Shown in pieces: positions 1 through 64,000 of a DNA stretch of 64,000 nucleotides. The stretch is taken from positions 71,296 through 135,295 of the forward strand of contig JBAZYN010000003.1 of the NCBI GenBank assembly GCA_041659325.1, read 5' to 3'. The position numbers and the translations under genes are program-made. Below the pieces are notes generated by a model that ran no database searches, had not been told where the DNA came from, and saw only the letters and a list, made by a program, of their open reading frames with translations. The number at the start of each line of letters is the position of its first letter. The first letter of the stretch is position 1. Origin of the DNA: Candidatus Shapirobacteria bacterium (lineage in GTDB: Bacteria > Patescibacteriota > Microgenomatia > UBA12405).

Positions 1-110
1 CTACGTTCAGGGTAAACTGGCTCAGGGTCGCAATGACCCTCCTACGCTACCGACTTTGCCAAGGCTACGGAGGGCAAGGCGTAATGACGTTGGGGGGGGA
101 AAAAAAGGTG
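1..110. repeat. Mosaic intergenic repeat block (modules ...ctcagggtcgcaatgac..., ccgac-ttg-gccaagg, ggctacggagggcaagg)
   Basis: Near-identical to blocks at 7300-7390 and 59940-60050; contains the cgcaatgacg motif that recurs more than 14 times in the window. Confidence 0.7.
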
Positions 111-121
111 GTAGGACGGGG

Positions 122-580
122 TTATTTTAGTTCCTGATAGAGGGCGTCTAAAAAAGCAATTTTGGGGAGATCTTTTATCTGTTCGATTGTCACCCACTTG
201 TAATCATCGTGTTCTTCGGGATTTAATTTGATTATCCCGCTTTTATACCGGCAAGAATAAACCAATTGGAACTGATGGCGTTCGGGGTTTGATAGGTGAT
301 CGAAGCAGAAAATTATTTTTTCGATATCTACCTCTAAATTAACTTCTTCCCTGATTTCCCTACTTAGGGCATTGACAGCCCTTTCATCAAAATCTATGGA
401 CCCGCCGGGAATATCCCAAACGTTTGACATATAGTCGTTTATAGGTGAGCGGTGGGTGATTAAAAATTTGCCGTCTTTTTTTATAAGACCATGGGCAGCG
501 ACTTTGAAATATGGCATGGGTAATTTTAACAGTTTTGTTATAATATCGGGTGTTATAAGGTTTAAAAAATATGAGTCCAT
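122..580 (-). CDS. NUDIX hydrolase
   Basis: Nudix box GGSIDFDERAVNALSREIREEVNL (GX5EX7REUXEEXGU). Confidence 0.8.
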   Translation of the reverse strand: MDSYFLNLITPDIITKLLKLPMPYFKVAAHGLIKKDGKFLITHRSPINDYMSNVWDIPGGSIDFDERAVNALSREIREEVNLEVDIEKIIFCFDHLSNPERHQFQLVYSCRYKSGIIKLNPEEHDDYKWVTIEQIKDLPKIAFLDALYQELK

Positions 581-912
581 TTAAAATAGAAATTGGGGGT
601 GAACCCGGGGGTGAAGAGGTTGATTTACAGGTGGGTGAAGAGGAATCCACACAAAAAGTCCCGTGCGAATTTCAGGTTAGGGGAGGCCAGGGCTTTGTGG
701 CGGCTGGAGCTGATTGGTTTGCGGGCGGCAATGGCAGAGAAGGAAAATATTCTGCCCTTTTAGTTGCTTGTCCCGTGGATTCCATGAAAAGGTTGGTGGT
801 AGGAAAAAACGAGTCTGATACCGCAGAAATGGAGTGGCAGAGATCCACTGGTCCAGTTTTGATACGAGTGACTTTAAGCCGAATTTTACAAGTGGTCGAA
901 AAAGGGCGGTAA
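571..912 (+). CDS. hypothetical protein
   Basis: 113-aa ORF, Gly/Glu-rich N-terminus, no recognisable motif; could be spurious. Confidence 0.25.
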   Translation: MSPFKIEIGGEPGGEEVDLQVGEEESTQKVPCEFQVRGGQGFVAAGADWFAGGNGREGKYSALLVACPVDSMKRLVVGKNESDTAEMEWQRSTGPVLIRVTLSRILQVVEKGR

Positions 913-933
913 AAATCTAGAAACGGCTAAATT

Positions 934-1707
934 TTATTGTGTTACACGAACGGTTTTGGAGGGAACCGGGAGTGAAGTCATCTCGGGCAAATTGGCTTTG
1001 ATGATCTCTTTGATTTCGTCTTTGGTGACAAAACCATCGGCACAATAAGTTTGGTTTTCGATGACCTTTTGGAAAACTTCACAGTTTAGACCCATACCGT
1101 ATTGGTTACCCCCGCCCTGAGCGAGACCGGTCTGAACTTTTGGAACTCCGGAGGGCATTTGGAAGCCGGTGGGCATCTGAAAGCCGGAAGGAAGAGGGAT
1201 AGCTTTGTTGCCAAGCATCATGCCCATACCAAGAATTCCCTGGCCTAGTTCGTCATCTTCACAAATAAAACCATAGAACTTTTGGGCGGTTTCACAAGGG
1301 ATGCCTTTGGCAAGATCCTGACCGGATTCGCCCATCATTTGTCTGGTGCCGCCGTCGGAGGTGTCGGTGGTACCCCAACCCCAGGCTTTGGTGCCACTTG
1401 GCATTGGCATAACTTTTGGAGTTTCAGAGTTTTGTCTTTTCACGGTGGTGACTGAAGAACTACCGACGGGTAATTGTTTTAGAATATTTTGCCAACTGAT
1501 GCCTAACACCTGGGAATTTTGGGTGGTCAGCCAGAGCTGAGCTCCCTGAAATAAGGCGAGAGCAAATAAAGAAAATGCGCCGAGGGCGATATAAAGACGA
1601 TTGCTGTTTGGGTTCATATTAATAATATAATGGGCCAAATTTTGAGGGTTGTCAAGAATGAGAGTGACCGAGAATGCCGGAGGAGCAGAAAAATTACTTG
1701 AATTCAA
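934..1707 (-). CDS. hypothetical secreted/membrane-anchored protein
   Basis: N-terminal TM/signal segment (LYIALGAFSLFALALF), Gly/Met-rich repeats GFQMPTGFQMPSG; overlaps the next ORF by 14 nt (operon). Confidence 0.5.
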   Translation of the reverse strand: MNSSNFSAPPAFSVTLILDNPQNLAHYIINMNPNSNRLYIALGAFSLFALALFQGAQLWLTTQNSQVLGISWQNILKQLPVGSSSVTTVKRQNSETPKVMPMPSGTKAWGWGTTDTSDGGTRQMMGESGQDLAKGIPCETAQKFYGFICEDDELGQGILGMGMMLGNKAIPLPSGFQMPTGFQMPSGVPKVQTGLAQGGGNQYGMGLNCEVFQKVIENQTYCADGFVTKDEIKEIIKANLPEMTSLPVPSKTVRVTQ

Positions 1708-2212
1708 AGTCTTTTATCTCTGCAGCCAGATGGGGCATGGTTTCCGTGACAAGACCGCGAACAACGGCAGAATATCGGCCTGTTCTTTCGGGGCCATAGC
1801 TTGGGGCATATCCTAGAATTAAAGTTGATTCAATCCTTTGGGATCCGGCTTCCGGCTGTTCGGTGTATGACCACTGGTCGCCGTCTAACCGATTCCTGAC
1901 TAGAAACTCGGAACTGAAAAAATCGTCGCTGATCATAACAGGATCGAGATGCGCCGCTTTGACCTCCCCTACAACAAGCGAAAGAACGAAAAGCCGAGAG
2001 GCCTCCAGATTTGGAAATGATAATCTTAGCCAGCCGGAATTTTGTTTCAAACGGGTACCGGCAAACCATGGAGTCAGGTCTATTTTGTCCATACTTTCTA
2101 CAACTTCCGCAGGAGAAGACGGGTAATTGGTACCAAAAATTTCGTGTAAAAGCGGTTGATCGGCGGGGGCGGGGGCAGTATGGATTTTATCGACTTCAGA
2201 TTGTGCGGACAT
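1694..2212 (-). CDS. hypothetical protein
   Basis: 172-aa ORF, translationally coupled to the downstream ORF; no motif recognised. Confidence 0.45.
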   Translation of the reverse strand: MSAQSEVDKIHTAPAPADQPLLHEIFGTNYPSSPAEVVESMDKIDLTPWFAGTRLKQNSGWLRLSFPNLEASRLFVLSLVVGEVKAAHLDPVMISDDFFSSEFLVRNRLDGDQWSYTEQPEAGSQRIESTLILGYAPSYGPERTGRYSAVVRGLVTETMPHLAAEIKDFEFK

Positions 2213-2239
2213 TTTTAAAAAGGTGACTTGCTGATGTGA

Positions 2240-3325
2240 TTATTCTAAATAATCCATGAGCTTTTTTCTACGGGAAGGGTGCCTTAATTTTCGCAGGGCT
2301 TTTGCCTCGATTTGACGAATACGCTCGCGGGTGACATTGAAAATCTTGCCGACTTCCTCGAGAGTTTTGGGGGTTTCCCCCATCAAACCAAAGCGGAGAG
2401 ATAAAACTTTTGATTCCCGCTCGTCGAGGCTATCGAGAACTTCCTCGATGGATTCGCGCAATAATTCTTTTGAAGTTTCTTCGTAGGGAGAGGGCTGGGT
2501 GGTGTCTTCGATAAAGTCACCTAAAAATGAGTCTTCATCGTCGCCGACCGGAGTGGCCAGAGAAGTAGTGTCCTGAGAGATCCGATAAATTTCTTCTACT
2601 TTTTCGATAGTAACCCCAACCTCTTCGGCGATTTCGTCGATGGTCGGCTCGCGGCCTAGTTTTTGGGTAAGGGCGCGGGTGGCTTTGTAAACTTTGTTGA
2701 TGGTTTCCACCATATGAACGGGAATACGGATGGTTTTGGCCTGGTCGGCGATAGCGCGGGTAATAGCCTGACGTATCCACCAGGTGGCATAGGTGGAAAA
2801 CTTGAAACCCCGGTGCCAATCAAATTTTTCGACAGCGCGCATAAGGCCTTGATTGCCTTCCTGAACCAAATCAAGAAAAGTCAAACCGCGGCCGATATAT
2901 TTTTTGGCAATGGAAACAACAAGCCTTAAATTGGCATTGATTAAGTCAGCCCGGGCGACCTGAGAACCTTTTTCGATTTCTTTGGCTAATCTGACCTCGT
3001 CTTCGAAAACCAAAAGATCGATTTTGCCAATCTCTTTGAGATACATGCGGACCGAGTCGATACTGCCTTTGGGAGACAGTAGGGCCAAAAGATCGGCGCT
3101 ATTGAGTTTTTGTTTTTCGGCCTCGATGGCTTCTTTGGATTCGACTTTGTCGAAAACATCGACACCACGCTCGAAAAGATAATTAAAAACATCATCTACC
3201 TGCTCAATATATTTTTCCGGCTCGGGAATAAGAGCGATGATTTCTTCGTTGGTAAGATAGTGGAGCTTTTTGGCCTGGGCGACTAGGGTTTGTTTTATCT
3301 TGGAAAAATCTAGGGTAGCTGGCAT
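2240..3325 (-). CDS. rpoD: RNA polymerase sigma-70 factor RpoD
   Basis: Region 2 [41 protein letters not shown]; region 4 [30 protein letters not shown]. Confidence 0.95.
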
Positions 3326-3357
3326 CGGTGTATTGTATATGAAATTATTGAGTAAAT

Positions 3358-5151
3358 CTACCTTTTTTGGGACTGAAAAGCAGCAAGTTTTGCAAGTAGC
3401 TGGTTGTACTCGGACTCGATGCTTTTTAAATCGACTTCATCGTCTGAGTTTTCACTATTGGCAATAACCGTACTGAGATTGTTTAGTTTATCCTTTAAAT
3501 AGATAATATTCAACTGGCTGATGGTCTTTTTTATTTCCCGGGTTTTTTTGCCGGATTCGAAGTTTTGAGACTCGGCGGCAATGAAAAGACTTTGAAAAGT
3601 ATCCCTAATTTCGGGCGGAAGAGTATCGCGGAAGGTTTTGGGGTCAAATTTTTTGGTTTTTTGCAGGGTATCGGCGATGGTTTTGAAGCGGGGGGTGTCA
3701 AAAAGGGAGAGATCGGCGGCGTGTTTTTTGGCGACTTTGGAGGGATCCCGGCAGGAAATAATGAGAATTAAAAGAATTTCTTCCAGTTTTTCTTTTTTGG
3801 GAGGACCGGAGGGAGTGGCTGATACGGGAGCGGAAACGGTGATATTGGACTTGGAGTATGAGCTATATTTGGCCGACTCGGCAACCACGGCCTCTTCTTT
3901 GGAGCCGACACGGTTTGCCAGTTTCCCCAAATAATCGGATTTGGTAACAGCGTCGGAAATTCGGGCTAAAAAGGGCAGGACGGCGGCCATAATTTGGCTC
4001 TTACCGCGGGAAGTGGCAATACCAAAATTTTTGATACTGGAGTCTATAATAAAATCCCAGATAGGCACGGCCTTGGAAAGCCTGGAACGGAAAAAATCGG
4101 GATCGGCCTTGACGGCCTCGTCGGGATCTTTGTATTTGCCTTCTAGATCAATTACCCGGATGTCAAAACCGAGATTATCGGCCAATTCAATGCTTTTTTT
4201 GGCGGCATTGTTGCCGGCGAAATCAGAATCAAGACCAAGAATAAGGGTGTCGGTATAACGTTTGAGAAGTTGGAGCTGATCCTGGGTAAAGGCAGTACCT
4301 TTGAGAGCGACAATGTTTTGGATACCTATCTGGTAGGGAGAGATCATATCAAACTCCCCTTCGACGATGACAACTGAGGATTTGGTTCTTATGGCTTCTT
4401 TGGCTAAATTAAGGCCAAAAAGCATTTGGCTTTTGTGATAAATTTCGGTTTCGGGAGAGTTTATATATTTGGCCATGTTTTGATTGGGGGCGAAAGGGAG
4501 AATCCGGCCGGAGAAGCCCAAAACCCGGTCGCGATAATCGGTGAGAGCAAAGGTGAGGCGGCCCTGAAAGCGGTCGTAGAAACCGCCTGATTTGTACTGA
4601 CTTTGGCCGAAGGTACCGGTGGATAAAAGCTCCCGGATGGTATAACCCTTTTTTTGAAGAAAATTGGCTATGAGCCTGGAATCGGTGGGGGCAAAACCAA
4701 TTTGAAATAGCTTGATTGATTCCCTTGTTACCCCTCTGTCTAAAACATAATCAAGGGCCTTTTGGCCCAGAGGATGGGATAAAAGAATATAGTTGTAGAA
4801 TTTGGCAACGTGGCTGTTGATTTCGATGAGGATTTTTTTGGCGGCTTCTTCGCGACTGATATCCTCATTTTGTTGGAGTTTTACCCCAGCGATTTTGGCC
4901 AGCTGCTCGAGAGATTCGCGAAAAGATATGTGCTCGTATTCCTGCAAAAAAGTAAAGGCATCACCGGCTTTGCCGCAACCAAAACATTTGAAAATTTGTA
5001 GCTCGGGAGAAACTAAAAACGAAGGGGTTTTTTCACCATGAAATGGACAATTGGTGACATAGTGGCGGCCCCTTTTTTTTAGCGGTAAATATGCGGATAT
5101 TACATTGACAATGTCTATTTTTTGCTTGATTTCGTCGACCTGATTTTCCAC
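3358..5151 (-). CDS. dnaG: DNA primase DnaG
   Basis: CHC2 zinc finger [11 protein letters not shown]...[15 protein letters not shown] region EGEFDMIS...[10 protein letters not shown]; dnaG-rpoD macromolecular-synthesis operon order. Confidence 0.95.
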
Positions 5152-5169
5152 TGAGTAATTGTAGCATTC

Positions 5170-5325
5170 AAACCCTAACCCTACCCTTTCCCTTGACAGG
5201 GCAAGGGATAATTGAAATCAAAACATCCCCCTGCCTGCCGGCAGGCAGGGATTGCCACGTCGTTCCACTCCTTCCGCCAAAGGCGGAGAAGCGCAATGAC
5301 GGGTAAGAAGCAATGACGGAAGGGG
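5170..5325. repeat. Mosaic palindromic repeat block (cccttgacagggcaaggg; ccctgcctgccggcaggcaggg; gattgccac-hairpin-cgcaatgacgg)
   Basis: Perfect palindromes; the same modules recur at 10370, 23942, 37862, 34590, 37880 and 61985. Confidence 0.8.
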
Positions 5326-5369
5326 TTAACTGAATACGAGGAGGAGGTCATTTGGTTGAAACCCATCTA

Positions 5370-5726
5370 TTATGCCTGAGTGACAATATCCGCTAGCGCC
5401 TGGCAACCATCTCTTTCTGGACTATTATAATTTGCTCTAAGAATAGGCTGTCCGTCTTTAGTGTGGGAAATAATGGTTACTTCGTTTCCGATCTGTTTAC
5501 GAATTTCGCTTGCGACGGCTTGTCCATCTCGTCTACTAGTGCCCAAATTATCAGCCACAATTACAACTGCCCGTTCAGGAATACGAGGAATTAGCGCTAA
5601 AGCTTTTTCTAGGGAATCTGCAGTTTCACGAACACTGTGACCATTTCTTTCTAAAGTAGCTCTGGTTATTTCTATTTGATCGGGATTACGTTTGATAAGA
5701 TAAGTTTCTGCGTGAGACGGTGACAT
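5370..5726 (-). CDS. hypothetical protein
   Basis: 118-aa ORF, good coding look; no motif recognised. Confidence 0.45.
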   Translation of the reverse strand: MSPSHAETYLIKRNPDQIEITRATLERNGHSVRETADSLEKALALIPRIPERAVVIVADNLGTSRRDGQAVASEIRKQIGNEVTIISHTKDGQPILRANYNSPERDGCQALADIVTQA

Positions 5727-5821
5727 GTATTGGTATGATACAAAAAGATGGTGGTAAAAGCAAGAAAGGGACCGAAGGTGGGGAGAGACAAATAATTTTG
5801 TAATCAGTAATCGGTAAGAAA

Positions 5822-5932
5822 GGTTTAGCCGAATTCGAGAATGAGTCCGTGCAATCCAAATCCCTCTTTAATTCTCCCTTTGACAAGGGAGAACATTGAT
5901 TATTGCCAGGGGAGGGTTTAGCCGAATTCGAG
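5822..5932. repeat. 75-bp insert carrying module aaatccctctttaattctccctttgacaagggagaac, flanked by 18-bp direct repeats ggtttagccgaattcgag (5822-5839 and 5915-5932)
   Basis: The second DR copy is the last 4 codons plus stop (LEFG*) of the permease gene. The first copy is an orphan duplicate distal to the insert. Confidence 0.8.
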
Positions 5933-7000
5933 TAATAAACCAAAAGTAAGAGATACAAAGATAAGAACTGCAAGAAGGAAGGTGACAGGTCGGGGATTGA
6001 TTCTTAGGCGGATGGCGCAAATCATGAGAGCAGAAACATATATGGTGATGGCGCCGGTAAGAGAAATTACCTGGATGAAGGGGACGGAAAATAGAAAAAG
6101 GCTAAGAAATGGAATAGCCAGGGGAAGAATTTGCGAAACAGGTTTTGAGAGACGGAAGTCACGATAAAAGAGCTCACGGAAGACTAAGAGAAAATTGAGA
6201 GAAGCTTCGTAGGTAATTAGAAGTCCAAAAACCGCCAGGCATCTCCCCAACCAGGGAGAGACTTTGAAGATGCCTGTGATCGAATCTACGGACAGAGAAA
6301 AACCGCTAAGCCGAATAACGGAAAAACTGAAAATTAAATAAATTAGTGAAACTAAAAGCAAACCGATAAGGGAGGCCAGGACGGTGTGTTTGGATTTGTC
6401 GGGCTGACCGCGAAAAAGCTCCTCTATTTCGGGAATTATAGTAAAACCACTGAGGGCAAAAATAAGAGAACCGAAAAAAGAAAAATTGGGGACAACCGAG
6501 CTGAGAGCCGGAGGAAGAGCTTGCAGGGCGGCAGAGAGAATTAGAAGAGGAACAAGAAGGATGGCGATGGGGATAATGTTTTCCAGGCGGCGGATGAGAT
6601 CGAAACGGTAGAGATGGCTAAAAGCCAGCAGAATTATGAAAATCACTGAGGCGGCAAAAAGCGGAATATAGGGGAAAAGAATGACTAAAAAATTTGAGAA
6701 AAGCTTGATATAAGCAATGGTGGCACCAAGACCGAGCAGAAGAATATTGAGGGAGGCAAGAGTTTTGAAATTTTTGCCAAGATAGATTTGGGCGTAACCG
6801 GAAAACTGATGATCCCCGGCCGTGTTTAAAACAACTTCGAGATAAAAGTAATTTATGAAACCGGAGACGATGGTGAGAATTCCCAAAAATATCAGAGAAA
6901 AATAAAAATCCGATTTGTAAAAAAGATAAGGCAGGGCGAAAATTCCGGCGCCGACAGTGCCGTAAAATTGGAGAAAGACGGCCTTTGAAAAGCGGGACAT
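5918..7000 (-). CDS. amino acid permease-like membrane transporter
   Basis: 10-12 TM helices; N-terminal GTVGAGIFALPY motif typical of amino-acid transporter families. Confidence 0.6.
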   Translation of the reverse strand: MSRFSKAVFLQFYGTVGAGIFALPYLFYKSDFYFSLIFLGILTIVSGFINYFYLEVVLNTAGDHQFSGYAQIYLGKNFKTLASLNILLLGLGATIAYIKLFSNFLVILFPYIPLFAASVIFIILLAFSHLYRFDLIRRLENIIPIAILLVPLLILSAALQALPPALSSVVPNFSFFGSLIFALSGFTIIPEIEELFRGQPDKSKHTVLASLIGLLLVSLIYLIFSFSVIRLSGFSLSVDSITGIFKVSPWLGRCLAVFGLLITYEASLNFLLVFRELFYRDFRLSKPVSQILPLAIPFLSLFLFSVPFIQVISLTGAITIYVSALMICAIRLRINPRPVTFLLAVLIFVSLTFGLLLEFG

Positions 7001-7400
7001 TGGTTAAGTATAGAGTCTAAAAGTCTTAAAGTCGAAAGTCTAAAGTTTAAAGCCAGCATAAACAAATTAATAATTAACAATTAACAGATTTGTATCTGTA
7101 ATCGGTAATCAGTAATTGGTAATTAGTAATCTGTAAACTGTAATTAGCCTTAGCTGTAAGCGAGTGCACTAAATCCCTCTTAAAATTTCAATTTGTCCCG
7201 CCCGTCGGACAGGCAGGAGCAATCTTAAAACAACTCTACTATTTCAATCCTGTAAGGATTGCTTCGTCGCCTGAAAGGCTTCTCGCAATGACGGGGGCGG
7301 AAGATTGCCACTCCTTCCCTTCAACTATGTTCAGGGCAAGCCCTTCGACAAGCTCAGGATAAACTAGCTCAGGGTCGCAATGACGGGGAAAAGGGAAATT
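7001..7400. repeat. Composite intergenic repeat region (9-mer tandem gtctNaaag units, GTAATN hexamer array, palindromic modules)
   Basis: atagagtctaaaagtcttaaagtcgaaagtctaaag (compare 61960-62080); gtaatcggtaatcagtaattggtaattagtaatctgtaa; block 7300-7390 matches 1-60 and 59940-60000. Confidence 0.8.
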
Positions 7401-7436
7401 AAGAATTTAAAAAAACAAAAAACCAGGAAAGCTCTA

Positions 7437-7560
7437 ATTTCCCTCGAAGCGGCGGTGGCGGCGGTTGAACTCGATGGCGGCGTCGACAATTTTTGAGGGA
7501 TTAAAATCGGGGAAATGATCTTTTTCAAAATAGAATTCGGCATAGGCGTAATTTATAAAA
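7437..7560 (-). pseudogene. Duplicated 3' fragment of uppS (last ~36 codons plus stop)
   Basis: ~108 bp (7441-7548) about 93% identical to 8300-8407; translates to ...YAYAEFYFEKDHFPDFNPSKIVDAAIEFNRRHRRFEGN*. Confidence 0.85.
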
Positions 7561-7567
7561 ATATCGA

Positions 7568-8284
7568 TTAGTGGTGGAAAAACTGACGGACGGAAAGAAG
7601 TAGATAGTTAGTGGCAGCCGAAACGAATAGGATGCCCTGCAATGCCTTGTTTGTGAGGGACTTTTCGCCTTTTTCTGTCCCGGGGGTGTTTGGATCGATT
7701 AGCTTTATACCTTCTTGGGTTTTGAATAGATTATTGGAGTGGCGGAGAGAAAAAACAGCCCTGTCGACGATAAAAAGAAGTGACATCTTGTCGGGGACAC
7801 TTTCGTCCCTTCCGATTAAATCGTAATTTACTCCATATCTTAAATAGCATTTCATTGAATCGAATAAAATACATCTAAGCTGTGTGATATCGGCAGGCGG
7901 TAAACTCAAAATCCCCTTTAGCCCGAGTTTATTAAGAGGAGTACCTTCGACAAACTGCTGTATTCGGGCAATCCGGCTTGTCCCGGGAGCAGTACCCCCA
8001 ACAACCAGATAAGATTGAGCGACTATGGATTGTCTGGCTTGTTCCCCTGCGGTCCTTAACGTCAACTCTTCCAGAGTCCGTAATTTTTTTGCTTCGTTCC
8101 AAGCCTGATGCGGAGTATGGTCCCAAAAATTGTCCTTGGCGACCTTGACCACTACACCTTGGCCACTATCCGGAAGATAAACATTGGTTGATTTAGATTC
8201 GGTAGTGTTGTGATGATGATTCAAGTCAAACGGTAATCCCTGAGTATCAGACGAACGGTCGATCGACATATCTGATGATATCAA
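7568..8284 (-). CDS. hypothetical protein (inserted between uppS and its duplicated 3' end)
   Basis: 238-aa ORF; His-rich N-terminus; no motif recognised; begins 4 bp after the uppS stop. Confidence 0.55.
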   Translation of the reverse strand: MISSDMSIDRSSDTQGLPFDLNHHHNTTESKSTNVYLPDSGQGVVVKVAKDNFWDHTPHQAWNEAKKLRTLEELTLRTAGEQARQSIVAQSYLVVGGTAPGTSRIARIQQFVEGTPLNKLGLKGILSLPPADITQLRCILFDSMKCYLRYGVNYDLIGRDESVPDKMSLLFIVDRAVFSLRHSNNLFKTQEGIKLIDPNTPGTEKGEKSLTNKALQGILFVSAATNYLLLSVRQFFHH

Positions 8285-8290
8285 AATTTG

Positions 8291-9019
8291 TTAATTTCCC
8301 CCGAAGCGGCGGTGGCGGCGGTTGAACTCGATGACAGCGTCAATGATTTTTGACGGATTGAAATCGGGGAAATGATCTTTTTCAAAATAGAATTCGGCAT
8401 AGGCGTTTTGCCAGGACATGAAGCCCGATAGGCGCTGTTCACCGGAGCTGCGGATAATAAGATCGGGATTGGGATAGGGCTGATTTTGCAGATTGAGATA
8501 TTTGTCGATCAACTGTTGATCGACTTTGTCCGGACTGATTTTGTCGGCGACAATGGCAGAAACAACGCGGGTAATTTCGTCTTTGCCGCCGTAATCGAGG
8601 CATATATTGAAAACATGATCGGTAAAGTGAGCGGTGTCGGCTTCGGCTTTGGCGATAGCTGAGGCCAAACTTTTGGGAATACGGTCTTTACGGCCACGGT
8701 GGATAATTTTTACTTTTTCTTTTTTGGCGGAGTCAATTTGTTTTTTGAGAAAAAGCTCGTAGAGCTTCATGAGATAGGCAATTTCTTCTGCTGACCGGTT
8801 CCAGTTTTCGGTGGAAAAACACCAGACGGAGACGGTGTGAACGCCGATTTCCCAACAAGCTTCGGTAACTTCAACAGCGGCATCAAAACCCTTTTTGTGG
8901 CCTTCGAGGGTATACATGCCCCTGGCTTTGGCCCAACGACGGTTACCATCGGGAATTATGGCGATATGGTGGGGAATTTCTGAATTTTCAGGCAAGGAAA
9001 GATTCCATTTTGATTTCAT
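8291..9019 (-). CDS. uppS: undecaprenyl diphosphate synthase (isoprenyl transferase)
   Basis: HIAIIPDGNRRWA motif; ...RRHRRFGGN C-terminus. Confidence 0.9.
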   Translation of the reverse strand: MKSKWNLSLPENSEIPHHIAIIPDGNRRWAKARGMYTLEGHKKGFDAAVEVTEACWEIGVHTVSVWCFSTENWNRSAEEIAYLMKLYELFLKKQIDSAKKEKVKIIHRGRKDRIPKSLASAIAKAEADTAHFTDHVFNICLDYGGKDEITRVVSAIVADKISPDKVDQQLIDKYLNLQNQPYPNPDLIIRSSGEQRLSGFMSWQNAYAEFYFEKDHFPDFNPSKIIDAVIEFNRRHRRFGGN

Positions 9020-9048
9020 TAAAGATTACGTCGGATAAAATTATAAAA

Positions 9049-10167
9049 TCATTCCGAGGCTTTGCGGAGCTTGGTTATTTTGAATAGATATGGAGAGACA
9101 ATATAGAGAACTTCGAAAGTGGCCACCGATAACTCGAAGGCACTGGGAATGTTGCTAGTAACGATATATGCGCCGATACCAAGAATGACGGCGTTTTTGA
9201 AGGTTTGATCCATCTTGATTTTGTAAACTTTGTTGATTGCCTCTTGAGCGATAGAGGCTTTTTGGGCGGTATCGGAAGCTTTGGCGGCGCCGGTATAACC
9301 AGCGTGGTAGGTTGTGAGAAATGTACCAATGGCGGTGATTAGATTCATGGTACTGTTTTGACGGGTCAAATCCGCCATAAGAGTAACCCCCTGAAAGGAG
9401 GTGGGGAGGTGACGAAGGATAATAGTGGAGAGGATAAAAAGAGTGCCGCTGAAACCACCAATTTTTAGTAACATCCGGTTGTAGTTGATGCGGGCGGAGA
9501 GAATTTTTTTATTGCGCGAAAAGATAAATTTGACAAGGCGCCAAAGAAACCGGCCGAGAACGAAAAACAAAGTCATACCAAGCCAAATTTTGGCGATGGT
9601 TAACCAATCAAGGGCATAACTTTCGGTGACTTTGAAAAAAGGGAGGCGGAAGTCGGTGCCGCGAAGAGGATAGTCGGGATATTTGACGAAATCATAGAGG
9701 AGTTTTGGATCAAGGGGGGTGTTGTAAAAATCGATAAGAAATATCCGGCCGGCGGAAAAGAAGGCAATAGCATTGACAATAAAATTGAAAACATAAAAGA
9801 CGATAGTGGCATCTCCCTTTCTTATCTTTTCGGTAAAGACGAAGTACTGGTCATTTTCTTTGGTATTTTCCAGTAGTTCCTCGAAGACTTTGAGCCTGGT
9901 GTCGAAGAAGTCACCTAAAAGACGGAGAGGCATAAAAGCAAGATTTTGGATAACACCGATAAGGAGGACGGAAACCCAGATTTGGCCGGTAAAGTTGTAA
10001 AGGGTAAAAAAGATACTGGCGTACAAACGAAAGCTGCCGCCGCGGAAAAACCAGATAAAAATGGCAAAAAGAAAAATTATGAGGGCGGAAGTAAGGAGTG
10101 GCAGCCAGAGACGGCTGTTGTCGATATTCCTGATTTTGGAGATTGATTGGTCGCTACCGGTATCCAC
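9049..10167 (-). CDS. hypothetical polytopic membrane protein
   Basis: Multiple TM helices; no secure motif (YidC-like not confirmed). Confidence 0.4.
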   Translation of the reverse strand: MDTGSDQSISKIRNIDNSRLWLPLLTSALIIFLFAIFIWFFRGGSFRLYASIFFTLYNFTGQIWVSVLLIGVIQNLAFMPLRLLGDFFDTRLKVFEELLENTKENDQYFVFTEKIRKGDATIVFYVFNFIVNAIAFFSAGRIFLIDFYNTPLDPKLLYDFVKYPDYPLRGTDFRLPFFKVTESYALDWLTIAKIWLGMTLFFVLGRFLWRLVKFIFSRNKKILSARINYNRMLLKIGGFSGTLFILSTIILRHLPTSFQGVTLMADLTRQNSTMNLITAIGTFLTTYHAGYTGAAKASDTAQKASIAQEAINKVYKIKMDQTFKNAVILGIGAYIVTSNIPSAFELSVATFEVLYIVSPYLFKITKLRKASE

Positions 10168-10174
10168 TATGTGA

Positions 10175-10258
10175 TTATAACGAATTACGAATTAATAATT
10201 ACGAATTACGAATTATCAGGTAATCTGTAATTGGTAACCGGTAATCGGTAACCAGCTC
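10175..10258. repeat. GTAATN / AATTAC hexamer tandem array forming a long imperfect hairpin
   Basis: attacgaattaataattacgaattacgaatta...ggtaatctgtaattggtaaccggtaatcggtaacc. Confidence 0.75.
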
Positions 10259-10261
10259 AAT

Positions 10262-10421
10262 TAAATCCACCCCTATCCCCTCCTTTGAAGAAAGGAGGGG
10301 CACTACTCGTCATTGTGAATGAATAGAGGGAATGTGACGATCTCGTGTTTCTTGCCGTAAACCATGCCTGCCGGCAGGCAGGGATTGCCACTCCGCCAGT
10401 TGGCGGATCGCAATGACGGGG
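10262..10421. repeat. Rep135 composite element, copy 1 (carries an extra ccctgcctgccggcaggcaggg module)
   Basis: aaatccacccctatcccctcctttgaagaaaggaggggcactactc...gattgccactccgccagttggcggatcgcaatgacgg; other copies at 34454, 46075 and 49861, plus a partial at 30056. Confidence 0.85.
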
Positions 10422-10472
10422 TATGGAAGAAGTACTGGCTGAAAGGGCGAGTTTGACTTATACTTTGTAAGT

Positions 10473-10826
10473 ATGGCAGAAAATAAAGAAAGACTGGGGG
10501 TAGGTGAAATCGGCGGGAAGCAAGAGACGAGAATGGTGGACGTGGAGACAGCGGCCAGAGCACCATTGCCACGGGAAGTGGAATCGTGGATGGAAAAGGT
10601 GGAAAAAGACCAGACGGTGCAGAAAATTGTGAATGATGACAGGACAGGACAACCGGTGATGACACCGACAGCACCGACGGATCCGGTGATTCAACTACCG
10701 ATAACGAGAGGTACTTTTGCGGCAGGCTTTGGCAAGGCAATAAGCGATGCCGGAAGGTGGCTATCGGTTTTTATTTTCAGAGTGATTAAAATTAAGAAAG
10801 GAAAAGTTAAATTTAAAGACGAATGA
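10473..10826 (+). CDS. hypothetical small protein upstream of, and overlapping, the VirB4-like ATPase
   Basis: 117 aa, hydrophilic with a hydrophobic C-terminal tail; 4-nt overlap with the next start (ATGA). Confidence 0.5.
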   Translation: MAENKERLGVGEIGGKQETRMVDVETAARAPLPREVESWMEKVEKDQTVQKIVNDDRTGQPVMTPTAPTDPVIQLPITRGTFAAGFGKAISDAGRWLSVFIFRVIKIKKGKVKFKDE

Positions 10827-13156
10827 ACCCGGAAACTATTATCAGCCTGGTGACATCAATAATTGTATTTGCATTTATCGGGACGTTGGTGATCCTGCTT
10901 TTGGGATTTTTGGGGTATTTGCTGGTTTTAAGGTATAGATGGAGAGACAGAGAAGCCAAATCACTTGGGATGGTGACGCTGATGGTAGCAGTACCACAGG
11001 ATAATGAGATAAAAATTGATGCCATGGAGCAGATAATTAGCTCGTTTTCGACCATGTACAAAAGCGCCAAGTTTAAATTTTTGCAAACCTATGTAGCCCA
11101 ACCCAATTTATCGCTAGAGATTGTGGGAACGGCGCAAGACATTAGGTTTTATATTTGCACACCGAAAAAACTTCAGGATTTGGTGGAAAAACAGGTTTAT
11201 AGTGTTTATGCCGGGGCTGACGTAAGACAAGTGGATGAGCCAAATATATTTACTGAGGATGGGAAAGTGGAATATGTATGGTTGGCACTAAAAAAGCTGC
11301 CGCATTACCCTTTGAAAACATATAAGGAAATTCCGACTGACCCAATGGCGGCTGTAACTTCGGCTTTGTCAAAACTAAGTACCGGGGAAACGGTGGCGAT
11401 ACAATTGGTACTTTCGCCGACTGACGGCAGTTGGGCAAAGGCGGGGAGAAGCTTTATCAGCAGTACTAAAAAGTCGGAGGCAAACCCGGAGAAGGCCTCG
11501 TATAAAGTGGATGCAAGACAACTGGAGGCGGTGGAGAATAAGGCGGGAAGACAGGGCTTTGAAACGGTAATAAGGATAGTGTCGTGTGCCCCGAGCAGCG
11601 AGGTTGCGAAATTAAATATTTCGAATATTAAGGCATGCTTTGGCCAATTTGAATCACCGTGGAATAAACTGTCGTCTAAAAAAATGTATCTTAAGTCATT
11701 TTTTGTGGATGATTTTATCTATAAATATCCGGTGGTGTATTGGTTTAAAAACAAGACCATATTGTCGACAGATGAGATTGCATCGATTTTTCATTTTCCC
11801 AACAAATCTATTGAAACACCAAATATTTACTGGCTGAAAGCAAAAAAGGCACCGGCGCCGAATGAGGCTGTGCAGGAGGGGCTGTATATAGGCGACAACG
11901 TGTATCGAGGGATAACTAAAAAAGTGTGTATGACAGCATCGGACCGGCAAAGGCATTTTTATATCGTGGGACAAACAGGGGTGGGTAAATCGTGGCTTTT
12001 GGCAGACATGGCGCTACAAGATATTAAAGCCGGGAAGGGGGTGTGCTTTATTGATCCGCATGATACGTTTGAAAGCATATTGGAGAGGATTCCACCGGAG
12101 CGGGTGGAGGATGTGATTTATTTTGACCCGTCGATGGTGAACCGGCCGATGGGCTTTAATGTGATGGAATGTGAGAGAGAGGACCAGAAAGATTTTGTGA
12201 CTAGCTCGATTATTAACCTAATGTATAAACTGTATGATCCTTATAAAACCGGAATTGTGGGACCTAGGTTTGAACATGCAATAAGAAACATTATGTTGAC
12301 GGTGATGGCAGAGCCGGGGGCGACATTTATCGAGATTGTCCGGTGTCTGACCGATCCGACTTATGTGCAGGCAATGCTACCAAAGGTGAACGACCCGATG
12401 GTAAAAAGATATTGGACTGATCAAATCGCCCAAACTTCGGATTTTCATAAATCGGAGGTGTTGGACTATATCGTGTCAAAATTCGGCCGATTTATTACCA
12501 ACACGATGATGAGAAATATTATCGGGCAGTCGACGTCGTCGTTTAACTTTAGAAAAGCCATGGATGAGGGGAAAATATTGATTATTAATTTGGCCAAAGG
12601 GACAATTGGCGAGGAAAATTCGGCCTTTTTGGGATTGGTTTTAATCCCCAAAATTTTGATTGCGGCCATGAGCCGGCAGGATACGCCAGAGGCGAACCGG
12701 AAGGATTTTTATTTGTATGTGGATGAGTTTCAAAATTTTGCCACCCAGGATTTTGCCGTAATTTTGTCAGAAGCCAGAAAATACCACCTTAACTTGATCG
12801 TGGCCAACCAATTTATTTCACAGATGGATGATGAGGTAAAAAATGCCGTTTTCGGAAACGTAGGTACAATTTCGACTTTTAGGGTGGGAGTGGCCGATGC
12901 AGGGTTCTTGGTGCGGCAGTTTCAGCCGGAATTTAACGAACATGACCTTTTGAACCTGGGAACGGGAGAAATTTATATGAAGACAATGCTTAACGGTGTC
13001 CCCCAGTCACCATTCTCGGTGCGGGTGGCGGCGGTGGAAAAGAAAAAACCGGGGAACCCGAAACTGGCGGAGATGATAAAGCAGCTGTCGTCGATGAAAT
13101 ACGGCAGACCGAGAGAGATTGTGGAAGCGGAAATTGCCAAGAGAGCGAGATTCTAG
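10823..13156 (+). CDS. VirB4/VirD4-superfamily (T4SS/conjugation-type, AAA_10/DUF87-like) P-loop ATPase with an N-terminal TM helix
   Basis: Walker A GQTGVGKS near aa 385, Walker B FYLYVDEFQNF near aa 630, N-terminal TM; this architecture and motif spacing resemble VirB4/TrbE. Confidence 0.6.
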   Translation: MNPETIISLVTSIIVFAFIGTLVILLLGFLGYLLVLRYRWRDREAKSLGMVTLMVAVPQDNEIKIDAMEQIISSFSTMYKSAKFKFLQTYVAQPNLSLEIVGTAQDIRFYICTPKKLQDLVEKQVYSVYAGADVRQVDEPNIFTEDGKVEYVWLALKKLPHYPLKTYKEIPTDPMAAVTSALSKLSTGETVAIQLVLSPTDGSWAKAGRSFISSTKKSEANPEKASYKVDARQLEAVENKAGRQGFETVIRIVSCAPSSEVAKLNISNIKACFGQFESPWNKLSSKKMYLKSFFVDDFIYKYPVVYWFKNKTILSTDEIASIFHFPNKSIETPNIYWLKAKKAPAPNEAVQEGLYIGDNVYRGITKKVCMTASDRQRHFYIVGQTGVGKSWLLADMALQDIKAGKGVCFIDPHDTFESILERIPPERVEDVIYFDPSMVNRPMGFNVMECEREDQKDFVTSSIINLMYKLYDPYKTGIVGPRFEHAIRNIMLTVMAEPGATFIEIVRCLTDPTYVQAMLPKVNDPMVKRYWTDQIAQTSDFHKSEVLDYIVSKFGRFITNTMMRNIIGQSTSSFNFRKAMDEGKILIINLAKGTIGEENSAFLGLVLIPKILIAAMSRQDTPEANRKDFYLYVDEFQNFATQDFAVILSEARKYHLNLIVANQFISQMDDEVKNAVFGNVGTISTFRVGVADAGFLVRQFQPEFNEHDLLNLGTGEIYMKTMLNGVPQSPFSVRVAAVEKKKPGNPKLAEMIKQLSSMKYGRPREIVEAEIAKRARF

Positions 13157-13291
13157 GAAAAAACCCTTCCGTCCCGACTAAAGTCGGGACACCTTCCCTT
13201 GACAGAGCAGGCTAATACAAATTTATAATTCCTTAAGGCGGATGCCTTGCAATTTTTCTTTGGCTTCGATAAGCGGAAAATTTTTTCCTGA
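13157..13291. repeat. 135-bp insert flanked by an 18-bp direct repeat of the VirB4-like gene terminus (caagagagcgagattcta at 13138-13155 and 13292-13309)
   Basis: Contains hairpin gtcccgactaaagtcgggac and a ~60-bp segment (13215-13282) about 80% identical to the 3' end of the recombinase gene at 14182-14245. Confidence 0.75.
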
Positions 13292-13347
13292 CAAGAGAGC
13301 GAGATTCTAAGGGGGAATTTAAGAATTTTATTCGCCTACCCTATTTA

Positions 13348-13734
13348 CTAGGATTTTGGCCTTGAGTCGGAGAGACTTTGGGAATCAGGGTTTGTAATAT
13401 CTCGTGAAAAGACCTTAACTCTTCCCGAAATTAAACGGGCAATGCACTTGGATGGTTGTCCTTTTGTGTTTAAAAGGTAGAGATCGACTCTTTCTGGAGC
13501 TAACCGTGTGGCAGCGAAAGTGCCCGGGTGGTTCACTGCATACTGCTCGGCCATATTTGTCAGACCACTATTTGCAACCGAGCAAATTGTGCCGGGATCG
13601 GCGCCCCGATTGGCGATACCGCACATACCAATGTTAAACCCGCCTGGAATCCGATAACATGGATTCCCCGGATAAAAACAATAGGTATACAGTAATTGCA
13701 TTGGTGGAGTAACTTTTCTTTCTGGATCAGCCAT
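13348..13734 (-). CDS. Cys-rich small protein, paralog 1
   Basis: GMCGIANRGADPGTICSVANSGLTNMAEQY aligns to GLCGVSTPQDKGRTFCGRAENGLTTMANSY of the neighbouring ORF. Confidence 0.6.
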   Translation of the reverse strand: MADPERKVTPPMQLLYTYCFYPGNPCYRIPGGFNIGMCGIANRGADPGTICSVANSGLTNMAEQYAVNHPGTFAATRLAPERVDLYLLNTKGQPSKCIARLISGRVKVFSRDITNPDSQSLSDSRPKS

Positions 13735-13785
13735 ATTTTTATTTTATTTTTAAATTTATTATTCTTTTAATTTAATGTGGATGGA

Positions 13786-14163
13786 TTACCGGGTGATTTC
13801 TGGTATCGGAATCTGTTCTTTATTGTTGATGACTCTGCCTGAACGCAGTGTGGCTAACGTAGTAACTCGGTCATGACCAGCGACGGTACAAAGATCGACT
13901 TCTGTATCGTTTACGACAAATGCCGCTACGGGGAGAAGACCTAAATCTTGTCTGTGTGCGGCAAGGTAACTATTGGCCATTGTCGTTAGGCCATTTTCTG
14001 CACGGCCACAGAATGTCCTGCCCTTATCTTGGGGTGTGGAAACACCACATAGACCAATATCTTTATCTCTAAGACAGGCTGTCAATTTAAAACAAGCAGG
14101 AGTTGCTAAAATAACCGTTTTAGTTTGGTCGCCCGTTTTTGCTTCTGGTGAACCATTGGGCAT
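13786..14163 (-). CDS. Cys-rich small protein, paralog 2 (start codon 18 nt after the recombinase stop)
   Basis: Paralogous to 13348-13734; co-transcribed with the recombinase. Confidence 0.6.
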   Translation of the reverse strand: MPNGSPEAKTGDQTKTVILATPACFKLTACLRDKDIGLCGVSTPQDKGRTFCGRAENGLTTMANSYLAAHRQDLGLLPVAAFVVNDTEVDLCTVAGHDRVTTLATLRSGRVINNKEQIPIPEITR

Positions 14164-14181
14164 ATATTTTATTAATAAAAT

Positions 14182-15051
14182 TTATAATTCTTTTAATTTG
14201 ATGCCTTTGGATTCTTCTTTGGCTTCGATAAGCTCCATGTATTTTTCGGTGGTGGAAATGCGCTTGTGACCGACAATTTGGGAAACTACGTCGATGGGAA
14301 CGCCGGATTTTAATTGAAAAGCAATAAAAGTGTTTCGCAAGTCATTGACTTTGATACCCTTGATGTCGGCCTTGTTGAAATAGCGATTTAATAAACTTCT
14401 GATGTTACGGGCTAGAAGGTGACGGCCGGTTTTGGTAACAAAAACGCTTTTGGATTTGCTGTTGTAACGACCTTCATCGAGATATCTTTTTAGAGCTGAT
14501 TTGGCGGAATTGTTTAGAGGAACAGTGCGGACACTGTGACTTTCGTATGAGTCGATGATAATTTCATTGTCTTTGATGTTTTCCAACTTTAGATTTTCGA
14601 TTTCTTTGATCCTTAGACCGGCTTGAAGCATCAGCTCGACAATGGCGGTGGACCGGGCATCATTTCGGCAGGCGTCGCGCAGAGACCGGTATTCAATTGG
14701 TTTTAAAATTTTGGGGACATCATTTTCGTACTTGGGATGTTTTATTTCGGTGGAAGGATCGACAGAGATGAGGCCTTCATTTTTTAAAAAGGAAAAGAAA
14801 TTTTTGATGGAGTTTAGTTTTCGACTGACTGACTTGGCGGTATAGCCGTTTTTCATTAAATCTTTTTTGAAGTTGTCAATATCGGTGCCACGAACGGCAT
14901 CAACTCCGGTGATTTTTGACTGGGCCTTTAAAAAGTGGATCAGCTGATTAATATCACCTTTGTAGGCTACAATGGTGTTTGTGGACTTACCTTTTGTTAA
15001 AAGAGATTTGGTAAAAAGATCCAAGGTGGATTCAAGGGATAGATCGGGCAT
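14182..15051 (-). CDS. tyrosine site-specific recombinase, XerC/XerD-like
   Basis: C-terminal catalytic signature HSVRTVPL...LRNTFIAFQLKSGVPIDVVSQIVGHKRISTTEKYMEL (R..HxxR..Y); 289 aa. Confidence 0.85.
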   Translation of the reverse strand: MPDLSLESTLDLFTKSLLTKGKSTNTIVAYKGDINQLIHFLKAQSKITGVDAVRGTDIDNFKKDLMKNGYTAKSVSRKLNSIKNFFSFLKNEGLISVDPSTEIKHPKYENDVPKILKPIEYRSLRDACRNDARSTAIVELMLQAGLRIKEIENLKLENIKDNEIIIDSYESHSVRTVPLNNSAKSALKRYLDEGRYNSKSKSVFVTKTGRHLLARNIRSLLNRYFNKADIKGIKVNDLRNTFIAFQLKSGVPIDVVSQIVGHKRISTTEKYMELIEAKEESKGIKLKEL

Positions 15052-15123
15052 GTTGTTTATAATAGTTTACAAATAATGACTTATAGTACCATTATTAGGG
15101 ATAATATACAATATATGTAACCG

Positions 15124-15429
15124 ATGAAATTAATAAGTAATATTTTATTTGGCCTGGGACTGGGGATAATGATAATCTTGAGTCTGGGCAACGTGTGGAG
15201 ACAATATTCCCTTTTGAGGGAGGCAGGGAAAGAAAATAAGGCGCTGGAGGATAAGGTAAGTAGTTTGCAGGATGAAAATAGAAAACTTTTGAGAACTATT
15301 GATTATGCTACCAGTAGCGCTTTTATGGAGAGACAAGCAAGGATACTACTGGGAGTGGGAACCAGTAGGGATTTTTGGATAAAAGGCCTTAAGGAGAAGA
15401 AATACACTGATGAGTTTTTGACTAGATAA
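15124..15429 (+). CDS. septum formation initiator (FtsB/DivIC family)
   Basis: N-terminal TM, coiled coil LEDKVSSLQDENRKLLRTI, MERQARILLG motif. Confidence 0.6.
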   Translation: MKLISNILFGLGLGIMIILSLGNVWRQYSLLREAGKENKALEDKVSSLQDENRKLLRTIDYATSSAFMERQARILLGVGTSRDFWIKGLKEKKYTDEFLTR

Positions 15430-15472
15430 TGCCGATTTTATGTGCTAGAATCCAACAGTCGAATCAGCAACA

Positions 15473-15542
15473 TGCGGGGTAGTGTACGGCTGCACGTGAG
15501 GCTCATAATCTCACAGGCCGGGTTCAACTCCCGGCCCCGCAA
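15473..15542 (+). tRNA. tRNA-Met (CAU), initiator-like
   Basis: tgcgggg...ggctcataatctcac...ggttcaactcccggccccgca; closely resembles E. coli tRNAfMet (CGCGGGG...GGGCTCATAACCC...GGTTCAAATCCGGCCCCCGCAACCA); CCA not encoded. Confidence 0.75.
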
Positions 15543-15610
15543 CATTTCACTTGGTAATCGGTAACCAGTAATTGGTAATTGGTAATAAGAAAATGTATCG
15601 GTTTTACTTG

Positions 15611-15639
15611 TTGACAGAAGCGAAAGGCGAAGTTAGAAT
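15611..15639 (+). promoter_or_regulatory. Sigma-70-type promoter (TTGACA, 17 nt, TAGAAT)
   Basis: ttgaca at 15611-15616, 17-nt spacer, tagaat at 15634-15639. Confidence 0.5.
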
Positions 15640-15645
15640 GACTAG

Positions 15646-15716
15646 CGATCTTGGAAACGAGATTTTGCACCCAAATTTTGAAATAGAAAGGTCCTCATTA
15701 ACCTGAGGACTTTTTT
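15646..15716 (+). ncRNA. Candidate small RNA (~70 nt) bounded by a consensus promoter and an intrinsic terminator
   Basis: Predicted TSS ~7 nt after the -10; ends with hairpin gtcctca-ttaacc-tgaggac followed by TTTTTT; no ORF. Confidence 0.35.
15689..15716 (+). terminator. Rho-independent terminator
   Basis: 7-bp GC-containing stem, 6-nt loop, T6 tract. Confidence 0.6.
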
Positions 15717-15719
15717 ATT

Positions 15720-16040
15720 GGAAAATCAAAACCCACTTTTAAATAAAACCCTAACCCTACCCTTTCCCCCACCAAAGGCGGGCAGGCTTGACAGGGCAAG
15801 GGGGAATAAAAATCCAAATCCCTCTTTAATTCTCCCTTTGACCCACCTGCCGGACGAGCTGGTCTTCCTTTGGCCCTCCTACGCCACCGACTTCGCCAAA
15901 GCTACGGCGGGCAAGCAAGGGAGAATTATAAAAATAAAAGAAACTCGATATATTTGGTATAATCACCCTAGTTTTTGGCTCGCCTACGGTAAACCTACGG
16001 CGGGCGAGGCCCTCCCCGTAAGGCTACGGAAGGGCTGGAA
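15720..16040. repeat. Mosaic repeat block upstream of the tRNAs
   Basis: Modules cccttgacagggcaaggg, aaatccctctttaattctccctttgac, cctacgccaccgacttcgccaaagctacggcgggcaag (compare 1-110); includes a TGgTATAAT extended -10 at 15955-15963. Confidence 0.75.
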
Positions 16041-16043
16041 TAT

Positions 16044-16117
16044 GGCAGGGTAGCTCAGCTGGTTAGAGCGTAGCATTCATAACGCTAAGGTCGCGGGTCC
16101 GAGCCCCGCCCCTGCTA
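16044..16117 (+). tRNA. tRNA(CAU), elongator Met or Ile2 (lysidine)
   Basis: ggcagggtagctcagctggttagagc-gtagcattcataacgcta-aggtc-gcgggtccgagccccgc-ccctgct-a; Ile-like backbone. Confidence 0.8.
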
Positions 16118-16202
16118 CAAACAAAACCCACCCGCCCTTCGACAAGCTCAGGGCACCCTCCCTTGAAAAAGGAGGGAAAAGAGGAAAGTTAAAAATTAAT
16201 TA

Positions 16203-16276
16203 GGGCATGTAGCTCAGTTGGTTAGAGCATCGATCTTATAAGTCGAGGGTCCATGGTCCGAGTCCATGCATGCCCA
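16203..16276 (+). tRNA. tRNA-Ile (UAU)
   Basis: gggcatgtagctcagttggttagagc-a-tcgat-cttataa-gtcga-gggtc-catgg-tccgagt-ccatg-catgccc-a; 7-nt anticodon loop cTTATAAa gives anticodon TAT. Confidence 0.65.
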
Positions 16277-16322
16277 CAGTGGGTGGAAAACCTAAATTAA
16301 TTTTTATTTATTTTTCCAAAAT

Positions 16323-16835
16323 ATGGGCGAAAGAGAGATTAAAAAAGAAGGGGTGTTGACAGTAAGTGACGTGATGGTGATTACGAAGACAATGCGAGAT
16401 TTGTGCCCTTTAGCCGAAATGGTGTTCAGATCAGGATTGGACGGAGTTGTTTTAGGGAAAGCTCAATACAACACCACTTCACGGAGCGATTTCCAGGTAG
16501 TAGCCACGGCCGGGAACACTGGGGATATGTGGTATCCGGATCTGGCTGAAGTGAGCGAGAGAAGGCCCTTTGCAGTAGCAAACAGGGCCGACGGGAAGGT
16601 GGCGATTGGAATATTGACCAGATATACCGACCAATTTGGTCGAGTTGTACCATTACATGTGATTTTGAGAGAAATCGCAATTTCGGGTCCGAAAGAGGCC
16701 TATGGATTGATGACGAGATTATTTCCGAATTTAAGCTTTGAAGAAACAGGAGAAGAGTTAACCTATTCGGATATGCAAGGTTATGCGGAAAAAAATATTG
16801 TGCCGTGTTTTCCATTGCCATTTCCTAAAAGATAA
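16323..16835 (+). CDS. hypothetical protein
   Basis: 170-aa ORF; no motif recognised. Confidence 0.45.
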   Translation: MGEREIKKEGVLTVSDVMVITKTMRDLCPLAEMVFRSGLDGVVLGKAQYNTTSRSDFQVVATAGNTGDMWYPDLAEVSERRPFAVANRADGKVAIGILTRYTDQFGRVVPLHVILREIAISGPKEAYGLMTRLFPNLSFEETGEELTYSDMQGYAEKNIVPCFPLPFPKR

Positions 16836-16883
16836 TTTGAGGATTGACCGTTAGTGAGGGGTTAAAAAGAAGTATACTGGTGT

Positions 16884-17507
16884 ATGCAATATGACAAAAA
16901 AATAGGGTTGGTGATTTTGATATTGGTCTTGGTAGCGGCGGGCTTGATTATTACGAAAATTGATCCCAGAACGGGAGAGAAGACACAACCACCATTGACG
17001 GAAGTGACTCCCCTGCCGGAAGTACCGCCAAAAGGAGATAATTTGGTATTTGAAAACAGTGACTTGGGAATTAAACTTGGCTACCCCGAGAATTTCTCGC
17101 CGGTGGAATGCATACTTGAAGATGATGTGATATGTTTGGACGAAACGGCAAAAAGTAGCCGATTGTCAACTAAACCGGATATAAGGCTGTATAGAATTAG
17201 ACTGGAGAATACGGGAGATTATAAACAAGTAATGATGGGTGATGTAATATTTGACGCAAGTGGGCTAAGCCCGGAAAGTTTTGAGGAATTTGTACCGATA
17301 GTGGCGGGGGGGAATTCGTTTTATAAGATTAAAACGGGGTTGTTTGAGGGGATTTTGACGTATAAGTATTTTCTAGTGAGAAACAGCGATATTTTGGTGT
17401 TTGAGGTGACTTCCAGCCCGGCGGGATGGACAGAGGAGGGATATGATCCGGAAAAAGATGAGCTGAATAGACAGTTTTTGGAAATGACGGGAAGTATGGA
17501 GCTCTAG
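16884..17507 (+). CDS. hypothetical membrane-anchored protein
   Basis: N-terminal TM (IGLVILILVLVAAGLIIT), then a Pro-rich and soluble domain. Confidence 0.5.
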   Translation: MQYDKKIGLVILILVLVAAGLIITKIDPRTGEKTQPPLTEVTPLPEVPPKGDNLVFENSDLGIKLGYPENFSPVECILEDDVICLDETAKSSRLSTKPDIRLYRIRLENTGDYKQVMMGDVIFDASGLSPESFEEFVPIVAGGNSFYKIKTGLFEGILTYKYFLVRNSDILVFEVTSSPAGWTEEGYDPEKDELNRQFLEMTGSMEL

Positions 17508-17509
17508 AA

Positions 17510-18720
17510 CCAGGCAGATTGGGAGTTAGAATGCTTTTTGTTTTCGTCCTGTGCTTTTTGGGCCTGGACTCATCAGATCCGGAGAAACCGGATAAACACA
17601 CATCCGACCCACCTGGTGGCTATAAAAAACGCCACCAGGCAGGTCGGGGAACTCGATAGTGCTTGGCCCTCAGGGTCCGAAATTCACCCTAGAGGGCCTC
17701 GGACGCGTGGGCGTCGGTGCTACGGGGTGTAGCAGTGCGTCTGGGCCCAGAGGGTGTTCGACCTATCGACCAACTGGACATCCCAAGGGGGCTGTCGATT
17801 GTGACCGGGGGCGACGGTAAACTCGAACTCATTGTTCGACAACCATCGGTAGGAACACGGTTCCACACCCTCCCACAAAAGCAAGGCCCAATCCTCACCC
17901 GAGCTCCGCGGTAGCGGGGGCAAGTTGACCCGAATGCGGACGCTCCAGGGCACGTGGTGCCGGAAAGAGAAGACCACGCCGGGCCAACCCTCATGGTTGG
18001 GCCTGAATTCACGGGTCTCAACCTCCGTACCGCCGACGAACAAGGTCGCACTCGCGCTGCCCGGGCAGCCCTGGCATAGGACGCCAAGGAAGGAACGGCT
18101 GTTCCTTGGGGGCGGGGGGGGCGGTGGGGTGACCGGGGGGGTCAACGTGACCGGCGGGTTGGTCGGAGTGGCCGTGATCAGCGTCATCGGCGGGGTCGGG
18201 GTGGCCGAAGGGGTGGCCGAGGTCGTGGGCGTGTTGGTCGGGGTGGCCGAAGGGGTGGCCGTGGTCGTGGGGGTCGGCGACGGGGTGGCCGTGCGGGTCG
18301 GGGTACGGGTCGGCATGCAGTGGCGGATGTTCTCCTCCTGGATATTGATGGTGGAGGAATTCGCCACAATGCCATTCGGCCCTTCGAAGCGGATGCTGTA
18401 GACGCCCGGCTGCGCGATCCTCGTGAAGTGGGGGTCCTTCCCGGGTTTGGTGCAGCCTTCGCTGAGCGTGATCGACCGAGAGGAAACGACCTGGCCATCC
18501 CTAATGAGGGACAGAGTACCAGTGACCTTTTCGGTCGAGCATACACGGGCCCACATCGTCAGATCCTCGTAGCAGTCCCACCCTTCGGCGGGAATGGTGA
18601 CGACCGGCGTCTCGGCGGACACGACCGAAGAGTCCCGGAGGGATACTCCCACCAGGACGGCGAGGGCGATGATGCCCAAGAGCAACGCGGCGGACACGAT
18701 CTTTTTCCCGTTCATGAGAT
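17510..18720. other. High-GC (~60-65%) island in a ~42% GC background
   Basis: Abrupt composition shift immediately after the stop at 17507 and before 18720; the antisense strand is full of spurious long ORFs, as is typical for high-GC DNA. Confidence 0.8.
17720..18715 (-). CDS. secreted/membrane-anchored protein with a Pro-Thr-rich linker (high-GC, foreign-looking gene)
   Basis: Signal/TM MNGKKIVSAALLLGIIALAVLVGV; PT linker PTRTPTRTATPSPTPTTTATPSATPTNTPTTSATPSATPTPP...PPPPPPP; C-terminal Cys-containing domain. Confidence 0.7.
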   Translation of the reverse strand: MNGKKIVSAALLLGIIALAVLVGVSLRDSSVVSAETPVVTIPAEGWDCYEDLTMWARVCSTEKVTGTLSLIRDGQVVSSRSITLSEGCTKPGKDPHFTRIAQPGVYSIRFEGPNGIVANSSTINIQEENIRHCMPTRTPTRTATPSPTPTTTATPSATPTNTPTTSATPSATPTPPMTLITATPTNPPVTLTPPVTPPPPPPPRNSRSFLGVLCQGCPGSASATLFVGGTEVETREFRPNHEGWPGVVFSFRHHVPWSVRIRVNLPPLPRSSGEDWALLLWEGVEPCSYRWLSNNEFEFTVAPGHNRQPPWDVQLVDRSNTLWAQTHCYTP

Positions 18721-18888
18721 CTCCTTTTCGGATACTTTTGAAAAGAACGCACTATCGATATGTCAACGAACATGTCTTCCGACAACTTTTCAACCAAGCT
18801 AAATGGCTGATTTGTCGTCGAAAAACAGAAAACAGTAAGGACGGGGGTAATATATCAAAATATGATGGGTTTGTCAATAATATAGGAT

Positions 18889-18990
18889 ATGTTTTCTATC
18901 TTGAACCAGGGCCTATTTGACCGAGGCGAGGTTAAAAATTTTGTCATGACAGTTGGCGGATTTGACAAAAATGCTAAAATGGGTTTGGAT
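18889..18990 (-). pseudogene. Degenerate duplicate of the 3' end of the thermonuclease gene
   Basis: Minus-strand translation ...KSANCHDKIFNLASVK* versus the nuc C-terminus ...KSVNCHEKLFDQF*; ttgtcatgacagttggcggatttg versus ttttcatgacagttgacggatttg. Confidence 0.5.
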
Positions 18991-19007
18991 TATCAATTAA
19001 TAAAAAA

Positions 19008-19670
19008 ATGGGTGAGCCATTGGCAGATCGTTTTGGAAGGTTATTTGGAAGAGGTGCAAAGCCACAAGGGACGGTGGCGGTTGGACTAAGTTCTGCTCGG
19101 GAGCCCTTGCTACAGACAGTTGCCGCCGAAGGGGCACCGCCGAAGAATGGAATAGAGGTGGCTCTGGCATCCGCAGCTTTTCAAAGATTGAGAGAGCGAT
19201 TTGGAACAAGGCCAGAAGTGGCAGAGACGGGGTTTGGGAAAGACGATTTAACAGTGGGGGATTTGGTGGATATATTGGATTTATATTTGACGGCGAGAGA
19301 TGATAAGGGTATGGGTTTTGCACCTGTGGCCGAGATGGTCGTCGATACAATTTCTGAAGCAACGTGGAAGGAAGAGTGGAATCAAGAACTTACTAAGCTG
19401 CATAAAGCGAGTAAAACAGGCGGGCTAGACAGGCAAAGCCCACTTTATGCGCTATCGGTTGGTTTGGATAGAATCACCAATCCTTCGAGGGTTAGTGGGG
19501 GTGAATTGAGCCACCACCCGGGAGGGATAACGATTGACGGAAAGTCTCCATTATCTACCAATAGATATCAAGTGATGTTGACAAACAGAGGTCAACAGGA
19601 TAATGGTCTTCCAATAAAGGATGTTTTTGTGAAAGCCGGACTACCGGTGGACAGCAACATTAGAATGTAA
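19008..19670 (+). CDS. hypothetical protein (lies between the nuc 3' fragment and the intact nuc gene)
   Basis: 220-aa ORF; no motif recognised. Confidence 0.5.
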   Translation: MGEPLADRFGRLFGRGAKPQGTVAVGLSSAREPLLQTVAAEGAPPKNGIEVALASAAFQRLRERFGTRPEVAETGFGKDDLTVGDLVDILDLYLTARDDKGMGFAPVAEMVVDTISEATWKEEWNQELTKLHKASKTGGLDRQSPLYALSVGLDRITNPSRVSGGELSHHPGGITIDGKSPLSTNRYQVMLTNRGQQDNGLPIKDVFVKAGLPVDSNIRM

Positions 19671-19713
19671 AAGAAGAACTGGCGTTAAAAAAACCTGGAT
19701 GGCAGGATAGATT

Positions 19714-20379
19714 TTAAAACTGGTCAAAAAGTTTTTCATGACAGTTGACGGATTTGGTAAAGCCGGCCTGGAGGGCTTCGGCTTCGGAGCAAAACCAACG
19801 GTCGCCTTCGTCCAGGGCGAGCTGAACATTGGAGTAATTGCCGCAGCCATCAAAAAAATATGTCTTTTTGCCGTCTTTGACATTGCCCTTAATAGAACAC
19901 TTGGGATTGGCGGGATTAACAGATTGGAAACAGAGGGGGCCGAAAATACCGATTTTGGTGGCCTTGGCGGCGGCACCGGCTTTTTGGAGACGGGCAGATT
20001 CGATAGAAGCATTTGAGGTATAACGGGCCCAACCGGAGTTGAGCATTAATTCATTGACCAGAGTACCGTCGGGAAGGTAAACCAGGGCTAAAAAACGATT
20101 GTGAGAATCATTAATTGTGCCGACAATTTTGACCTGTTTGCCTTGTAAAAGTGAAGTTAGTTCCGCTTTGGCCTGGTGATAGCCGCATAAACCTTTTTCG
20201 GGAGCATTGATGTTCATGAGGCGGATGGACTGTTTATTTTCCTCAAGGACAATACTGTCGCCATCGATGATTTCGGAGACAGTATAGAGTTTTTGGGGCG
20301 GAATTTGGGAGCGGATAACGAAGAGACCTAAAAGCAGGTTTAAAATGACGGAAATTACAAGAAAGATCCGAGTCATCAT
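19714..20379 (-). CDS. membrane-anchored thermonuclease (SNase-like) with a Cys-containing C-terminal extension
   Basis: N-terminal TM; SNase core ...GDSIVLEENKQSIRLMNINAPE...VGTINDSHNRFLALVYLPDGTLVNELMLNSGWA. Confidence 0.75.
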   Translation of the reverse strand: MMTRIFLVISVILNLLLGLFVIRSQIPPQKLYTVSEIIDGDSIVLEENKQSIRLMNINAPEKGLCGYHQAKAELTSLLQGKQVKIVGTINDSHNRFLALVYLPDGTLVNELMLNSGWARYTSNASIESARLQKAGAAAKATKIGIFGPLCFQSVNPANPKCSIKGNVKDGKKTYFFDGCGNYSNVQLALDEGDRWFCSEAEALQAGFTKSVNCHEKLFDQF

Positions 20380-20467
20380 CTAAGAATAGCATGTTATAAT
20401 AACCGCTAGTTTATATAAGCCGAAGATAGGTAAGCGAAAGCTGAAGGGTCGGAGGCAAAAAGAAAAA

Positions 20468-21175
20468 ATGGCGAAAACAAATCCAAAAATTGAAGCCCAG
20501 ACAAGAACCGTTTTGGGGAAAAAGGTTAAAAACTTAAGAGCCCAAGGGATTACTCCGGCAACCGTATACGGAAAAGGAGTTGAGCCGGTGTCGGTTCAAA
20601 TTAATACTAAGGAATTGGATAAACTGTTTGAAGACGTGGGTGAATCGGGATTAATTGATTTTGCAATTGACGGAAAGGTAGTCCCGGTATTGTTTAAAAA
20701 CCCTCAATATCATCCGGTTTTGGGGAACTTAATTCATATCGACTGCCACCAGGTAAATTTGAAAGAGAAAATTACGGCAACAGTACCAATTGAGTTTGTG
20801 GGTGAAAGTACGGCGGTGAAACTGGGAAATGTGTTGGTGGAAGTTTTGATGGAAATCGAGGTGGAAGCATTACCGACTGATTTGCCGGAAAAGATTGAAG
20901 TCGATTTGACGGTTTTGGAAACAGTGGAATCGGTGGTAACAGTGGCCGATTTGAAAGTTGACAGGACCTTAGTCGAGGTTAAAAATGACCCGGAACAGGT
21001 AATTGTGAAGGTGGAACTACCGAGAGAAGAAGAAGTGGAGCCGGTAGCAGCCGCTGAAGAGGCAACCGAACCGGTAGTGGCACCGGCAATGGCCCAGAAA
21101 ACTGAGGAAGAAAAAGAGGCGGATGCCAAGACCAAAGCAGCTGAAAAAGCGGCCTACAAGAAAGACGAAAAATAA
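20468..21175 (+). CDS. rplY: 50S ribosomal protein L25 / general stress protein Ctc
   Basis: MAKTNPKIEAQTRTVLGKKVKNLRAQGITPATVYGKG...; acidic C-terminal tail. Confidence 0.9.
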   Translation: MAKTNPKIEAQTRTVLGKKVKNLRAQGITPATVYGKGVEPVSVQINTKELDKLFEDVGESGLIDFAIDGKVVPVLFKNPQYHPVLGNLIHIDCHQVNLKEKITATVPIEFVGESTAVKLGNVLVEVLMEIEVEALPTDLPEKIEVDLTVLETVESVVTVADLKVDRTLVEVKNDPEQVIVKVELPREEEVEPVAAAEEATEPVVAPAMAQKTEEEKEADAKTKAAEKAAYKKDEK

Positions 21176-21178
21176 AAA

Positions 21179-21628
21179 CTATCTGGGTTGGGAGTCGAAA
21201 AAGAGATTGATGAGGTCGTCTCTAACCGGGTCAGCGTTCTTGGCCAGGAGAAGCGAGTTTTGGGCATCTGAGATTTTGTTCAGGCAGTGTTGGAGTTTGG
21301 CCATTTCCATATAGTCTTCGACGGTTTTGTCGGGTTTGACGACGAGACTGTTGAGCTGTTTTTTGAATTCTTCGGGATCGTTTTTAGCTTTGTAATCGGC
21401 TAAATCGGACTGATCAAGATAAAATTCCTGTGATTGGGCCAAATCCCAGCGACGATTGTCGATATAGAGGCGCCAGAGATTGAGATGGGCAGCATAGCGG
21501 TCCCCTTTTGACAGGGAAAACAAGGCCAGTCTATTTCTGGTGTATGGATCACGGCAAAAATAAACAGTAAGATTGGTAAAAATGAGGATAAAAAGAATAA
21601 TAATCAGAGACAGTTGGGATCTTTTCAT
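21179..21628 (-). CDS. hypothetical membrane-anchored protein
   Basis: N-terminal TM; stop overlaps the valS stop region by 4 nt. Confidence 0.45.
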   Translation of the reverse strand: MKRSQLSLIIILFILIFTNLTVYFCRDPYTRNRLALFSLSKGDRYAAHLNLWRLYIDNRRWDLAQSQEFYLDQSDLADYKAKNDPEEFKKQLNSLVVKPDKTVEDYMEMAKLQHCLNKISDAQNSLLLAKNADPVRDDLINLFFDSQPR

Positions 21629-23904
21629 TTTGGCCAGGCGGCGGTGATGAGCATGGCCTCTTTCAGATTATATTTTTTGGCGAGAGTTTGGTAGATATTT
21701 TCGGTGATAAAAGGGATGAAGGGATGAAGAAGCTTGAGAGAAGTAATCATAACGTGGAGAAGGACGGGCAGGGCGTCCGGTCCCCTATTTTTGGTGGATT
21801 CGAGATAAATATCGCAAAAATCATGCCAGAAAAAGTGGTAGAGGTCTTCTGAGGCCTGGCCGAAACGAAAATTATTTAGATTTTTGGTAGTGGATTTGAT
21901 GATTTGGTCGAGTTTGGTGAGGATGGCTTGGTCGGATAAATCCCTCTCGGCTTCGCCGCTTCTCCCTTTGACAAGGGAGATATTTACCGGAGCATCGCCG
22001 AATTTGAATTCGATGAAACGGGCGGCGTTCCAGATTTTGTTGATAAAGTTACGCTGGGCGCGGATTTTGTCTTCGGAGACGACGAAATCAGAGGCGGGGG
22101 CGATGCCGATGACCAGGGACATTCTGAGGGCATCGGTGCCGTATTTTTCGGTCATGGTGAGGGGATCAACCCCATTTCCCTTGGACTTGCTCATTTTTTG
22201 ACCTTTGGAATCGACGACCCGAGAATGAAGATGGACCATTTTGAAGGGAACATCTTTGGCTAAATATAGGCCAAACATGATCATTCTGGCGACCCAGAAG
22301 AAAAGAATATCCCAAAGAGTGTCGAGAACTGAAGTGGGGTAAAAATAGAAAAAATCCGGGGATGATTTTTGCGGATCATCGGGATTGAAACCGAGAGTGT
22401 TTAGAGGCCACTGGCCGCTTAAAAACCAGGTGTCAAAAGTATCGGTTTCCTGCAATAAATGGGTGGACTTGCATTTTGAACAATGCGAAACTTGGTCGAC
22501 GACAAAATCGGTGTCAACCGGGGCGATTAGTGATTGTAGCCCGTTTTTGATTTCTTCATAGGAATATTTGTCTTTTAGATCGGCGTAAAACCCGGAAACT
22601 ATTTCTTGGTCCCGATTTAGGAAGTTAATTTTTATTTGAGGACTGCAGTCCAAACAATACCAGGCGGGAATTTGGGGACCCCAAACAATTTGGCGGCTGA
22701 TATTCCAATCGCGGATATTTTCCATCCAGGTAATAAAAGCTTTTTTGAATCTGGTGGGGAAAAACTTGACCTGTCCCTCTTTGGCGGCGGCAATGGCGGC
22801 CTTGGCTAAAGGATCTATTTTTAGGTACCACTGGGGAGTAACCATGGGCTCGATGGGGCGGTTGCAGCGGTAACAACGGCCGATACGGTGCTGATATTTG
22901 TCGTCTATTTTGACTAACATACCGCGGGATTTCATATCCGCCACCACTTTTTCCCGGGCGGAAGCGACAGTCAGCCCGGCATATGGTCCGGTGAGCTCAT
23001 TTAGACGACCATCAAGACCGATAACCTTTTTGAGAGGTAAATTGTGCCTTTTGGCGGCTTCAAAATCGTTTGGATCGTGAGCGGGGGTGATTTTGACAAC
23101 ACCGGTGCCAAATTCCATATCGACCATATCATCAGCAATTACTTTGACAGTAAAAGGGCCGTTTAGCCCGTCGACGGTGATTTCCTGACCGATGTATTGG
23201 GTATACCGCGTGTCTTTGGGATGGACGGCGACGGCAGTGTCGCCAAACTTTGTTTCGGGGCGGGTGGTGGCCAGAGTGAACGGCCCATACTTCATATAAT
23301 ATAGGCTGGTTGTTTCGTCGACGTAATTGACTTCGAGATTGCTAAAGGCGGTGCCACAGTGAGGACAATAATTGACAATTTTTTCATCACGATAGATAAG
23401 GCCGTCGCGATAGAGCTTTTTGAAGACAGACAGGACATTGTTTACAATCGAGGGCTCCATACTGTAGTGATATCGGGTCCAATCCATGGAGAAACCCAGT
23501 TTTTTCATCTGGAAGACGTTTTGTTGCCGATTTTTTTCGACGAAATCCCAAATCAGCTGATATAGGGTCTGTCTGTCAAAATCAAAACGACTTTTGCCTT
23601 CCTTGGATAATTTTTTTTCGAAAACAAATTGGGTTTCGATGCCGGCATGATCGCCGCCGGGCAGCCATAAGGTGGGATCGCCCAACATGCGGTGATAGCG
23701 GACTAAAATATCTTCGATGGTAAATACGGCATGCCCCATGTGCATGGGATCGTTGGCGTTTGGGAGGGGCAAAATGATGGTGTAGGGTGGGTGGGATTTG
23801 CGAGCCTTTTGAGGATTTTTGGGGACAATCGGGGTGAAGGCGCCTGATTTTTCCCACAGGGAATAGATGTCCTGCTCGTTACTTGGGTCATATGCCTTGT
23901 CCAT
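21625..23904 (-). CDS. valS: valine--tRNA ligase (short form)
   Basis: HMGH motif (PNANDPMHMGHA), GGDHAGIETQ, KMSKSKGN; 759 aa; contains an in-frame repeat-derived insert SLVKGRSGEAERDL. Confidence 0.9.
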   Translation of the reverse strand: MDKAYDPSNEQDIYSLWEKSGAFTPIVPKNPQKARKSHPPYTIILPLPNANDPMHMGHAVFTIEDILVRYHRMLGDPTLWLPGGDHAGIETQFVFEKKLSKEGKSRFDFDRQTLYQLIWDFVEKNRQQNVFQMKKLGFSMDWTRYHYSMEPSIVNNVLSVFKKLYRDGLIYRDEKIVNYCPHCGTAFSNLEVNYVDETTSLYYMKYGPFTLATTRPETKFGDTAVAVHPKDTRYTQYIGQEITVDGLNGPFTVKVIADDMVDMEFGTGVVKITPAHDPNDFEAAKRHNLPLKKVIGLDGRLNELTGPYAGLTVASAREKVVADMKSRGMLVKIDDKYQHRIGRCYRCNRPIEPMVTPQWYLKIDPLAKAAIAAAKEGQVKFFPTRFKKAFITWMENIRDWNISRQIVWGPQIPAWYCLDCSPQIKINFLNRDQEIVSGFYADLKDKYSYEEIKNGLQSLIAPVDTDFVVDQVSHCSKCKSTHLLQETDTFDTWFLSGQWPLNTLGFNPDDPQKSSPDFFYFYPTSVLDTLWDILFFWVARMIMFGLYLAKDVPFKMVHLHSRVVDSKGQKMSKSKGNGVDPLTMTEKYGTDALRMSLVIGIAPASDFVVSEDKIRAQRNFINKIWNAARFIEFKFGDAPVNISLVKGRSGEAERDLSDQAILTKLDQIIKSTTKNLNNFRFGQASEDLYHFFWHDFCDIYLESTKNRGPDALPVLLHVMITSLKLLHPFIPFITENIYQTLAKKYNLKEAMLITAAWPK
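21938..21981. repeat. Palindromic repeat module inserted in frame inside valS
   Basis: aaatccctctcggcttcgccgcttctccctttgacaagggagat; identical 44-mer at 28827-28870 inside tsaD; encodes SLVKGRSGEAERD on the valS strand. Confidence 0.9.
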
Positions 23905-23914
23905 GGGATGATTT

Positions 23915-24060
23915 TAACATCTAAATCCCTCTAAATCTCCCCCTGCCTGCCGGCAGGCAGGCCTGCCCCCTCTTTGAAGAAAGAGGGGGAAATCAAACCC
24001 ACCCATTATCTCCATCCCTTGACTCTCCGAAAGCTTCGCATTCTGGCGGGTGAACAAGGG
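23915..24060. repeat. Mosaic repeat block (aaatccctctaaatctcc; ccctgcctgccggcaggcagg; ccccctctttgaagaaagaggggg)
   Basis: Perfect palindromes shared with 5238, 10370, 37862 and 61985. Confidence 0.8.
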
Positions 24061-24081
24061 GGGGATTTATATAAGTTATAA

Positions 24082-24720
24082 TTGACCATGAAACAAGGTG
24101 ATATTTATAAACTTCATAAAAAATATTCCCACGGAAAATATAAAAAGGAGATATTGGAAATTGTTTGGACACATAGCCTAATCGTTAAAGATATTTCATT
24201 GCAAATTGTTAACCATCTTGAAGAAAAATACGGAATTAAGACAGACAAGAAAATTGTTGAATTCGGAGCATTAATTCACGATATCGGTTTTTATGACTGC
24301 TTTGATGATAATTACAAAAAGACATGCAAATATCTGCTTCATGGGAAGATGGGCTACGATATTTTGACTAAAGAAGGGGTGTCGCAAAAAAAAGCGAGAT
24401 TTGCCTTGACACATACCGGAGTGGGGATAAGCAATGAACAAATAGAAAAGGAAAATCTTGATTTACCAAAAAATAATTATGTGCCAATCAGTTTAGAAGA
24501 AGAGATTGTCTGTTATGCCGATAATTTTCATTCAAAAGGTCATCCAAGATTTAATGATTTTGAAGGAACGTTGGAAGAATTAAATAAAATTAACCCGAAT
24601 TACGGGGTAATTTTGAAAAGATATAGAGAAAAATTTGGAATCCCTGACCTAAAACAACTTAAAGAAAAATACAGAGAATGGCACCGTGATATCAATGAAT
24701 GGGTCGAAGGCCTAAAATGA
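24082..24720 (+). CDS. HD-domain phosphohydrolase
   Basis: HD motif in FGALIHDIGF; later HTGVG. Confidence 0.7.
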   Translation: MTMKQGDIYKLHKKYSHGKYKKEILEIVWTHSLIVKDISLQIVNHLEEKYGIKTDKKIVEFGALIHDIGFYDCFDDNYKKTCKYLLHGKMGYDILTKEGVSQKKARFALTHTGVGISNEQIEKENLDLPKNNYVPISLEEEIVCYADNFHSKGHPRFNDFEGTLEELNKINPNYGVILKRYREKFGIPDLKQLKEKYREWHRDINEWVEGLK

Positions 24721-24733
24721 TAAAATAGCGAGA

Positions 24734-25903
24734 ATGGAAATAATCAAAATTAACGACAGTTACGAAGAAATTATTAAAAGGACGGCTGAAACGATAAGGG
24801 GCGGCGGACTGGTGATATTCCCATCGGATACGGTATATATTTTGGCGATGGATCCGACAAATGTTGATGCGACAAAGAAACTTTTGGCGTTTAAAAACCG
24901 CTGGGTGGGAAAGGCAATTTCGGTGGCAGTGGCGGATACTAAAATGGCCAAAGATTATGTAGAACTATCGGAAAACGCTGAAAATATATATGCTAACTTG
25001 CTACCCGGACCATTTACGGTAGTAAGCAAGGGAAAACATAAAATGGCGAGCGGGATTGAGGCGGAAAACGGGACTTTGGGGATAAGAATCCCCGATAACA
25101 AATATATTCACGATTTGGTGACAGCCATTGGGAAACCGGTAACGGCGACATCGGCTAATCTGTCGGGGCGGACACCGCATTATTCTATCGAGAGCTTTTT
25201 GAAAACATTGTCGCAGAAAAAGAGGGACATGATTGATTTGATCGTTGATGCGGGGAAACTGCGGTTTAATAAGCCGTCGACAGTTATTGATGCCACTGAG
25301 CCGGAAATCAAAATTTTGAGGCGAGGCGACCTGATTACTGCTAATTCTAAAACTTTGATATCCAAATCGGAAAAGGAAACGGGGAAGATTGCGGAGTTTA
25401 TATTGAATAAATCCCTAAATCAAAATCTACCCCTATCCCCTCCTTTGACGAAAGGAGGGGCACTGCCATTAGTATTTGGACTGAGTGGAGATTTGGGATG
25501 CGGAAAGACAGTGTTTTCGAGGAGTGTGGGGAAAATATTGGGGGTTAAAGAAAAAATCACTAGCCCGACATTTGTGATTATGAATGAGTATGATATCAGT
25601 CTGAAAGTCCAAAAGTCTGAAAGTCTGAAAGTTGGACAGCCGGTTAGTCTGAAAGTCCAAAAGTCTGAAAGTCTGAAAGCCGGGAAGTTTTTACATTTTG
25701 ATTTGTATAGAATCGGAGGCCAGTTTGAATTGGAAGAAATAAAATTTTGGGAACAGTTCAAACCGGGAACCGTGGCTTGTATTGAGTGGCCGGAAAATAT
25801 GGGAAAGGAAAATTTTGAGAAATTGAAAAAGATGACGAATTATAAGGCAATAAACTTTGAATATGTGAACGAGAGAACAAGAAAGATAAGTTATGAGATG
25901 TAA
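24734..25903 (+). CDS. L-threonylcarbamoyladenylate synthase (TsaC/YrdC domain) fused to tRNA t6A protein TsaE
   Basis: YrdC domain ...VTATSANLSGR...; TsaE P-loop GLSGDLGCGKTVF, SPTF, HFDLYRI; two in-frame repeat insertions in the TsaE half. Confidence 0.85.
   Translation: MEIIKINDSYEEIIKRTAETIRGGGLVIFPSDTVYILAMDPTNVDATKKLLAFKNRWVGKAISVAVADTKMAKDYVELSENAENIYANLLPGPFTVVSKGKHKMASGIEAENGTLGIRIPDNKYIHDLVTAIGKPVTATSANLSGRTPHYSIESFLKTLSQKKRDMIDLIVDAGKLRFNKPSTVIDATEPEIKILRRGDLITANSKTLISKSEKETGKIAEFILNKSLNQNLPLSPPLTKGGALPLVFGLSGDLGCGKTVFSRSVGKILGVKEKITSPTFVIMNEYDISLKVQKSESLKVGQPVSLKVQKSESLKAGKFLHFDLYRIGGQFELEEIKFWEQFKPGTVACIEWPENMGKENFEKLKKMTNYKAINFEYVNERTRKISYEM
25423..25463. repeat. Palindromic module aaatctacccctatcccctcctttgacgaaaggaggggcac inserted in frame in tsaE
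   Basis: Same module opens the Rep135 copies; encodes NQNLPLSPPLTKGGAL just before the TsaE P-loop. Confidence 0.9.
25598..25679. repeat. 9-bp tandem repeat (agtctgaaag/gtccaaaag units) inserted in frame in tsaE
   Basis: Encodes LKVQKSESLKVGQPVSLKVQKSESLKA between EYDIS and GKFLHFDLYR; the same unit family is intergenic at 7003-7050 and 61960-62080. Confidence 0.85.
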
Positions 25904-25904
25904 A

Positions 25905-26000
25905 CCAAATCCCTCTTTAATTCTCCCTTTGACAAGGGAGAACACTACTCTTGTGCGTAAGAACGACTGAATGTAAGAGACGAATTTTCCGCTTGGGCAA
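25905..26000. repeat. Module aaatccctctttaattctccctttgacaagggagaac plus a tail
   Basis: Identical to the module at 5858-5897. Confidence 0.8.
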
Positions 26001-26045
26001 TCCAAATTGATAAGGGAGATATAAAGTTTTTTGCGAATAGCAGGT

Positions 26046-26921
26046 TTACCAACCGCGGGAGGAGCCGCCGCCGCCGGAACGACCACCGCCAAAGCCGCCA
26101 AAACCACCTCCCCCGCCGGAACGGAAACCACCGCCTTTGAACCCCCCCATAGTCGTCCAGAAATTGGTGGGTTTACCGGATGATTTGAGATTTTTAAAGT
26201 TTTTGGAGAGAAGATAATCAAGAAGTAATCCCAACAAACCGAAGCCGACACCGGCCAAAAGACCGGCGACTAGAAAGCCAATAACAGCTCCGGCGATACC
26301 GCCGGTAAAAATCTCTTTGGAGCGGCCAAGATAGGCAATAAAATAAATAGGAAGCCCGGTAAAAATGAGAAAAAGGATAATGCCCAGAATGTTGCCGGAG
26401 GAGGGTTTCTCGGGTGAATCGGGGGGAATTTGAGTGGGATCTGATAGATAGGCTTCGAGACGATTTACTGTGTTTTGAACACCTAGTTCGTAATTTCCTT
26501 TTTTAAACTCGGGGATAAACTCGGTGTCGAGAATATTGCCGGCCCGACCATCGGTGATTATCGGCTCCAGACCATAACCGACTTCGATTCTGACTTGGCG
26601 CTGCCCGGGAGCGATTAAAAGAAGAAGGCCGTTATCCTGGCCTTTTTTGCCAATCCCCCATTTTTGAAAAAGATCCAGGGCGTATTCTTCGACGGACAAA
26701 TCATCCATGGAAACAACGGTGGCAACGGCAATTTCGTTTTTGGTTTTGGACTCGAAATCGGCCAGGTTTTGATTTAGGATGGCTTCAAATTCGGGGCTTA
26801 AAATTTCGGCATAGTCGTTTACATACCCCCGATATTCGGGGAGGACGACTTTGGCGAAAACCGAATGAACTCCTAGAAAAAGGAAAACAAAAACTAACGT
26901 CAGCAAAACCTTTGGCTTCAT
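26046..26921 (-). CDS. TPM-domain (TLP18.3/Psb32-like) protein with a Gly-rich C-terminus
   Basis: YVNDYAEILSPE...GLLLLIAPGQRQVRIEVGYGLE; signal peptide; TM; GGFRSGGGGGFGGFGGG tail. Confidence 0.75.
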   Translation of the reverse strand: MKPKVLLTLVFVFLFLGVHSVFAKVVLPEYRGYVNDYAEILSPEFEAILNQNLADFESKTKNEIAVATVVSMDDLSVEEYALDLFQKWGIGKKGQDNGLLLLIAPGQRQVRIEVGYGLEPIITDGRAGNILDTEFIPEFKKGNYELGVQNTVNRLEAYLSDPTQIPPDSPEKPSSGNILGIILFLIFTGLPIYFIAYLGRSKEIFTGGIAGAVIGFLVAGLLAGVGFGLLGLLLDYLLSKNFKNLKSSGKPTNFWTTMGGFKGGGFRSGGGGGFGGFGGGRSGGGGSSRGW

Positions 26922-26924
26922 TTA

Positions 26925-27491
26925 TTAGTTGGTGATGTCCAATTTGACCGAAGGGGCAGTATCGGCACCATCCTGGGCTTGGAAAAATTGTCGTTGTTTG
27001 AAACCAAAAAGATTGGCAAGGAGGCTACCGGGGAAACGAATCACCTTGAGATTGTACTCGGAGACGGTTTCGTTGAACCTTTTTCGTTCGACGGCTATCC
27101 GGTTTTCGGTACCGGCAAGCTCATCCATGAGCCTGACTACCGTAGTGTCGGATTTTAACTCCGGGTAGTTTTCCATAATTACCAAAAGACGACCAAGAGA
27201 GCTTTCGACACCGGTGGCGGCGGCAGATTTTTCATCCACTGTTGTGGCGCCGGCATAGCGGGAACGGGCATCGGCAATATCTTTGAAGATGGTTTGTTCC
27301 TGCTTGAGAACACCTTTGACGGATTCTACTAAATTGGGGATAAGATCGAAGCGGCGCTGATACTGGGTTTCGACCTGGGCCCACTGGACGTCGACACTTT
27401 GATTGCCGGTGACGAGACCATTGTAGGCGGAAATTGCCCATAAAAATAAAAACACGGCGATGACACCGAGGACTAATAGACCTTTTTTCAT
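26925..27491 (-). CDS. lemA: LemA family protein
   Basis: N-terminal TM plus YNGLV...QRRFDLIPNLVE... LemA signature. Confidence 0.8.
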   Translation of the reverse strand: MKKGLLVLGVIAVFLFLWAISAYNGLVTGNQSVDVQWAQVETQYQRRFDLIPNLVESVKGVLKQEQTIFKDIADARSRYAGATTVDEKSAAATGVESSLGRLLVIMENYPELKSDTTVVRLMDELAGTENRIAVERKRFNETVSEYNLKVIRFPGSLLANLFGFKQRQFFQAQDGADTAPSVKLDITN

Positions 27492-27495
27492 ATGT

Positions 27496-28164
27496 TTATA
27501 AAAATTTGAAACTTGTAATTAGTTTTTCGCATTCTGATTTGAGGGCGGCATCCGAGTTGTGAATACACTGGATGGTGTAGAACTTATCTTTGTATTTTAC
27601 ATCAACTAGAGTTTGGGCGGAAATGTCGTAGCGGAAAGCAGGTTGGCCAGAGAGAAGGTAACTTCGGGTGTTGTCCAAAACCGGCCGGCCGGGATTTTCC
27701 CAGGACCAATCACTACCGACATGGACGGCGATATTGCCACCAATACGATAGAAAGCAATTCTGTGGCCGGTAGGTTCGGCAATTTTGTATACTTTTCTAT
27801 CTGACATATAGGAAAGGGTGAACCCATCTTCGGTGCCATCATAGGTCTGAAAAGCGGGGGTGGGCCCGGGGGTTAGGGTGGGAGCCGGGGAATCTTCCGG
27901 CGAAGGAAGTGGCGAAGAGGTGGCGGGGAATTCGGAGGGAGTTTCTGAGACAGAGGGAACAAATTCGGGAGACGGGGTGGCGGATTGCGGGTTTTCCTCG
28001 AAAACGAGGGGAGGTTCGGGCGGAGTAACAATATTATCCTGCGTTGATTTTATTTTGAAAAACAAAAAAATACCGATGAGGGAGAGGATGACAAAAACAG
28101 CAGAAAGGGAGAGATATCTTTTGTTGGATTGAAGCTGATCAAGATTAGCACGACTGGTATCCAT
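27496..28164 (-). CDS. hypothetical membrane-anchored protein with a Pro/Ser/Thr-rich linker
   Basis: TM LSLSAVFVILSLIGIFLFF; PEPPLVFEENPQSATPSPEFVPS... Confidence 0.5.
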   Translation of the reverse strand: MDTSRANLDQLQSNKRYLSLSAVFVILSLIGIFLFFKIKSTQDNIVTPPEPPLVFEENPQSATPSPEFVPSVSETPSEFPATSSPLPSPEDSPAPTLTPGPTPAFQTYDGTEDGFTLSYMSDRKVYKIAEPTGHRIAFYRIGGNIAVHVGSDWSWENPGRPVLDNTRSYLLSGQPAFRYDISAQTLVDVKYKDKFYTIQCIHNSDAALKSECEKLITSFKFL

Positions 28165-28229
28165 CAGTTAATGATACAGAGTCAGGGAAACATTGGCAAG
28201 AGAAACTAGCCTAACGGTATCTTTATTTT

Positions 28230-28481
28230 CTACCCTTTTACCGGCCATACCCCTGGCCCCTTTGGCTGACTATTTTGTGCCTCAGCCTGATTAGCTACCG
28301 GAAGACCGAGTGGTAACAAGCCGGCCCTTGTATCTTCTAGATTAACCGAGTCTGCCCCTTTGACTACCGGTTGCCCGAAAATACTTATAAATACTGTTCC
28401 GTCCGGAGAATTATCAAATTCATCGCGGGTAATTAGTAAAATATCAGCTTGGTTTTGTGGATCCCCTTCTTTCAATGTCAT
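28230..28481 (-). CDS. hypothetical small protein
   Basis: 83-aa ORF divergent from tsaD. Confidence 0.3.
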   Translation of the reverse strand: MTLKEGDPQNQADILLITRDEFDNSPDGTVFISIFGQPVVKGADSVNLEDTRAGLLPLGLPVANQAEAQNSQPKGPGVWPVKG

Positions 28482-28574
28482 AGATAATAATAAAAATAAT
28501 TATTGTTCTGATTATAATGTATGTTATAGGTCTTTGTCAAGAGTATTACCGGCAATGGACGTTTACTACCTTGT

Positions 28575-29783
28575 GTGTTTTTCGATTGGATTTCGCGGGA
28601 AGAGACAAGGCCAGGGCGGTATAATAGGCGGATGATTGTACTGGCAATAGAAACAAGTTGTGACGATACGTGTGCGGCGGTGCTAGAAAATGACCGGATA
28701 TTGTCGAACGTGGTTTCGTCACAAATTAACCTACATGCCCAGTGGGGCGGAGTGGTGCCAGATATTGCCAAAAGGGCGCATATGGAAAGAATTATGCCGG
28801 TGGTGATGACAGCTTTAAAAAGGGCAAAATCCCTCTCGGCTTCGCCGCTTCTCCCTTTGACAAGGGAGATGGAAAAATTGATGAATGAAATTGATGTGAT
28901 TGCGGTGACGGTGGGACCCGGGCTAGCGCCCGCTTTGGGAGTGGGAGTGAATACTGCCAAAGAACTGGCAATAAAATACAAAAAAAAACTGGTGGCGGTA
29001 AACCATGTGGAGGGGCATATTTTGTCCAACCTGGCAAAAAACAGGAAGGGAAAACCGGAGAGAGAGATCGAGTACCCTGCCCTAGTACTGACGGTTTCGG
29101 GAGGACATACCAAGATCATTTTGATGAATCAAAATGATCAATTTTCAATTTCTAATTCTCAATTTTTAAAAAATAAAAAAGTACCAAATAAAATAGGTGG
29201 TTTTCAATATCAGGTTGTTGGAGAAACGCTGGATGATGCGGCGGGAGAGGCACTGGATAAGGCAGCAAAATTGATGGGGCTGGGGTATCCCGGAGGGCCG
29301 ATAATTGAGAGGTTGGCGGAGGGCGGAGACCAGAATTTTCTTGAATTACCCAGACCAATGGCAGACAAAAAGATTCTTGACTACAGTTTTTCGGGGCTGA
29401 AAACTAGCTTTTATTACAAGATTAAGGACTGGCCCAAGGATAAGGTGGCCCAAAATTTGCATGACTTGGCGGCAAGCTATCAGGCGGCAGTGTTTGAGAT
29501 GCTTCTCAGAAAATTTAAACTGGCAATTGAAAAATGTGAGCCAAAAAGTCTGATGGCCTGCGGCGGAGTGATGGCAAATGTGACATTAAGAAAACAATTG
29601 CGGATGTTGGCGAGAAAATTTAAGTTGCCGATTTTTATGCCATATACTAAGATTTTGAATACGGATAATGCCGGGATGATTGGGGTGGCGGGATATTTTA
29701 AGGCAATGAGGGGTGAGTTTGTAAAAGATATTGAAGGTTTGGACAGAAACCCGAGAGCACAATTAACAATTAAATTTTTGTAA
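28575..29783 (+). CDS. tsaD: tRNA N6-adenosine threonylcarbamoyltransferase TsaD
   Basis: MIVLAIETSCDDTCAA (likely true start ~28632), HVEGH, SGGHT, DDAAGEALDKAAKLMGL; contains the repeat-derived insert KSLSASPLLPLTRE and an AT-rich low-complexity insert NQNDQFSISNSQFLKNKKVPNK. Confidence 0.9.
   Translation: MFFDWISREETRPGRYNRRMIVLAIETSCDDTCAAVLENDRILSNVVSSQINLHAQWGGVVPDIAKRAHMERIMPVVMTALKRAKSLSASPLLPLTREMEKLMNEIDVIAVTVGPGLAPALGVGVNTAKELAIKYKKKLVAVNHVEGHILSNLAKNRKGKPEREIEYPALVLTVSGGHTKIILMNQNDQFSISNSQFLKNKKVPNKIGGFQYQVVGETLDDAAGEALDKAAKLMGLGYPGGPIIERLAEGGDQNFLELPRPMADKKILDYSFSGLKTSFYYKIKDWPKDKVAQNLHDLAASYQAAVFEMLLRKFKLAIEKCEPKSLMACGGVMANVTLRKQLRMLARKFKLPIFMPYTKILNTDNAGMIGVAGYFKAMRGEFVKDIEGLDRNPRAQLTIKFL
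28827..28870. repeat. Palindromic repeat module inserted in frame inside tsaD (opposite orientation to the valS copy)
   Basis: 44/44 identical to 21938-21981. Confidence 0.9.
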
Positions 29784-29784
29784 T

Positions 29785-30170
29785 CAGTAATCTGTAATTG
29801 GTAATTAAGTCAAAACCCACCCTTTAATTCCCTCCCTTGACCCTCCTACACCATGGCTACGGAGGGGCGAGAGGGAGGGCGGAACATTGCAATCCAAATC
29901 CCTCTAAATCTCCCTTTGACAAGGGAGACTTCAAAAACCCCTCACCCATTCGGGAGCTCCCCTTGACCCGCCTGAGGCGGGTAAACCGGCAGGCAGGCCT
30001 ATCCCCTCCTTTAACCCTCCTACGCCATGGCTACGGAAGGGCGATGGAAAGGGAGAGCACTGCTGATTATCGCGAATGAATAGGGTGTGAGGTGGTTTTG
30101 TATTTATTACCGTAATGATTGCCACGCTACGCTCGCAATGACGCGTGGATCCCAATGACAGTTTGTTGAG
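29785..30170. repeat. Large mosaic repeat block including a partial Rep135 variant (30056-30160)
   Basis: GTAATN hexamers; ccctacaccatggctacggagggg twice; aaatccctctaaatctccctttgacaagggagacttcaaaaacccc (compare 48980); cgcaatgacg. Confidence 0.8.
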
Positions 30171-30241
30171 AAAAAATTTAGCATAGATTTCGGTAAATAT
30201 GCGGTTTATAGGACAATGGTATAATCGGGATAATCGATAAT

Positions 30242-31699
30242 ATGGTGGCAATAATAATTACTTTACTTTATTGGTTTTGGGTGAAGGGCGGGGGCGGATT
30301 TAATTTGGGATTTAGTGCCCTTGGTACGATATTTTTTATATGGCTCTTGGTTAAAAAGGGAGAAATAAGAAAGGATAAATATTTGATAGCTTTGTGGCTG
30401 ATGGGAGTGGCAATAGCCTGGTTTCAGACGTGGAGAAATTTTGAGGGGATAAAAGCTATCAGCGTGGTGACTTTGGTGACGTTGGGCGGGTATTTGTCGG
30501 CTTTAGGGAAACAGCCAAAGGCGATAATTGATCTTCAGAGAATAGTGGGCAGTGCCCTCAAAACTATTCCGGATTTTTTTCGGGAACTTTTTGGGTTGGG
30601 GACGAAATTTTTGACAATTAAAGTATTTTCCAAAACCAAGGGAGAGAGATGGAATAAAATACTGGCGGGGGCAATCTTGGCGGTACCGATGGTGCTAGTG
30701 TTTGGAGGATTGTTTTATAGCGCTGATCCGATTTTTGCCAAACTGATAAACAGTATTAGACTGCCGCAGATAAATATTTCGGAAAAATTAATTGGCGATG
30801 TAGTGTCGACAGTAATGGTTTTGGGGATGAGCTTGACGCTGGCTAATTTTCGACTAGCCAAAAGGAGTGAAAACGGCAAAAGGATTAAGGGCGCGGAAGA
30901 GATAACAATTGCCGCCGGGGTAGTGGCGGGATTGTTTTTGGTGTTTTCAGCGATACAAATAAGATACTTTGGAATAAGTAGCGATGAACTAAGGGAAATG
31001 GGGATAATGTATTCGGAATATACCAGAAAGGGCTATGCAGAAATGCTTTTGGCGGCGGGACTGGCGATAGGATTGGTGTTGTGGCTAGATAAGATGAAAA
31101 AGGGAGCGGCAAAAAAAATTGGGCTTGCACTGGTGGCAGAAACGCTTTTGATAGTGATAGCAGCTACAAACAGAAACTATCTTTATCAGGCAGTACACGG
31201 GTTTACCAGAGTTAGGCTGATGGGATTTTTGATGTCGGGATGGATGGGAGCAGCGTTACTTTTGGTGGGGTGGAAAATGGTGAAAAGAAAATCGGATAAT
31301 AGATTTTTTAGGGCGATAATTGGGGTAACGGTGGCGACAGTGCTTCTGGCCAATATAGCCAACATTGACCGAATGGTGGTGAAAAACAGACTGCCGAATT
31401 TGGGATATGGGATTGACTATATATATGTTTCGGAATTGTCGTATGACGCACATGAGATTTGGCCGTGGCTACTGGACGAAACAGATGAAAAATTGAGAGG
31501 CGCGCCGGAGAGACGGTGGGTTTACTATGGCCTGAGAGCAAAGGCTGATAGACTAAAGGGCGAGAGGGAGCGTAATTTCGCAAACTGGGCGGGGTGGAAC
31601 GGGACGGCAGTAGAGGCGGAAAAAACAATGGAAAAATTAAGAGAGAGGTTGGACGAAGAGGCAAAAGAAATTGTAATTTCGAAAGAAAGTGAAACATAA
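30242..31699 (+). CDS. hypothetical polytopic membrane protein
   Basis: About 10 TM helices and a charged C-terminal cytoplasmic tail. Confidence 0.5.
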   Translation: MVAIIITLLYWFWVKGGGGFNLGFSALGTIFFIWLLVKKGEIRKDKYLIALWLMGVAIAWFQTWRNFEGIKAISVVTLVTLGGYLSALGKQPKAIIDLQRIVGSALKTIPDFFRELFGLGTKFLTIKVFSKTKGERWNKILAGAILAVPMVLVFGGLFYSADPIFAKLINSIRLPQINISEKLIGDVVSTVMVLGMSLTLANFRLAKRSENGKRIKGAEEITIAAGVVAGLFLVFSAIQIRYFGISSDELREMGIMYSEYTRKGYAEMLLAAGLAIGLVLWLDKMKKGAAKKIGLALVAETLLIVIAATNRNYLYQAVHGFTRVRLMGFLMSGWMGAALLLVGWKMVKRKSDNRFFRAIIGVTVATVLLANIANIDRMVVKNRLPNLGYGIDYIYVSELSYDAHEIWPWLLDETDEKLRGAPERRWVYYGLRAKADRLKGERERNFANWAGWNGTAVEAEKTMEKLRERLDEEAKEIVISKESET

Positions 31700-33206
31700 A
31701 TTGATATTTTGGATAATTCCCCCACTTGCGGCTTGGATGGCGATTTACGGAATGGTGGCGATCAGATCGCCTTGGAACAGTGATTTTATGTCGATGATAC
31801 TGGTAGTGAAAGAACTGTTTAGGAGCAAGGTTTATTTGTCGCCGGATACATTTTTGATTAAATACCCTATCGTGTGGCTGGTGTCTGCCTTTGTGGAATA
31901 CGGGAGAAAATATATGTGGCTTTTACAAATGGCAAACGGGGCGGTGATGATTGCCGGGTTTGGGTGGTATTTTGCGGATTATGCAGGCCGATTTGTAAGT
32001 AAAAAAATGACCGGGGCGGCAGTGGCGGCGGGACTGTTTTATATGGCGACAATGTCGGCAGCGTTTTTCGGGTTTACGGTTCACCCGTTTTTGAGAAATG
32101 CCGAAATTGCTCTAATGCTTTTGTTTTTGATGGTTTTCAGAAAATCTAAATTGTGGAGCCTGCCGATTTTGATAATAATGCTTTTAAATGATGCCTATTT
32201 TACCTTTGTATTTGTAATACCTTTGGCGGTATGTGAAATAATTGGGGCATCTATTAAGAAAAAGGATTTGAGCGTTAGTAGAGGGTTTGGGCTTCTGGCG
32301 GCGGGGACAGTTTTGACCTACTTTTTGAGAGATCGGATAATTAACCGAACGCCGTATTTTTTGATATATGAGGAGATAGCGGCATTTCGGGATTGGAACT
32401 CGGTGGGGACGACAATTTCTTTGATGCTTCAGGGCTTGATTGATCTGACGGGGGCAAACTTTTTTGAACAAAAGTTTTATACCAGTATGGCATTGACGGC
32501 GGTGATGGGCGGAGGACTGGCAATATTAGCGGTGGTTGGGTTAGTAAAATTGTTTGTTGACGGAACAAAAAAGAGCCAAGTGGAGATGATGCTACCATTG
32601 ACATCTTCGCTAATAACTATAGCGGTGTCACTGCTATCGACCAGATATGGGAGTCGGGAAGCGGGACGATATTTGGTAATTATTTGTTTTTGGTTGCCCT
32701 TTGGGCTTTTGTATTGGCTCCAGTCAATCAGAAACTTTAAAAGGCTGTTTTGGGTATTGGTGCTGGGAATTTTTTTAATATGCGCTTTTAAAGCCAGAAC
32801 AATTTTGATTGAAAACCGAAGAAATGATTTTTGGAGGGACAATTTTTATAATCTGGAACTGGTAAGTTTTTTGAAGAAAAATGATTTGAAATACGGGTAC
32901 GCCGGATTTTGGAGCTCGGGAATTTCAACATTTTTGGCCAAAGAAGAGGTAAGGGTTAGGCAGGTGGGATGCGAAGCTAGTAGAATCGGCGCACAAACAT
33001 GGGTGGTTTCGGACAGTTGGTATAAGACTGATTATTATTTTGGACCCTCATTTATACTCATAGGTTCGTATGGAAACGATAGAGATACTTTTATCGAATG
33101 TGATGAAAAGGCGGTTTTGAAACAGTTCGGGGAGCCACAAAAAGTGCTGGAATACGAGAAAGATAAGATATATGTGTATGACTATAATGTAGCGGAGAGG
33201 TTTTGA
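31689..33206 (+). CDS. polytopic membrane protein, possibly a GT-C-type glycosyltransferase
   Basis: Many TM helices followed by a ~120-aa C-terminal soluble domain; overlaps the previous gene by 11 nt. Confidence 0.35.
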   Translation: MKHKLIFWIIPPLAAWMAIYGMVAIRSPWNSDFMSMILVVKELFRSKVYLSPDTFLIKYPIVWLVSAFVEYGRKYMWLLQMANGAVMIAGFGWYFADYAGRFVSKKMTGAAVAAGLFYMATMSAAFFGFTVHPFLRNAEIALMLLFLMVFRKSKLWSLPILIIMLLNDAYFTFVFVIPLAVCEIIGASIKKKDLSVSRGFGLLAAGTVLTYFLRDRIINRTPYFLIYEEIAAFRDWNSVGTTISLMLQGLIDLTGANFFEQKFYTSMALTAVMGGGLAILAVVGLVKLFVDGTKKSQVEMMLPLTSSLITIAVSLLSTRYGSREAGRYLVIICFWLPFGLLYWLQSIRNFKRLFWVLVLGIFLICAFKARTILIENRRNDFWRDNFYNLELVSFLKKNDLKYGYAGFWSSGISTFLAKEEVRVRQVGCEASRIGAQTWVVSDSWYKTDYYFGPSFILIGSYGNDRDTFIECDEKAVLKQFGEPQKVLEYEKDKIYVYDYNVAERF

Positions 33207-33269
33207 AGAGACAGTAGGGACGGGATTGTGATAGACTGGGATTAATTATTAATTAATTTTAATTATAAT

Positions 33270-34319
33270 ATGCGTATTTTGGACAGATTTAAGTCACAAC
33301 CAGCGCCAGGGAAATCGGCAGAACCGACAACTCCAGTTACAGCAGCGCCAGAAGTTGAGACGGCATTATCAGCGGCGGCACCGGGACCAGTAATGGTGGA
33401 AAAAGTGGCTCCTGTAGAGGTAACACCTGATTTTGGTATACCCGTTCCGGGGACACCTTTTGGACCACCTATGGAGTTTGCAGAAAGATACTATAGAGCG
33501 GCTGTTGAGGCGGGCAAGATGCCTCCCGAGATTGGAAATAGGTTAGCTATTTTTGCGGATATGTCTCGTGATCTATCCCGCGTTTGGAAGGAAGAACAGG
33601 ATGCGGCAGAAGCCGAGAGATCGGCACGCCACCCGTTTAAGGTACTGGAGGACGCCCTGGTTGAAGGAACCAGAAGGCAGTATGGGGCACTTAATCAAGA
33701 ACCATACCGAAGAAGTATTGCCAGAGAATTACCCCAAATATTCGCACAGTTAAAAAGACAGTATGATCAAGAAAGATTGGTAGGAGGGAACGCTTCGGAT
33801 GCGGAAATATTGGACCGGGCAATGGCCTCCGAGGGGGTTCATACCACCCTAGACGTGGCCATGTTGGTGGAAGGTTACCCGCAAGGTTCTTTGGGGAATG
33901 CTAGGTTTCCAATTTCTGAATTACCGGCAATGCTTAAGGCATTAGGAGCTATTCCGGTTGAGGCTCCGGACGCAGAACAGTTCCCGGTTAAGCACGAGAA
34001 CCGATATCTTAAAGAACTTTTGGAGGCCAGAGGCGCAACATCAACCAAGGTTGAAATCCCCTATGGAGGCCAACACGCAGCGGCAACAGAATACACTTGT
34101 CCTACTAGGATTCCGGGTGTTGATGTCGTTGTAGGTATTTTGGATCGATATGCTGATGGTCATGAAGAAGTAGGCGCAAGAGGTTTCCCCATCCATGAAG
34201 GTTTCAAGTTGCAGTTGACGAAACCATTTTTGGCAGAAGCTTTGGGGCTTCAACTTTCAGAAGATACCGGCGCAGAACCGGTACCTGCCAAAGGAAATGA
34301 TATAACGCACGGACGCTAA
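33270..34319 (+). CDS. hypothetical protein (moderately GC-elevated)
   Basis: 349-aa ORF, Ala/Pro-rich N-terminus; no motif recognised. Confidence 0.5.
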   Translation: MRILDRFKSQPAPGKSAEPTTPVTAAPEVETALSAAAPGPVMVEKVAPVEVTPDFGIPVPGTPFGPPMEFAERYYRAAVEAGKMPPEIGNRLAIFADMSRDLSRVWKEEQDAAEAERSARHPFKVLEDALVEGTRRQYGALNQEPYRRSIARELPQIFAQLKRQYDQERLVGGNASDAEILDRAMASEGVHTTLDVAMLVEGYPQGSLGNARFPISELPAMLKALGAIPVEAPDAEQFPVKHENRYLKELLEARGATSTKVEIPYGGQHAAATEYTCPTRIPGVDVVVGILDRYADGHEEVGARGFPIHEGFKLQLTKPFLAEALGLQLSEDTGAEPVPAKGNDITHGR

Positions 34320-34329
34320 GGTGAAGGTT

Positions 34330-34690
34330 TCTGGGTGAAAGAGTAAAGAGAGAATTGAGGGAAAAAAAGTAAGATTGCCGCGTCGTACCGATAATTCGGA
34401 ACTCCTTCCGCCACTGGCCCGCCTCGGCGGGTAAACGGGCAGGCAGGGGAGCAAAATCTACCCCTATCCCCTCCTTTGATGAAAGGAGGGGCACTACTCA
34501 TCATCGTGAATGGATAGAGTGAATGTGAAGATCTCGTATTTCTTGCCCCAAAGATTGCCACTCCGCCAGTTGGCGGATCGCAATGACGGGGAAAAAAGAT
34601 TGCCACGTCGTTCCACTCCTTCCGCCAAAGACGGACAAGTGCAATGACAGGATTTTAAATCTCCCCCTGCCCCTTCTTTGACCCTCCTAC
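34330..34690. repeat. Mosaic repeat block including Rep135 copy 2 (34454-34591) and two gattgccac-hairpin-cgcaatgac modules
   Basis: aaatctacccctatcccctcctttgatgaaaggaggggcactactcatcatcgtgaatggatag...ccgccagttggcggatcgcaatgacgg. Confidence 0.85.
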
Positions 34691-34691
34691 G

Positions 34692-36416
34692 CTAGGGCAA
34701 CGGCGGGCCGCGGCGGAAGACGGCGGCCCAGGGAACAAAATTGCTGGTAAAGGTTTTTTCGTGGATGATCTGGTCATTTCGGGTGACTTTCCAATCGAAG
34801 GCGGTTTTTAGACCGGCAATACGATGCTCGTCCTGGATAACTTTGCCGGCCGGTAGGGTGGGATCGTCGATATAGATATCGGGAGGCGGGGGTTGGCTGC
34901 CCCACTTGCGGTAGTTGGTGATTTCGGTCTTTCTACCATCAGAGGTACCGTAAATTTCGTAGGTTAACGTTTTGTTTTTGCCGTCGTATATATTTTGAAT
35001 GAGGACATAATGGCCAGTATCGTTGACAAATTTGAGGTCGGGACTAGGGATGAAAACGGTAGCATCGTAGCCCGGGGGCATGTCTTCTTCGTAGTAGCCA
35101 ACCCGATAGGCGTGATTGCGGCGCTCGGTAATGTCGACACCGGCATTTAACATAGCCCGGAAAAAAGTGGTGGAAACCTGGCAGATACCGCCGCCGACAT
35201 CGAGCTCGGTCTTGCCGGCCCGGATGATATAGGCTTTTTTGTAACCAGCTTCAAGAGTAACTTCACCCAAAGCTTTGATAAAGGAAAAAGTATCACCGGG
35301 AGCAACCAGAACGCGATTGACAATTGAAGCCCCTTTTTCAATATTGAAATTACGGATAGTGCTTGAACTTTTGAAGGTGGAGGTACCCCGGCCGAGTAGC
35401 TCTTTGATACCCAAATTGTTGACAGATTCAGTTTTGATATTGGGGGCGGAGGCAATAACGGGGATGGATTTGGTAATTACTTTTTCGGCTGAGTCTGTTA
35501 ACTCCGATAATGAGGCTAAAATAGTGGCGGCCAGGGCGGGCTGATCGAGAGTCAAGCCATTTAGGGCCGGGCGGAATTCGGTAACGGTATTGTTTTCAAA
35601 CTTAAAGATGGCATCGACTGGGTCTCGCTTGATACTGGCAGAAAGACTACCGACATAATCGGAGATTTTGTAACGGTTGAACTGGTGGTCGAAATCAAGC
35701 CAGGGGATTAAAACAGAATCGGCCAAAGCTATATTGGAGACTTCACTTGTCAAAAGAAGACTTTTTCCAATTAACTTTTTGGCGAAATCGAGAGTGGCGG
35801 TGATTTGGTCTGCGGCCGGAAGTTCCCCGACGGTAGAAACCGGAATATTCAGGCCGGAAAATTGATAGACAGCGAGGGAGCTACTAATTAACTGTTTAAG
35901 AACCGGCTGATCAACTCTTTGACCGATTTGGCCTTCTTTTACCGTAATTTTTCCCTGGTCATACTGCAACTCGCTGGGAACGAAAGGCTTGTCAATTTGA
36001 CTTGAAAGGTCGGCAAGATATTTGTCCAGACCGTCCTGGTCGTAGCTAATTTCTAAAGTAAAATGCTTGGGGGCAAAAAAATACCGGATATATTGGGGAA
36101 TGCCTTCGTTGAGACGGCGGTATAACATGGTGCTGATAAGCTTGTCTTTGTTGAGAGAAGCGGAGATAGAGGCGGGATTGAGGGTAAATTTTTTGTCGGC
36201 GGCCAAAAGAGTCAGCGGCCGGCCGAATTCAAAATCGGTATCGAGCCGGGTGGTGATTTCTTCACGGCTGAGGCCGGAATAATCTTTGTCTAAAAGAAAG
36301 GTATTTTCCGCAGTTTTACCGTAATTGATGATAATCGGGGAAAGCAGGAGGGTACAAAAAACAAGGATGAGACCAAGGATGGATAATATCTGATAATTTA
36401 TTTTAATTTTTAGCAT
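34692..36416 (-). CDS. VanW family protein
   Basis: N-terminal TM; VanW core ...GGGICQVSTTFFRAMLNAGVDITERRNHAYRVGYY. Confidence 0.8.
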   Translation of the reverse strand: MLKIKINYQILSILGLILVFCTLLLSPIIINYGKTAENTFLLDKDYSGLSREEITTRLDTDFEFGRPLTLLAADKKFTLNPASISASLNKDKLISTMLYRRLNEGIPQYIRYFFAPKHFTLEISYDQDGLDKYLADLSSQIDKPFVPSELQYDQGKITVKEGQIGQRVDQPVLKQLISSSLAVYQFSGLNIPVSTVGELPAADQITATLDFAKKLIGKSLLLTSEVSNIALADSVLIPWLDFDHQFNRYKISDYVGSLSASIKRDPVDAIFKFENNTVTEFRPALNGLTLDQPALAATILASLSELTDSAEKVITKSIPVIASAPNIKTESVNNLGIKELLGRGTSTFKSSSTIRNFNIEKGASIVNRVLVAPGDTFSFIKALGEVTLEAGYKKAYIIRAGKTELDVGGGICQVSTTFFRAMLNAGVDITERRNHAYRVGYYEEDMPPGYDATVFIPSPDLKFVNDTGHYVLIQNIYDGKNKTLTYEIYGTSDGRKTEITNYRKWGSQPPPPDIYIDDPTLPAGKVIQDEHRIAGLKTAFDWKVTRNDQIIHEKTFTSNFVPWAAVFRRGPPLP

Positions 36417-36826
36417 TGGCGGTCCATGGCCTGATTGGCCAATTCGTCGGCTTTTTGATTAAGCTCGCGGCGAATGTCCTGAAATGAATAAGGCAGAGCA
36501 ATATCCTGAAGCAGATTGATGACGGTACGATAGAAGTCTTTGAGATTTTGGGCTTTTACCTTGTACTGCCCCTGAACCTGGCGGACTAAAAGCTGAGAAT
36601 CGGAGCAAAAAGAAATTTTTTGGATATTGTAGGCATCGCGATTGGCCTTGATCCAGGAGAGGGCACCGATAAGGGCGGAATATTCGGCCTCATTGTTGGT
36701 TTTGATACCCAAAAATTTTGAGTCCTGGAAAATGAGATTATTATTTTCATCTAAAATCACCAGGCCGTAGCCGGAGGGACCGGGATTGCCCCTGGCGCCA
36801 CCATCGGTATAGACGGAAATATGCAT
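36410..36826 (-). CDS. rnhA: ribonuclease HI
   Basis: ISVYTDGGARGNPGPSGYG...SDSQLLV...QKADELAN. Confidence 0.9.
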   Translation of the reverse strand: MHISVYTDGGARGNPGPSGYGLVILDENNNLIFQDSKFLGIKTNNEAEYSALIGALSWIKANRDAYNIQKISFCSDSQLLVRQVQGQYKVKAQNLKDFYRTVINLLQDIALPYSFQDIRRELNQKADELANQAMDRQC

Positions 36827-36834
36827 GTTGGTAA

Positions 36835-36965
36835 TTGGTAACCTGTAATTGGTAACTGGTAATTAAGACAGTTAATTTTAACAGGCAGAATGGGGTTATT
36901 CTATGAGAAGATGGAGGACACTTGTAATCAGTAATCGGCAATCAGTAACCTGTAATTGGGAACTG
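36835..36965. repeat. GTAATN hexamer arrays (two blocks)
   Basis: ggtaattggtaacctgtaattggtaactggtaatt ... gtaatcagtaatcggcaatcagtaacctgtaattgggaactgggaatt. Confidence 0.75.
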
Positions 36966-36969
36966 GGAA

Positions 36970-37728
36970 TTACTCTACAAAAAGAAGGAGAAACATGAGG
37001 CCGACACCGACGATGATGGAAAAAAGTTGGATGAGGGAGGCGGAAATTTTGGGACTATGGCGATGAAGCTCGGGGATGAGATCGGAGGCGGCCAGATAGA
37101 TAAAAGCACCGGCAGTGACGGGCAAAAGATAAGCGGCAAAATTGTCGATATTGGTGCCAAGAAAGAAGGTTAGAAAAACTCCTAAAAAACTTATAAGGGC
37201 GGATAAAAAATTTAGAAGAAGGGCTTTGGCGACCGGTACACGGCTATGGACCAAAATAGCATAATCCCCTATTTCCTGGGGTATTTCGTGAATCAAGACG
37301 GCCAGGGTGGTGGCTAGGCCCAACTCACGGCTGACCATAAAAGCGGCGGCGATGAGCATGCCGTCGATGAAGTTGTGAACGGCGTCGCCGACAGTATTTA
37401 GGGCAACAATGTGGCTATGGCTGTCTTCACCCTCCGGACAATCAAGGTTGTGGCAGTGACGCCAACGAAGAAACTTTTCCAGGGTGAAATTTAAAAGTAG
37501 GCCGGCGATGACGAGAAGGGAAATGGTGGCGGAGGGAATGGGGCCGGAAAAAGATTCGGGAAGGATATGGATGAAGGCATCGCCCAAAAGACTACCGACA
37601 GCGAAACTGACTAGGTATGGGGATAGACGGCTGACAAGAGACGGGCTGAAAAATAAAAAAACAAGGCCGGAGAGAGAGACCAGACTGATAAAAAAGACAG
37701 CGATGAGTGAACTAAAAAGCGGAGACAT
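36970..37728 (-). CDS. ZIP family metal (zinc) transporter
   Basis: HNFIDGMLIAAAF and HEIPQEIGDYAIL motifs. Confidence 0.85.
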   Translation of the reverse strand: MSPLFSSLIAVFFISLVSLSGLVFLFFSPSLVSRLSPYLVSFAVGSLLGDAFIHILPESFSGPIPSATISLLVIAGLLLNFTLEKFLRWRHCHNLDCPEGEDSHSHIVALNTVGDAVHNFIDGMLIAAAFMVSRELGLATTLAVLIHEIPQEIGDYAILVHSRVPVAKALLLNFLSALISFLGVFLTFFLGTNIDNFAAYLLPVTAGAFIYLAASDLIPELHRHSPKISASLIQLFSIIVGVGLMFLLLFVE

Positions 37729-37839
37729 AGGGGGATTTTAACATGTTTTGGCCCCGGGTGATAGCTTGGCGGTTTTGAAATCCGGGCAACAAATTCGTGA
37801 ACGGAAAGCGGATTTTGGCGGTGAATACCGGTGGCAGTG

Positions 37840-37995
37840 AGATAGGAGGTATTTTAAATCTCCCCCTGCCTGCCGGCAGGTAGGGATTGCCACGTCGCTT
37901 CGCTCCTTCCGCCAAAGGCGGATAGGCGCAATGACGTGAGATGAAAGATTGCCACGTAATTTTACTCCTACCGCCAAAGGCGGATCAGCCCAGGG
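37840..37995. repeat. Palindromic module block (ccctgcctgccggcaggtaggg; two gattgccac-ccgccaaaggcgga-cgcaatgac units)
   Basis: Compare 5238-5300. Confidence 0.8.
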
Positions 37996-38044
37996 TGGAG
38001 ACAAGAGAGACTAGAATGTCTTTGTTTTTGGTATTATGTAAATA

Positions 38045-39598
38045 GTGAATCCAGACGAGATAAAATCACCGCTGCCCCCAAGAAAAGTTTTGATCGGAGA
38101 CGAAGGTGAAGTAACACCAATCCCGGAGGCAGCAGTACCGCCGACTGAACCAACCGGTGGCGAATCTGTCTTGTTCCCCCCACAGGGGCCAACAGTGACC
38201 GGCGAGGGAAATAGCTCCCGGGTATCCAGTAAAATTATTCAAAAAAAACCGTTTAACAAGAAAATTATATTTATTGCAATCGGGGTGGCAGTGTTAGGAC
38301 TGGTGATAATGATGCTGCCCAAAATTTTTTCCGGCAAAACCGACGGAAATAAAGAAGTAACGCTGAATTACTGGGGAATATGGGAAGAAAGCAGTGTAAT
38401 AGACGCGGTAATTGCCGATTTTGAGGCACAAAATCCGGGGATAAAAATTAAATATACCCGCAAGGATAAGGAAAACTACCGGTCGATTTTGATGAGCCGG
38501 CTACAAAAAGGCCAAGAAGATACGCCGGATATTTTTAGAATCCATAGCACCTGGGTACCGACATTTCAAAACTTATTGGAGCCGGTACCGCAAACGACAG
38601 CAACAAATTTGCAATTGGAGAGCGATTTTTTTGATGTTTATAAGACAGAGTTGAAAAAAAAGGGCGCCTATTTGGCCATTCCCCTGATGTATGACGGACT
38701 GGCGCTGTTTTATAACAAAACAATGCTGGATGCGGCGGCGGTATCGGTGCCGAAGGGATGGTGGGAGCTGCAATCGGCGGCTGAAAAAATGACCGTAAGA
38801 GACAGCAATGGGAAGCTGCAGGTGGCCGGAGCGGCGATCGGACTGACAGATAATATCGACCATTGGAGCGATGTGGTGGGGCTTTTGATGAAACAAAACG
38901 GGGTGAATCCCCTGGTGGATGATGAGGAAAATAACCAAAAAATTCAGAGTGTGTTGGAATATTACACCCTGTTTGCCACCAAAAATGGCGGAGTGTGGGA
39001 CCAGTCTATGCCCAATTCAACCGATGCTTTTACGGCCGGAAAAGTGGCCTTTTATTTTGGGCCGTTGTGGAGGGTTTATAATTTTGCCGAACCGATGTAT
39101 AAGGATTTTAAGTATGAAGTAACGACAGTGCCGCAATTGCCGACAATTGCTGATATCCCCCTTGATCAGCCCCTTTCTGATGCTGATTTGACCAATATTC
39201 ACTGGGCGAGCTATTGGGTGGAGGGAGTGGCGGCGGGCAGTAAACACCAAAAAGAGGCCTGGAAATTTATGGAATTTTTGGCATCAAAAGAATCACTGGA
39301 AAAGATGTATACGGCGGCTTCGCAAATAAGGGTGTTTGGGGAGCTGTACCCGCGGAAGAGCATGGCAGAAATGATCAGCAGCAACGAGAAAATCAGACCA
39401 TTTATATCGGTGGCGGATAATGCTTCGGGCTGGTATTTGGCCAGTAGAACATTTGACGCCGGTTTAAACGAGGAAATGATTAAGTATTTTGGCGACGCGG
39501 TAAATCAAATAATAACAACCAAAGATATAAAGAACGCTATGATAACTCTTCGAAGCGGGATTAATCAGTTGAAATCGCGGTACAAATTGACGGAATAA
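38045..39598 (+). CDS. ABC transporter extracellular solute-binding protein (family 1, sugar-type)
   Basis: N-terminal TM anchor; ...TLNYWGIWEE...DIFRIHSTWVP... Confidence 0.7.
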   Translation: MNPDEIKSPLPPRKVLIGDEGEVTPIPEAAVPPTEPTGGESVLFPPQGPTVTGEGNSSRVSSKIIQKKPFNKKIIFIAIGVAVLGLVIMMLPKIFSGKTDGNKEVTLNYWGIWEESSVIDAVIADFEAQNPGIKIKYTRKDKENYRSILMSRLQKGQEDTPDIFRIHSTWVPTFQNLLEPVPQTTATNLQLESDFFDVYKTELKKKGAYLAIPLMYDGLALFYNKTMLDAAAVSVPKGWWELQSAAEKMTVRDSNGKLQVAGAAIGLTDNIDHWSDVVGLLMKQNGVNPLVDDEENNQKIQSVLEYYTLFATKNGGVWDQSMPNSTDAFTAGKVAFYFGPLWRVYNFAEPMYKDFKYEVTTVPQLPTIADIPLDQPLSDADLTNIHWASYWVEGVAAGSKHQKEAWKFMEFLASKESLEKMYTAASQIRVFGELYPRKSMAEMISSNEKIRPFISVADNASGWYLASRTFDAGLNEEMIKYFGDAVNQIITTKDIKNAMITLRSGINQLKSRYKLTE

Positions 39599-39601
39599 AA
39601 A

Positions 39602-40255
39602 ATGATTTTGGTAAATTTTAAAATTTATCGGGAGACATTTGGCGAAGGGGCAACTCGGTTGGCAGCGGCCTGTAAGATAGTGGCGGAGAAAACAGGTGTG
39701 CAAATTATCCCGGTAGTATCGGCTATTGACGCCTACCGGATTATTAAAGAAGTGGGAATGGAGGTAATGGTTCAGCACACTGACGGGATGGTTGAAGGGA
39801 CCAAAAGCGGCTTTGTGTCAACCGAGCAGGCGGTATTGGCCGGTATCAGCGGATCTCTTGTGAACCACTCGGAACATAAGGTGAAGCCGGGGACAATAAA
39901 AAAGATGTTGGCAGTTTGGCCGGAGAAGTTTAAATCGGTGGTATGTATCCAAACACAAGGACAGACGGAAAGATGGGCTAAAAACATAAAGCCGGATTTT
40001 ATTGCCTATGAACCCTCTTATCTTATCGCTTGCCAGGAGCGATCGGTGGCCACAGAAAAACCTGAAGTAATTGAAAAAATAGTTGATAGATACAGGGGGA
40101 TTCCGGTGTTGGTGGGGGCCGGAATTCATAGTGTTGAGGATGTAAGAATATCCTTATCATTGGGAGCAAAGGGAATTTTAATCTCGTCTTTTATTGTAAA
40201 ATCTGCCAATCCAGAGGCAGACCTGTTAAAACTGGCTGAAGTTTTTAGTGTATAA
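39602..40255 (+). CDS. tpiA: triosephosphate isomerase, archaeal-type short form
   Basis: VNFKIY and NHSEH motifs; ~217 aa, as in archaeal TIM. Confidence 0.7.
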   Translation: MILVNFKIYRETFGEGATRLAAACKIVAEKTGVQIIPVVSAIDAYRIIKEVGMEVMVQHTDGMVEGTKSGFVSTEQAVLAGISGSLVNHSEHKVKPGTIKKMLAVWPEKFKSVVCIQTQGQTERWAKNIKPDFIAYEPSYLIACQERSVATEKPEVIEKIVDRYRGIPVLVGAGIHSVEDVRISLSLGAKGILISSFIVKSANPEADLLKLAEVFSV

Positions 40256-40261
40256 TCGGCT

Positions 40262-40963
40262 ATGGCATCTATTGATAATTTACTGGTATCGCTTTTTGTT
40301 GACGAAGTAGTCGGCGGGTTTTTGGTAACTGTCCCACCGGGACACGTAGGATGTATCTACAGTATTTTTACCGGAGTAATGAAAAACGTGTGGCACCCGG
40401 GGATGCATTTTAAGATCCCGATAATTCACCGGGTGAAGCTGTTTAATGCACAGCTAATTGAATATACAATTTCGAAGGATGTGGTTTTGATTGATAATAA
40501 GGAAATAATGGGCGATGAAATAATTAATGCGGTGACGACGGACAACAAATTTGTGGCGGTAGAAGCCACGGTTTTGATAAAACTTGATACCAGCAGAATG
40601 CCCGAAATTTGGCAAAATATTGGAGAAAATTTTGTTTCTAAGGTGGTAAGGCCGGTGACCCGAAGCCGGATTCGAAAGGTACTGACTAGCCATACCCTAG
40701 CAAACGCCCTGTCGGTGGACCGGAGCTTAATCGAAGAAGAAGTAAGGCAGGAGCTAAAAAACTCGCTTGAACCACACGGTCTGAATGTAGATAACTTTTA
40801 TTTGAGCTCTTTGACCCCAATCGACAATGTGTCGCCAATTGAGGAGAAGGGAATAATTATGCCGGCACTGGAAGATGACGGCGGACTGAAAAGCCAGGAA
40901 GAGATAAAAAACCAAAGATTTATATCAGGAAATATTCAGAGACAAAGTTCTAACCGGCAATAG
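40262..40963 (+). CDS. SPFH/band-7 (prohibitin-like) domain protein
   Basis: N-terminal TM; band-7 core ...PGMHFKIPIIHRVKLFNAQLIEYT... Confidence 0.65.
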   Translation: MASIDNLLVSLFVDEVVGGFLVTVPPGHVGCIYSIFTGVMKNVWHPGMHFKIPIIHRVKLFNAQLIEYTISKDVVLIDNKEIMGDEIINAVTTDNKFVAVEATVLIKLDTSRMPEIWQNIGENFVSKVVRPVTRSRIRKVLTSHTLANALSVDRSLIEEEVRQELKNSLEPHGLNVDNFYLSSLTPIDNVSPIEEKGIIMPALEDDGGLKSQEEIKNQRFISGNIQRQSSNRQ

Positions 40964-41609
40964 TTAGGGTCCAAAACTTTTTGACTAAGTGACAAGAATT
41001 TATTTGACAAGTAAAGGCGTGGCGGGCTGACCTGAGGGTGGAAAACGTGGTGGCAACATCGTCGACGAGAATGAAGTTTTCACCTGGGTTAGTATTTGTT
41101 TCATTTATATTAAATACATTGGATAGATTGGCCTGTCGATCTGATGGTTTTTCGTTTTTTACCTGAGGGGAGGTATTTACGGAACGAGAAAGCAAATTGT
41201 TTGAATAATTGAGCTTAATTTGACGGGAGAGGTGCTGACAAATTAAGTCTGATTGGTTGTATCCGCGCCATTTTTGGCGGAACGGATGGAGAGGGATAGG
41301 GATTAGAGTAAATAAGTTGTTCTGCCAGTATTTTAGAAGATTTGGGTAAGAAGATTTTAGGGTGGAACTGATCAGGCCGGACAACTGCCCCGCCAGGTCG
41401 GAGACGAAATTATATTTATAATCATGAATGAGATTTGTAATGAGACCATTGTATTTGAAGAGGGATAGGTTTCCCTCGAAAAGAGAGGTGTCGATTAAAT
41501 TTATGGGCTGGGGGAATAGTTGGGATTGACAGGCGGAGCAAAGGTATTGGCCGGGGTGGCCACAGCCATAACAGCGGCGGGGGAAAAGAAAATCAAGAAG
41601 AATGGACAT
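40950..41609 (-). CDS. comF: ComF family protein (phosphoribosyltransferase)
   Basis: N-terminal Cys4 CYGCG...CSAC; PRTase motif FILVDDVATTFSTL. Confidence 0.8.
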   Translation of the reverse strand: MSILLDFLFPRRCYGCGHPGQYLCSACQSQLFPQPINLIDTSLFEGNLSLFKYNGLITNLIHDYKYNFVSDLAGQLSGLISSTLKSSYPNLLKYWQNNLFTLIPIPLHPFRQKWRGYNQSDLICQHLSRQIKLNYSNNLLSRSVNTSPQVKNEKPSDRQANLSNVFNINETNTNPGENFILVDDVATTFSTLRSARHAFTCQINSCHLVKKFWTLTIAG

Positions 41610-41611
41610 GG

Positions 41612-41720
41612 GTTTAAACCCTTACCCTTCCCTTTCCCTTGACAGGGCAAGGGAAAAATTCAAAAGAATATAACATAAGTAATAATATAATTACCAATTA
41701 CGAATTATCAATTAAATCAG
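41612..41720. repeat. Module cccttacccttccctttcccttgacagggcaagggaaaaa plus an AATTAC hexamer array
   Basis: Compare 5170-5200; the hexamer array is rendered as spurious N-terminal codons of the next ORF. Confidence 0.7.
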
Positions 41721-42586
41721 ATAAAATAAGAGCTGTGGGGAAGGAAATGATTAAAAGAAAGAATGCGTCGGAACTGGTGCTGACGGTGATGATTTGGGCG
41801 ATGGTGGGACTTTTGGGGACAAGATTGTACCTGGAAATAATGGGGTACCCGCAAATAGGAAAGGGCGACTGGCATGTGGCACACGCCCTAATCGGAGGGT
41901 TGGTGATGACTGCCGGAATGATGATTGATCTGGTATTTTACGGAACAAGAACAAAAAAAATAGCAGCGGGGGTATTTGGGTTGGGGATGGGATGGTTTAT
42001 TGATGAGGTAGGGAAATATTTATCGAGGGACAACAATTATTTTTTTCAACCGGCGATAGTCGTAATTTATGCTTTTTTTGTAATCTTGTTTTTGATTTAT
42101 AAATACCTGGAAAAAAGAGAAACGAGGGACGGAGTCAGCGAAAACAAAGAGATGGGTATAAGCTGGGAAGCTAAATGGTGGAGGCAGGTCAGAAAAATCA
42201 CGTATCATAAAATTTTTAGGAGAAAGATTGTGATTAATATTCTTTTTTTGATAGCGGTCGGATATGTGGTGGCCGGAGCGGGAGATGCAGTATTTCTTTG
42301 GGGGACATTTAGAAACGACAGGGATATAAGTATGTTTACATTTAAGTCGATTACTGATTTGATAATTGCGGTTGTGTTTGGAATTGGAATTTATATGGTC
42401 TCCCGGAAAAAGCGACGAAGGGGGATTAATTTTTTCAGGTATGGGCTTTTGGTGAATATTTTTTTGTCATCGATTTTTAACCTGTATTTTGAGCAATTCA
42501 GCGCGGTAATAGGCTTGGGGTTTAGTGTGGCGATATATTATGGACTGGATAAAATGAGAAGAGAACTGATAGAGACAAAACATTGA
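41639..42586 (+). CDS. hypothetical polytopic membrane protein (probable true start ~41746, MIKRKNASE)
   Basis: 6-8 TM helices; the annotated N-terminus overlaps the repeat. Confidence 0.5.
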   Translation: MTGQGKNSKEYNISNNIITNYELSIKSDKIRAVGKEMIKRKNASELVLTVMIWAMVGLLGTRLYLEIMGYPQIGKGDWHVAHALIGGLVMTAGMMIDLVFYGTRTKKIAAGVFGLGMGWFIDEVGKYLSRDNNYFFQPAIVVIYAFFVILFLIYKYLEKRETRDGVSENKEMGISWEAKWWRQVRKITYHKIFRRKIVINILFLIAVGYVVAGAGDAVFLWGTFRNDRDISMFTFKSITDLIIAVVFGIGIYMVSRKKRRRGINFFRYGLLVNIFLSSIFNLYFEQFSAVIGLGFSVAIYYGLDKMRRELIETKH

Positions 42587-42687
42587 ACGTCTCCGGCCGG
42601 CTGAATAGGGTCATAAACATAACGCGACCGCTGGATGGCAATAATTTTGGCTTTTTCGCCATCCGATTCACAGTTATTATCGGAATA

Positions 42688-42918
42688 TCAAGGGATTTGT
42701 TTAGGTTGGCCAGAAAGGGAAGCTGCTTGATCAACAGCTTCGATTAATACTCTTTTTAGTTCTTCGGGGTCTGCTGGTAAATCCCAGGGGCCGACGTGGC
42801 TTATTGCGTAAAAGACAAGTTCGCGCGCCGAGCCAGCAGGGCCCTTCTCATGGATAAAACCAAGGAGAGGGTTTTGGGGCTGATCAGTTGTTTTATGGTC
42901 TGATTCTTTAGGTAACAT
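42688..42918 (-). CDS. hypothetical small protein
   Basis: 76-aa ORF. Confidence 0.3.
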   Translation of the reverse strand: MLPKESDHKTTDQPQNPLLGFIHEKGPAGSARELVFYAISHVGPWDLPADPEELKRVLIEAVDQAASLSGQPKQIP

Positions 42919-43073
42919 AGGTTTTATTACGGTCTAAGTTTAATTATATTAATCGTTTCCCTTAAAAATGTCGTTTAAGGTAGCAACTTGGCTATATTTT
43001 ACTATAAATAACCGAATATGGGTGGAGTGGGGCAACGAGCGAATTGGGTTTATTGTGTTGGCCGAGGTGCCGA

Positions 43074-43652
43074 TCATTTTTTTTCTTTTGTTTTGCCGGT
43101 ATAACTAATCCTATCTTTCGTAAATACCAATAAGGCAACAACTACAGTAATGATTTCGGCAACAAATAGTTTTGATTTTGTGTAAATCGATAAAATTTCC
43201 GCGTTTGAAGTTGGGTTATTTTTGTAGAACTCCAATGCTTCATGAAGGGTTTTTTTCCGACCAAGGTTGAATGGGTATTCCCAAAGTATTTGGGGAGTTG
43301 ATGTAATCCCGCTATCCAGATTAAGCCATCCCAGTAAGTGATTAAAATCGTCCAGAACGAGATGGCTTGCCATTGCAACGCCGGCTAAAATAAAGGTTTT
43401 TGTCGAGAACTTTTTGCGGAACAAAAAATACAAAATGGAGAACAAGACAATTCCGAAAATGGGCGTATGAGTAGGAAGATAATGGTGCAAGCCGCCCGGA
43501 TAACCGAATAAGGGGGGAAGAAAAAAATCTAAATCAAAGCTATTTCCGCTAAAAACGATAAATAATGTCTCGATAGATCGTAACTTCTCCTTGGGCCTAA
43601 TTGGAAATCCGGAAATTAAATAAGATGCCGCAATATGGCCCGGAGTTATCAT
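43074..43652 (-). CDS. membrane protein, possibly YdjM/DUF457-type metal-dependent hydrolase
   Basis: MITPGHIAASYL N-terminus; 4-5 TM; conserved His residues. Confidence 0.35.
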   Translation of the reverse strand: MITPGHIAASYLISGFPIRPKEKLRSIETLFIVFSGNSFDLDFFLPPLFGYPGGLHHYLPTHTPIFGIVLFSILYFLFRKKFSTKTFILAGVAMASHLVLDDFNHLLGWLNLDSGITSTPQILWEYPFNLGRKKTLHEALEFYKNNPTSNAEILSIYTKSKLFVAEIITVVVALLVFTKDRISYTGKTKEKK

Positions 43653-43744
43653 TTGTCATTGTAATCAAAAAATGAGCGGTGTTCCATAAATTGGGGCGGC
43701 TATGCACTAGAGGTTGCCACACGCTAAATTATTCTATCATCAGC

Positions 43745-43840
43745 GTGTGAGCAATCCGGGCGAGGCGACTTGCCTGCCCGCGGTGGCGGGTAAATGGGCA
43801 GGCAGGGGTGCAACGAGGGCGAGCGAAAGGAAGAGCTTTA
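43745..43840. repeat. Repeat modules (ccgggcgaggcgacttgcctgcccgcggtggcgggtaaatgggcaggcagg)
   Basis: Compare 29950-30000 and 60000-60030 (gcgggtaaacgggcaggc). Confidence 0.65.
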
Positions 43841-43843
43841 AGC

Positions 43844-44281
43844 TCACGAATTCTTTTTAATCTTTTTTATGTCTGGAAAAGTCAGCCAAGCAGACATGGC
43901 ACCAAAAACAGTTTTGTCTATGTCAAAAGGCTTAATGGCTTGAGGATTCTTTAGAAAGATTAAAAGGCAATACTTTTTATTTTTAAACATTTGATAATAC
44001 CGGGGGATGTCTTGTGCTTCTAATCCATCATCGGAGCCATATTCGGAAAGTAATTGCCCAACACGTTTGGGGGTGAGGCCAGAAAATTGAAGAACTTTTT
44101 TAACCTCAGCTTTTAAACTAACGAGCCCTCCCGTGTCTTTAAAATAGACTGTTTCATTGGGCTTAATTCTATCCCAAGGTGAATACTTAACCATGTACCA
44201 ACGTGATTCAATTTTCTTTAAGCCTGAGAGAATTTTTTGAGTCAAACCCCATTGTTTTTTCATGATAGCTAGATGATCCAT
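43844..44281 (-). CDS. ASCH domain protein
   Basis: ILSGLKKIESRWY (ILxGxKTxExR-type motif). Confidence 0.55.
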   Translation of the reverse strand: MDHLAIMKKQWGLTQKILSGLKKIESRWYMVKYSPWDRIKPNETVYFKDTGGLVSLKAEVKKVLQFSGLTPKRVGQLLSEYGSDDGLEAQDIPRYYQMFKNKKYCLLIFLKNPQAIKPFDIDKTVFGAMSAWLTFPDIKKIKKNS

Positions 44282-44522
44282 AGAACTATTGAGTTTAAAA
44301 TTTTGGCTAACGTTTCGGTATGTTCGTAGTTAAGCGGACATGATAATCTCTCTTATTTTACAACATGACCACTTCGCCATAGGCGGATAAAAATTAGAGT
44401 CGAACGAGTGCAACCAAATGAGTCGGACATACTGTGTTGCTGACCCGAGGGAGTCCTGCAGTCAGACGATCTCAAGTTCGCTACAGGGTCGGAGCCAAAG
44501 CCGAAGATGTAAAAAATCACAA

Positions 44523-44741
44523 CTAAGGGAGGCCAGTTCTATTATTGACTTTTCTTTCTAGCGTGTCAACATTAGCTGAATTAAAAGTACGGGCCGTTCG
44601 GAAATTGATACATTCGTGACAAGTTGATTCGGGCTTGCCCCGATGATCCACTTGAATATGATGGGCAAATTTGCGATTCAGCTTGATTAAACTTTGTCTT
44701 GCGGCTGATAATTGGTCAGATAAGTTTTCTGGTGAAGACAT
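44523..44741 (-). CDS. small HNH-endonuclease-like protein
   Basis: HHIQVDHRGKPESTCHECINFRT resembles an HNH core (HH...N...CxxC). Confidence 0.35.
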   Translation of the reverse strand: MSSPENLSDQLSAARQSLIKLNRKFAHHIQVDHRGKPESTCHECINFRTARTFNSANVDTLERKVNNRTGLP

Positions 44742-45198
44742 AAAATTTTATATTGGTAAAGGCTTCAGGATGGCTGATTCTACCATAATTTACGATTTTT
44801 TATCAAAAGATTGGCATTAAATGTTAATTATGGGTAATTTTGGGACCAGTGGTTTTAAGATTGCCGCGGTCACTCCTTCCCTCGAAATGACGTGACTTAA
44901 GCGCAATGACCTATAAAGAGGTAAAAATTACCGAATCAATAGCGGTCGTCCCGTTATATTTCCACCATATCTTTTGCCATCTGCGGTATTTACATCATCG
45001 AAACAACTCGACCTTCTACGGCTTCCCCAGGATTGCCGAAAAACACGATTTGGTACATATTGCACAGTATCTCGCGCAAGCTGATTCTATTGGTTAGATG
45101 TAAAATAAGTGGAGTAAGCTGAAGTCGAATAACGATTTGGGCGGTGGCTTTTTAAAAAGTTTTAATTTTGCGATAACAATAATATTGGCAATTTTATT

Positions 45199-45909
45199 TT
45201 ACGTCACCGAGTAGGCAATCCTCGTTGTTCCTTGGTTAGATTTTATTTTTCTGATGGTGATTTTGCCGATTTCGGAAGCAGTTTTTACATGGGTGCCACC
45301 ACAGCCACAAATTGGAAATCCGGCAAAATTTACAACTCTGGCAGACTTGCCGGCGGGTGCCCAAACGCCTTTGGCCTGGGCTTCTGCGGGGCTTAAGTCT
45401 TTTTTCTCTACCGGTAAATTTTGCTCAAGAAGGTTGTCAATATTTTTTTGCAAAAGTGGAATTATTTCGGCAGGATTTTCAATTGTTCCACTATACTCAA
45501 CATACGGACCATCAGGAAAATGAAAACCCTTGGTTGGTTTTAGATTTTCTATCCCTATTTTTGTAACGGCACAATCCAGCAAGTGTCCGGCGGAGTGAAG
45601 CCGGGCATTTAATATTCTTCTTTCTTGGTCAATTTTTAGAACTACTTTGTCGCCCTGTTTTAGCTCACCATTTTTAAATTCGCCAAAATGCCAAACTGTG
45701 CCTGTCTCGTCTAACCTAACATCGTTGACTGTAAAAATATTGACTCCTGAGATTATTTCGCCCTTGTCGGCAGGCTGTCCGCCTCCTTGGGGATAGAAAA
45801 TCGTTTCGTCCAAAATTACGGCTTTGCCCTTTTCGTTTTGACTAACCTCAAGGAAAACTGCCTCTGATTCAAATAAATAAGTGTCGTTAAGATAGTTTAG
45901 TTTTGTCAT
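45199..45909 (-). CDS. alaX: AlaX-type alanyl-tRNA editing protein
   Basis: HSAGHLLD...GCGGTHV zinc-binding editing motifs. Confidence 0.8.
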   Translation of the reverse strand: MTKLNYLNDTYLFESEAVFLEVSQNEKGKAVILDETIFYPQGGGQPADKGEIISGVNIFTVNDVRLDETGTVWHFGEFKNGELKQGDKVVLKIDQERRILNARLHSAGHLLDCAVTKIGIENLKPTKGFHFPDGPYVEYSGTIENPAEIIPLLQKNIDNLLEQNLPVEKKDLSPAEAQAKGVWAPAGKSARVVNFAGFPICGCGGTHVKTASEIGKITIRKIKSNQGTTRIAYSVT

Positions 45910-46074
45910 AGAGGAAAATTAATAACAAAATTATGTGTATAAAATTCTGAGTGAAGTCTAACACTTTTTATTGATTCGGGTAACGGTTTAGGATGACTGA
46001 TGTTACCATGTTTAAGAATATTTTATCAAAAACATGGCATTAAATTTAAATTTTGGGGCCAGTGGCCGGATTTT

Positions 46075-46213
46075 AAATCTACCCCTATCCCCTCCTTTGA
46101 AGAAAGGAGGGGCATTGCTCGTTGTCGCGATTGAATGGAGTGAGTGGGGTGATTTCATATTTCTTACCGTAAGGATTGCCACTCCCGACGTGAAGTCGGG
46201 ATCGCAATGACGG
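46075..46213. repeat. Rep135 copy 3 (inner hairpin swapped: cccgacgtgaagtcggg instead of ccgccagttggcgg)
   Basis: Same flanks; the different but still palindromic core argues that the structure is conserved. Confidence 0.85.
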
Positions 46214-46257
46214 ATAAAGTGGCAAAGTTGGGTAATTTTTGATATAATACAACCCTT

Positions 46258-46703
46258 GGAGATGTATTGCATTGACAGGGTGAGTACTTTAAAAAACCGC
46301 AAGCCGGCTTTGATCCATTGAGCCGTTAAACAGGGTCGAAAACAACATGCCAATAATATCGGCAAAGCTTTGAGAGAATCTTTGGCTTCGGTCGAAGGTA
46401 CCCTTTTGGGCAACGGAAACGGTTTCGTTTCTGCTGCTCCAGTTGCTTACGCTATTGCGTAAACAACAAGCCATTAATTAGTCCCCTATTCTAGGGGAGA
46501 TTAGTTAGTGCCAATTAAACTAGAATGCTGATCTGCCGATCTCGACTTTGGCAGAGAATAAGCGAGGGGTAATGCCCTCATCAATCGACATTTCACCGCC
46601 TTTTTTGGGTATTAGCTGGTGAAAGTGTAGGAGAAAACCCAATAAGCTTGTAGACGTTTTTTAATTTCCACTTTGGACCCCCGATCATTCCGGGGCATCT
46701 CCT
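46258..46703 (+). ncRNA. ssrA: tmRNA (ssrA)
   Basis: 5' GGAGAUG-UAUUGC-AUUGACAGGG (compare E. coli GGGGCUG-AUUCUG-GAUUCGACGGG); tag ORF ...GNGNGFVSAAPVAYAIA* ending with TAA at 46460-46462; 3' tRNA-like ggac-ccccg-atcattc-cgggg-catctcc pairs with the 5' end; putative promoter tggcaa-17-tataat (46220-46248); smpB is 1.7 kb away. Confidence 0.75.
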
Positions 46704-46912
46704 CTAAACAGAATCTGCGATCTTTTGTAACCTGTAATTGGTAATCAGTAATTGGTAAAAACCTAGAAGCAACATGAGATTAGAAAATCTATGTATGGGG
46801 TGTAAACATAATTGCTGTGACGGGTTTTTTGGGTGAAAGAATTTACTTTTCCACCGTCCAATTTTGTTAAGGTAGTGTGGAACGATAAGACAAAGCTGGA
46901 AACAACTTTTTT

Positions 46913-47398
46913 TTGATTTTTTTGATATCTAGTGATACGATATATATCATGGTACAAGTTGAAATAGAGGACAGAAGAGAAGGAGTGTCGGTGGTCGTGC
47001 CTAGGTTTTCTTTGGGGGCTTTATCTTGCTATAAAGACCCTACTGGACAAGTTAGGGTGGAGTTGGGAGAAGGGGTGGCATCGGTTGAGATTAGGAAAGG
47101 GTGTTGTGGGGTGCTGATGGATGGAACAAAACCAGCGGGAATTGTGGACTTTTCGCGTGCGTCAGAAAGTTGGCAAGTACATATGAATGGGGATGGTGGA
47201 ACTAGATACTCTTTGAAAAAAGGAAACGAAGGTTTTCAGCTCGTGAGGGCAAGTGACGGAAAACCAATAATTAGCGGTGTCGATTCAGATGATGTTCAGG
47301 GTGCAATAAGGGTAAAACTTGAAAATATAGGGGCTGGTATTCATGTGAAGAGGTATTTTGACGACCCTGTCCGATTGTGGGTAACCAGAACTGAATAA
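46913..47398 (+). CDS. hypothetical protein (likely start ~46949, MVQVEIEDRR)
   Basis: 161-aa ORF. Confidence 0.45.
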   Translation: MIFLISSDTIYIMVQVEIEDRREGVSVVVPRFSLGALSCYKDPTGQVRVELGEGVASVEIRKGCCGVLMDGTKPAGIVDFSRASESWQVHMNGDGGTRYSLKKGNEGFQLVRASDGKPIISGVDSDDVQGAIRVKLENIGAGIHVKRYFDDPVRLWVTRTE

Positions 47399-47424
47399 GA
47401 ACCGATCTTTATGAACTAAAAAAG

Positions 47425-48339
47425 TTACTGCATTTCCTCGGAGATGGGCTTCACACAAACTAGACCTCCGGCGCAGGTGAGATTAACGGTTTGGTACTGA
47501 CCGGGATCCGGATTGTAGTTGGTGCAGAAAGCGCCATTGCCGGAACAAGTATAGGTGGGAGCCGGAGTGGAGGTGGGTCTAGTGGTGGGAACAGCGGTAG
47601 GAATAGGCCTGATACAAACCAGACCTGAGGCACAGGTAAGATTTAGGGTTTGATACTGACCGGGGTTTGGATTGTTGTTTGAGCAGAAAGCGCCATTGCC
47701 GGAACAAGTATAGGTGGGAGCCGGAGTGGAGGTGGGTCTAGTGGTGGGAACAGCGGGAGAAATAGGCCTTATGCAAACTTGATTATTGGCACAAGTTAGA
47801 TTAAGAGTCTGATAATTAGTGGAATCCGGATTGAAGTTGGTGCAGAAAGCGCCATTACCGGAACAAGTATAGGTGGGAGCGGAGGTGGGCCGGGTGGTGG
47901 GGACAGCGGGCGGAGTATCGCCACAAGCGGAACCACTACAGACACCGTTTTTGCAGGAAAGACCTGAACGACAACCAAACCAAGAAGTGCATCTTTGGCC
48001 GCAGCTACCACGAGAAGAATTGGTGGGATTTATTTTACAGATTATATCGGTATACCGATTGCGATAGGTGGAATCTTGGTGACAGGGGGAACTAGCGTCC
48101 CGACCGGAAGTGTAGCTATATGTCTGAGAGGGAGAACCTGAACAATTTGTATTGCTAGCATTATAAACAGAAACACGGCAGCTGTATTGAAGAGCGGCCT
48201 GATTTTCGACAACACGGCGTTGACCGATATAGCGTATCCCGGCGAAGAGACCGAGAGCGGTGACAACTAAACCAGTGAGGACAGCAACCTGGGCAAGGCC
48301 GGATTGCATTTTTTTTGTGGAAAAAGCGTTTATAACCAT
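47425..48339 (-). CDS. secreted Cys-rich protein with three ~46-aa tandem repeats
   Basis: TM/signal; 3x (AVPTTRPTSTPAPTYTCSGNGAFCTN.NPDPGQYQTLNLTCA.GLVCIRPI); ~138-bp nucleotide tandem repeats. Confidence 0.75.
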   Translation of the reverse strand: MVINAFSTKKMQSGLAQVAVLTGLVVTALGLFAGIRYIGQRRVVENQAALQYSCRVSVYNASNTNCSGSPSQTYSYTSGRDASSPCHQDSTYRNRYTDIICKINPTNSSRGSCGQRCTSWFGCRSGLSCKNGVCSGSACGDTPPAVPTTRPTSAPTYTCSGNGAFCTNFNPDSTNYQTLNLTCANNQVCIRPISPAVPTTRPTSTPAPTYTCSGNGAFCSNNNPNPGQYQTLNLTCASGLVCIRPIPTAVPTTRPTSTPAPTYTCSGNGAFCTNYNPDPGQYQTVNLTCAGGLVCVKPISEEMQ

Positions 48340-48441
48340 AAAGGATAGATGATTAAACTAGTGATTGATTAATAGTGGCATACGGTGGCGAAAAACACAA
48401 TAAATAGGACGACGTTGATTAGGCGGTGGTTTGGGTGGAGT

Positions 48442-48858
48442 CTAAATATTGGCCTCTTGCTTCTCGCTTATGGCTTTGAGTTTTGCTTTTTTTTCGTATT
48501 TTTTGACTTTGCGGCCGACCCCGATTTCGACTTTGAACCAATGGCCTTTGAGGAAAATGGCGATGGGAATGAGCATGTATTTTTGATTGCGGTAGCTTTG
48601 TAGTTTGGCAATTTCTTTTTCGGATAAAAGAAGCGAGCGGTCGTGAGTGGTGTCGACAACCTGGCCCTGGGAAAATTTGTAAAGCGGGATTTGAAGGTTG
48701 ATCAAAACCGGCTGACCATTTTTGATTTCGACTTTTGAGCTGGCAAACTGGACGGTTTGGGTGCGCAGCGACTTGACGTCGGAGCCGGTGAGAACCAGGC
48801 CCGCTTCAAATTTTTCGACAAACTTGTAGTCGAGTGAATCGCGATTAAAATGACGCAT
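48442..48858 (-). CDS. smpB: SsrA-binding protein SmpB
   Basis: MRHF...KFEAGLVLTGSDVKSLR... Confidence 0.9.
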   Translation of the reverse strand: MRHFNRDSLDYKFVEKFEAGLVLTGSDVKSLRTQTVQFASSKVEIKNGQPVLINLQIPLYKFSQGQVVDTTHDRSLLLSEKEIAKLQSYRNQKYMLIPIAIFLKGHWFKVEIGVGRKVKKYEKKAKLKAISEKQEANI

Positions 48859-48904
48859 GAGGGAAGTAGAAAGTTATAAAGGATTGGATATTGAAATTAT
48901 CTCA

Positions 48905-49140
48905 TACTAAAACCTAGCCTTCTCTCCTTAACCCTACTTAGCTTAGGGTACGGATAGACGAGAGAAAGAGGGGAAACAATGCACGCCAAATCCCTCTAAA
49001 TCTCCCTTTGACAAGGGAGACTTCAAAACCCCACACCCTTTCGGGAGCTCCCCTTGACCCTCCTATCGGCGGGCAGGCAAGGGAGCAAAATCTTCCCCTA
49101 TCCCCTCCTTTGAAGAAAGGAGGGGGCTTCTCTTCAGATA
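48905..49140. repeat. Mosaic repeat block
   Basis: aaatccctctaaatctccctttgacaagggagacttcaaaacccc... (compare 29890-29960); cccctatcccctcctttgaagaaaggaggggg. Confidence 0.8.
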
Positions 49141-49217
49141 ATGTTTAGATTGACGGTATAGAGTGGTTTTATATAGTGGGGTATTTTGGGGAAATGGTTT
49201 GAGGTAAAATCAGGATA

Positions 49218-49709
49218 GTGAATGGATTAAAAATCAGACCATATCAGGATAATGATTCCAGGGCTGTATGCCAAATGTTTGAAGATTTTATTGATTATTT
49301 GGCTACACTTGACCCGATGGGAAGAGTTGTAAAACAGGCAGAATACGGTAAAAATTACCTTGATAAAACGTTAAAAGACCTAAAAAATAAGGATGGAGTT
49401 TTTTTGGTGGCGGAAGTTGATGAAAAAATTGTGGGGACGGGGGTGGCGGTGATTGAAACATTGAGCCCGGAAGATTTGATGGAGGTGCTGCCGCATAAAC
49501 CGGGAAGGGTTTCAGAATTATTCGTTTCCAGCCAATACCGAAGGCAAGGAATCGGCACTACGCTAATGCAGCATCTGGAAACTTATTTGAAACAAAAAGG
49601 TTGCAATACTATTCATATTGAAGTTTTTGCCCCAAATCATTTATCCCATAAACTTTACGAAAGATTGGGTTTTTCTGACCGAAATATTGATTTGATAAAA
49701 TTATTGTAG
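49218..49709 (+). CDS. GNAT family N-acetyltransferase
   Basis: YRRQGIGTTLMQHLETYLKQKG (acetyl-CoA binding motif A). Confidence 0.8.
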   Translation: MNGLKIRPYQDNDSRAVCQMFEDFIDYLATLDPMGRVVKQAEYGKNYLDKTLKDLKNKDGVFLVAEVDEKIVGTGVAVIETLSPEDLMEVLPHKPGRVSELFVSSQYRRQGIGTTLMQHLETYLKQKGCNTIHIEVFAPNHLSHKLYERLGFSDRNIDLIKLL

Positions 49710-49860
49710 ATTGAAGAAAAAGAAAATTTGGATATTTTTACTTTTGGTTTTGTTGGCGGTGGTTTTTGTAGTTTTGGTGGGCAAAGGGGGGGAATCAAAT
49801 TGCGGGGGAGAATCAGGGATAAAGTGTATGATTTAGATAAAGCTGCTGGCCCCCTCATTT

Positions 49861-49994
49861 AAATCTACCCCCATCCCCTCCTTTGAGGAAAGGAGGGGCA
49901 ATGCTCATCATCGTAACTGAATAGAGAGAATGAGGTGATCTCGTGTTTCTTGCCGTAAAGATTGACACTCCGCCAGTTGGCGGATCGCAATGAC
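49861..49994. repeat. Rep135 copy 4
   Basis: aaatctacccccatcccctcctttgaggaaaggaggggcaatgctcatcatcgtaactgaatagag...ccgccagttggcggatcgcaatgac. Confidence 0.85.
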
Positions 49995-50055
49995 AAGATT
50001 CGGAAACGGATCAAGTGAAGAGGTGAAGGATAAGTAGGTAGGATATAATCGAAAG

Positions 50056-50487
50056 ATGAAGATAAAAATAAAAAGATTTGATAAGAATATTCCCCTACCC
50101 CTGTATAAGACCGAGGGGGCGGCTTGTTTGGATTTGTATTCCAGGACGGAAACAAAAATTTTGCCACATACGGTCGGATTTATTCCGTTAAACGTGGCTT
50201 TGAGTATTCCAAAGGGGTATTGGGTGATGATTGCCGCGCGAGGATCTACCCACAAATTTGGGATTATGCCGGTTCACGGAATTGGAATTGGTGACTGGGA
50301 CTTCAGAGGTGACAATAATGAGTATCTTTTCCCGGCGCTGAATTTTACCGACAAAGAGGTAACTATTGAAAAAGGTACCCGAATTGCCCAGATGATGATT
50401 TCTAAGGTCGAAAAAGTAGAAATAACCGAAGTGAATAAGCTTGAGGACAAAGACAGGGGCAAATTTGGATCGACGGGAGAAAAATAA
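50056..50487 (+). CDS. dut: dUTP diphosphatase
   Basis: GAACLDLYS, ARGSTHKFG, GIGDWDFRGD, DRGKFGSTG (dUTPase motifs 1-5). Confidence 0.85.
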   Translation: MKIKIKRFDKNIPLPLYKTEGAACLDLYSRTETKILPHTVGFIPLNVALSIPKGYWVMIAARGSTHKFGIMPVHGIGIGDWDFRGDNNEYLFPALNFTDKEVTIEKGTRIAQMMISKVEKVEITEVNKLEDKDRGKFGSTGEK

Positions 50488-50560
50488 ATCTTTTTGTAGA
50501 AAGGGGTAATTATTTTAGTCCATTTTTTAATTTTTCTAAAAAATGTGATATATTTCGCAT

Positions 50561-51193
50561 ATGGGTAGAATACTTAAGGAGGGTTTAGAAAATTGGCTTA
50601 GTAGAATATCCGGGACTACGGGTGCCGTTCCCGAACGGCGTGGGTCTGCGGAAGAAGTAAAGGAGGAAAGGAGAGGGAATATAAAGAAGGCCTTTGCGCA
50701 TGCCGTTGAACACAGCAGTCAGAAAGTGGCTATTGTTTGCACTTCAGGGCTAAGGAGTACAGACCGAGAAAAATTGGTACCTATTCTTGTCGAAGCCGTG
50801 CGAGAGTATACTAGTCTTACGCAGAGACAGGTTCTTGACGGCCTGATACTGGCACAGCCGGAAAGAACCATTGTGGTAACCGACTGTACTCCAGAGTTAT
50901 TAGGAAAGAATCCGAATTTAGAGAGAGAAATTCAACGCCAAATTACACTGAATGTTTCTGGTAAAGGCACGGGGAAGGGTGATAAGCGACTAATTCTGAT
51001 TACTGATCACTTACCCGATCCTACGGCATTACATGATAATAATTTACCCTGGTTAAAAGAGCGTGTATGGTCTATCAGATCAATGGGGGCAAACGATGTG
51101 GCCCTGGCTAAGGTCAAACTTGCCGATCCTTCTCGGAACAAGCCCTGGAGCGGGGAATGGGTTGAGGATGAGCTCGTACGATTCGGAAGATGA
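50561..51193 (+). CDS. hypothetical protein
   Basis: 210-aa ORF, slightly GC-elevated. Confidence 0.45.
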   Translation: MGRILKEGLENWLSRISGTTGAVPERRGSAEEVKEERRGNIKKAFAHAVEHSSQKVAIVCTSGLRSTDREKLVPILVEAVREYTSLTQRQVLDGLILAQPERTIVVTDCTPELLGKNPNLEREIQRQITLNVSGKGTGKGDKRLILITDHLPDPTALHDNNLPWLKERVWSIRSMGANDVALAKVKLADPSRNKPWSGEWVEDELVRFGR

Positions 51194-51269
51194 AATTTGG
51201 CAGGTTTTTACATTTAGTTAATAAACAGGCGTATAATGAGGGTGTTAGAGATGTTACGTTGAAATTCTT

Positions 51270-51614
51270 ATGCTGATATTAATCTTGCTTTTGATCTTGG
51301 GCTCGCTTTTGGTTTATATTTCCAGATTTAACTTTATGCCGGTAACGGTTAACCTGGGGTGGTATGTGATTGCGGATGTTCCCCTGTTTTATGTAATCGT
51401 AGGGTCGATGGTTTTTGGGCTAGTTTTGTCCTATCTGGTTTATTTGATCAATAGCATTTCCAGATCTTTGGTCCTGCGCGGGAAAGACAATGAAATAAAA
51501 AAATACAAGGAAGAAATTTTGGAATTGACCAAACAGGTGCATCAGCTGGAACTGGAAAACGAAAAACAAAAAAATGATAAAAACCCGGTACCGACTGACA
51601 CAGATGCGCTATGA
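51270..51614 (+). CDS. LapA/DUF1049-like small membrane protein with a coiled-coil tail
   Basis: Two TM helices then EEILELTKQVHQLELENEKQ. Confidence 0.5.
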   Translation: MLILILLLILGSLLVYISRFNFMPVTVNLGWYVIADVPLFYVIVGSMVFGLVLSYLVYLINSISRSLVLRGKDNEIKKYKEEILELTKQVHQLELENEKQKNDKNPVPTDTDAL

Positions 51615-52069
51615 AAAACCTTTTGGGGAAGATTTATAAAGCCCTGCATCTTCCGAAAGAGTCCCAACTGTTTTTTATGCGGTTACTAAACGACCGGTTT
51701 TTGGTGGGAGTGACGGGAATTATTTTTAATGAGAAAAAGGAAATCCTTTTACTAAAACATACTTACCGATCACATGCCTGGAGCTTGCCGGGGGGGTACC
51801 TTAAATCGGGTGAACACCCGCGCGAGGCACTGGAGAGAGAAATCAGGGAAGAATCAGGACTGGTGGTTTCGGTGGACGAGTCTTTGAAAATCCGAACTGA
51901 CCGGGAAAGCCCCCGATTGGATATTTGTTATTTTGGGGTGTTGATCGGCGGGGATTTTGTCCCGACTAAAGAAGTCGAGGAGTACGGATTTTTTGCCCAG
52001 GATAAACTGCCGCTACTTCGGAAAAATCAGGTCATCTTGATTGATGAGGTATTGAAAGATCACAGTTGA
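51611..52069 (+). CDS. NUDIX hydrolase
   Basis: GGYLKSGEHPREALEREIREESGL. Confidence 0.8.
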   Translation: MKNLLGKIYKALHLPKESQLFFMRLLNDRFLVGVTGIIFNEKKEILLLKHTYRSHAWSLPGGYLKSGEHPREALEREIREESGLVVSVDESLKIRTDRESPRLDICYFGVLIGGDFVPTKEVEEYGFFAQDKLPLLRKNQVILIDEVLKDHS

Positions 52070-52082
52070 AACCCGCGGTGGG

Positions 52083-52973
52083 ATGGAGGAGGCAAGTTGT
52101 TTTGTTATTATTAAGTTAGTATATAAATATATGGCTGACTGGGAAAAAATATCAAGCAGAGGTAATGTTGAAGACAGACGGTCGTGGGGCCCGGCGGTGG
52201 CCGGAGGTCTGAGTGTAACCGGGATCATCATTTATCTTCTGATTAGTTTACTAACAAACGGCCAGGTTGATATCCCTATTGATCAGTTGGGAGGTGGCCA
52301 GGTAGAGGACCAGGAGAATCTTGAGAGACAAGACTTTGAGGGAGCGGACAGTTATGAGGTATTTGCTTCGACTGTTTTGGGGTCTAATAATGAGATGTGG
52401 GAGAAGGTGTTTGAGAAGACCCAAGAACCCTATGTTCCCCCGAGATTGGTACTATTCCGCAACTCCACCGAATCGGCGTGCGGGGTGGCTAATTCACAGG
52501 TGGGGCCACATTACTGTTTTTCGGATGAGACTATTTATTTGGACGAGACTTTTTTTGATGAATTAACCCAACAATATGGGGCCAGAGGAGGAGATGTGGC
52601 GGAAGCTTACATTATTTCCCATGAAGTGGGGCATCACGCGCAAAATCAAATGGGTCTAATTGACGCGAAAACCGGGGAAATACAACTGAGGGGAGAGAGC
52701 GCTAATGATTTGAGTATAAAACTGGAACTCCAGGCGGATTGTTTTGCCGGATTGTGGGCAAATTCGATTAGGGATTTGGATGTTTTGTCACCCGGGGAAA
52801 TATCTGAGGCGATGGATGCGGCAGCAACAGTAGGAGACGACCGGATTCAGGAAAAGGTAACCGGGCGGATTAGCCCGGAAAATTGGACTCACGGCTCGTC
52901 TGAACAGCGCGTTTCCTGGTTTACTAAAGGGTATGAATCGGGGACGGTGTCGGCGTGTGATACATTTGAGTAA
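52083..52973 (+). CDS. YpfJ-family neutral zinc metallopeptidase (likely start 52131, MADWEKISSRGNVEDRRS)
   Basis: NVEDRR N-terminal motif, TM, HEVGHHAQ zinc site. Confidence 0.8.
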   Translation: MEEASCFVIIKLVYKYMADWEKISSRGNVEDRRSWGPAVAGGLSVTGIIIYLLISLLTNGQVDIPIDQLGGGQVEDQENLERQDFEGADSYEVFASTVLGSNNEMWEKVFEKTQEPYVPPRLVLFRNSTESACGVANSQVGPHYCFSDETIYLDETFFDELTQQYGARGGDVAEAYIISHEVGHHAQNQMGLIDAKTGEIQLRGESANDLSIKLELQADCFAGLWANSIRDLDVLSPGEISEAMDAAATVGDDRIQEKVTGRISPENWTHGSSEQRVSWFTKGYESGTVSACDTFE

Positions 52974-52981
52974 TATAATTA

Positions 52982-53197
52982 ATGCAGATGAAGAAATTAA
53001 CGATGGCGACTATTGGAGTGGTGTCGGGATTGTACCTTCTGAATCCGGGATTTGGGATATTTGAGCTTATTCCTGATGCGGTGCCGTTTGTGGGGAATTT
53101 GGATGAGGGGACGGCGACATTTTTTTTGTTATCGGCATTGGCTTATTTTGGGATAGATGTCAGAGACGTTTTTGGCGGCTGGGGAAAGAGGAAGTAG
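52982..53197 (+). CDS. DUF1232 (YkvA-like) membrane protein
   Basis: IPDAVPFVGNLDEG. Confidence 0.6.
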   Translation: MQMKKLTMATIGVVSGLYLLNPGFGIFELIPDAVPFVGNLDEGTATFFLLSALAYFGIDVRDVFGGWGKRK

Positions 53198-53284
53198 GGC
53201 GTTTATTGTATTGCATGATTTTGGTAATACAAGTTACTAAAAAAAATATTCCCAAGTTACAGAATACTAACATTGATTAGTCCA

Positions 53285-53415
53285 TACTTTTCTTAGTCTG
53301 AATTGAGACGGGTAATTAACCCTAATAAACAACAGTTAATTTAAGTAGGTAATTAACCAAAATAAATATCTATTAGTTAATTCTATCCCGTCTCAATTCG
53401 GCACTTATATGAAAA
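53285..53415. repeat. ~130-bp AT-rich element bounded by ~30-bp imperfect (15-bp perfect) inverted repeats, upstream of the crp-like gene
   Basis: tctgaattgagacggg ... cccgtctcaattcgg; internal gtaattaacc x2. Confidence 0.7.
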
Positions 53416-53644
53416 GTACCAAAGCAGGGGCCAAGATTTCTTTGATGTCGGGTAAAATAGATTTCCGGTCCCCTATTAAAAGAAACGGGTTGCCGAATTG
53501 GCCGTTTAAAGTACCTAGGCATAGTCTTTTGTACAACATCTGGTCACTAATTTCGACACCGCCAATAAACTAATAATCCCCGGAAAATTATCTCCCGAAT
53601 ATTTTTTGGTATACTTATGTATATTGGGTTGATAGGAGGTAAAG

Positions 53645-54307
53645 TTGCATACCGATAAAACAAAGGCCTTTGAGGAGTTTTATAAACAATTTACGGTCCG
53701 TGATTACAAAAAGGGAGAAATGCTTATCCGGGCTGATGACGACCCACAGGGCATTTTTTGTTTAAAAAAAGGATATGTCCGACAATACACGATTTCTAAG
53801 GCCGGCTTTGAGCTTACGCTCCATATCCTTAAGCCTATCTCGTATTTTCCTATGGTATGGGCGGTTAACGGCACACCCAATGTATATTTTTTTGAAGCTT
53901 TAACTCCGGTCGAAGTCGGGCGGGCGCCACGGGACCAGGTGGTCAATTTTATCAAAGACAAACCAACGATTATTTTTGAATTGTTGAGTGAATTAATTGA
54001 GGATTATGCCGAATCACTGATGCGGATTGAACATTTAGTTTTTAGCGATGCCCACCGCCGGGTGATTTCAGTCCTGATTTATATAGCAAAGCATTTTGGA
54101 GAAGTACGGGATAAGGGGATTATAGTTAACCACCGCTTTACCCAGCAGGATATAGCTACTTTGGTGGGGGTGGCGAGAGAGACAGCCAGTATTGAAATGG
54201 CGAAATTGGAAAAAGATGGCTTTGTTAAATATATTGATCATGCCATGGTGTTTAAAGACATGGATAAATTAGAATCCGAGTTATTAACAGATAATTCGAA
54301 ATCGTAA
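53645..54307 (+). CDS. Crp/Fnr family transcriptional regulator
   Basis: cNMP-binding beta-roll region; C-terminal HTH QQDIATLVGVARETASIEMAKLEKDGFV. Confidence 0.8.
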   Translation: MHTDKTKAFEEFYKQFTVRDYKKGEMLIRADDDPQGIFCLKKGYVRQYTISKAGFELTLHILKPISYFPMVWAVNGTPNVYFFEALTPVEVGRAPRDQVVNFIKDKPTIIFELLSELIEDYAESLMRIEHLVFSDAHRRVISVLIYIAKHFGEVRDKGIIVNHRFTQQDIATLVGVARETASIEMAKLEKDGFVKYIDHAMVFKDMDKLESELLTDNSKS

Positions 54308-54464
54308 TATCGACGAAGGTAAATTGGCTGATGGTGGCGAAGAGTTGGTGAAGGGACAGGACGACGGAAGTTAATAATAAATTTGTTATGTAGATCACAT
54401 GGAAGTTGTAGTGGGCGTTACTGTGTATCACATCAATTAACGGTAGACTTCTAGTACTTCAGAT

Positions 54465-54632
54465 ATGACAACTACTACAAGGCAAAGGATAACTTTGTTT
54501 ATTAACCACTCGGTGGCCAAACATGCCAGAGCGGAGGCAGTAGTGGAAGAGCTGACTTTGTCTAACCTGGTGGAAAAGGCGTTAACTCAATATTTACCAA
54601 AAGTTACAATAATTAAAAAAATCGAATTATAA
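54465..54632 (+). CDS. small ribbon-helix-helix (CopG/antitoxin-like) protein, 55 aa, below the ORF-track cutoff
   Basis: MTTTTRQRITLFINHSVAKHARAEAVVEELTLSNLVEKALTQYL...; RHH pattern (beta-strand KxITLxI, then a helix with SLSxLVExAL). Confidence 0.45.
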   Translation: MTTTTRQRITLFINHSVAKHARAEAVVEELTLSNLVEKALTQYLPKVTIIKKIEL

Positions 54633-54678
54633 GTTGATATAAATCTATAAAAATTTACAAAAAGGTTGGTGAATAAAT

Positions 54679-54891
54679 ATGACAACTATAGTAAATAGTC
54701 CGACTCCGGCAGCTGACAATAGCGGTAGCGGATTTTTGATCGGTGTTTTGGTTTTGGTAGGACTGGGCTTGTTATTTGTTTACTTTGGTCTTCCGGCGAT
54801 TAGGCGGATGGGGCCAATTGAGGTAAATGTACCGGCTGCGCAAATTAATGTCCCGGATAAAATTGATGTTAATGTCCAACCGGCAGAATAA
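54679..54891 (+). CDS. small membrane protein
   Basis: Single TM FLIGVLVLVGLGLLFVYF. Confidence 0.4.
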   Translation: MTTIVNSPTPAADNSGSGFLIGVLVLVGLGLLFVYFGLPAIRRMGPIEVNVPAAQINVPDKIDVNVQPAE

Positions 54892-54991
54892 GAATATAAA
54901 TTTTGTGATTTTACTAATTTCTTACACATAATTTATATTTCTTTGAGCGAATAAATTTAGAATTTAAATAGTTATTAATTTTTTAAAAAAT

Positions 54992-55243
54992 ATGGGTATT
55001 TTACTTTGGATAATCTTTGGAGGGTTGGCAGGCTATATTGCCTCCGTTATTATGAAGACTAATTATAGTCAGGGCACTTTGTCGGACATAATTTTGGGGA
55101 TAGTCGGAGCGGTGGTGGGAGGATATTTGACAGGGACGGTGGGGCAACCGGGCGTAACAGGCTTTAATGTTAACAGCCTAATTGTGGCCGTAGTCGGGGC
55201 CATAGTAGTTATATATATTGGCCGGTTAATCCGAAATAGATAG
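54992..55243 (+). CDS. GlsB/YeaQ/YmgE family stress membrane protein
   Basis: GILLWIIFGGLAGYIAS...GIVGAVVGGYL. Confidence 0.8.
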   Translation: MGILLWIIFGGLAGYIASVIMKTNYSQGTLSDIILGIVGAVVGGYLTGTVGQPGVTGFNVNSLIVAVVGAIVVIYIGRLIRNR

Positions 55244-55292
55244 CCCTTAGAACAATTTAATAATTTAATAAAATAACCATTTAAAAATAAAT

Positions 55293-55559
55293 ATGACAGA
55301 TGTACAAAAGAAAAGAGAGGTAAAAAATACAAACGGAGTTAACCCTATTGTGGCCGGAATTGCCGGAGCGGTGGTGGGAGGAGTAGCGGTGGCAACTTCA
55401 ATGGTTATGAGCAATAAAAAAAACCGCGACAAAATAAAAGCCGGACTGGCATCGGCAAAAGACAAGACAGTGGAATATTTGGATGAGGTGAAAAAACAGG
55501 CATCGGATAGAAAATCGGAGGTAAAAGAAAAAGTAATTCAGGAGGTTAAAAAATTATGA
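55293..55559 (+). CDS. YtxH-like small stress protein
   Basis: GIAGAVVGGVAVATSMVMSNKKNRDKIKAGL... then a Lys/Glu-rich helix. Confidence 0.55.
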   Translation: MTDVQKKREVKNTNGVNPIVAGIAGAVVGGVAVATSMVMSNKKNRDKIKAGLASAKDKTVEYLDEVKKQASDRKSEVKEKVIQEVKKL

Positions 55560-56008
55560 CAAAAATAATCAAAGAAACCATTACGACAGGAAGAAATAGT
55601 AGTAATAGTATACCCGGACCAACTATTGCCACTCCGGTGATAGCGGATGGAGACAGTAGTGAACCGATTTTGACCACCCAGGTAAAAACAGGGGCATCTA
55701 ACCGGGAGATGATCGAGTACATGATCTACTTCTTCCTGGGAGTTATTGAAGTTCTGTTGGGATTTCGGCTTATTTTTAAGTTGGCCGGAGCCAGTCTGGC
55801 TAGCAGTTTTGTCAGGGTGATTTACTTTATCACCGGGTTGTTTGTCTTGCCCTTTGAAGGGATATTTCGCCGGGCGTATGCTGAGGGGGCAGAAGTGACA
55901 TCTGTTTTGGAGCCGTCAGTTTTGGTGGCGATGGTCGTTTATGTAATTTTGGCTTGGGGATTTGTGAAATTAGTGAGAATTTCCTCGGGCGAAAAACTGG
56001 AATCTTAA
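55556..56008 (+). CDS. YggT-like membrane protein
   Basis: GFRLIFKLAGAS...VIYFITGLFVLPFEGIFRR. Confidence 0.45.
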   Translation: MTKIIKETITTGRNSSNSIPGPTIATPVIADGDSSEPILTTQVKTGASNREMIEYMIYFFLGVIEVLLGFRLIFKLAGASLASSFVRVIYFITGLFVLPFEGIFRRAYAEGAEVTSVLEPSVLVAMVVYVILAWGFVKLVRISSGEKLES

Positions 56009-56035
56009 AGTTAATAATTGAGGAGAAAAAAATAT

Positions 56036-56173
56036 GGGATTATTGGACATAATCGTAGTGCTTCTAATTCTTTCGTGGTTGGGAGGATTTTCTCTCCACT
56101 TGGGAGGAGGGTTAATCCACCTACTTTTGGTTGTTGCAGTTATCATTTTTGTAGTCCGATTATTGGGCTAAAG
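56036..56173 (+). CDS. lmo0937-family small membrane protein (45 aa)
   Basis: MGLLDIIVVLLILSWLGGFSLHLGGGLIHLLLVVAVIIFVVRLLG; SD gaggag at 56022-56027. Confidence 0.8.
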
Positions 56174-56185
56174 GTAAAAATATAT

Positions 56186-56329
56186 GAACCTATCTTTTAC
56201 AAACTTAAGTCCTTTGACTTCGTTGGTATTTGGGATATTAATATTGGTGTTCCCAAGAATTATTAACTATCTAATCGCGGCCTATCTGATAATCGTGGGG
56301 CTTATCGGCTTGGGTATTTTGGGATAAAA
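56186..56329 (+). CDS. DUF3096-family small membrane protein (47 aa)
   Basis: MNLSFTNLSPLTSLVFGILILVFPRIINYLIAAYLIIVGLIGLGILG. Confidence 0.7.
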
Positions 56330-56331
56330 AA

Positions 56332-56835
56332 GTGGCAAGACAAAATATAGAGACGACTGTCGGACCTCAGAAACTGCCTTCACAGCAGGAGATTGATGTT
56401 TTGGAAAAACAGGAAGAGGCCGAAGTGGTATCAGGCTTGGTAAAAAAATCAAACCGGATATTGGCCTCGATTTCTACCCATAGGCTCCCAATTGATTTGT
56501 TTCCCGACACCCTCAATATTGAGGAGGGAAGAATTACCATAATTATTCGTAATTATTTTTTTTCGTCCCAAGTGCATAGCGTGGATATTAAGGATATTTC
56601 CAATATACTTATTAATATGACCCCGTTTTTTGCTCAGTTGGTGGTGGTTTCAAAAACTTTTACCAAAAATGATATAAGGATAAGTGGTTTGAGAAGGGAC
56701 GAGGCAATTTTTGCCAGAAGAATTATTGAGGGATTGAGAACCTTTGAGGAGAAACAAATAGATACTTCTGCTTATACCAAGGAAGAACTAGTGGCAAAAC
56801 TGGAAGAACTGAGTACGACTGAGATAGTGACGTAG
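56332..56835 (+). CDS. hypothetical protein
   Basis: 167-aa ORF. Confidence 0.45.
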   Translation: MARQNIETTVGPQKLPSQQEIDVLEKQEEAEVVSGLVKKSNRILASISTHRLPIDLFPDTLNIEEGRITIIIRNYFFSSQVHSVDIKDISNILINMTPFFAQLVVVSKTFTKNDIRISGLRRDEAIFARRIIEGLRTFEEKQIDTSAYTKEELVAKLEELSTTEIVT

Positions 56836-56860
56836 GAACTTTTGTGGTATTCTTTTTGAG

Positions 56861-57298
56861 ATGAAAAAGTGTGATTGCGAGCTATGTAAATTTGAAAATC
56901 CGAAGCCAACTGTGACGGCCGTTATAATCAGGGATGGTAAAATTTTGGTATTAAAAAGAAATGAAAATCCTTTTGCGGGAGAGTGGGATTTTGCCGGTGG
57001 TTATTTACAAAAAAACGAGACACCCGAAGAGGCCTTGAAGAGAGAGCTAAAAGAAGAGTTGGGAGTTGAAAGTGATCTTAAATTTTTGGGGTATTTTGCC
57101 GGAACAGCCAGCTATCATGATTATGAGTTCCCGGTGATAAACATTGCTTATTACGCCAACCTTTTGGGGGATATCAAACTAAATACTGAAGAAAATTCAG
57201 AAGTTGTGTGGATGCCTATATCAGAACTCGAGACGGTGGCTTTTGACTCAAACCAAAAAATACTTAAATATATAAAGAAGCAGAAACGGGAGGATTAG
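56861..57298 (+). CDS. NUDIX hydrolase with an N-terminal zinc ribbon
   Basis: CDCELCKFEN; GGYLQKNETPEEALKRELKEELGV. Confidence 0.8.
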   Translation: MKKCDCELCKFENPKPTVTAVIIRDGKILVLKRNENPFAGEWDFAGGYLQKNETPEEALKRELKEELGVESDLKFLGYFAGTASYHDYEFPVINIAYYANLLGDIKLNTEENSEVVWMPISELETVAFDSNQKILKYIKKQKRED

Positions 57299-57353
57299 AG
57301 CTTGAGAGACGTTGCTGGAAACGGGTGAGAGTGACATGATATACTGAGGGAGT

Positions 57354-58043
57354 ATGGTTAAAGATGCTTTGCGTGTGAGTTGGGAGCCCGTTGGTCTTAA
57401 AGACCCTATCAGGCCACCCGGAAGAGAGGAGTTAGTTTTGGGTTCGCAGTCGGGTAGGGGTTATTTTGACAAAGCAGTATTTAGAGTTAAGTTTGGCGAA
57501 AGGACAACGAGAGTAGGCAGGAGTGTCCCCGGTGGAGGGACAACGATTGAGACGGTGAGGGTGGACGAAGAATACGGAAGATTAATTTCTCAAGCGAGAG
57601 AGGCAGAAACACGTGGGGATGGCGAGGGATACTTCCAAGCGGTAAGCCAATTGGCCCATTTTATGGGGCAAGAGATAGGTGAAGACCCAGGAAACCAGCG
57701 TGGAGGGGATATGGGAAACACCAGGGTAGCGGCAGGAAGGGCGTTGAGTAATATGGGCATAAACGACGAAACATCTGTAATTTCGACGGGTGAAGATTGG
57801 GTGACAGAAAGCGACACATTGAACAATCAGAGGATACCTCATCAATCCGGTACTGACGGGGCGAATTTGTCCGAAGGTGTTGGAACCGATGCCGTGGGTA
57901 TGTTTAATACCAGAGGATGTGGCTATATTACAGCGAAATTGGTAGATGGACACCATGAAATGAGAGGGCGTACGGTAATTAGACCACATAGCCCGAAGGT
58001 GGTGGAAATCCATGTAACAGGGTTCAGGGGGCCTGGCCGCTGA
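57354..58043 (+). CDS. hypothetical Gly-rich protein (GC-elevated)
   Basis: 229-aa ORF. Confidence 0.45.
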   Translation: MVKDALRVSWEPVGLKDPIRPPGREELVLGSQSGRGYFDKAVFRVKFGERTTRVGRSVPGGGTTIETVRVDEEYGRLISQAREAETRGDGEGYFQAVSQLAHFMGQEIGEDPGNQRGGDMGNTRVAAGRALSNMGINDETSVISTGEDWVTESDTLNNQRIPHQSGTDGANLSEGVGTDAVGMFNTRGCGYITAKLVDGHHEMRGRTVIRPHSPKVVEIHVTGFRGPGR

Positions 58044-58145
58044 GCGGAAAAACTTCTTTCGTAAAATACCCGATTGAGTTTGTGGAAAAAATTTCGGAAC
58101 TTTAGAGAGAGATTTTGTAGATTTTTGATTTGATAAAATGAAGAT

Positions 58146-58760
58146 ATGGGAACTAATAGAATTTCCGGTGATTTAGTTTTTCTTGAACCACTAAAGTCTG
58201 AGGAAAAAATACAAATTATTGATTGGAATAAAGATCCTGAAGTTTCTAAATATACGGAGCCTTGGGATTTTAGTGAGATAGATTCTAAAAGTATTAGTTT
58301 TGGAATACACGACAAAATCTCTTCGAAGCTAATTGGAGATGTAGGAATAAGCTCGATTGATCTAAAAAATAAACACGCAGAAATTGGCCTGACTATTGGT
58401 AATAAAAATTGTTGGGGGAAAGGATTCGGGACTGATACTGTTAAAACAATTTTAAAATATTGTTTCGAGGATTTAAAATTAATCAAAATATTTTTGGATG
58501 TTTGGGTAGAAAACGAGAGAGCGATTGGATGTTATATAAAATGCGGGTTTAAAAAAGATGGCATTTTGAGAGAACATGTTTTTAAAGATGGAACGTATCA
58601 CGACAAATTGATAATGAGTATTTTGGATAGAGAATATAAAAAGCATGTTAGTCCGACTAGAAATTTTCTGTCACTTAAGGGGTCGGTAAAATCTTTGAGA
58701 AAATCTTCTGATAAAAAGATGGATAAAAATATTTTGTCCTATGTAAAAGACGCCAGGTAA
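58146..58760 (+). CDS. GNAT family N-acetyltransferase (RimJ/RimL-like)
   Basis: AEIGLTIGNKNCWGKGFGTDTVKTILKYCFEDL. Confidence 0.8.
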   Translation: MGTNRISGDLVFLEPLKSEEKIQIIDWNKDPEVSKYTEPWDFSEIDSKSISFGIHDKISSKLIGDVGISSIDLKNKHAEIGLTIGNKNCWGKGFGTDTVKTILKYCFEDLKLIKIFLDVWVENERAIGCYIKCGFKKDGILREHVFKDGTYHDKLIMSILDREYKKHVSPTRNFLSLKGSVKSLRKSSDKKMDKNILSYVKDAR

Positions 58761-58799
58761 ATATCTTAGTTTGGGCAAAAAATACGGAGATAAATTTGT

Positions 58800-58860
58800 A
58801 AAGATTGCCACGTCGTCCTGATTAACATCGAGGACTCCTCGCAATGACGGGTTAGAGAGA
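58800..58860. repeat. gattgccac-hairpin-cgcaatgacgg module
   Basis: aagattgccacgtcgtcctgattaacatcgaggactcctcgcaatgacggg. Confidence 0.75.
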
Positions 58861-58935
58861 GATTTGGGAGGGTGTTGCACCGAATGACCGATCGTGTTAC
58901 ACTGTATCAGTGTACTAGCTTGTTAGTACTGATAT

Positions 58936-59187
58936 ATGAAAAATAAAGATATAAAAGAACTAATAAAAACCCTGCTTAGCACAAAAACTGAAAGCGAAAT
59001 GTTTGATCTGCTAAAAGGGCTTTTGACCTCCGGTGAGCTTGGTGAAATATCAAGCAGGTTAAGCATAGTAAGACTATTAAAAGAAGGGGTGCCTCAACGC
59101 AAAATAGCCGATAAATTAAGAGTGGGGATAGCAACTGTTACCCGGGGCTCGAGAGAGCTAAAAAACGGCAGATTTAAGAATATATAA
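58936..59187 (+). CDS. TrpR/YerC-family DNA-binding protein
   Basis: ...EISSRLSIVRLLKEGVPQRKIADKLRVGIATVTRGSRELKNG. Confidence 0.7.
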   Translation: MKNKDIKELIKTLLSTKTESEMFDLLKGLLTSGELGEISSRLSIVRLLKEGVPQRKIADKLRVGIATVTRGSRELKNGRFKNI

Positions 59188-59200
59188 TTATATTGAACAG

Positions 59201-59905
59201 ATGAAGAATACGAAAAAGATCGGCATTATCGGCGGGGTCGGCCCACAAGCGACTCAATTTATCTTTGAAAAAATAATTAATTTTTCTCAGATTAAATACG
59301 GGGCTAAAAACAACAATGATTATCCGCAGATTTTGATTGAAAGCGTGCCTGTGCCAGATTTTATATCTGATACAAATCAAATAGAAATTGCCAAAGTAAT
59401 GCTAACCGAATCGGCCCGATCCCTGACAAGGGCGGGGGCGACAAGACTGTGTATTGGCAGTAATACGGTTCACATATTACTTGAGGAATTGAGAAAAAGT
59501 ACCGAAATTCAGTTTATGTCGATGATTGAATTGGTGGCTCAAAATTGCGTAAAACAGGGCTTTAGTAAAGTTGGCCTGTTGGGAACACCGGTTTTAGTTA
59601 AATCGAGATTGTATGACAAAGAACTGGAAAAGAACGGCATTGAACTAATTTCGCCGACTGGAAATGAAGTTAAAATTGCTGACAGCATTATCCGTGAAGT
59701 GCTAGCGGGCAAAAAAGAATTTCGTAAAAAACAGGAATATATCGGAGCATTGAATAATCTTTTTAAAAGAGGGAGTGAGGCAATAATACTCGGATGTACT
59801 GAGCTTCCATTGGCGATTAACTACGAAGCACTAGGGAACAAGATGATTAGCTCAGATGAAGTTCTGGCTGAAGGAATCGTGGATTACTATTACAGATTGG
59901 AGTGA
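59201..59905 (+). CDS. aspartate/glutamate racemase family protein
   Basis: IGIIGGVGPQAT and ILGCTELPL motifs. Confidence 0.8.
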   Translation: MKNTKKIGIIGGVGPQATQFIFEKIINFSQIKYGAKNNNDYPQILIESVPVPDFISDTNQIEIAKVMLTESARSLTRAGATRLCIGSNTVHILLEELRKSTEIQFMSMIELVAQNCVKQGFSKVGLLGTPVLVKSRLYDKELEKNGIELISPTGNEVKIADSIIREVLAGKKEFRKKQEYIGALNNLFKRGSEAIILGCTELPLAINYEALGNKMISSDEVLAEGIVDYYYRLE

Positions 59906-59924
59906 TAAAAAATATAGGGATAAA

Positions 59925-60050
59925 CAAGTAAAAGATTGCCACCCTTCGACATGCTCAGGGCAAGTCCTTCGACTGGCTCAGGATAAACTAGCTCGGAACT
60001 CCCACCACAGGCCCTCCAAAGGCGGGTAAACGGGCAGGCGCCATGACGGG
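59925..60050. repeat. Mosaic repeat block
   Basis: ...cccttcgacatgctcagggcaagtccttcgactggctcaggataaactagctc... (compare 7320-7380 and 1-40). Confidence 0.8.
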
Positions 60051-61949
60051 TTAGAGAGAAATTTTGTAGATTTTTTGGTCGGAGCAGAGGACAAAAATTT
60101 GATTGGTTTTTTCATAAAAAACCAGGTCGAGGATTTTGAGGTCACCGTAGTTGTAACTACTTTTGTATTTACCTGTTTTGTCGTAGACATAGACGATATT
60201 GTCGTTGTCGGAAAAGACTATGGTTTCGGAATCGGTACCGATATTTAAATGGGCGGTTTTGGTGAGGGCGGAAACAGATTGGAGGGCAAAATTTTCTTTG
60301 ACACCACGAGTGTAGGCGGTGAGACGACCGGAAGCTGATAAAACCCAAACCTTGCCATTGATGGCGAGATTTGTTGAATCACTATCGAGGGACTCCCCTG
60401 CTTTGAGCCATGACTGTGGCGGCCCAAAAACCGAATCGGCGGGGGTTGATTTCCAAATAGAAGAATTGGCCGGATCAAGAAGATAAAGAGCGTTAGTCCA
60501 GAAATAAAGGCTAACGGGTTTGGTCGGTTTCGGAGAGGTGGTGATTTTCGAGAAAGCGAGCACTTCCGGTGAGCCGGTTTTGGTTATTTGAAAAACACCG
60601 GTTTCGGTAAGGGAAAATAATTTGCCTTCACTTACAGCAAAAGCCAATCCTTTGTTGATATCTTTGTCCTGTGAAAAGACGGAATTGTTTCTGTCGGGGA
60701 TTTCGACACTGTCTACCCGACTGGCGGCTGAGTCAATAATCAACAAAGAATCTCTGCTTAGCAACATACGGGAATACTGGGGGCTGTCGACAATAACGCC
60801 ATTGTCGGCGTAAAACTCGGGTTTGTACTCTGAGGCAGAACCAGATTGGGAGAGAATTTGAGTGATGTCCTGTTTATATTTTTCAACCTCCTGAGGGTGG
60901 ATTTTTAGGGCAGAAATTTTGTCCAAAATCGACTGGGCGTTTCTGGCTTCCTTGATGGCATCTTCGAGATTCATGTTTTTTACGGCAAGAGAATTGGCAA
61001 TCCGGGATTCTATCTCGGTTTTTAATTGCTGATACTGGGCTTCCTGTGATTTTTGGCGGTTTTGGACAAATCCATAGTACGAACCGGCGCCGAGGGCGAT
61101 TAATATAAAAACGGCGACGATATTGTTGATTTTGGTGCGGTGCTTTTTGACACTACTTTCCTGACTAGAGACAAAAATTGGCTTGGGCGAGAAAAACTTT
61201 TTAAAAAAGCCGGGGTTAATTCTTTTAGGGGTGAAACCCGATTTGACTTGAGGGAATACTTTTGGGGACGGGGGCGGGTTGTCGACGGGGGGTTTGGCGG
61301 TAACTTCGGGAAGAGAGGGGATGGTATTTTCATCGTCTGAAATGATTTGAACTATAACGGCCGAGGCACCTGACTGGTCGTCCAAAGAATAAAGCTCGGA
61401 GAGAAAATTTTCTTCGATATTTTGAATTTTGGTGTCGGAAATTATATTTTTGATTTTTTCCCAGGTTATTTTTTGCTGAAATATTTTGGTAGAAAGAAGG
61501 ACTTTGTCGCCGGAGGTAATTTTGCCGGAAATTATTTTGGTATTGAAATCGTTGATGTCCAGTAACCGGCTGATTTGCTGACCCCGACTGAGAGTGCAAA
61601 CTCCTGATTTGCAAACACCCGTATGTAGGGTATCCTGATGGACAATGACGAGAACTAGATCGGTGATGATATCCGACAAAGAGCTTTTGGCCACCGACTC
61701 TAAACAATACTGAAGCGAGGCATCGACTTGATCGTGGGGGGAAGAATAATAAAATTGATTGATTTCGGAAATTATGGATTTACCTGTTTTGATAATTTCC
61801 GGGTCGATTTCGGGAGTTGAGATGTTTAAGAGGCCGAAAAGGTGGCCTCTTTTTGAGGCAACTGAAAAATCATCTGATTCGTTTTCCCAAAATTGGGCCC
61901 AATTGTTGGCGTTGTGTTTTCCGATAAATGACCGACAGATGAAATGCAT
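60051..61949 (-). CDS. hypothetical large protein (cytoplasmic N-terminal domain, one TM, coiled coil, extracytoplasmic beta-rich C-terminal domain)
   Basis: 632-aa ORF; TM IVAVFILIALGAGSYYGFV. Confidence 0.55.
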   Translation of the reverse strand: MHFICRSFIGKHNANNWAQFWENESDDFSVASKRGHLFGLLNISTPEIDPEIIKTGKSIISEINQFYYSSPHDQVDASLQYCLESVAKSSLSDIITDLVLVIVHQDTLHTGVCKSGVCTLSRGQQISRLLDINDFNTKIISGKITSGDKVLLSTKIFQQKITWEKIKNIISDTKIQNIEENFLSELYSLDDQSGASAVIVQIISDDENTIPSLPEVTAKPPVDNPPPSPKVFPQVKSGFTPKRINPGFFKKFFSPKPIFVSSQESSVKKHRTKINNIVAVFILIALGAGSYYGFVQNRQKSQEAQYQQLKTEIESRIANSLAVKNMNLEDAIKEARNAQSILDKISALKIHPQEVEKYKQDITQILSQSGSASEYKPEFYADNGVIVDSPQYSRMLLSRDSLLIIDSAASRVDSVEIPDRNNSVFSQDKDINKGLAFAVSEGKLFSLTETGVFQITKTGSPEVLAFSKITTSPKPTKPVSLYFWTNALYLLDPANSSIWKSTPADSVFGPPQSWLKAGESLDSDSTNLAINGKVWVLSASGRLTAYTRGVKENFALQSVSALTKTAHLNIGTDSETIVFSDNDNIVYVYDKTGKYKSSYNYGDLKILDLVFYEKTNQIFVLCSDQKIYKISL

Positions 61950-61954
61950 TATTC

Positions 61955-62080
61955 TAGTATAGAGTCTAAAAGTCTCAAAGTCTAAAAGCCATGCCTGCCG
62001 GCAGGCAGGTCTGAAAGTTTCAAAGTCGAAAAGTCGAAAGTCTCAAAGTTTCAAAGTCTAAAAGTTAAAAGACTGAAAAT
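61955..62080. repeat. 9-bp tandem (gtctNaaag) array interrupted by ccatgcctgccggcaggcagg
   Basis: agagtctaaaagtctcaaagtctaaaag...gtctgaaagtttcaaagtcgaaaagtcgaaagtctcaaagtttcaaagtctaaaagttaaaag. Confidence 0.85.
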
Positions 62081-62296
62081 TTAAAGAAAAACGATGGCGA
62101 GGATTATGAGGAGGATGGAAAAAAGCAGATGTAAGTAGGAAAAAGCAATTAAAATGGCATTGAATTTATCATAAACATTGCTAGACATGGAAGTGACCTG
62201 CTTGACAATAACAATAGAGAAAATGAAATATAAAATAGTGCCCAGAATAGCGAATAATTTTCCGGCTAAAAGCATGAGGGTATTGATTTGTAACAC
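62081..62296 (-). CDS. small two-TM membrane protein
   Basis: 71-aa hydrophobic ORF. Confidence 0.4.
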   Translation of the reverse strand: MLQINTLMLLAGKLFAILGTILYFIFSIVIVKQVTSMSSNVYDKFNAILIAFSYLHLLFSILLIILAIVFL

Positions 62297-63156
62297 TATT
62301 TTATCCTCCCTTCGAGGGTTTCCTGCTCTTCTTCCCCTCTCATTTGCTGCAAGACTTTTATGACCAAACCTGGGTTGGGAACTAGCTCGACTCTAATAAC
62401 CGGAATTTCTGAGGCGGTTTGGATAAGAACGGTACCGTAGTTAAAAATGGTTTGGCTGACACCACCCTGAGTGGAGGTAACATCCTGAATCATGGATATT
62501 TTGGCTTCGGAAAATTTCTTGCTCAACATGTTGTAAAAATCAATATCGATTACCCTTTCTTCGGTGATAATAAAAACGTTGAAATACCAGGAGAGAAAAC
62601 TTTCAAAGGCGATAGCGAAAGTGACTAAGTACCAAAAAAGAACAAAAACGGTCTGGTACCGGCCCGGGAAAAAACTAAGTAAGGGGATAAAAGACAGGAG
62701 AAATGGGGCTAATAACATAAAGAGGCAGATGATGATCCATTTAACGTTGGTAAACCAGTGACGGCGTAAAACAAGAATTATTTCCTCTTCGTCGTCGCGG
62801 GTATCGAAAGTAAACACTTTGGGGCGAGCCAGAAAGGAAGAGAGGGGGCTAGTAGTTTTCCCCTGGATTAATTCATATATTTTTTGGCGGAATTTCATGT
62901 TGGCGGATTTATCGGATTCCGAGGATGGTGGCGGTGAATTACGTGTGGGTGGTGGTGTTTGGGACTGCGGAGGATGGATCGGAGCTGAAGCGGAAGGGAC
63001 AATTTTGGGTTTCTTTTTTTTGGGAGACTCGGAGGGCTTTAGGATAGTAGTAGTAGTGGTTGGTGGAGGGCTGACGGGAGATGGGTCCGACTTCGCTGAA
63101 GCTTCGACGGATAAATCATCGGGGGCGATTGCATCTAAATCTTTTGCGCGTGGCAT
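62296..63156 (-). CDS. bacterial PH-domain (bPH_2/YdbT-like) membrane protein with a Pro/Ser-rich N-terminus
   Basis: ...EIILVLRRHWFTNVKWIIICLFMLLAPFLL... Confidence 0.55.
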   Translation of the reverse strand: MPRAKDLDAIAPDDLSVEASAKSDPSPVSPPPTTTTTILKPSESPKKKKPKIVPSASAPIHPPQSQTPPPTRNSPPPSSESDKSANMKFRQKIYELIQGKTTSPLSSFLARPKVFTFDTRDDEEEIILVLRRHWFTNVKWIIICLFMLLAPFLLSFIPLLSFFPGRYQTVFVLFWYLVTFAIAFESFLSWYFNVFIITEERVIDIDFYNMLSKKFSEAKISMIQDVTSTQGGVSQTIFNYGTVLIQTASEIPVIRVELVPNPGLVIKVLQQMRGEEEQETLEGRIK

Positions 63157-63227
63157 GAGTTATTGTAACATTTTGAAGACTGGCTAATTAAATTATACTA
63201 AGTTGTCGAAATTTAATAGGTGATTGG

Positions 63228-63983
63228 CTAAAAGGTGACACGGTGGGGAAGACCCCAGTCGTCTTTGATATAACGCTCCCTTGGTGTGGCATAAACTGCC
63301 GCGGCCCTTTCAGGCCAGGTATTGGCACATCTGACTGTAATACCGGTTAGACTGGTAAGTAGGGCAGCGTGACCCGGATGACCATCCGCCTTCAGGCGAT
63401 CGGCTCTTTGCTTCTGTTGACTTTCCCAGTCATCGGTAGCTTTGCCTACTACGGCAAGCATTCTGTCTAGGGCCCATCTATCTTGATCCCTGGCTTGCGA
63501 TTCATCAAAAAACGAGTGGGGGTATTTTCCGTGGTGGTAATGATGCGCCCAGGCGGTCACAACATCCCTGCGGAAATTGCTTCCGCTTGAGGCGGACTGA
63601 GTGGCGGCTTCCATAAATTCGTTTGTCGGCCCGTGAGAAGTTAGTGCCCCAACACAGGCGGCAAACTCGGAGACAACTGTGTTGTATAGTGGTTTTAAAT
63701 GTTGGGCGTTAAGAGGAAAGGACAGTCCAGCCACTGAGCATTTAGGGAGAACCGGCGCTAAGGGGCTTAGTTGGACCGGATTTACTACCCCATTGGCCGT
63801 TACTGTGGGGGTTATGGCAATTTGTATATCCATAATCGCTACGACAGGATTTTGCCGGGCGGCTAATTGTTGAGATAATTCTAAGGGAGAAAGACCCCCA
63901 AAAGGAAACATCAATACTTGGGGGGCTTTGGCTGAACTAACCTTAACTAGGGTACCAATGTCAATCGACATAAATTGAAGCAT
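63228..63983 (-). CDS. hypothetical protein (GC-elevated; may extend past the window end)
   Basis: 251-aa ORF, His-rich patch AWAHHYHHGKYPH. Confidence 0.45.
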   Translation of the reverse strand: MLQFMSIDIGTLVKVSSAKAPQVLMFPFGGLSPLELSQQLAARQNPVVAIMDIQIAITPTVTANGVVNPVQLSPLAPVLPKCSVAGLSFPLNAQHLKPLYNTVVSEFAACVGALTSHGPTNEFMEAATQSASSGSNFRRDVVTAWAHHYHHGKYPHSFFDESQARDQDRWALDRMLAVVGKATDDWESQQKQRADRLKADGHPGHAALLTSLTGITVRCANTWPERAAAVYATPRERYIKDDWGLPHRVTF

Positions 63984-64000
63984 AGAAGGAGGTAGCGCCT

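Follow-up and report, generated by a model that had tools for sequence, protein, structure and literature searches.

Rickettsia palindromic elements (RPEs, mentioned in PMC2694212), palindromic repeats of about 100-150 nt in reduced genomes, lie between genes as well as in frame within essential genes. MITEs, the pneumococcal BOX (boxA-boxB-boxC), Correia and ERIC are non-autonomous repeats that are both structured and modular. REP, BIME and REPIN sequences are short extragenic palindromes, present in many copies and assembled into mosaic composites (PMC2817692, PMC3333891, PMC3116915). Transposition of IS200/IS605 elements by HUH enzymes is biased towards the lagging-strand template, and the orientation of these elements is tied to the direction of replication (PMC5027513, PMC6006769). 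The central region of integron attC sites is recognised as a folded single strand, with a conserved structure and a strand-specific function (PMC2727003). Finally, the Vsr/DUF559 clade includes a homing endonuclease, the Vsr-like (EDxHD) I-Bth0305I (PMC3424549).

Here, we analysed Rep135, a repeat composed of a head module A, a module B and a tail module C, in 64 kb of a Candidatus Shapirobacteria genome, the whole of which we call the window. Rep135 does not fit the definition of a REP-RAYT element (no RAYT seen in the window, no GTAG foot), of a MITE with terminal inverted repeats (TIR) and target-site duplications (TSD), of an attC site or of any Rfam family. It behaves like REP/BIME, BOX, MITE and RPE repeats, and the palindromic slot of its tail recalls attC. 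With REP, BIME and REPIN sequences it shares short extragenic palindromes in many copies, mosaic composites, the inverted doublets of its tail family, composite ends devoid of TIR or TSD, and single-stranded hairpin DNA as the most plausible form of the substrate. It differs from them by the absence of a RAYT in the window, by two 9-10-nt frames around a free slot instead of a GTAG foot, by the common orientation of the units of the window, by insertions within genes, and by the link of the head-module family to PD-(D/E)xK (DUF559) proteins rather than to HUH enzymes. The likeness to RPEs lies in modules that are in frame in TsaD and TsaE, and also present in a class-I aminoacyl-tRNA synthetase gene, and in one copy of Rep135 that adjoins the tmRNA gene. 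Yet, Rep135 has no sequence relation to RPEs, is built of modules whose hairpins can be exchanged and is strictly strand-polar, and in-frame insertion into protein genes, the RPE-like trait, is found in the modules and not in the whole composite. As in attC, a central region variable in sequence and length stands between conserved, inverted outer boxes (PMC2727003), but the frames of Rep135 lack GTTRRRY/RYYYAAC core sites, the window has no IntI, gene cassettes or arrays, and the tail units are much shorter (26-51 nt). The head-module family recalls MITEs and BOX by the gene-less inverted-pair doublets of about 60-110 nt that stand beside gene-carrying forms in related genomes. It departs from MITEs in that Rep135 has no TIR or TSD and the gene-carrying partner encodes a Vsr-like nuclease and not a DDE transposase. 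The strand-polar orientation is reminiscent of IS200/IS605, but no TnpA was found in the window. I-Bth0305I is a precedent for a selfish DUF559 protein (PMC3424549), although the DUF559 cassettes described below are free-standing with hairpin-bearing inverted ends rather than intron-borne.

Anatomy and occurrence of Rep135

Repeat finding in the window gave one family with four copies of 134 nt, 70-89% identical to the reference copy, and these are the four full copies claimed in the preliminary description (Table 1). What had been taken for a partial copy at 30056 is instead a complete but rearranged fifth copy, which aligns with the other four over about 29998-30142 (MAFFT). The loop of its head hairpin holds a nested insert of 35 nt. 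Its tail is the minimal form of 26 nt, GATTGCCACGCTACGCTCGCAATGAC (30117-30142), without inner hairpin and followed by a partial extra 3' frame up to 30159.

Module A (38 nt) combines the C-rich outer frame AAATCYACCCCTAT with a hairpin of 10 perfect base pairs. The loop is of the TTGA type, and its base given earlier as R is in fact N (A, T, A and G across copies). Module B is about 60 nt long; the 1.42 Mb of DNA retrieved contain it in the five Rep135 copies and in a Logan contig of the same organism, and nowhere else. Module C is made of the conserved frames GATTGCCAC and TCGCAATGAC flanking a free palindromic slot. Across the four full copies, identity is 95% in A, 94-100% in the C frames, 83% in the linker, about 75% in B and 69% in the C slot. 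The inner hairpin is TCCGCCAGTTGGCGGA in the copies at 10383, 34553 and 49960 and TCCCGACGTGAAGTCGGGA at 46174, between the same frames, and the claim that the 46075 copy carries a different hairpin is correct. The copy at 49861 departs from the pattern described earlier, carrying CCCCCATCCCC and GATTGACAC.

The composite itself was seen only between genes, in divergent (copy 1), convergent (copy 2) and tandem gaps (copy 4, with co-directional genes on either side); copy 3 is immediately upstream of the tmRNA promoter. Copy 2 is preceded, from 34373, by a variant of the tail-like frame with a long nested insert, and followed on its 3' side by a second tail-type unit. The flanks of the four copies show no common sequence and no direct repeat or TSD. 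Terminal inverted repeats are absent as well, since inverting one end (AAATCYACCCC...) does not give the other (...GCAATGAC).

The composite pattern had no match in 185,579 species genomes, and among metagenome contigs its sole match was a syntenic JGI contig (L001) with a different middle part. From the same organism, look-ups with the exact proteins encoded in the window yielded a single match, a 4.4-kb Logan contig (SRR18595301) that terminates inside a Rep135 copy, showing that these modules break assemblies. They also create spurious ORFs: one minus-strand frame is open across four copies, and its profile had no match among 5.8 billion predicted proteins. Literature searches with the frame sequence and with the spurious peptides returned primer matches only. 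Sequence comparison weakly supports the idea that part of B might be an inverted tail unit in decay, which would make a REPIN-like doublet. The helices of this candidate are 80-84% paired in the five copies; only copy 1 fits the inverted unit with at most 3 mismatches, and in sequences simulated with a first-order Markov model about 2.9 hits are expected at up to 4 mismatches. We showed that the composite of A, B and C is a mosaic, of which A and C are also found alone or in other combinations.

Table 1. Copies of Rep135 and related modules in the window
Feature	Position	Strand	Parts and remarks
Rep135 copy 1	10263-10417	+	A 10263-10300 (hairpin 10277-10300), B 10301-10361, C 10383-10417
Extra 21-nt palindrome module of copy 1, CCATGCCTGCCGGCAGGCAGG	10362-10382		between B and C
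Rep135 copy 2	34454-34587	+	A 34454-34491, B 34492-34552, C 34553-34587
Rep135 copy 3	46075-46211	+	A 46075-46112, B 46113-46173, C 46174-46211 (alternative inner hairpin TCCCGACGTGAAGTCGGGA)
Rep135 copy 4	49861-49994	+	A 49861-49898, B 49899-49959, C 49960-49994 (frame variant GATTGACAC)
Rep135 copy 5, rearranged	29998-30159	+	head hairpin with nested insert 29998-30057, B 30058-30116
Tail-family unit GATTGCCAC...GCAATGAC	5250-5300	+	different inner content
Further tail unit	7257-7292	+	
Further tail unit	7303-7384	+	
Further tail unit	34598-34648	+	
Further tail unit	37885-37935	+	
Further tail unit	44859-44910	+	
Further tail unit	58803-58848	+	
Solo module A	25423-25460	+	in frame within TsaC-TsaE fusion ORF (24734-25903)
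Solo module A	49088-49125	+	upstream of smpB
AAAYC...TTGAC-loop hairpin module	5167-5211	+	
AAAYC...TTGAC-loop hairpin module	5850-5895	+	
AAAYC...TTGAC-loop hairpin module	13160-13215	+	
AAAYC...TTGAC-loop hairpin module	15743-15853	+	
AAAYC...TTGAC-loop hairpin module	21938-21981	+	
AAAYC...TTGAC-loop hairpin module	23933-23989	+	
AAAYC...TTGAC-loop hairpin module	25899-25944	+	
AAAYC...TTGAC-loop hairpin module	28827-28870	+	
AAAYC...TTGAC-loop hairpin module	29827-29933	+	
AAAYC...TTGAC-loop hairpin module	41613-41657	+	
AAAYC...TTGAC-loop hairpin module	48978-49023	+	

The tail frame and its palindromic slot

The end motif GCAATGAC occurs 14 times in the window, against 1.35 expected, and always on the plus strand (14/14). 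Twelve tail units of 26-82 nt in total length were found there, five within Rep135 copies and seven elsewhere, and they hold several different inner contents. The frame is also widespread in viruses, with at least 120 stretches of IMG/VR carrying it, in contigs with a GC content of 32-66% among the matches listed. These listed matches give 122 distinct tail units with sharp edges, i.e. among them there is a bias just at the preceding base (R) and at the following base (A). A search of an annotated phage collection produced one match, an unannotated human-faecal phage. Tail units come as solos, as tandem arrays with spacers of about 12 nt (contigs L077 and L050), which in some phage contigs lie between co-directional genes, and as inverted (-,+) doublets, which are common in contigs other than the window. 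One such doublet, in a Microgenomates contig (L167), has a direct unit that nearly matches the tail of the window, GATTGCTTC-TCCGCCAATTGGCGGA-TCGCAATGAC. As for a gene mobilising this family, clustering of 933 ORFs from about 120 viral contigs returned phage structural and replication genes only, and the ORFs between inverted tail units were unremarkable.

We measured covariation in 22 distinct members of the tail-frame family, all 37 nt long. In the inner stem, all seven pairs changed on both sides (7/7), with no one-sided change, and U-G pairing occupies one of 154 cells. The inner helix is 88% paired, whereas sliding the 3' partners gives 25-42% pairing over the whole structure, and no shuffle reached the observed covariation score. 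The preliminary description had proposed that structure is kept while sequence is not, and this is true of the family. It is not true among the copies of Rep135, where there is no base-by-base compensation and the swap is the replacement of a whole cassette, different in both length and sequence. This comes close to recombination between module families, which the same description had named as an observation that would speak against its proposal. Its view that these repeats are not neutral junk agrees with our results, since the palindrome is retained between conserved frames while its sequence changes. The hairpin swap at 46075 is one case of a widespread design of fixed frame and free palindrome.

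Head modules, nuclease cassettes and strand polarity

On the plus strand of the window there are six occurrences of the head hairpin CCCCTCCTTTGANGAAAGGAGGGG, where shuffles predict 0.00. Its exact sequence is present in 40 stretches of GTDB species genomes, about half of which are labelled Candidatus Shapirobacteria. Parcubacteria, Woesebacteria and Sphingomonadales are the labels of a few others, and the label of most of the remaining ones, uncultured Gammaproteobacteria, is probably an error. IMG/VR contains no occurrence of module A. L001 and several of the 40 stretches share synteny with the window, and module A is about 92-97% identical across genomes whose genes share 63-77% of their nucleotides. 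It recurs in syntenic intergenic regions, e.g. L001 has one at the position of the solo upstream of smpB (49088), and yet the module content of orthologous sites turns over between genomes. The intergenic DNA of the window is dense with additional module families that share one grammar, among which the AAAYC...TTGAC-loop hairpins of Table 1. We considered the TTGAC loops as -35 boxes and dropped the idea, as the distance to any -10 box varies between modules.

Some modules lie inside genes and add residues to essential proteins in metagenome-derived CPR genomes. In the TsaE domain, the in-frame module A adds about 15 residues and an in-frame array of AGTCTRAA octamers accounts for about 27 more. 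A 44-nt module is 100% identical at 21938 and 28827 and reads on the plus strand at both, being sense in TsaD and antisense in the gene of a class-I aminoacyl-tRNA synthetase. In TsaD it aligns opposite a gap of 13 residues in a solved homologue.

The preliminary description had suggested a RAYT or IS200-like TnpA gene as the mobilising function. We found none in the window, where 60 ORFs gave no match to Y1_Tnp/RAYT (PF01797) in Pfam, nor was Y1_Tnp present among the recurrent ORF families of 41 related loci or in the viral contigs. TnpB and other transposase genes are also absent from the 64 kb. The sole tyrosine recombinase of the window (14182-15051) looks like a housekeeping XerC/D-type enzyme and is not adjacent to Rep135.

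Clustering the ORFs of the related loci revealed a recurrent family of 119-155 aa, DUF559/Vsr-like according to Pfam. Further loci were retrieved independently via the protein, and ten distinct genes were examined in all. Inverted hairpin modules with the grammar of module A stand on both sides of seven of the ten, the other three have a pair of one direct and one inverted module immediately upstream, and the motif DFYC..IE.DG..H is intact in every one of the ten proteins. The cassettes are about 0.55 kb long, with an intact ORF for a Vsr-like PD-(D/E)xK nuclease and inverted terminal repeats of about 40-50 nt, which in these related genomes are A itself or sister hairpin forms; the gene-less doublets mentioned above occur alongside them. 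A-type sequences bracket the DUF559 ORFs in L040 and adjoin them in L028, L037, L006 and L167. In the form that we propose, the terminal repeat combines an AAAYC...CCCT frame with a terminal hairpin whose loop is of the TTGA type, and may also include an inner hairpin. Module A matches this form, and the AAAYC...TTGAC-loop modules of the window resemble the terminal repeats. In one pair of sister contigs the same two genes flank a filled site (L169) and an empty one (L170). The left end of the L169 cassette reads ATCTAACCCCTCC-[CCTCGATTATTAAATCGAGGA]-CCTCCCCTTGACAGGCGAGGC, and its right end has the same frames with the inner hairpin [GGTCCGGCGTTCACCGGACCA]. Common frames with differing hairpins indicate a hairpin swap inside one element, as in the tail of Rep135. 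Most of 739 DUF559 homologues are on contigs of 1-3 kb, as expected for multicopy elements. The window has neither a DUF559 gene nor a remnant of one (Pfam, tblastn); a weak tblastn match at 13184-13252 is module sequence itself. Our literature search on DUF559 found no paper on repeats. The link between module A and DUF559 cassettes is an association in other genomes, without counterpart in the window. One might speculate that DUF559 acts in the spread of solo modules, which we regard as possible rather than probable.

All modules of the window are on its G-rich strand, irrespective of the direction of the neighbouring genes. Exact matches to GATTGCCAC are on the plus strand in 12 cases out of 12, orientable hairpins with pyrimidine arms and a TTGA loop number 15 on the plus strand and none on the minus strand, and all 2-kb bins have a positive GC skew. 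ORFs are divided between the strands (38 plus, 41 minus, in a greedy non-overlapping set), and the tail units at 5250, 7303 and 44859 are on the plus strand though they lie between minus-strand genes. Over the 41 loci and the window, module A sits on the strand predicted by the sign of GC skew in 40 cases out of 42. L006 is one of the two that deviate, and there the module next to the DUF559 gene is the inverted member of its pair. Many module families without sequence relation have this same polarity. In a published complete Microgenomates genome, as in its relatives (order UBA1400), G exceeds C on one strand over the whole chromosome (PMC7143001).

Rep135 as a probable DNA-level repeat and the alternatives

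We think it fairly probable that Rep135, in a Candidatus Shapirobacteria-type (CPR/Microgenomates) genome, is a mosaic repeat at the DNA level, non-coding and non-autonomous, and not an RNA gene. Between the two options raised at the outset, a DNA hairpin recognised by a protein or serving as substrate of a mobile element fits best. Rep135 or its tail might alternatively be transcribed as a small RNA, as a cis-regulatory or stabilising stem-loop, or as a processing site. The local hairpins of the copies are stable (z-scores of -3 to -5 relative to mononucleotide shuffles), a hairpin is retained across differing sequences, and the tandem arrays of phages between co-directional genes would suit such a role. 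Still, both strands fold about equally well, long-range pairs are inconsistent between copies, and RNAalifold on the four copies returns three local hairpins, to which covariation contributes only -0.62 kcal/mol. Orientation follows the strand and not the genes, copies lie in divergent and convergent gaps, and viral units have no fixed direction with respect to the flanking ORFs (sense to both in 35 cases, antisense to both in 17, from crude ORF calls). Scans of the copies showed no consistent promoter or terminator. Rfam 15 returned tRNAs only over the window and tmRNA alone in a permissive local scan around copy 3, with no Rep135 family and no relevant match in the viral tail-unit arrays. 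Almost no G-U pairs occur in the tail family, in keeping with Watson-Crick palindromes in DNA, and a structured RNA is on these grounds very unlikely. We regard a REP/REPIN-RAYT system, in which the units would be substrates, on single-stranded DNA at the fork, of a single-copy Y1 HUH transposase encoded elsewhere in the genome and Rep135 a BIME-like cluster, as rather unlikely. It would account for short extragenic palindromes in mosaic clusters, for the inverted doublets of units with the GATTGC frame in other contigs, for ends without TIR or TSD, and for a strict orientation in agreement with the lagging-strand-template bias of IS200/IS605 (PMC5027513, PMC6006769). But Y1_Tnp is missing from all the ORF sets searched, the foot of the hairpin has no GTAG-like tetranucleotide and is flanked by 9-10-nt frames, GATTGCCAC and TCGCAATGAC, the units of the window do not alternate in orientation as in BIMEs, and the head-module family is tied to DUF559 cassettes instead of a RAYT.

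Two further explanations dispense with mobility. Selection by the host might keep these sequences as strand-polar DNA signals for priming, restart, segregation or recombination, of the kind of KOPS, Chi or single-strand initiation hairpins. The polarity tracks the G-rich strand in nearly all sequences, A and the C frames are much better conserved than B, and module A is more conserved than the genes of the same genomes and recurs in syntenic intergenic regions. Against this, modules turn over at orthologous sites, lie within essential genes, belong to many unrelated families with identical polarity, and form inverted pairs around a nuclease gene of variable presence, which is how selfish elements behave. 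We find host signals quite unlikely. Rep135 might also be the inert leftover of a few segmental duplications, with chance hairpins that never moved. Only five copies were seen, B is found nowhere else and the composite is missing from the species genomes. Yet, the copies have no common flanks, the modules separate and recombine, covariation in the family and conservation of frames across phyla speak against chance, the polarity is strict, and the Logan assembly breaks within a copy, as is typical of multicopy repeats. This renders inert leftovers extremely unlikely.

If Rep135 is indeed a non-autonomous DNA repeat, the modules of the window could be solo or non-autonomous derivatives of selfish elements of the DUF559 type. 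A, a spacer and a C unit would have been juxtaposed, and the block then copied a few times. The sequence of the slot would be free provided that a Watson-Crick palindrome persists. It might turn over when family members exchange it via the conserved frames, or when intrastrand template switching copies one arm from its partner, comparable to quasipalindrome mutagenesis and correction (PMC7202029). Either route would produce perfectly complementary arms without G-U intermediates. The strand lock might arise at the replication fork, where modules in the form of single-stranded hairpins would be inserted into, or retained on, one template strand only. This would explain why all modules are on the G-rich strand in genomes with strong, possibly chromosome-wide G/C disparity. 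Some observations count against this scheme. Remnants of terminal repeats should show both orientations and the window has one only, the high conservation of A and the C frames beside a drifting B could reflect selection for a host function, and the 64-kb window contains no transposase or DUF559 gene and no TIR or TSD at Rep135.

The composite is of modest interest in itself. What is unusual and testable is the strand-locked polarity, the family of frames shared across phyla and the DUF559 cassettes with variable hairpins. We tentatively raise the possibility, which we hold to be somewhat doubtful, that CPR/Microgenomates genomes host an undescribed selfish system, with a small DUF559 cassette as its autonomous form, hairpin inverted repeats and a hypervariable slot, whose solo ends, together with the cross-phylum units, colonise DNA in one orientation via hairpins at the fork. 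If so, solo ends and GATTGCCAC-palindrome-TCGCAATGAC units would invade intergenic DNA and even essential genes. Their single orientation would result from insertion or retention via single-stranded hairpins at forks travelling one way along the chromosome, and the repeats would mark one-strand G/C disparity and possibly unidirectional replication. DUF559, very common as an 'endonuclease domain-containing protein', gains a hypothesis, that of the nuclease of a hairpin-ended cassette. The strict polarity of unrelated hairpin modules provides a testable handle on chromosome-wide strand asymmetry in some Microgenomates. More generally, a fixed frame around a free palindrome, almost entirely Watson-Crick across phyla and phages, implies a conserved and unnamed process that recognises or generates DNA hairpins.

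Hairpin modules and repeats within genes

Both copies of the 44-nt hairpin module AAATCCCTCTCGGCTTCGCCGCTTCTCCCTTTGACAAGGGAGAT lie within genes (28827-28870 and 21938-21981, 100% identity): one is in-frame and sense in TsaD, where it aligns to a 13-residue gap of a solved homologue, and the other is antisense in a class-I aminoacyl-tRNA synthetase gene. A TsaC-TsaE fusion ORF (24734-25903) holds two further elements in-frame, both in its TsaE domain. These are module A, the 38-nt head of the mosaic repeat Rep135 (25423-25460), and an array of AGTCTRAA octamers (25590-25695), which is translated as SLKVQKSESLK... and, when compared with solved TsaE structures, adds about 27 residues.

Other coding sequences also carry repeats. 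A 159-nt unit is repeated three times in tandem in ORF 47425-48339 (at 47444-47920), and ORF 17720-18715 contains G-rich periodic repeats of 12/18 nt (18110-18307); neither repeat-bearing protein had a Pfam match. A duplicate of the 115-nt segment at the 3' end of the undecaprenyl-diphosphate synthase gene (7435-7549) sits some 860 nt from it (8292-8406; 93% identity), by the downstream (3') end of the adjacent ORF 7568-8284.

The tmRNA locus and a possible insertion footprint

We found a tmRNA gene on the plus strand at 46258-46706, beside Rep135 copy 3 (Rfam RF00023, 63.5 bits, E=3e-24). It was seen only in a local permissive scan, and was detected neither by ARAGORN nor by the whole-window gathering scan. 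Directly 3' of the Rep135 copy is a promoter-like site (46219-46248), with GTGGCA and TATAAT separated by an 18-nt spacer; TTGGGT, at a spacing of 16 nt, is an alternative -35 hexamer. The smpB gene is nearby, at 48442-48858. Elsewhere, a tRNA-Ile gene with anticodon TAT (UAU), which is uncommon among bacteria, adjoins two tRNA-Met(CAT) genes (16203-16277; 15473 and 16044).

The tmRNA gene abuts a segment of about 4.4 kb (41639-45909) that has no counterpart in the syntenic JGI contig L001 (about 6365-6395 there). The segment contains four ORFs, one YdjM-like and one AlaX-like editing protein among them, and its borders in the window are hairpin modules (41613-41657 and Rep135 copy 3). An insertion footprint could be the 17/18-nt direct repeat GAGAGCGAGATTCTARGG (13141-13157 and 13297-13314) with the roughly 140 nt that it encloses, which start with a module (13160-13215) resembling the terminal repeat of the DUF559 cassette, a Vsr-like nuclease gene bracketed by inverted hairpin modules in related Microgenomates genomes.

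Short-period arrays, and Rep135-type tail units in phage contigs

Further AGTCTRAA octamer arrays adjoin two genes of the minus strand on their start side (7010-7050 and 61955-62072); the CCTGCCGGCAGG palindrome interrupts the array at 61978-62009. Runs of the heptamer GTAATYN (e.g. GGTAATTGGTAACCTGTAATTGG) occupy many intergenic regions, always on one strand and often adjoining hairpin modules.

Short repeats in the window and tail-unit arrays in phage contigs
Feature	Location	Positions	Strand
GTAATYN heptamer runs	window	7097-7146, 10212-10261, 15553-15588, 29772-29807, 36830-36972, 46719-46768	all same strand
AATTACG repeat, related to GTAATYN	window	10174-10223, 41687-41715	
Tail-unit tandem arrays	L077	2670-2856, 4984-5103	
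Tail-unit tandem arrays	L050	11383-11520	
Tail-unit tandem arrays	L111		

Units of the Rep135 tail type, GATTGCCAC-hairpin-TCGCAATGAC, form tandem arrays of 3-5 units in tailed-phage contigs, with spacers of about 12 nt (about 24 nt in L050). In an annotated phage collection the tail unit matched one human-faecal phage (MT835548.1). One of the arrays in the phage contigs separates the terminase gene from the portal gene. Within the arrays the inner hairpins differ between neighbouring units.

Follow-up and report, generated by a model that had tools for sequence, protein, structure and literature searches.

The motor domain of the 777-aa ATPase encoded in this stretch of Candidatus Shapirobacteria DNA (64,000 nucleotides, hereafter the window) belongs, by sequence and by structure, with the type IV coupling proteins (T4CP; VirD4/TrwB). 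The ATPase gene is inherited vertically, occurs across the CPR and is unlinked to other T4SS genes. The ATPase and its small upstream partner, a Xer-family recombinase and two Cys-rich ORFans are probably three independent neighbours on the core chromosome, and not one mobile module as had been proposed. The five ORFs of the original prediction were all found where it had placed them, within the following features:

10473..10826, + strand: small partner ORF, 117 aa
10823-13156, + strand: ATPase, 777 aa, whose start overlaps the stop of the 117-aa ORF (ATGA)
10823..10939, + strand: ATPase residues 1-39, single long N-terminal membrane-anchor helix, then RYRWRDREAK (AF2 and hydropathy)
10940..11878, + strand: ATPase residues 40-352, DUF8128 domain with a VirB4-N-terminal-domain-like fold (Pfam PF26449, precomputed; AF2; Foldseek)
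11879..13156, + strand: ATPase residues 353-777, T4CP-type P-loop motor with an inserted all-alpha domain (DUF87, TrwB_AAD_bind, T4SS-DNA_transf, TraG-D_C)
11969-11992, + strand: Walker A, GQTGVGKS, residues 383-390
12716-12739, + strand: Walker B, YVDEFQNF, residues 632-639
13171..13190, no strand assigned: hairpin with a perfect 8-bp stem, GTCCCGAC-TAAA-GTCGGGAC, directly 3' of the ATPase stop
13219..13274, - strand: distal pseudo-copy of the xer 3' end, 56 nt, 82% identical to 14178-14233, encoding LIEAKEKLQGIRLKEL*
13289..13309, + strand: pseudo-copy of the ATPase 3' end, 20/21 nt identical to 13135-13155
13348..13734, - strand: Cys-rich ORFan, 128 aa, 5 Cys
13752..13787, - strand: middle pseudo-copy of the xer 3' end plus leader, 36-39 nt, 83-87% identical, between the Cys-rich genes
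13786..14163, - strand: Cys-rich ORFan, 125 aa, 5 Cys, starting 18 nt past the xer stop
14182..15051, - strand: Xer-family tyrosine recombinase, 289 aa (Phage_integrase 4e-28, SAM-like N-domain)
15124..15429, + strand: FtsB/DivIC-like septum protein, 101 aa, divergent from xer (DivIC 3.6e-5, below cut-off)
15473..16277, + strand: conserved tRNA cluster (Met, Met, Ile-UAU)
15473-15543, + strand: tRNA Met
16044-16118, + strand: tRNA Met
16203-16277, + strand: tRNA Ile(UAU)

The ATPase has the anatomy that was predicted for it, with a single N-terminal hydrophobic helix (residues 3-39 by AF2; hydropathy >1.7 over residues 1-38) and Walker A and B motifs that occupy invariant columns across the family. 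By the positive-inside rule, everything beyond the anchor would be cytoplasmic. Helices 453-567 fall between Walker A and Walker B in the AF2 model, and the DUF8128 domain alone was modelled with a pLDDT of 88 and a pTM of 0.87. The hairpin after the stop codon, which has an analogue at the same place after the ATPase of a related locus (L005), is likely a terminator.

A profile search of solved structures with the ATPase matched TrwB (7.8e-8), DotL (8e-6) and HerA (4e-3), and FtsK was absent from the matches. Among 33 homologues scanned against Pfam, 32 matched TrwB_AAD_bind and TraG-D_C, 19 matched T4SS-DNA_transf and just 6 matched AAA_10, weakly. The window ATPase itself passes the Pfam cut-off for the generic DUF87 alone, lies just under those for TrwB_AAD_bind (19.3 vs 20.5) and TraG-D_C (18 vs 22), and has no FtsK_SpoIIIE or CagE/TrbE/VirB match. 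These searches favoured T4SS families and support grouping the ATPase with T4SS ATPases, not with FtsK or HerA. When the whole protein was compared with Foldseek, the top match was TrwK/VirB4 (E 3e-15, ~880 alignment columns), and the target-normalised TM-score (TMt) against TrwB was 0.65 (range 0.63-0.67; rmsd about 4.3 Å). For the DUF8128 domain alone, the best 13 PDB matches were all TrwK/VirB4 (E 1e-6 to 2e-5), VirB4 being the sole match among solved structures at E<1e-4; with no PDB match at sequence level and modest TM-scores (TMq 0.42-0.50), the resemblance to the VirB4 N-domain is one of fold only. The family is large (>5,500 homologues found; 21,316 clusters at 50% identity matching at E<=1e-3), and the 100% match of the window ATPase is a Ca. 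Shapirobacteria protein.

With T4CPs (TrwB of R388, VirD4, TraD/TraG, DotL) the ATPase shares the P-loop motifs RH-x-Y-x-x-G-x-TG-x-GKS, DEFQN and Q...Q, the inserted all-alpha domain and a membrane anchor. Unlike them, it carries a ~310-aa cytoplasmic DUF8128 domain between anchor and motor, has one TM helix instead of two, lacks relaxase or mating-pore genes nearby and, instead of travelling on plasmids or ICEs, is inherited vertically as a core gene. The DUF8128-plus-motor architecture recurs in the uncharacterized SPO1 gp27.4/Bacillus phage G gp156 family (PHROG 5156), which matches the ATPase at 2.9e-87 and, by tblastn, aligns to residues 93-773 with about 21% identity; the fold of the DUF8128 domain closely resembles those from Bacillus phages G (gp156), Slash and JL (TMq 0.72-0.73), and several tiny ORFs precede gp27.4 in SPO1. 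This family differs in being carried by large Bacillus myophages at low identity, and its function is equally uncharacterized.

The ATPase is most likely one of the orphan T4CP homologues of Patescibacteria described in the passages of Quinonero-Coronel et al. 2025 (PMC12102498) used here: they share phylum and annotation class, lie far from virB4, are near-universal and are functionally uncharacterized. Those passages report T4CP homologues in 2,918/3,035 genomes, VirB4 in 2,417/3,035, and only 148/5,713 T4CP homologues close to virB4; they describe exaptation of T4CP homologues as "not ruled out", and in Southlakia a T4CP homologue as non-essential and the T4SS as essential. That T4CP homologues are commoner than VirB4, and non-essential in Southlakia, argues against a simple T4SS-coupling role. 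The same passages place the canonical patescibacterial virB4, a distinct and monophyletic lineage, near dnaA/dnaN in Microgenomatia; the window ATPase is not that gene, since its locus is rpoD-dnaG-uppS ... xer-ftsB. They mention neither a DUF8128/VirB4-like N-domain, a coupled upstream ORF nor xer/ftsB synteny.

The 117-aa ORF had no match in Pfam, NCBIfam or PHROG and contains no TM segment. Its orthologues within Shapirobacteria are 41-74% identical, and a C-terminal motif, LP[IL]T...RWL..[FW]..R..K, is kept across Microgenomates. Across 84 CPR loci, a small ORF ends a few nt from the ATPase start in most, and the upstream ORFs of at least 49 sort into four class-specific families, so that the small overlapping upstream gene changes its sequence family between CPR classes. 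The original description of a solo ATPase with a coupled upstream gene stands: the two genes overlap, and Pfam scans of ~50 window ORFs returned no T4SS family besides the ATPase, a negative that is not absolute as patescibacterial T4SS parts are divergent.

All Shapirobacteria loci examined share the order rpoD-dnaG ... ATPase, xer, ftsB, tRNAs, rplY, leuS; in the window strain, the first two tRNAs are set apart by about 460 nt of extra DNA. ATPase-xer-ftsB synteny holds in 25/87 loci and in 3/3 further loci, from Microgenomates and Dojkabacteria; xer converges on the ATPase in 28/90 related loci, and ftsB adjoins xer in 22, that is, in all where the three genes could be placed. The convergent layout is kept down to 43-47% ATPase identity and is missing in Saccharibacteria and Parcubacteria loci. 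Across non-sister Shapirobacteria the ATPase (79-83% identity) and Xer (75-82%) rank directly behind RpoD (82-86%) in conservation within the neighbourhood; DnaG and LeuRS reach 54-60% and 55%.

Xer orthologues are 75-90% identical within Shapirobacteria, and Asn takes the place of the first catalytic His (NDLR) in all orthologues. XerD, XerC and XerA models match at 1e-47 to 3e-44, all below NCBIfam equivalog cut-offs, and the nearest solved structures are the Xer-family 4a8e (deposited as probable XerC-like) and XerD 1a0p. Like XerA (archaeal), XerS, XerH and XerC/D, it is a two-domain tyrosine recombinase and, as in single-recombinase Xer systems, one conserved chromosomal copy lies beside a division gene, the 101-aa FtsB-like protein, whose orthologues are called DivIC. 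It departs from these systems in its equivalog scores and its Asn, and no dif-like site, GC-skew switch or terminus signal was found near xer. The enzyme looks like a conserved chromosomal, housekeeping Xer paired with ftsB/divIC, which is half of what the original prediction had named as speaking against it; nothing places it at dif.

The ATPase-xer junction is a hypervariable slot with ORFan cargo. The gap ranges from an overlap of a few nt to 2,210 bp, with cargo unrelated between genomes: three relatives have no genes in the slot and their ATPase and xer overlap, and the closest relative (ATPase 92% identical) holds unrelated ORFs and the same scars. The two Cys-rich proteins of the window are weak but real paralogues (29% identity over 89 aa, pairwise E 5e-7) whose five Cys align (19/26/38/51/97 against 24/30/39/52/92); the predicted shared motif NGLT[NT]MA is exact in the 125-aa protein, but the 128-aa protein has SGLTNMA. 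A Cys-rich protein had itself as the sole match among 5.8 billion proteins, and the 128-aa protein had no Pfam, NCBIfam, PHROG or phage match. Paralogy and a weak codon-usage signal (the annotated 128-aa frame is the best of six) suggest that both ORFs are protein-coding. GC skew is 0.02-0.09 across these genes vs 0.15-0.34 on either side. The predicted operon with xer has the 18-nt spacing reported for it, from which co-transcription would follow, but the unit is private to the window strain.

The slot carries repeats of neighbouring gene ends. The last ~19 xer codons (14178-14233) recur in the distal pseudo-copy (alignment score 67 vs a maximum of 31 in 300 shuffles) and the middle one (score 51), and the ATPase 3' end recurs with a score of 37 vs a shuffle maximum of 25. 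The distal copy has an orthologous position in L005 and is closer to the L005 xer allele than to the window's own; in L005/L006, a perfect 59-nt repeat and a 20-nt copy bracket 93-aa and 335-aa ORFans. Repeat boundaries vary (about codon -7, -9, -19 and -21 of xer), and the scars are confined to the window's sublineage, occurring in two distinct genomes among ~14 Shapirobacteria-like loci with a filled slot.

A T4CP-type motor beside a tyrosine recombinase, with tRNAs nearby, is how a decayed integrative conjugative element commonly appears. This, and the variable cargo next to the recombinase, would fit the earlier suggestion that all of these genes may form one unit, either a minimal module for integration or DNA translocation or a domesticated remnant of one. 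The invariant gene order, between rpoD/dnaG and rplY/leuS, largely refutes this, and the reading is now very improbable: the ATPase and Xer are conserved to the level of RpoD, no repeats flank the whole block, the Pfam scans found no relaxase and no other T4SS gene, and block GC (0.41-0.49) lies inside the window's range with positive skew throughout. The original interpretation is partly supported, in the ATPase family and the solo coupled pair, and its neighbourhood divides into a conserved ATPase/xer/ftsB and strain-specific Cys-rich genes. The same conserved linkage, from Microgenomates to Dojkabacteria, could instead mean that the ATPase is a membrane-anchored DNA pump working with Xer and the divisome (FtsB) in an FtsK-like dimer resolution or segregation role, and it does share a superfamily with FtsK. 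We consider this quite unlikely, as the linkage is missing in two groups, ATPase and xer converge and form no operon, the FtsK_SpoIIIE match and a dif-like site or skew switch were not found, most Patescibacteria bins are reported to have FtsK/SpoIIIE (PMC10469934), and TM7x has an annotated ftsK. A second minimal motor for secretion or pilus assembly, in which the ATPase would be a divergent assembly ATPase of the VirB4 type and its partner VirB3-like, is also unlikely. The two fold matches fit this proposal, and the ~800-aa two-domain layout, small gene directly upstream and N-terminal TM helix mirror the established VirB3-VirB4 (TrwM-TrwK) pairs and fusions (PMC12102498). Yet sequence-level membership is lacking, motor motifs and best profile matches point to TrwB and DotL, the 117-aa partner is not a membrane protein and has no VirB3-family match, and Patescibacteria already own a VirB4 of their own.

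For the slot, it is possible but doubtful that Xer captured both the Cys-rich genes and the cargo of L005 as cassettes, by site-specific recombination at an attachment site formed by the xer 3' end, an integron-like or IMEX-like platform. As in integron cassette arrays and IMEX at dif, small integrase-less cargo adjoins a tyrosine recombinase gene and is bounded each time by a repeat of one sequence, with the newest insertion, beside xer in L005, carrying the perfect repeats; a xer pseudo-copy follows each cargo gene, cargo is co-oriented with xer in both genomes, and the repeats are 83-100% identical while the paralogous cargo shares far less at the amino acid level. Unlike in those systems, the repeat comes from the coding 3' end of the recombinase gene itself, its boundaries are inconstant, no core site was recognized (no common inverted-repeat core was seen by eye in six copies) and the pattern is limited to two genomes. 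At the window junction, AAGC microhomology and the co-duplicated ATPase 3' end are consistent with recombination, illegitimate or homology-facilitated, following DNA uptake, selection for intact overlapping gene ends alone would enrich duplicating insertions, and other filled slots lack scars and often carry cargo on the opposite strand.

If the three neighbours are independent, as we favour, the Cys-rich ORFans would have been acquired recently through recombination inside the last ~20 xer codons, an insertion that restored the conserved C-terminal end of xer while pseudo-copies of the two gene ends stayed behind; co-oriented with xer, they are probably read through from it. Xer presumably acts in resolving chromosomes or replicons when the cell divides. 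The 117-aa and 777-aa genes form a translationally coupled pair, the smaller product perhaps a lineage-specific adaptor. By analogy with TrwB and VirB4, the ATPase may assemble as a membrane-tethered, ATP-consuming ring that hands a polymer (DNA or unfolded protein) on to a partner in the membrane. This partner would most likely be the chromosomal Patescibacteria T4SS encoded elsewhere; alternatively, the ATPase may have a T4SS-independent housekeeping role.

By sequence, the motor of the 777-aa ATPase was placed unambiguously, at the family level, with type IV coupling proteins (T4CPs). The protein is 100% identical to a Candidatus Shapirobacteria protein (Microgenomates; candidate phyla radiation, CPR/Patescibacteria) on a 141-kb contig. 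All open reading frames of the original prediction exist at its coordinates, and its Walker A and B motifs, its one N-terminal helix and its 18-nt spacing between the recombinase gene and the 125-aa gene were borne out as well:

10473-10826 (+), 117-aa partner ORF
10823-13156 (+), 777-aa ATPase
13348-13734 (-), 128-aa Cys-rich protein
13786-14163 (-), 125-aa Cys-rich protein
14182-15051 (-), 289-aa recombinase (xer)
15124-15429 (+), FtsB/DivIC-like protein (ftsB), a neighbour outside the predicted set
ATPase residues 383-390, Walker A GQTGVGKS, invariant in family columns
ATPase residues 632-639, Walker B YVDEFQNF, invariant in family columns

The P-loop nucleotide-binding domain of the ATPase carries the T4CP-type Walker A/B and Q...Q motifs. 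DUF87, a generic model, was the sole Pfam model whose cut-off the window protein passed (31.9 vs 23.2); TrwB_AAD_bind (19.3 vs 20.5) and TraG-D_C (18 vs 22) fell under theirs, the CagE_TrbE_VirB and AAA_10 profiles gave no match, and NCBIfam matches (TraD, CedD, TrbC) were weak. The precomputed architecture of the family is DUF8128 plus DUF87, and homologues at 38–64% identity also carry TrwB_AAD_bind, T4SS-DNA_transf and TraG-D_C. Among 33 diverse homologues, TrwB_AAD_bind and TraG-D_C were matched in 32/33 and T4SS-DNA_transf in 19/33, with weak matches to FtsK_SpoIIIE (6/33; 8e-4 or weaker) and AAA_10 (6/33). Searched against solved structures, the family profile found TrwB (7.8e-8), DotL (8e-6) and HerA (4e-3), and its alignment to TrwB spans Walker A and the DEFQN...Q..Q region. 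We also built an AlphaFold (AF2) model of the ATPase (input alignment of 66 sequences; mean pLDDT 86.7), in which Foldseek superposed the C-terminal half on TrwB (TMt 0.63–0.67, ~4.3 Å) and a helical bundle (residues 453–567) is inserted between the Walker motifs, like the T4CP all-alpha domain. The superfamily originally proposed was right.

Membership of two other families was not supported. For FtsK/SpoIIIE, the window ATPase lacked an FtsK_SpoIIIE Pfam match, the family profile found no FtsK among solved structures, none appeared among the 50 listed Foldseek matches, and the protein has one transmembrane (TM) helix as opposed to a polytopic N-terminus. For HerA, DUF87 is generic, HerA structures were a poorer fold match than TrwB (TMt 0.38–0.53), the N-domain matches VirB4 and not HerA, and no NurA-like gene was detected. 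Elsewhere in the family, one member carries a T4SS_pilin Pfam domain, some CPR genomes encode two tandem paralogues (as at 1128-6163 of locus L049), and C-terminal extensions lengthen other copies to 1,000–1,570 aa; L047, L057 and L067 are further loci with such variants.

At the N-terminus of the ATPase lies one long hydrophobic helix. Since the best whole-protein Foldseek matches were TrwK/VirB4 (E 3e-15, ~880 columns aligned), we modelled residues 40–352 (DUF8128) alone (AlphaFold; pLDDT 88, pTM 0.87). The 13 best solved-structure matches of this model were TrwK/VirB4 chains (E 1e-6 to 2e-5, TMq 0.42–0.50), and no non-VirB4 solved structure fell below 7e-4; a PDB search with the N-domain profile returned no sequence-level match. 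Together, the domain results combine a membrane anchor, a VirB4-like N-domain fold and a T4CP-type motor in one protein, an architecture for which we know of no prior description.

The stop codon of the partner overlaps the ATPase start codon (ATGA). An ORF ending -150 to +60 nt from the ATPase start was present at 73/84 loci, and at least 49 of these upstream ORFs fell into four families, one specific to Microgenomates, one to Saccharibacteria and two to Parcubacteria groups. A C-terminal motif of the partner is conserved within Microgenomates, and homology between the families across CPR classes was undetectable (hhalign probability 0.1–0.3%), by which measure their common ancestry was rejected. 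As the position is kept and the families show no detectable homology, the partner is conserved by position and fast-evolving. Divergent from the partner-ATPase pair is a 372-aa polytopic membrane protein (9049-10167 (-); at least 5 predicted TM segments), without a Pfam or NCBIfam match, whose position is kept only in Shapirobacteria (54–79% identity).

The ATPase family comprises 21,316 clusters at 50% identity and ranges over Microgenomates, Saccharibacteria, Dojkabacteria, WWE3, Berkelbacteria, Parcubacteria and Peribacteria. Within Shapirobacteria the ATPase is 79–83% identical, compared with 82–86% for RpoD, 54–60% for DnaG and 55% for LeuRS. SPO1-like Bacillus phages and phage G, which are large myophages, encode distant full-length homologues (PHROG 5156, 2.9e-87; tblastn ~21% identity over residues 93–773; N-domain fold TMq 0.72), and several 48–73-aa ORFs precede the SPO1 gene:

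Bacillus phage SPO1 FJ230960.1, 92636-95356 (locus L102, 3791-6511), DUF8128-plus-motor homologue; phage G counterpart gp156

In a published survey (Quinonero-Coronel et al. 2025, PMC12102498), VirD4-type T4CP homologues are reported in 2,918/3,035 Patescibacteria genomes, with only 148/5,713 near virB4, and a canonical monophyletic VirB4 in 2,417 genomes, near dnaA/dnaN in Microgenomatia. The same survey describes the t4cp homologue of Southlakia as non-essential and its type IV secretion system (T4SS) as essential, and states that exaptation "cannot be ruled out". Our ATPase gene lies between rpoD/dnaG/uppS on one side and xer/ftsB on the other; it is therefore not canonical VirB4 and fits the orphan T4CP class. 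Neither relaxase nor mating-pore (VirB) Pfam matches occurred in ~50 window ORFs or the called genes of related loci, and the expectation of no further T4SS family in the window held in Pfam scans of the same ~50 ORFs. As a pair of core genes, the ATPase and its partner are strongly conserved in CPR bacteria, and the family they represent is already catalogued, both as DUF8128 and as orphan T4CP homologues.

For the function of the ATPase, the reading we prefer, by homology only, is a membrane-tethered ring translocase; the DNA or protein it moves would go to a T4SS whose genes lie at another locus, or else to a different membrane partner. It is quite improbable that the protein is instead an FtsK-like DNA pump working with the neighbouring Xer and divisome: an FtsK Walker regex over 1.28 Mb of CPR DNA, a sample biased towards the ATPase locus, matched only the ATPase family, but we gave the idea of an FtsK replacement less weight because the literature places FtsK in most Patescibacteria (PMC10469934). 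A VirB4-type assembly ATPase with a VirB3-like partner is also unlikely, if slightly less so. VirB4/TrwK proteins share with the ATPase, at the fold level only, the layout of an N-domain and a C-terminal ATPase in ~800 aa; they are, however, accompanied by a VirB3-family membrane partner and mating-pore genes, whereas the 117-aa partner here has no TM segment and no Pfam or NCBIfam family match.

The recombinase is a conserved chromosomal one. It combines SAM-like (PF02899, 8e-14) and Phage_integrase (PF00589, 4e-28) domains, scores below the NCBIfam cut-offs for XerD (162.5 vs 329.6), XerC (159.2 vs 335) and XerA (151.6 vs 220), and has the Xer-family entry 4a8e and XerD as nearest solved structures. 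Of the catalytic R-K-H-R-H-Y set, the Tyr, the second His and both Arg could be assigned; where the first His would stand, 22/22 distinct aligned orthologues (L001-L050) have Asn (VNDLR for HxLR), and all orthologues share a conserved ...L.EL C-terminal tail. The gene is convergent with the ATPase and divergent from the FtsB/DivIC-like gene in 25/87 loci and three further, and this arrangement is still seen at 43–47% ATPase identity. The original prediction had named a canonical Xer near dif as an outcome that would refute it, and one half of this holds: the simplest reading of xer is that it serves its lineage as the housekeeping Xer. Nothing places it at a dif: dif-consensus matches were at chance level only and GC skew is positive over the whole window with no switch; a divergent dif may lie elsewhere. 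The closed genome of a Woesebacteria member has this locus at 170–186 kb of 902 kb, ~19% along the record.

At the ATPase/xer junction (hereafter the slot), the distance between the two stops varies from a few nt of overlap (L008, L009, L100) to 2,210 bp. Its genes are unrelated between lineages and mostly ORFans, the remainder including an MFS transporter, a GNAT acetyltransferase and a CDP-alcohol phosphatidyltransferase. In the window it holds the two Cys-rich genes, whose products are paralogous, if weakly so (29% identity, E 5e-7, five cysteines aligned), in agreement with the predicted paralogy and at least five Cys each. The sole match of the 128-aa protein among 5.8 billion proteins was itself, and neither that index nor Pfam, NCBIfam, PHROGs and phage genomes yielded a homologue of the Cys-rich proteins. 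GC skew over the genes (0.02–0.09) is atypical for the window, and by codon usage the annotated frames were the best of six. Zinc binding or secretion is not clearly indicated, because the five cysteines form no CxxC pairs and there is no signal peptide. The insertion that carries the Cys-rich genes is private to this strain. What had been proposed as one module came apart into a core pair, a chromosomal recombinase and this insertion, in and around which the ends of both flanking genes are repeated:

14178-14233, last 56 nt of xer, the sequence that recurs in the slot
13219-13274, distal xer 3′ repeat, 82% to 14178-14233
13752-13787, middle xer 3′ repeat (~36–39 nt), between the two Cys-rich genes
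13289-13309, ATPase 3′ repeat, 95% to the last 21 nt, 13135-13155

The repeats aligned with scores of 67 (xer) and 37 (ATPase), where shuffled sequences reached at most 31 and 25. The distal xer fragment has an orthologous position in L005, the closest relative, and is closer to the L005 xer allele than to the window's own, which fits an extreme xer 3′ end replaced by incoming DNA. Loci L005 and L006 (ATPase 92% identical to the window's) show the same scar design with different cargo, a perfect 59-nt xer 3′ copy and a 20-nt copy flanking 93-aa and 335-aa ORFans; L005 holds three copies of the xer 3′ sequence, one of them a perfect 59-mer. On the plus strand at 13199-13229 is a TTGACA-19 nt-TATAAT element, its -10 formed by the (pseudo-)xer stop region read in reverse complement; L005 keeps the arrangement at 10350-10395 (TTGACA-19 nt-TATAGT), and the element could either act as an antisense promoter or belong to a dispersed CCCTTTGAC motif. 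A scan of the region for known ncRNAs returned only tRNAs.

Several features point to insertion by illegitimate or homology-facilitated recombination, products in which both conserved gene ends stay intact being selected: repeat boundaries vary (at about codon -7, -9, -19 and -21 of xer), no inverted-repeat core common to the copies was seen by eye, AAGC microhomology is present at the window junction and the ATPase 3′ end was co-duplicated in the window slot. Site-specific, Xer-driven capture at the xer 3′ end is doubtful, though several observations speak for it: events in two genomes hit the same ~60 nt, cargo and xer share one orientation, the repeats are far better preserved than the paralogous cargo genes, and in the window and L005 each cargo unit is bounded by one repeated sequence beside a recombinase gene. 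This last feature recalls integrons and IMEX, which differ in having a constant core site that recurs across genomes, neither of which holds for the slot repeats. The varying crossover boundaries also count against capture, as does the absence of xer/ATPase-end scars from the other filled slots compared. Viral contigs offered no matching attP, and the idea that a phage or plasmid carries the xer 3′ sequence as its attP was rejected: a 17-mer gave 11 IMG/VR matches, judged to be chance, with little or no extended similarity (at most 22 nt), and a 23-mer gave none. We likewise hold it improbable that the last ~20 codons of xer are an attachment site at which promoterless genes would be captured serially, presumably by Xer, and expressed by read-through.

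The tRNA genes anticipated beyond xer are there, three in number. Between two tRNA-Met genes, 15545-16043 holds ~460 nt extra relative to L005 and L001, with a near-consensus promoter at 15611-15639 and short motifs that recur intergenically across the window, 15811-15842 (at 5853, 25902, 29891 and 48986) and 15551-15590 (at 36828, 7098, 29777 and 46734), which could be dispersed repeats of a regulatory or MITE-like kind. Beside two CAU tRNAs is a tRNA-Ile (16203-16277) whose UAU anticodon suggests that the decoding of AUA may not need lysidine modification. Further along, 17400-18900 is 53–68% GC vs ~44% elsewhere and contains a gene for a 331-aa Pro/Thr-rich protein with an N-terminal hydrophobic segment (17720-18715 (-)); because tblastn against L005 matched neither it nor the gene that follows (19008-19670), this looks like another strain-specific insertion. 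A single 389-aa ORF at 24734-25903 with Sua5/YrdC (TsaC) and TsaE domains is a fused t6A-synthesis protein, and TsaD is encoded at 28575-29783.

The scars are a small, clean case of reduced genomes gaining strain-specific genes at a fixed spot. Were the insertions recombinase-driven, they would represent a new gene-capture mechanism, and the xer end would serve CPR bacteria as a platform for integron-like gene capture that would account for the hypervariable ATPase/xer junction across Microgenomates. CPR bacteria, whose genomes are tiny, account for a large part of bacterial diversity. Since the ATPase is kept in ~96% of them, with conservation as tight as that of the sigma factor, its role in CPR cells must be central. 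The protein is a useful data point on VirB4/VirD4 divergence, and its T4CP-type motor, VirB4-like N-domain and lack of T4SS linkage make it a concrete target in two Saccharibacteria systems that are cultivable and genetically tractable.

Follow-up and report, generated by a model that had tools for sequence, protein, structure and literature searches.

Integrative elements that rebuild the 3' end of the gene into which they insert include e14 and phage 21 in the icd gene of E. coli, as well as islands residing in tRNA and tmRNA genes. Furthermore, homology-facilitated illegitimate recombination is known in naturally transformable Acinetobacter, Streptococcus, and Pseudomonas stutzeri. SGI1 has been described at the 3' end of trmE (PMC6531882), and the term homology-facilitated illegitimate recombination is found in PMC6382021. 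The archaeal SSV-type 'suicidal' integrases feature an att site inside the integrase gene, which is split upon integration, and this mode was stated to be exclusive to archaea (PMC8371274). Patescibacteria were reported to retain homologous-recombination genes and DNA-uptake machinery (PMC12455944). The locus described here lies within a stretch of 64 kb from Candidatus Shapirobacteria, referred to as the window in the following, and features repeated copies of the 3' ends of two convergent, conserved core genes at their junction. We place the probability slightly above even that these repeats are scars of repeated DNA insertion at this junction, and we interpret the copies as traces left by recombination rather than as established targets of the recombinase. 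All elements named in a previous sequence-only reading of the window were recovered, with small corrections to their coordinates.

The first of the two genes (10823–13156, plus strand) is an ORF encoding a conserved P-loop ATPase of 777 amino acids, convergent with the recombinase gene. According to Pfam and NCBIfam matches, the protein is HerA/FtsK- and VirD4/TraD-like with DUF87, and not demonstrably VirB4, the label under which it had been listed before; relatives also carry DUF8128. Its orthologues in Shapirobacteria-like MAGs are 77–81% identical. Repeat comparison distinguished the functional terminus, DR1 (13135–13155, plus strand), which comprises the last codons (ending AKRARF) and the first two bases of the TAG stop, from a non-functional copy, DR2 (13289–13309, plus strand), which ends in DKRARF with the stop TAA. 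Both are identical at 20/21 positions, with a start-to-start spacing of 154. The 18-bp repeat of the terminus previously claimed 154 bp downstream was found within them as an exact 18-nt match, CAAGAGAGCGAGATTCTA, which occurs exactly twice in the 64-kb window (13138–13155 and 13292–13309); with up to three mismatches allowed, 0.02 matches would be expected by chance. To evaluate significance, both gene tails were aligned to the intergenic gap by Smith-Waterman, using 200 shuffles as the null. Each tail scored higher than in any of the 200 shuffles, DR2 achieving 37 compared to a null maximum of 25. An extension of the repeat to approximately 33 nt (AAGCGGAAA.., with an 8-nt indel) was seen by eye only and lacks statistical support, being possible but not established.

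The second gene (14182–15051, minus strand), a core-genome neighbor of the ATPase gene, encodes a Xer-like tyrosine recombinase of 289 amino acids with the Pfam Phage_integrase domain and a SAM-like domain. Its best NCBIfam matches were XerD (162 bits) and XerC (159 bits), both below the equivalog cut-offs of about 330, and its relatives are named 'XerD' in the data sources. Three versions of its 3' end are present on the minus strand. Copy A (14178–14233; ..LIEAKEESKGIKLKEL and stop) is the functional end of the gene. Relic C (13219–13274), probably the displaced old end, consists of 52 nt of coding sequence with the reading frame and stop codon retained (LIEAKEKLQGIRLKEL; stop at 13223–13225) and 4 nt beyond, and is 82% identical over 56 nt to copy A. 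Relic B (13752–13787), a 36-nt relic ending in SIHIKLKE with two stops, is located directly beyond the stop of Cys2 and before the start of Cys1 (both described below), and matches 14178–14213 at 30/36 positions (83%). The sequence-only reading had correctly noticed a copy of about 60 bp with about 80% identity and a third, shorter one; however, the partner of the former is 14178–14233 and not 14182–14245, and the latter lies at 13752–13787 and not at 13745–13790.

On the recombinase strand, the parts of the locus are ordered as follows: recombinase with tail A, Cys2, relic B, Cys1, DR2, a 14-nt filler joint, relic C, a hairpin spacer, and DR1. This order corresponds to two head-to-tail units of ATPase tail, insert, and recombinase tail. 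Cys2 (13786–14163, minus strand; 125 amino acids) starts 18 nt after the recombinase stop, and Cys1 (13348–13734, minus strand; 128 amino acids, four conserved Cys) represents the distal cassette; both are ORFs without known relatives in the collections searched. Their description as Cys-rich paralogs holds as far as homology is concerned (E 5e-7), although the proteins share just 29% identity. Neither gene product matched Pfam, NCBIfam, or PADLOC; a word-indexed database search with Cys1 returned solely itself (WC841_05285 of Candidatus Shapirobacteria), and a profile search of 1.84 billion representative proteins retrieved Cys1, Cys2, and a repeat-protein, P0123, judged to be spurious, and nothing else. 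The AlphaFold model for the Cys-rich protein search had a pLDDT of 50. The homologue searches revealed no candidate donor genome with either of these orphan genes, so that import is inferred from the mosaic recombinase tail only.

Spacer X (13156–13218; 63 nt; z = -2.4) holds the 8-bp-stem hairpin claimed previously for the insert, GTCCCGAC-TAAA-GTCGGGAC at 13171–13190, which is unique in the window. On the minus strand, the hairpin is followed by 7 nt and a run of six T, and it may once have terminated transcription from the recombinase side; the terminator scanner returned no call for it. Among all other fetched loci searched, hairpin and spacer are absent, except for an identical contig from a Logan assembly (L001). 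The novel joint between relic C and DR2 (13275–13288) was read from the sequence as a filler of 14 nt (GGAAAATTTTTTCC), for which AAGC/GCTT microhomology at the edge or weak further homology to either gene is possible. Heptamer arrays at 10219 and 15551 might have marked the ends of a larger mobile element, but this idea was rejected, the same arrays being found at at least nine intergenic sites over the window.

To compare the junction across related genomes, relatives were reached via recombinase homologues, of which 3148 were listed, and contig look-ups, and 80 Microgenomates-type loci were fetched, 39 of which show the conserved pairing of ATPase and recombinase genes. In seven close relatives (L002, L003, L085, L086, L087/88, L089, and L097/98), with recombinases 76–90% identical to that of the window, the site is empty and both ORFs overlap by 4–6 nt. 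The same junction is filled by orphan ORFs, each of them different, in eight genomes (the window, L004, L006, L035, L058, L073, L082, and L094). In all of these except L094, whose inserted genes are oriented with the ATPase, a small orphan ORF in recombinase orientation starts between a few and about 40 nt past the recombinase stop. Gene-tail copies were also detected in two further cases: L082 (with L083) carries a 58-nt copy of the recombinase tail with 98% identity behind an orphan gene of 261 amino acids, and in L004 the ATPase tail is present a second time (22/24 by BLAST, about 25/28 nt by eye, including the stop) behind an orphan gene of 375 amino acids, whose ATG overlaps the new ATPase stop. 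These scars are independent recurrences of those in the window. In five of the eight insert-bearing genomes, no significant gene-tail relic was found. For the cassette gene of L082, a single homologue was retrieved (L090, 55% identity); examined as a candidate donor, it does not adjoin a recombinase gene. No Pfam or PADLOC mobility match was obtained for Cys1, Cys2, or the L082 and L004 inserts.

The relics all end at the stop codon of the copied gene or no more than 4 nt past it, while the other end, located at the novel joint, varies: it lies at -36 and -56 (window) and -65 (L082) for the recombinase and at -21 (window) and -28 (L004) for the ATPase. No motif shared across these joints was found. 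The 'shared core' of the copies is simply the conserved codons K-L-K-E-L-stop together with an AT-rich spacer.

Detailed comparison of the recombinase tails points to a mosaic ancestry. Copies A and C are identical in the first 19 nt (19/19) and share 27/37 positions in the next 37 nt, which fits a breakpoint inside the repeat and does not fit uniform decay. Over the last 37 nt of the window recombinase gene, the affinity switches from L085, L082, and L084 to L058, L087, and L003 (Fisher p 2.5e-4 to 0.03, with comparators picked after the data were viewed and with 10–15 informative sites). Judged by these affinities, this terminal part and the remainder of the gene differ in ancestry. Relic C has the appearance of the resident recombinase tail, since its ending, GIRLKEL, is that of the three closest relatives (L085, L082, and L084). 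The functional tail A ends in GIKLKEL, as in more distant relatives.

These observations would be accounted for by serial insertion. In the ancestral state of the clade, the ATPase and recombinase ORFs would have overlapped by 4–6 nt at a TTATAA/TTTAAA palindrome containing both stop codons, and any DNA wedged in here must leave each gene a complete tail. Incoming DNA, probably taken up from related bacteria already carrying small genes at this junction, would have recombined inside the conserved tail of a flanking gene and brought its own tail, now the functional end, while the former tail of the resident gene ended up downstream as a non-functional relic. Accordingly labeled, A would be the imported tail, B an older displaced recombinase tail, and C the original resident tail; DR1 would be the real ATPase end, and DR2 a piece of ATPase tail that came with the incoming DNA. 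One crossover was presumably homologous and of the RecA type, located in the gene tail, and the other end would have been joined illegitimately. This proposal would match homology-facilitated illegitimate recombination or a single-crossover (Campbell-type) integration of a circularised fragment; the same map could result if the junction was first duplicated in tandem over a short length and one copy was then replaced. Since the illegitimate joint (-56) lies upstream of the homologous crossover (about -37), simple replacement by a linear fragment cannot work, and one has to assume a circular intermediate, exchange between sister chromosomes, or a history in two steps. Furthermore, the identical 19-nt block of A and C is specific to the window lineage and is poorly explained by one-step import from a distant donor, so that one must invoke gene conversion, an earlier tandem duplication, or a donor that is a close relative.

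The serial integration or duplication suggested by the sequence-only reading gains support from the head-to-tail order, the overlapping genes in relatives, and the separate relics in L082 and L004; the comparison of homologous loci that it had recommended thus yielded both an empty junction and further scars. It had also considered that duplication of the Cys cassette might explain the similarity, with no second ATPase terminus found on re-sequencing. This explanation fails, as the second terminus is present in the independent assembly L001 too, and relic B is much better conserved (30/36) than the Cys1 and Cys2 genes (nucleotide identity 44%; P about 2e-6). Relic B is therefore too conserved for a co-duplicated neutral spacer and probably belonged to a working recombinase gene until it was displaced.

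This last comparison also bears on a purely local history, which is unlikely in our view. Here, slipped or illegitimate recombination would have duplicated the junction in tandem once or twice, and divergence and deletion would have done the rest in the absence of any foreign DNA; one unit would have comprised the ATPase tail with the intergenic DNA and the recombinase tail, another the recombinase tail with a Cys gene. A tandem duplication with one novel joint would give exactly the observed head-to-tail order, the two Cys genes are paralogues, and the A/C block is both identical and lineage-specific, all of which would be expected. However, the units are not homologous along their full length, the 63-nt hairpin spacer and the 870-nt Cys cassettes in their interiors being unrelated and showing no similarity. 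Moreover, the constrained functional tail A departs from the clade-typical CGC-CTT codons, whereas the dead relic retains them; relic B is far more conserved than the Cys genes with which it was supposedly duplicated; and the repeats in L082 and L004 flank genes that are not duplicated.

Improbable as well, to our judgment, is site-specific capture, in which the Xer-like recombinase would act at or near its own 3' end (core about TAARGAATWATAAATTT) and insert circular promoterless cassettes directly downstream, leaving A, B, and C as hybrid att sites, much like an integron or an Xer-exploiting element (IMEX). A tyrosine recombinase is present right at the locus, three copies of its tail bound cassettes in the window and one bounds a cassette in L082, the stop-side edges of the copies agree within 0–4 nt of the stop codon, and a co-oriented small orphan ORF follows soon after the recombinase stop in seven insert-bearing loci. 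The joint-side edges (-36, -56, and -65), by contrast, differ and have no common motif, and a site in the recombinase gene does not account for the ATPase tails duplicated in the window and L004. Five insert-bearing relatives are devoid of repeats. Conservation at synonymous sites in the last 12–19 recombinase codons (0.49–0.50) does not exceed that in the rest of the gene (0.48–0.53) across 11 genomes, and the tail therein showed no added constraint. By eye, copy A could pass for an imperfect palindrome of the form 11-5-11, a feature absent from B and C, and no palindromic attC-like or 11-6-11 dif-like structure is common to the three copies. GC skew is uniformly positive (0.13–0.32) over all 64 kb and does not switch, so that this is not the terminus position expected for dif. 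A dif-like site was thus rejected for want of a shared palindrome, synonymous constraint, and skew switch, and the att-like sites of the sequence-only reading gained no support, given the variable joints and the copied ATPase tails in addition. The recombinase is also remote from integron-integrase models (TIGR02249, 61 bits vs. a cut-off of 265; PRK15417, 22.5 vs. 435). More doubtful still is the specific claim that the Shapirobacteria Xer-like recombinase captures promoterless orphan-gene cassettes in its own last codons, an integron-like, self-targeting 'tail-capture' with A, B, C, and the L082 copy as hybrid att sites. If true, such insertion of cassettes by a recombinase into the tail of its own gene, a minority reading, would be new for bacteria and would provide a bacterial counterpart of the recombinases whose att site lies within their gene, descriptions of which have so far been limited to archaea.

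There is only a slim chance that the locus is the remnant of an integrative element, which would have entered the ATPase 3' end with its own Xer-like integrase (DR1 and DR2 being attL and attR) and would subsequently have been deleted to 133 nt, leaving the integrase 3' end and a terminator. Direct repeats of 18/18 at a conserved gene end, with the gene reconstituted, are the classic signature of such elements, an integrase-tail fragment adjoins one repeat, and the L004 segment is likewise flanked by ATPase-tail repeats. However, the 19/19 lineage-specific block and the clade-typical ending of the resident recombinase are found in relic C, so that it has the look of a tail from the resident gene itself. 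Of genes, the 133-nt segment flanked by DR1 and DR2 holds only the 56-nt recombinase-tail fragment, and no integrase; the L004 insert does not encode one either. The 18-mer had no match in the viral contig collection, and no intact integrative element was seen at the junction in the 39 of 80 loci in which both genes are visible. A degenerate pattern of the recombinase tail yielded two matches in viral contigs, neither of them similar to the recombinase or the ATPase. An assembly artefact, namely a chimeric join of strain variants, is very nearly negligible, because, even though the source is a MAG and related strains differ in this region, window positions 12722–15497 are matched at 100% identity by L001, a 2776-bp contig from a separate Logan assembly of run SRR18595301, the repeats are short and diverged (82–95%), unlike the long identical repeats that mislead assemblers, every ORF is intact, and like scars occur in unrelated samples (L082 with L083 and L091; L004). 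The arrangement is therefore not peculiar to one assembly; the reads of SRR18595301 are maybe the same as those behind the MAG.

If serial insertion is true, the locus represents a stepwise record of how a minimal CPR genome accommodated new genes between two essential genes that overlapped, each event providing a fresh tail and leaving the old one as a datable scar. It would constitute sequence-level evidence for homology-anchored DNA import in an uncultured phylum for which dependence on DNA uptake is presumed. The junction would, moreover, be a clade-conserved place of orphan-gene turnover, of use for studying the origin and flux of orphan genes. On present evidence, the locus is not regarded as a new molecular system.

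Among known systems, integrons and IMEX/pdif modules resemble the locus in that a tyrosine recombinase gene is located beside small, promoterless, mostly orphan genes, with related short sequences in between. Unlike in integrons, the recombinase has no integron-integrase signature, and the cassettes are downstream of and co-directional with its gene, whereas an integron array is divergent from intI. The repeat is the coding tail of the recombinase in collinear copies, in contrast to the palindromic attC or 28-bp dif architecture, and the repeat search of the window reported no inverted-repeat pair at the cassette boundaries. Likewise, a dif-like site of about 28 bp (11-nt arms and 6-nt centre), as used in Xer/dif and IMEX/pdif systems, is not common to the copies, and the locus is not positioned at a GC-skew switch as would apply to Xer/dif. 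SSV-type integrases share the feature that recombination events map inside a tyrosine recombinase gene; here, however, the gene is intact, just its last 36–65 nt being duplicated, and catalysis by the recombinase is a candidate explanation only.

There is also a resemblance to integrative elements that rebuild 3' ends. In both cases, the insert brings substitute last codons, so that the target gene stays intact, and the displaced original end persists beyond the insert as a short pseudo-copy, resulting in direct repeats of the terminus. An identical core next to a reconstituted target was found twice, namely the 18/18 repeat with an intact ATPase ORF and the 19/19 block of the recombinase tail. 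Unlike in these elements, the repeat-flanked segments contain no integrase or mobility genes, repeat lengths and joint positions vary per event, both convergent genes are targeted, and the inserts comprise one or two orphan genes instead of a phage or island. As regards homology-facilitated illegitimate recombination, a putative process in this phylum, classical events usually replace or delete recipient DNA, whereas the resident stretch is kept twice here, so that a circular or two-step route is needed. The features otherwise agree: a conserved flank serves as anchor and the other end is joined at microhomology or filler, giving mosaic genes and variable joints. Correspondingly, the locus features a mosaic breakpoint in the anchor gene, as indicated by the 37-nt affinity switch and the A/C identities of 19/19 and then 27/37, as well as variable joints at five positions, with a 14-nt filler and possible AAGC microhomology between relic C and DR2, as would be expected for such recombination or for Campbell-type integration.

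The window originates from a genome of Candidatus Shapirobacteria (Patescibacteria/CPR), and the nearest orthologues of its P-loop ATPase gene (777 aa; 10823-13156, plus strand), featuring DUF87/HerA and VirD4/TraD-like signatures, were found in Shapirobacteria-like MAGs. Convergent with this gene is an Xer-like tyrosine recombinase gene (289 aa; 14182-15051, minus strand). The gap of 1025 nt between them accommodates two Cys-rich genes on the minus strand, Cys2 (13786-14163) and Cys1 (13348-13734; NCBI protein WC841_05285, encoded on a 141-kb contig), whose products are orphans to which database and profile searches and a structure model assigned no function.

All elements described in the sequence-only reading, namely a repeated 18-mer, a hairpin, and two copies of the recombinase gene end, were recovered in the window. 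Within the window, the ATPase-terminus 18-mer CAAGAGAGCGAGATTCTA (0.02 matches expected by chance) occurs solely at 13138-13155 and 13292-13309, even with three mismatches allowed; the repeat extends to 20/21 nt, the first unit (DR1, 13135-13155) being the functional terminus and the second (DR2, 13289-13309) a non-functional copy. Copy C (13219-13274) matches copy A (14178-14233), the authentic 3' end of the recombinase gene, with 82% identity over 56 nt, the frame of C being kept and its stop present (LIEAKEKLQGIRLKEL plus stop), while copy B (13752-13787), placed directly beyond the Cys2 stop and before Cys1, is 83% identical to the recombinase tail over 36 nt. Along the recombinase strand, the parts run as follows: recombinase, A, Cys2, B, Cys1, a 38-nt spacer, DR2, a 14-nt filler, C, a 63-nt hairpin spacer, and DR1. 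This layout corresponds to a unit of ATPase tail, filling, and recombinase tail that occurs twice, head to tail, with a single novel joint at 13275-13288, and the region 12722-15497 was found with 100% identity in a separately assembled Logan contig. The 8-bp hairpin (13171-13190), beyond whose stem a run of six U begins after 7 nt on the minus strand, may represent a former terminator of the recombinase transcript; a terminator scanner made no call for it.

The convergent pair is conserved in 39 of the 80 loci retrieved from relatives, in Microgenomates-type lineages, and most of the more distant relatives featuring the pair carry tRNA-Ile(TAT) between the two genes. Within the clade, comprising genomes with a recombinase at least approximately 75% identical to that of the window, the ORFs overlap by 4-6 nt in seven genomes (loci L002, L003, L085, L086, L087/88, L089, and L097/98) at a TTATAA/TTTAAA palindrome containing both stop codons, L085 being the closest relative (recombinase 90%). 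Eight clade genomes (the window, L004, L006, L035, L058, L073, L082, and L094) harbor inserts of 0.2-1.5 kb, with a different set of orphan ORFs in each. By parsimony, the overlapped state would be ancestral in the clade and the junction a recurrent insertion point; neither an empty-site strain nor a donor was found for the window's species.

Several further features were observed around this junction. In the window's clade, tRNA-Ile(TAT) resides past recombinase-DivIC-tRNA-Met-tRNA-Met (16203-16277; neighborhood 15473-16277), a shift in position representing an older rearrangement, and approximately 500 nt of non-coding DNA with repeats separate the two tRNA-Met genes (15544-16043). The lone cassette 3' of the recombinase in L058 (8338-8583, minus strand) encodes a Cys-rich 81-aa orphan (C..CC....C..C), for which no similarity to either Cys1 or Cys2 was detected. 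In L084 (recombinase identity 89%; 2913-3047), the palindromic element GTCATTGCGAGGAGTGAAACGACGAAGCAATCC, similar to the hairpin CCCCTCCTTTGAAGAAAGGAGGGG at approximately 10278-10301 of the window, lies just past the recombinase stop and is followed by a second, GC-rich inverted repeat, CCCTCCTTTCGTCAAAGGAGGG.

Gene-end duplications were also found elsewhere in the clade. In L082, L083, and L091 (recombinase 89% identical), the recombinase is followed by a 261-aa orphan gene, a second recombinase-tail copy (58 nt, 98% identity, all divergence falling within its final 8 nt), then a 78-aa ORF and finally the ATPase end. In L004, a 375-aa orphan gene begins at the ATPase stop (TAATG), and behind it the last eight ATPase codons plus stop recur (22/24 by BLAST). 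These scars arose independently of those in the window. Smith-Waterman scores compared with 200 shuffles confirmed the window, L004, and L082 relics, and yielded one borderline ATPase-tail match in L006 and no clear relic in L006, L035, L058, L073, and L094. The stop-side end of every relic lies at the stop codon of the copied gene or at most 4 nt beyond; the joint-side end varies, located at -36 (B), -56 (C), and -65 (L082) for recombinase relics and at -21 (window) and -28 (L004) for ATPase relics. No motif common to the joints of the window, L082, and L004 was found.

The sequence-only reading had suggested att-like sites, or serial tandem integration or duplication involving the recombinase locus. 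In favor of att sites are the tyrosine recombinase located exactly at the recurrent insertion point and a co-directional orphan ORF close after the recombinase stop in seven insert-bearing loci, window included; L094, in which the inserted genes are co-oriented with the ATPase, is an exception. However, the shared core consists of the conserved K-L-K-E-L-stop codons and an AT-rich spacer, and the fraction of identical codons in the last 12-19 recombinase codons (0.49-0.50, versus 0.48-0.53 elsewhere; same-amino-acid pairs in 11 clade genomes) indicates no DNA-level constraint beyond coding. Moreover, joint positions differ from event to event, duplicates of the ATPase tail exist too, the recombinase scores far under integron-integrase cut-offs, and a search of viral contigs yielded nothing related. 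GC skew is positive throughout the 64 kb, so the locus is not where a dif site is expected. According to a review (PMC8371274), recombinases with an att site in their own gene are known from archaea only. The att-site reading was thus not accepted; that the tail copies are att sites of the recombinase is improbable, and the most far-reaching form of this idea slightly more so.

Relic C looks like the resident recombinase tail, because it adjoins the real ATPase end and its codons CGC-CT(T/C) (GIRLKEL) are those of L085, L082, and L084, the three closest relatives, whereas working tail A features AAA-TTA (GIKLKEL), the form found in clade members at a greater distance. The first 833 nt of the window's recombinase gene show affinity to L085/L082/L084 and the last 37 nt to L058/L087/L003 (Fisher p 2.5e-4 to 0.03), suggesting a mosaic gene, with comparators picked post hoc after data inspection, so that the result lends support without being conclusive. 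Copies A and C are identical over the first 19 nt (19/19) and match at 27/37 positions in the remainder; given a uniform 73% identity, such a run has a probability of ~0.003, and a recombination breakpoint inside the A/C repeat is therefore likely. Relic B as a neutral by-product of Cys-gene duplication was ruled out, since it matches A at 30/36 nt versus 44% identity between the Cys1 and Cys2 genes (codon-guided alignment; 38% at third positions; P ~2e-6). The simplest reason for this high identity would be that, before its displacement, B remained part of a functional recombinase gene and was constrained at the protein level.

Patescibacteria were reported to keep recombination genes and DNA-uptake machinery (PMC12455944). 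In the proposed scenario, DNA carrying a complete gene tail and adjoining small genes would recombine inside the resident gene's conserved tail, the far end of the incoming DNA being joined illegitimately. Three routes would each yield the observed map and are indistinguishable here, the pathway being inferred: homology-facilitated illegitimate recombination, integration of a circularized fragment by a single crossover, and replacement of one copy once the junction had undergone a small tandem duplication. DR2 would then mark where the incoming fragment ended in a stub of ATPase tail from the donor, and the hairpin spacer together with relic C would be the remainder of the previous junction. 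Scars would occur at this junction because of selection, as survivors of insertion between overlapping ORFs must keep both gene ends complete.

Other repeats and patches were noted in the window. Tandem arrays of 7-nt units (GGTAATY/GTAATTG type, 3-7 units), similar to cyanobacterial short tandemly repeated heptamers, occupy at least nine apparently intergenic sites (24 pattern matches versus 0.05 expected), nearly all on the plus strand (5799-5817, 7094-7144, 10219-10251, 15551-15586, 29780-29804, 36828-36864, 36924-36962, and 46726-46758; minus strand: 10199-10217 and 41691-41709). Further arrays of 7-8-nt units comprise ACGAATT (10180-10215), AAGTCTA (7006-7052), AGTCTGAA (25598-25679), and GTCTAAAA (62009-62071). 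A GC-rich patch (17600-18800; 0.60-0.72 versus ~0.44 for the genome), containing a 331-aa ORF (17720-18715, minus strand) whose product has a Pro/Thr-rich linker, as well as tandem repeats of 30 and 42 nt (18197-18304), could be foreign DNA or encode a low-complexity surface protein. A 159-nt tandem repeat (47455-47884; 2.7 copies, 83% identity) is embedded in a minus-strand ORF (47425-48339).

The locus is moderately interesting because it naturally documents how genes were inserted between core genes that overlap in a CPR genome. Integrative elements such as e14 and phage 21 (in icd) and islands in tRNA genes rebuild their target gene and leave a gene-end duplication. The window scars resemble these in their gene-end duplications, but differ in lacking an element-encoded integrase and in their variable joints. 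With homology-facilitated illegitimate recombination, they share the mosaic and the illegitimate joints. On present evidence, the scars represent not a new system, but a recombination scar of known type in a new form.
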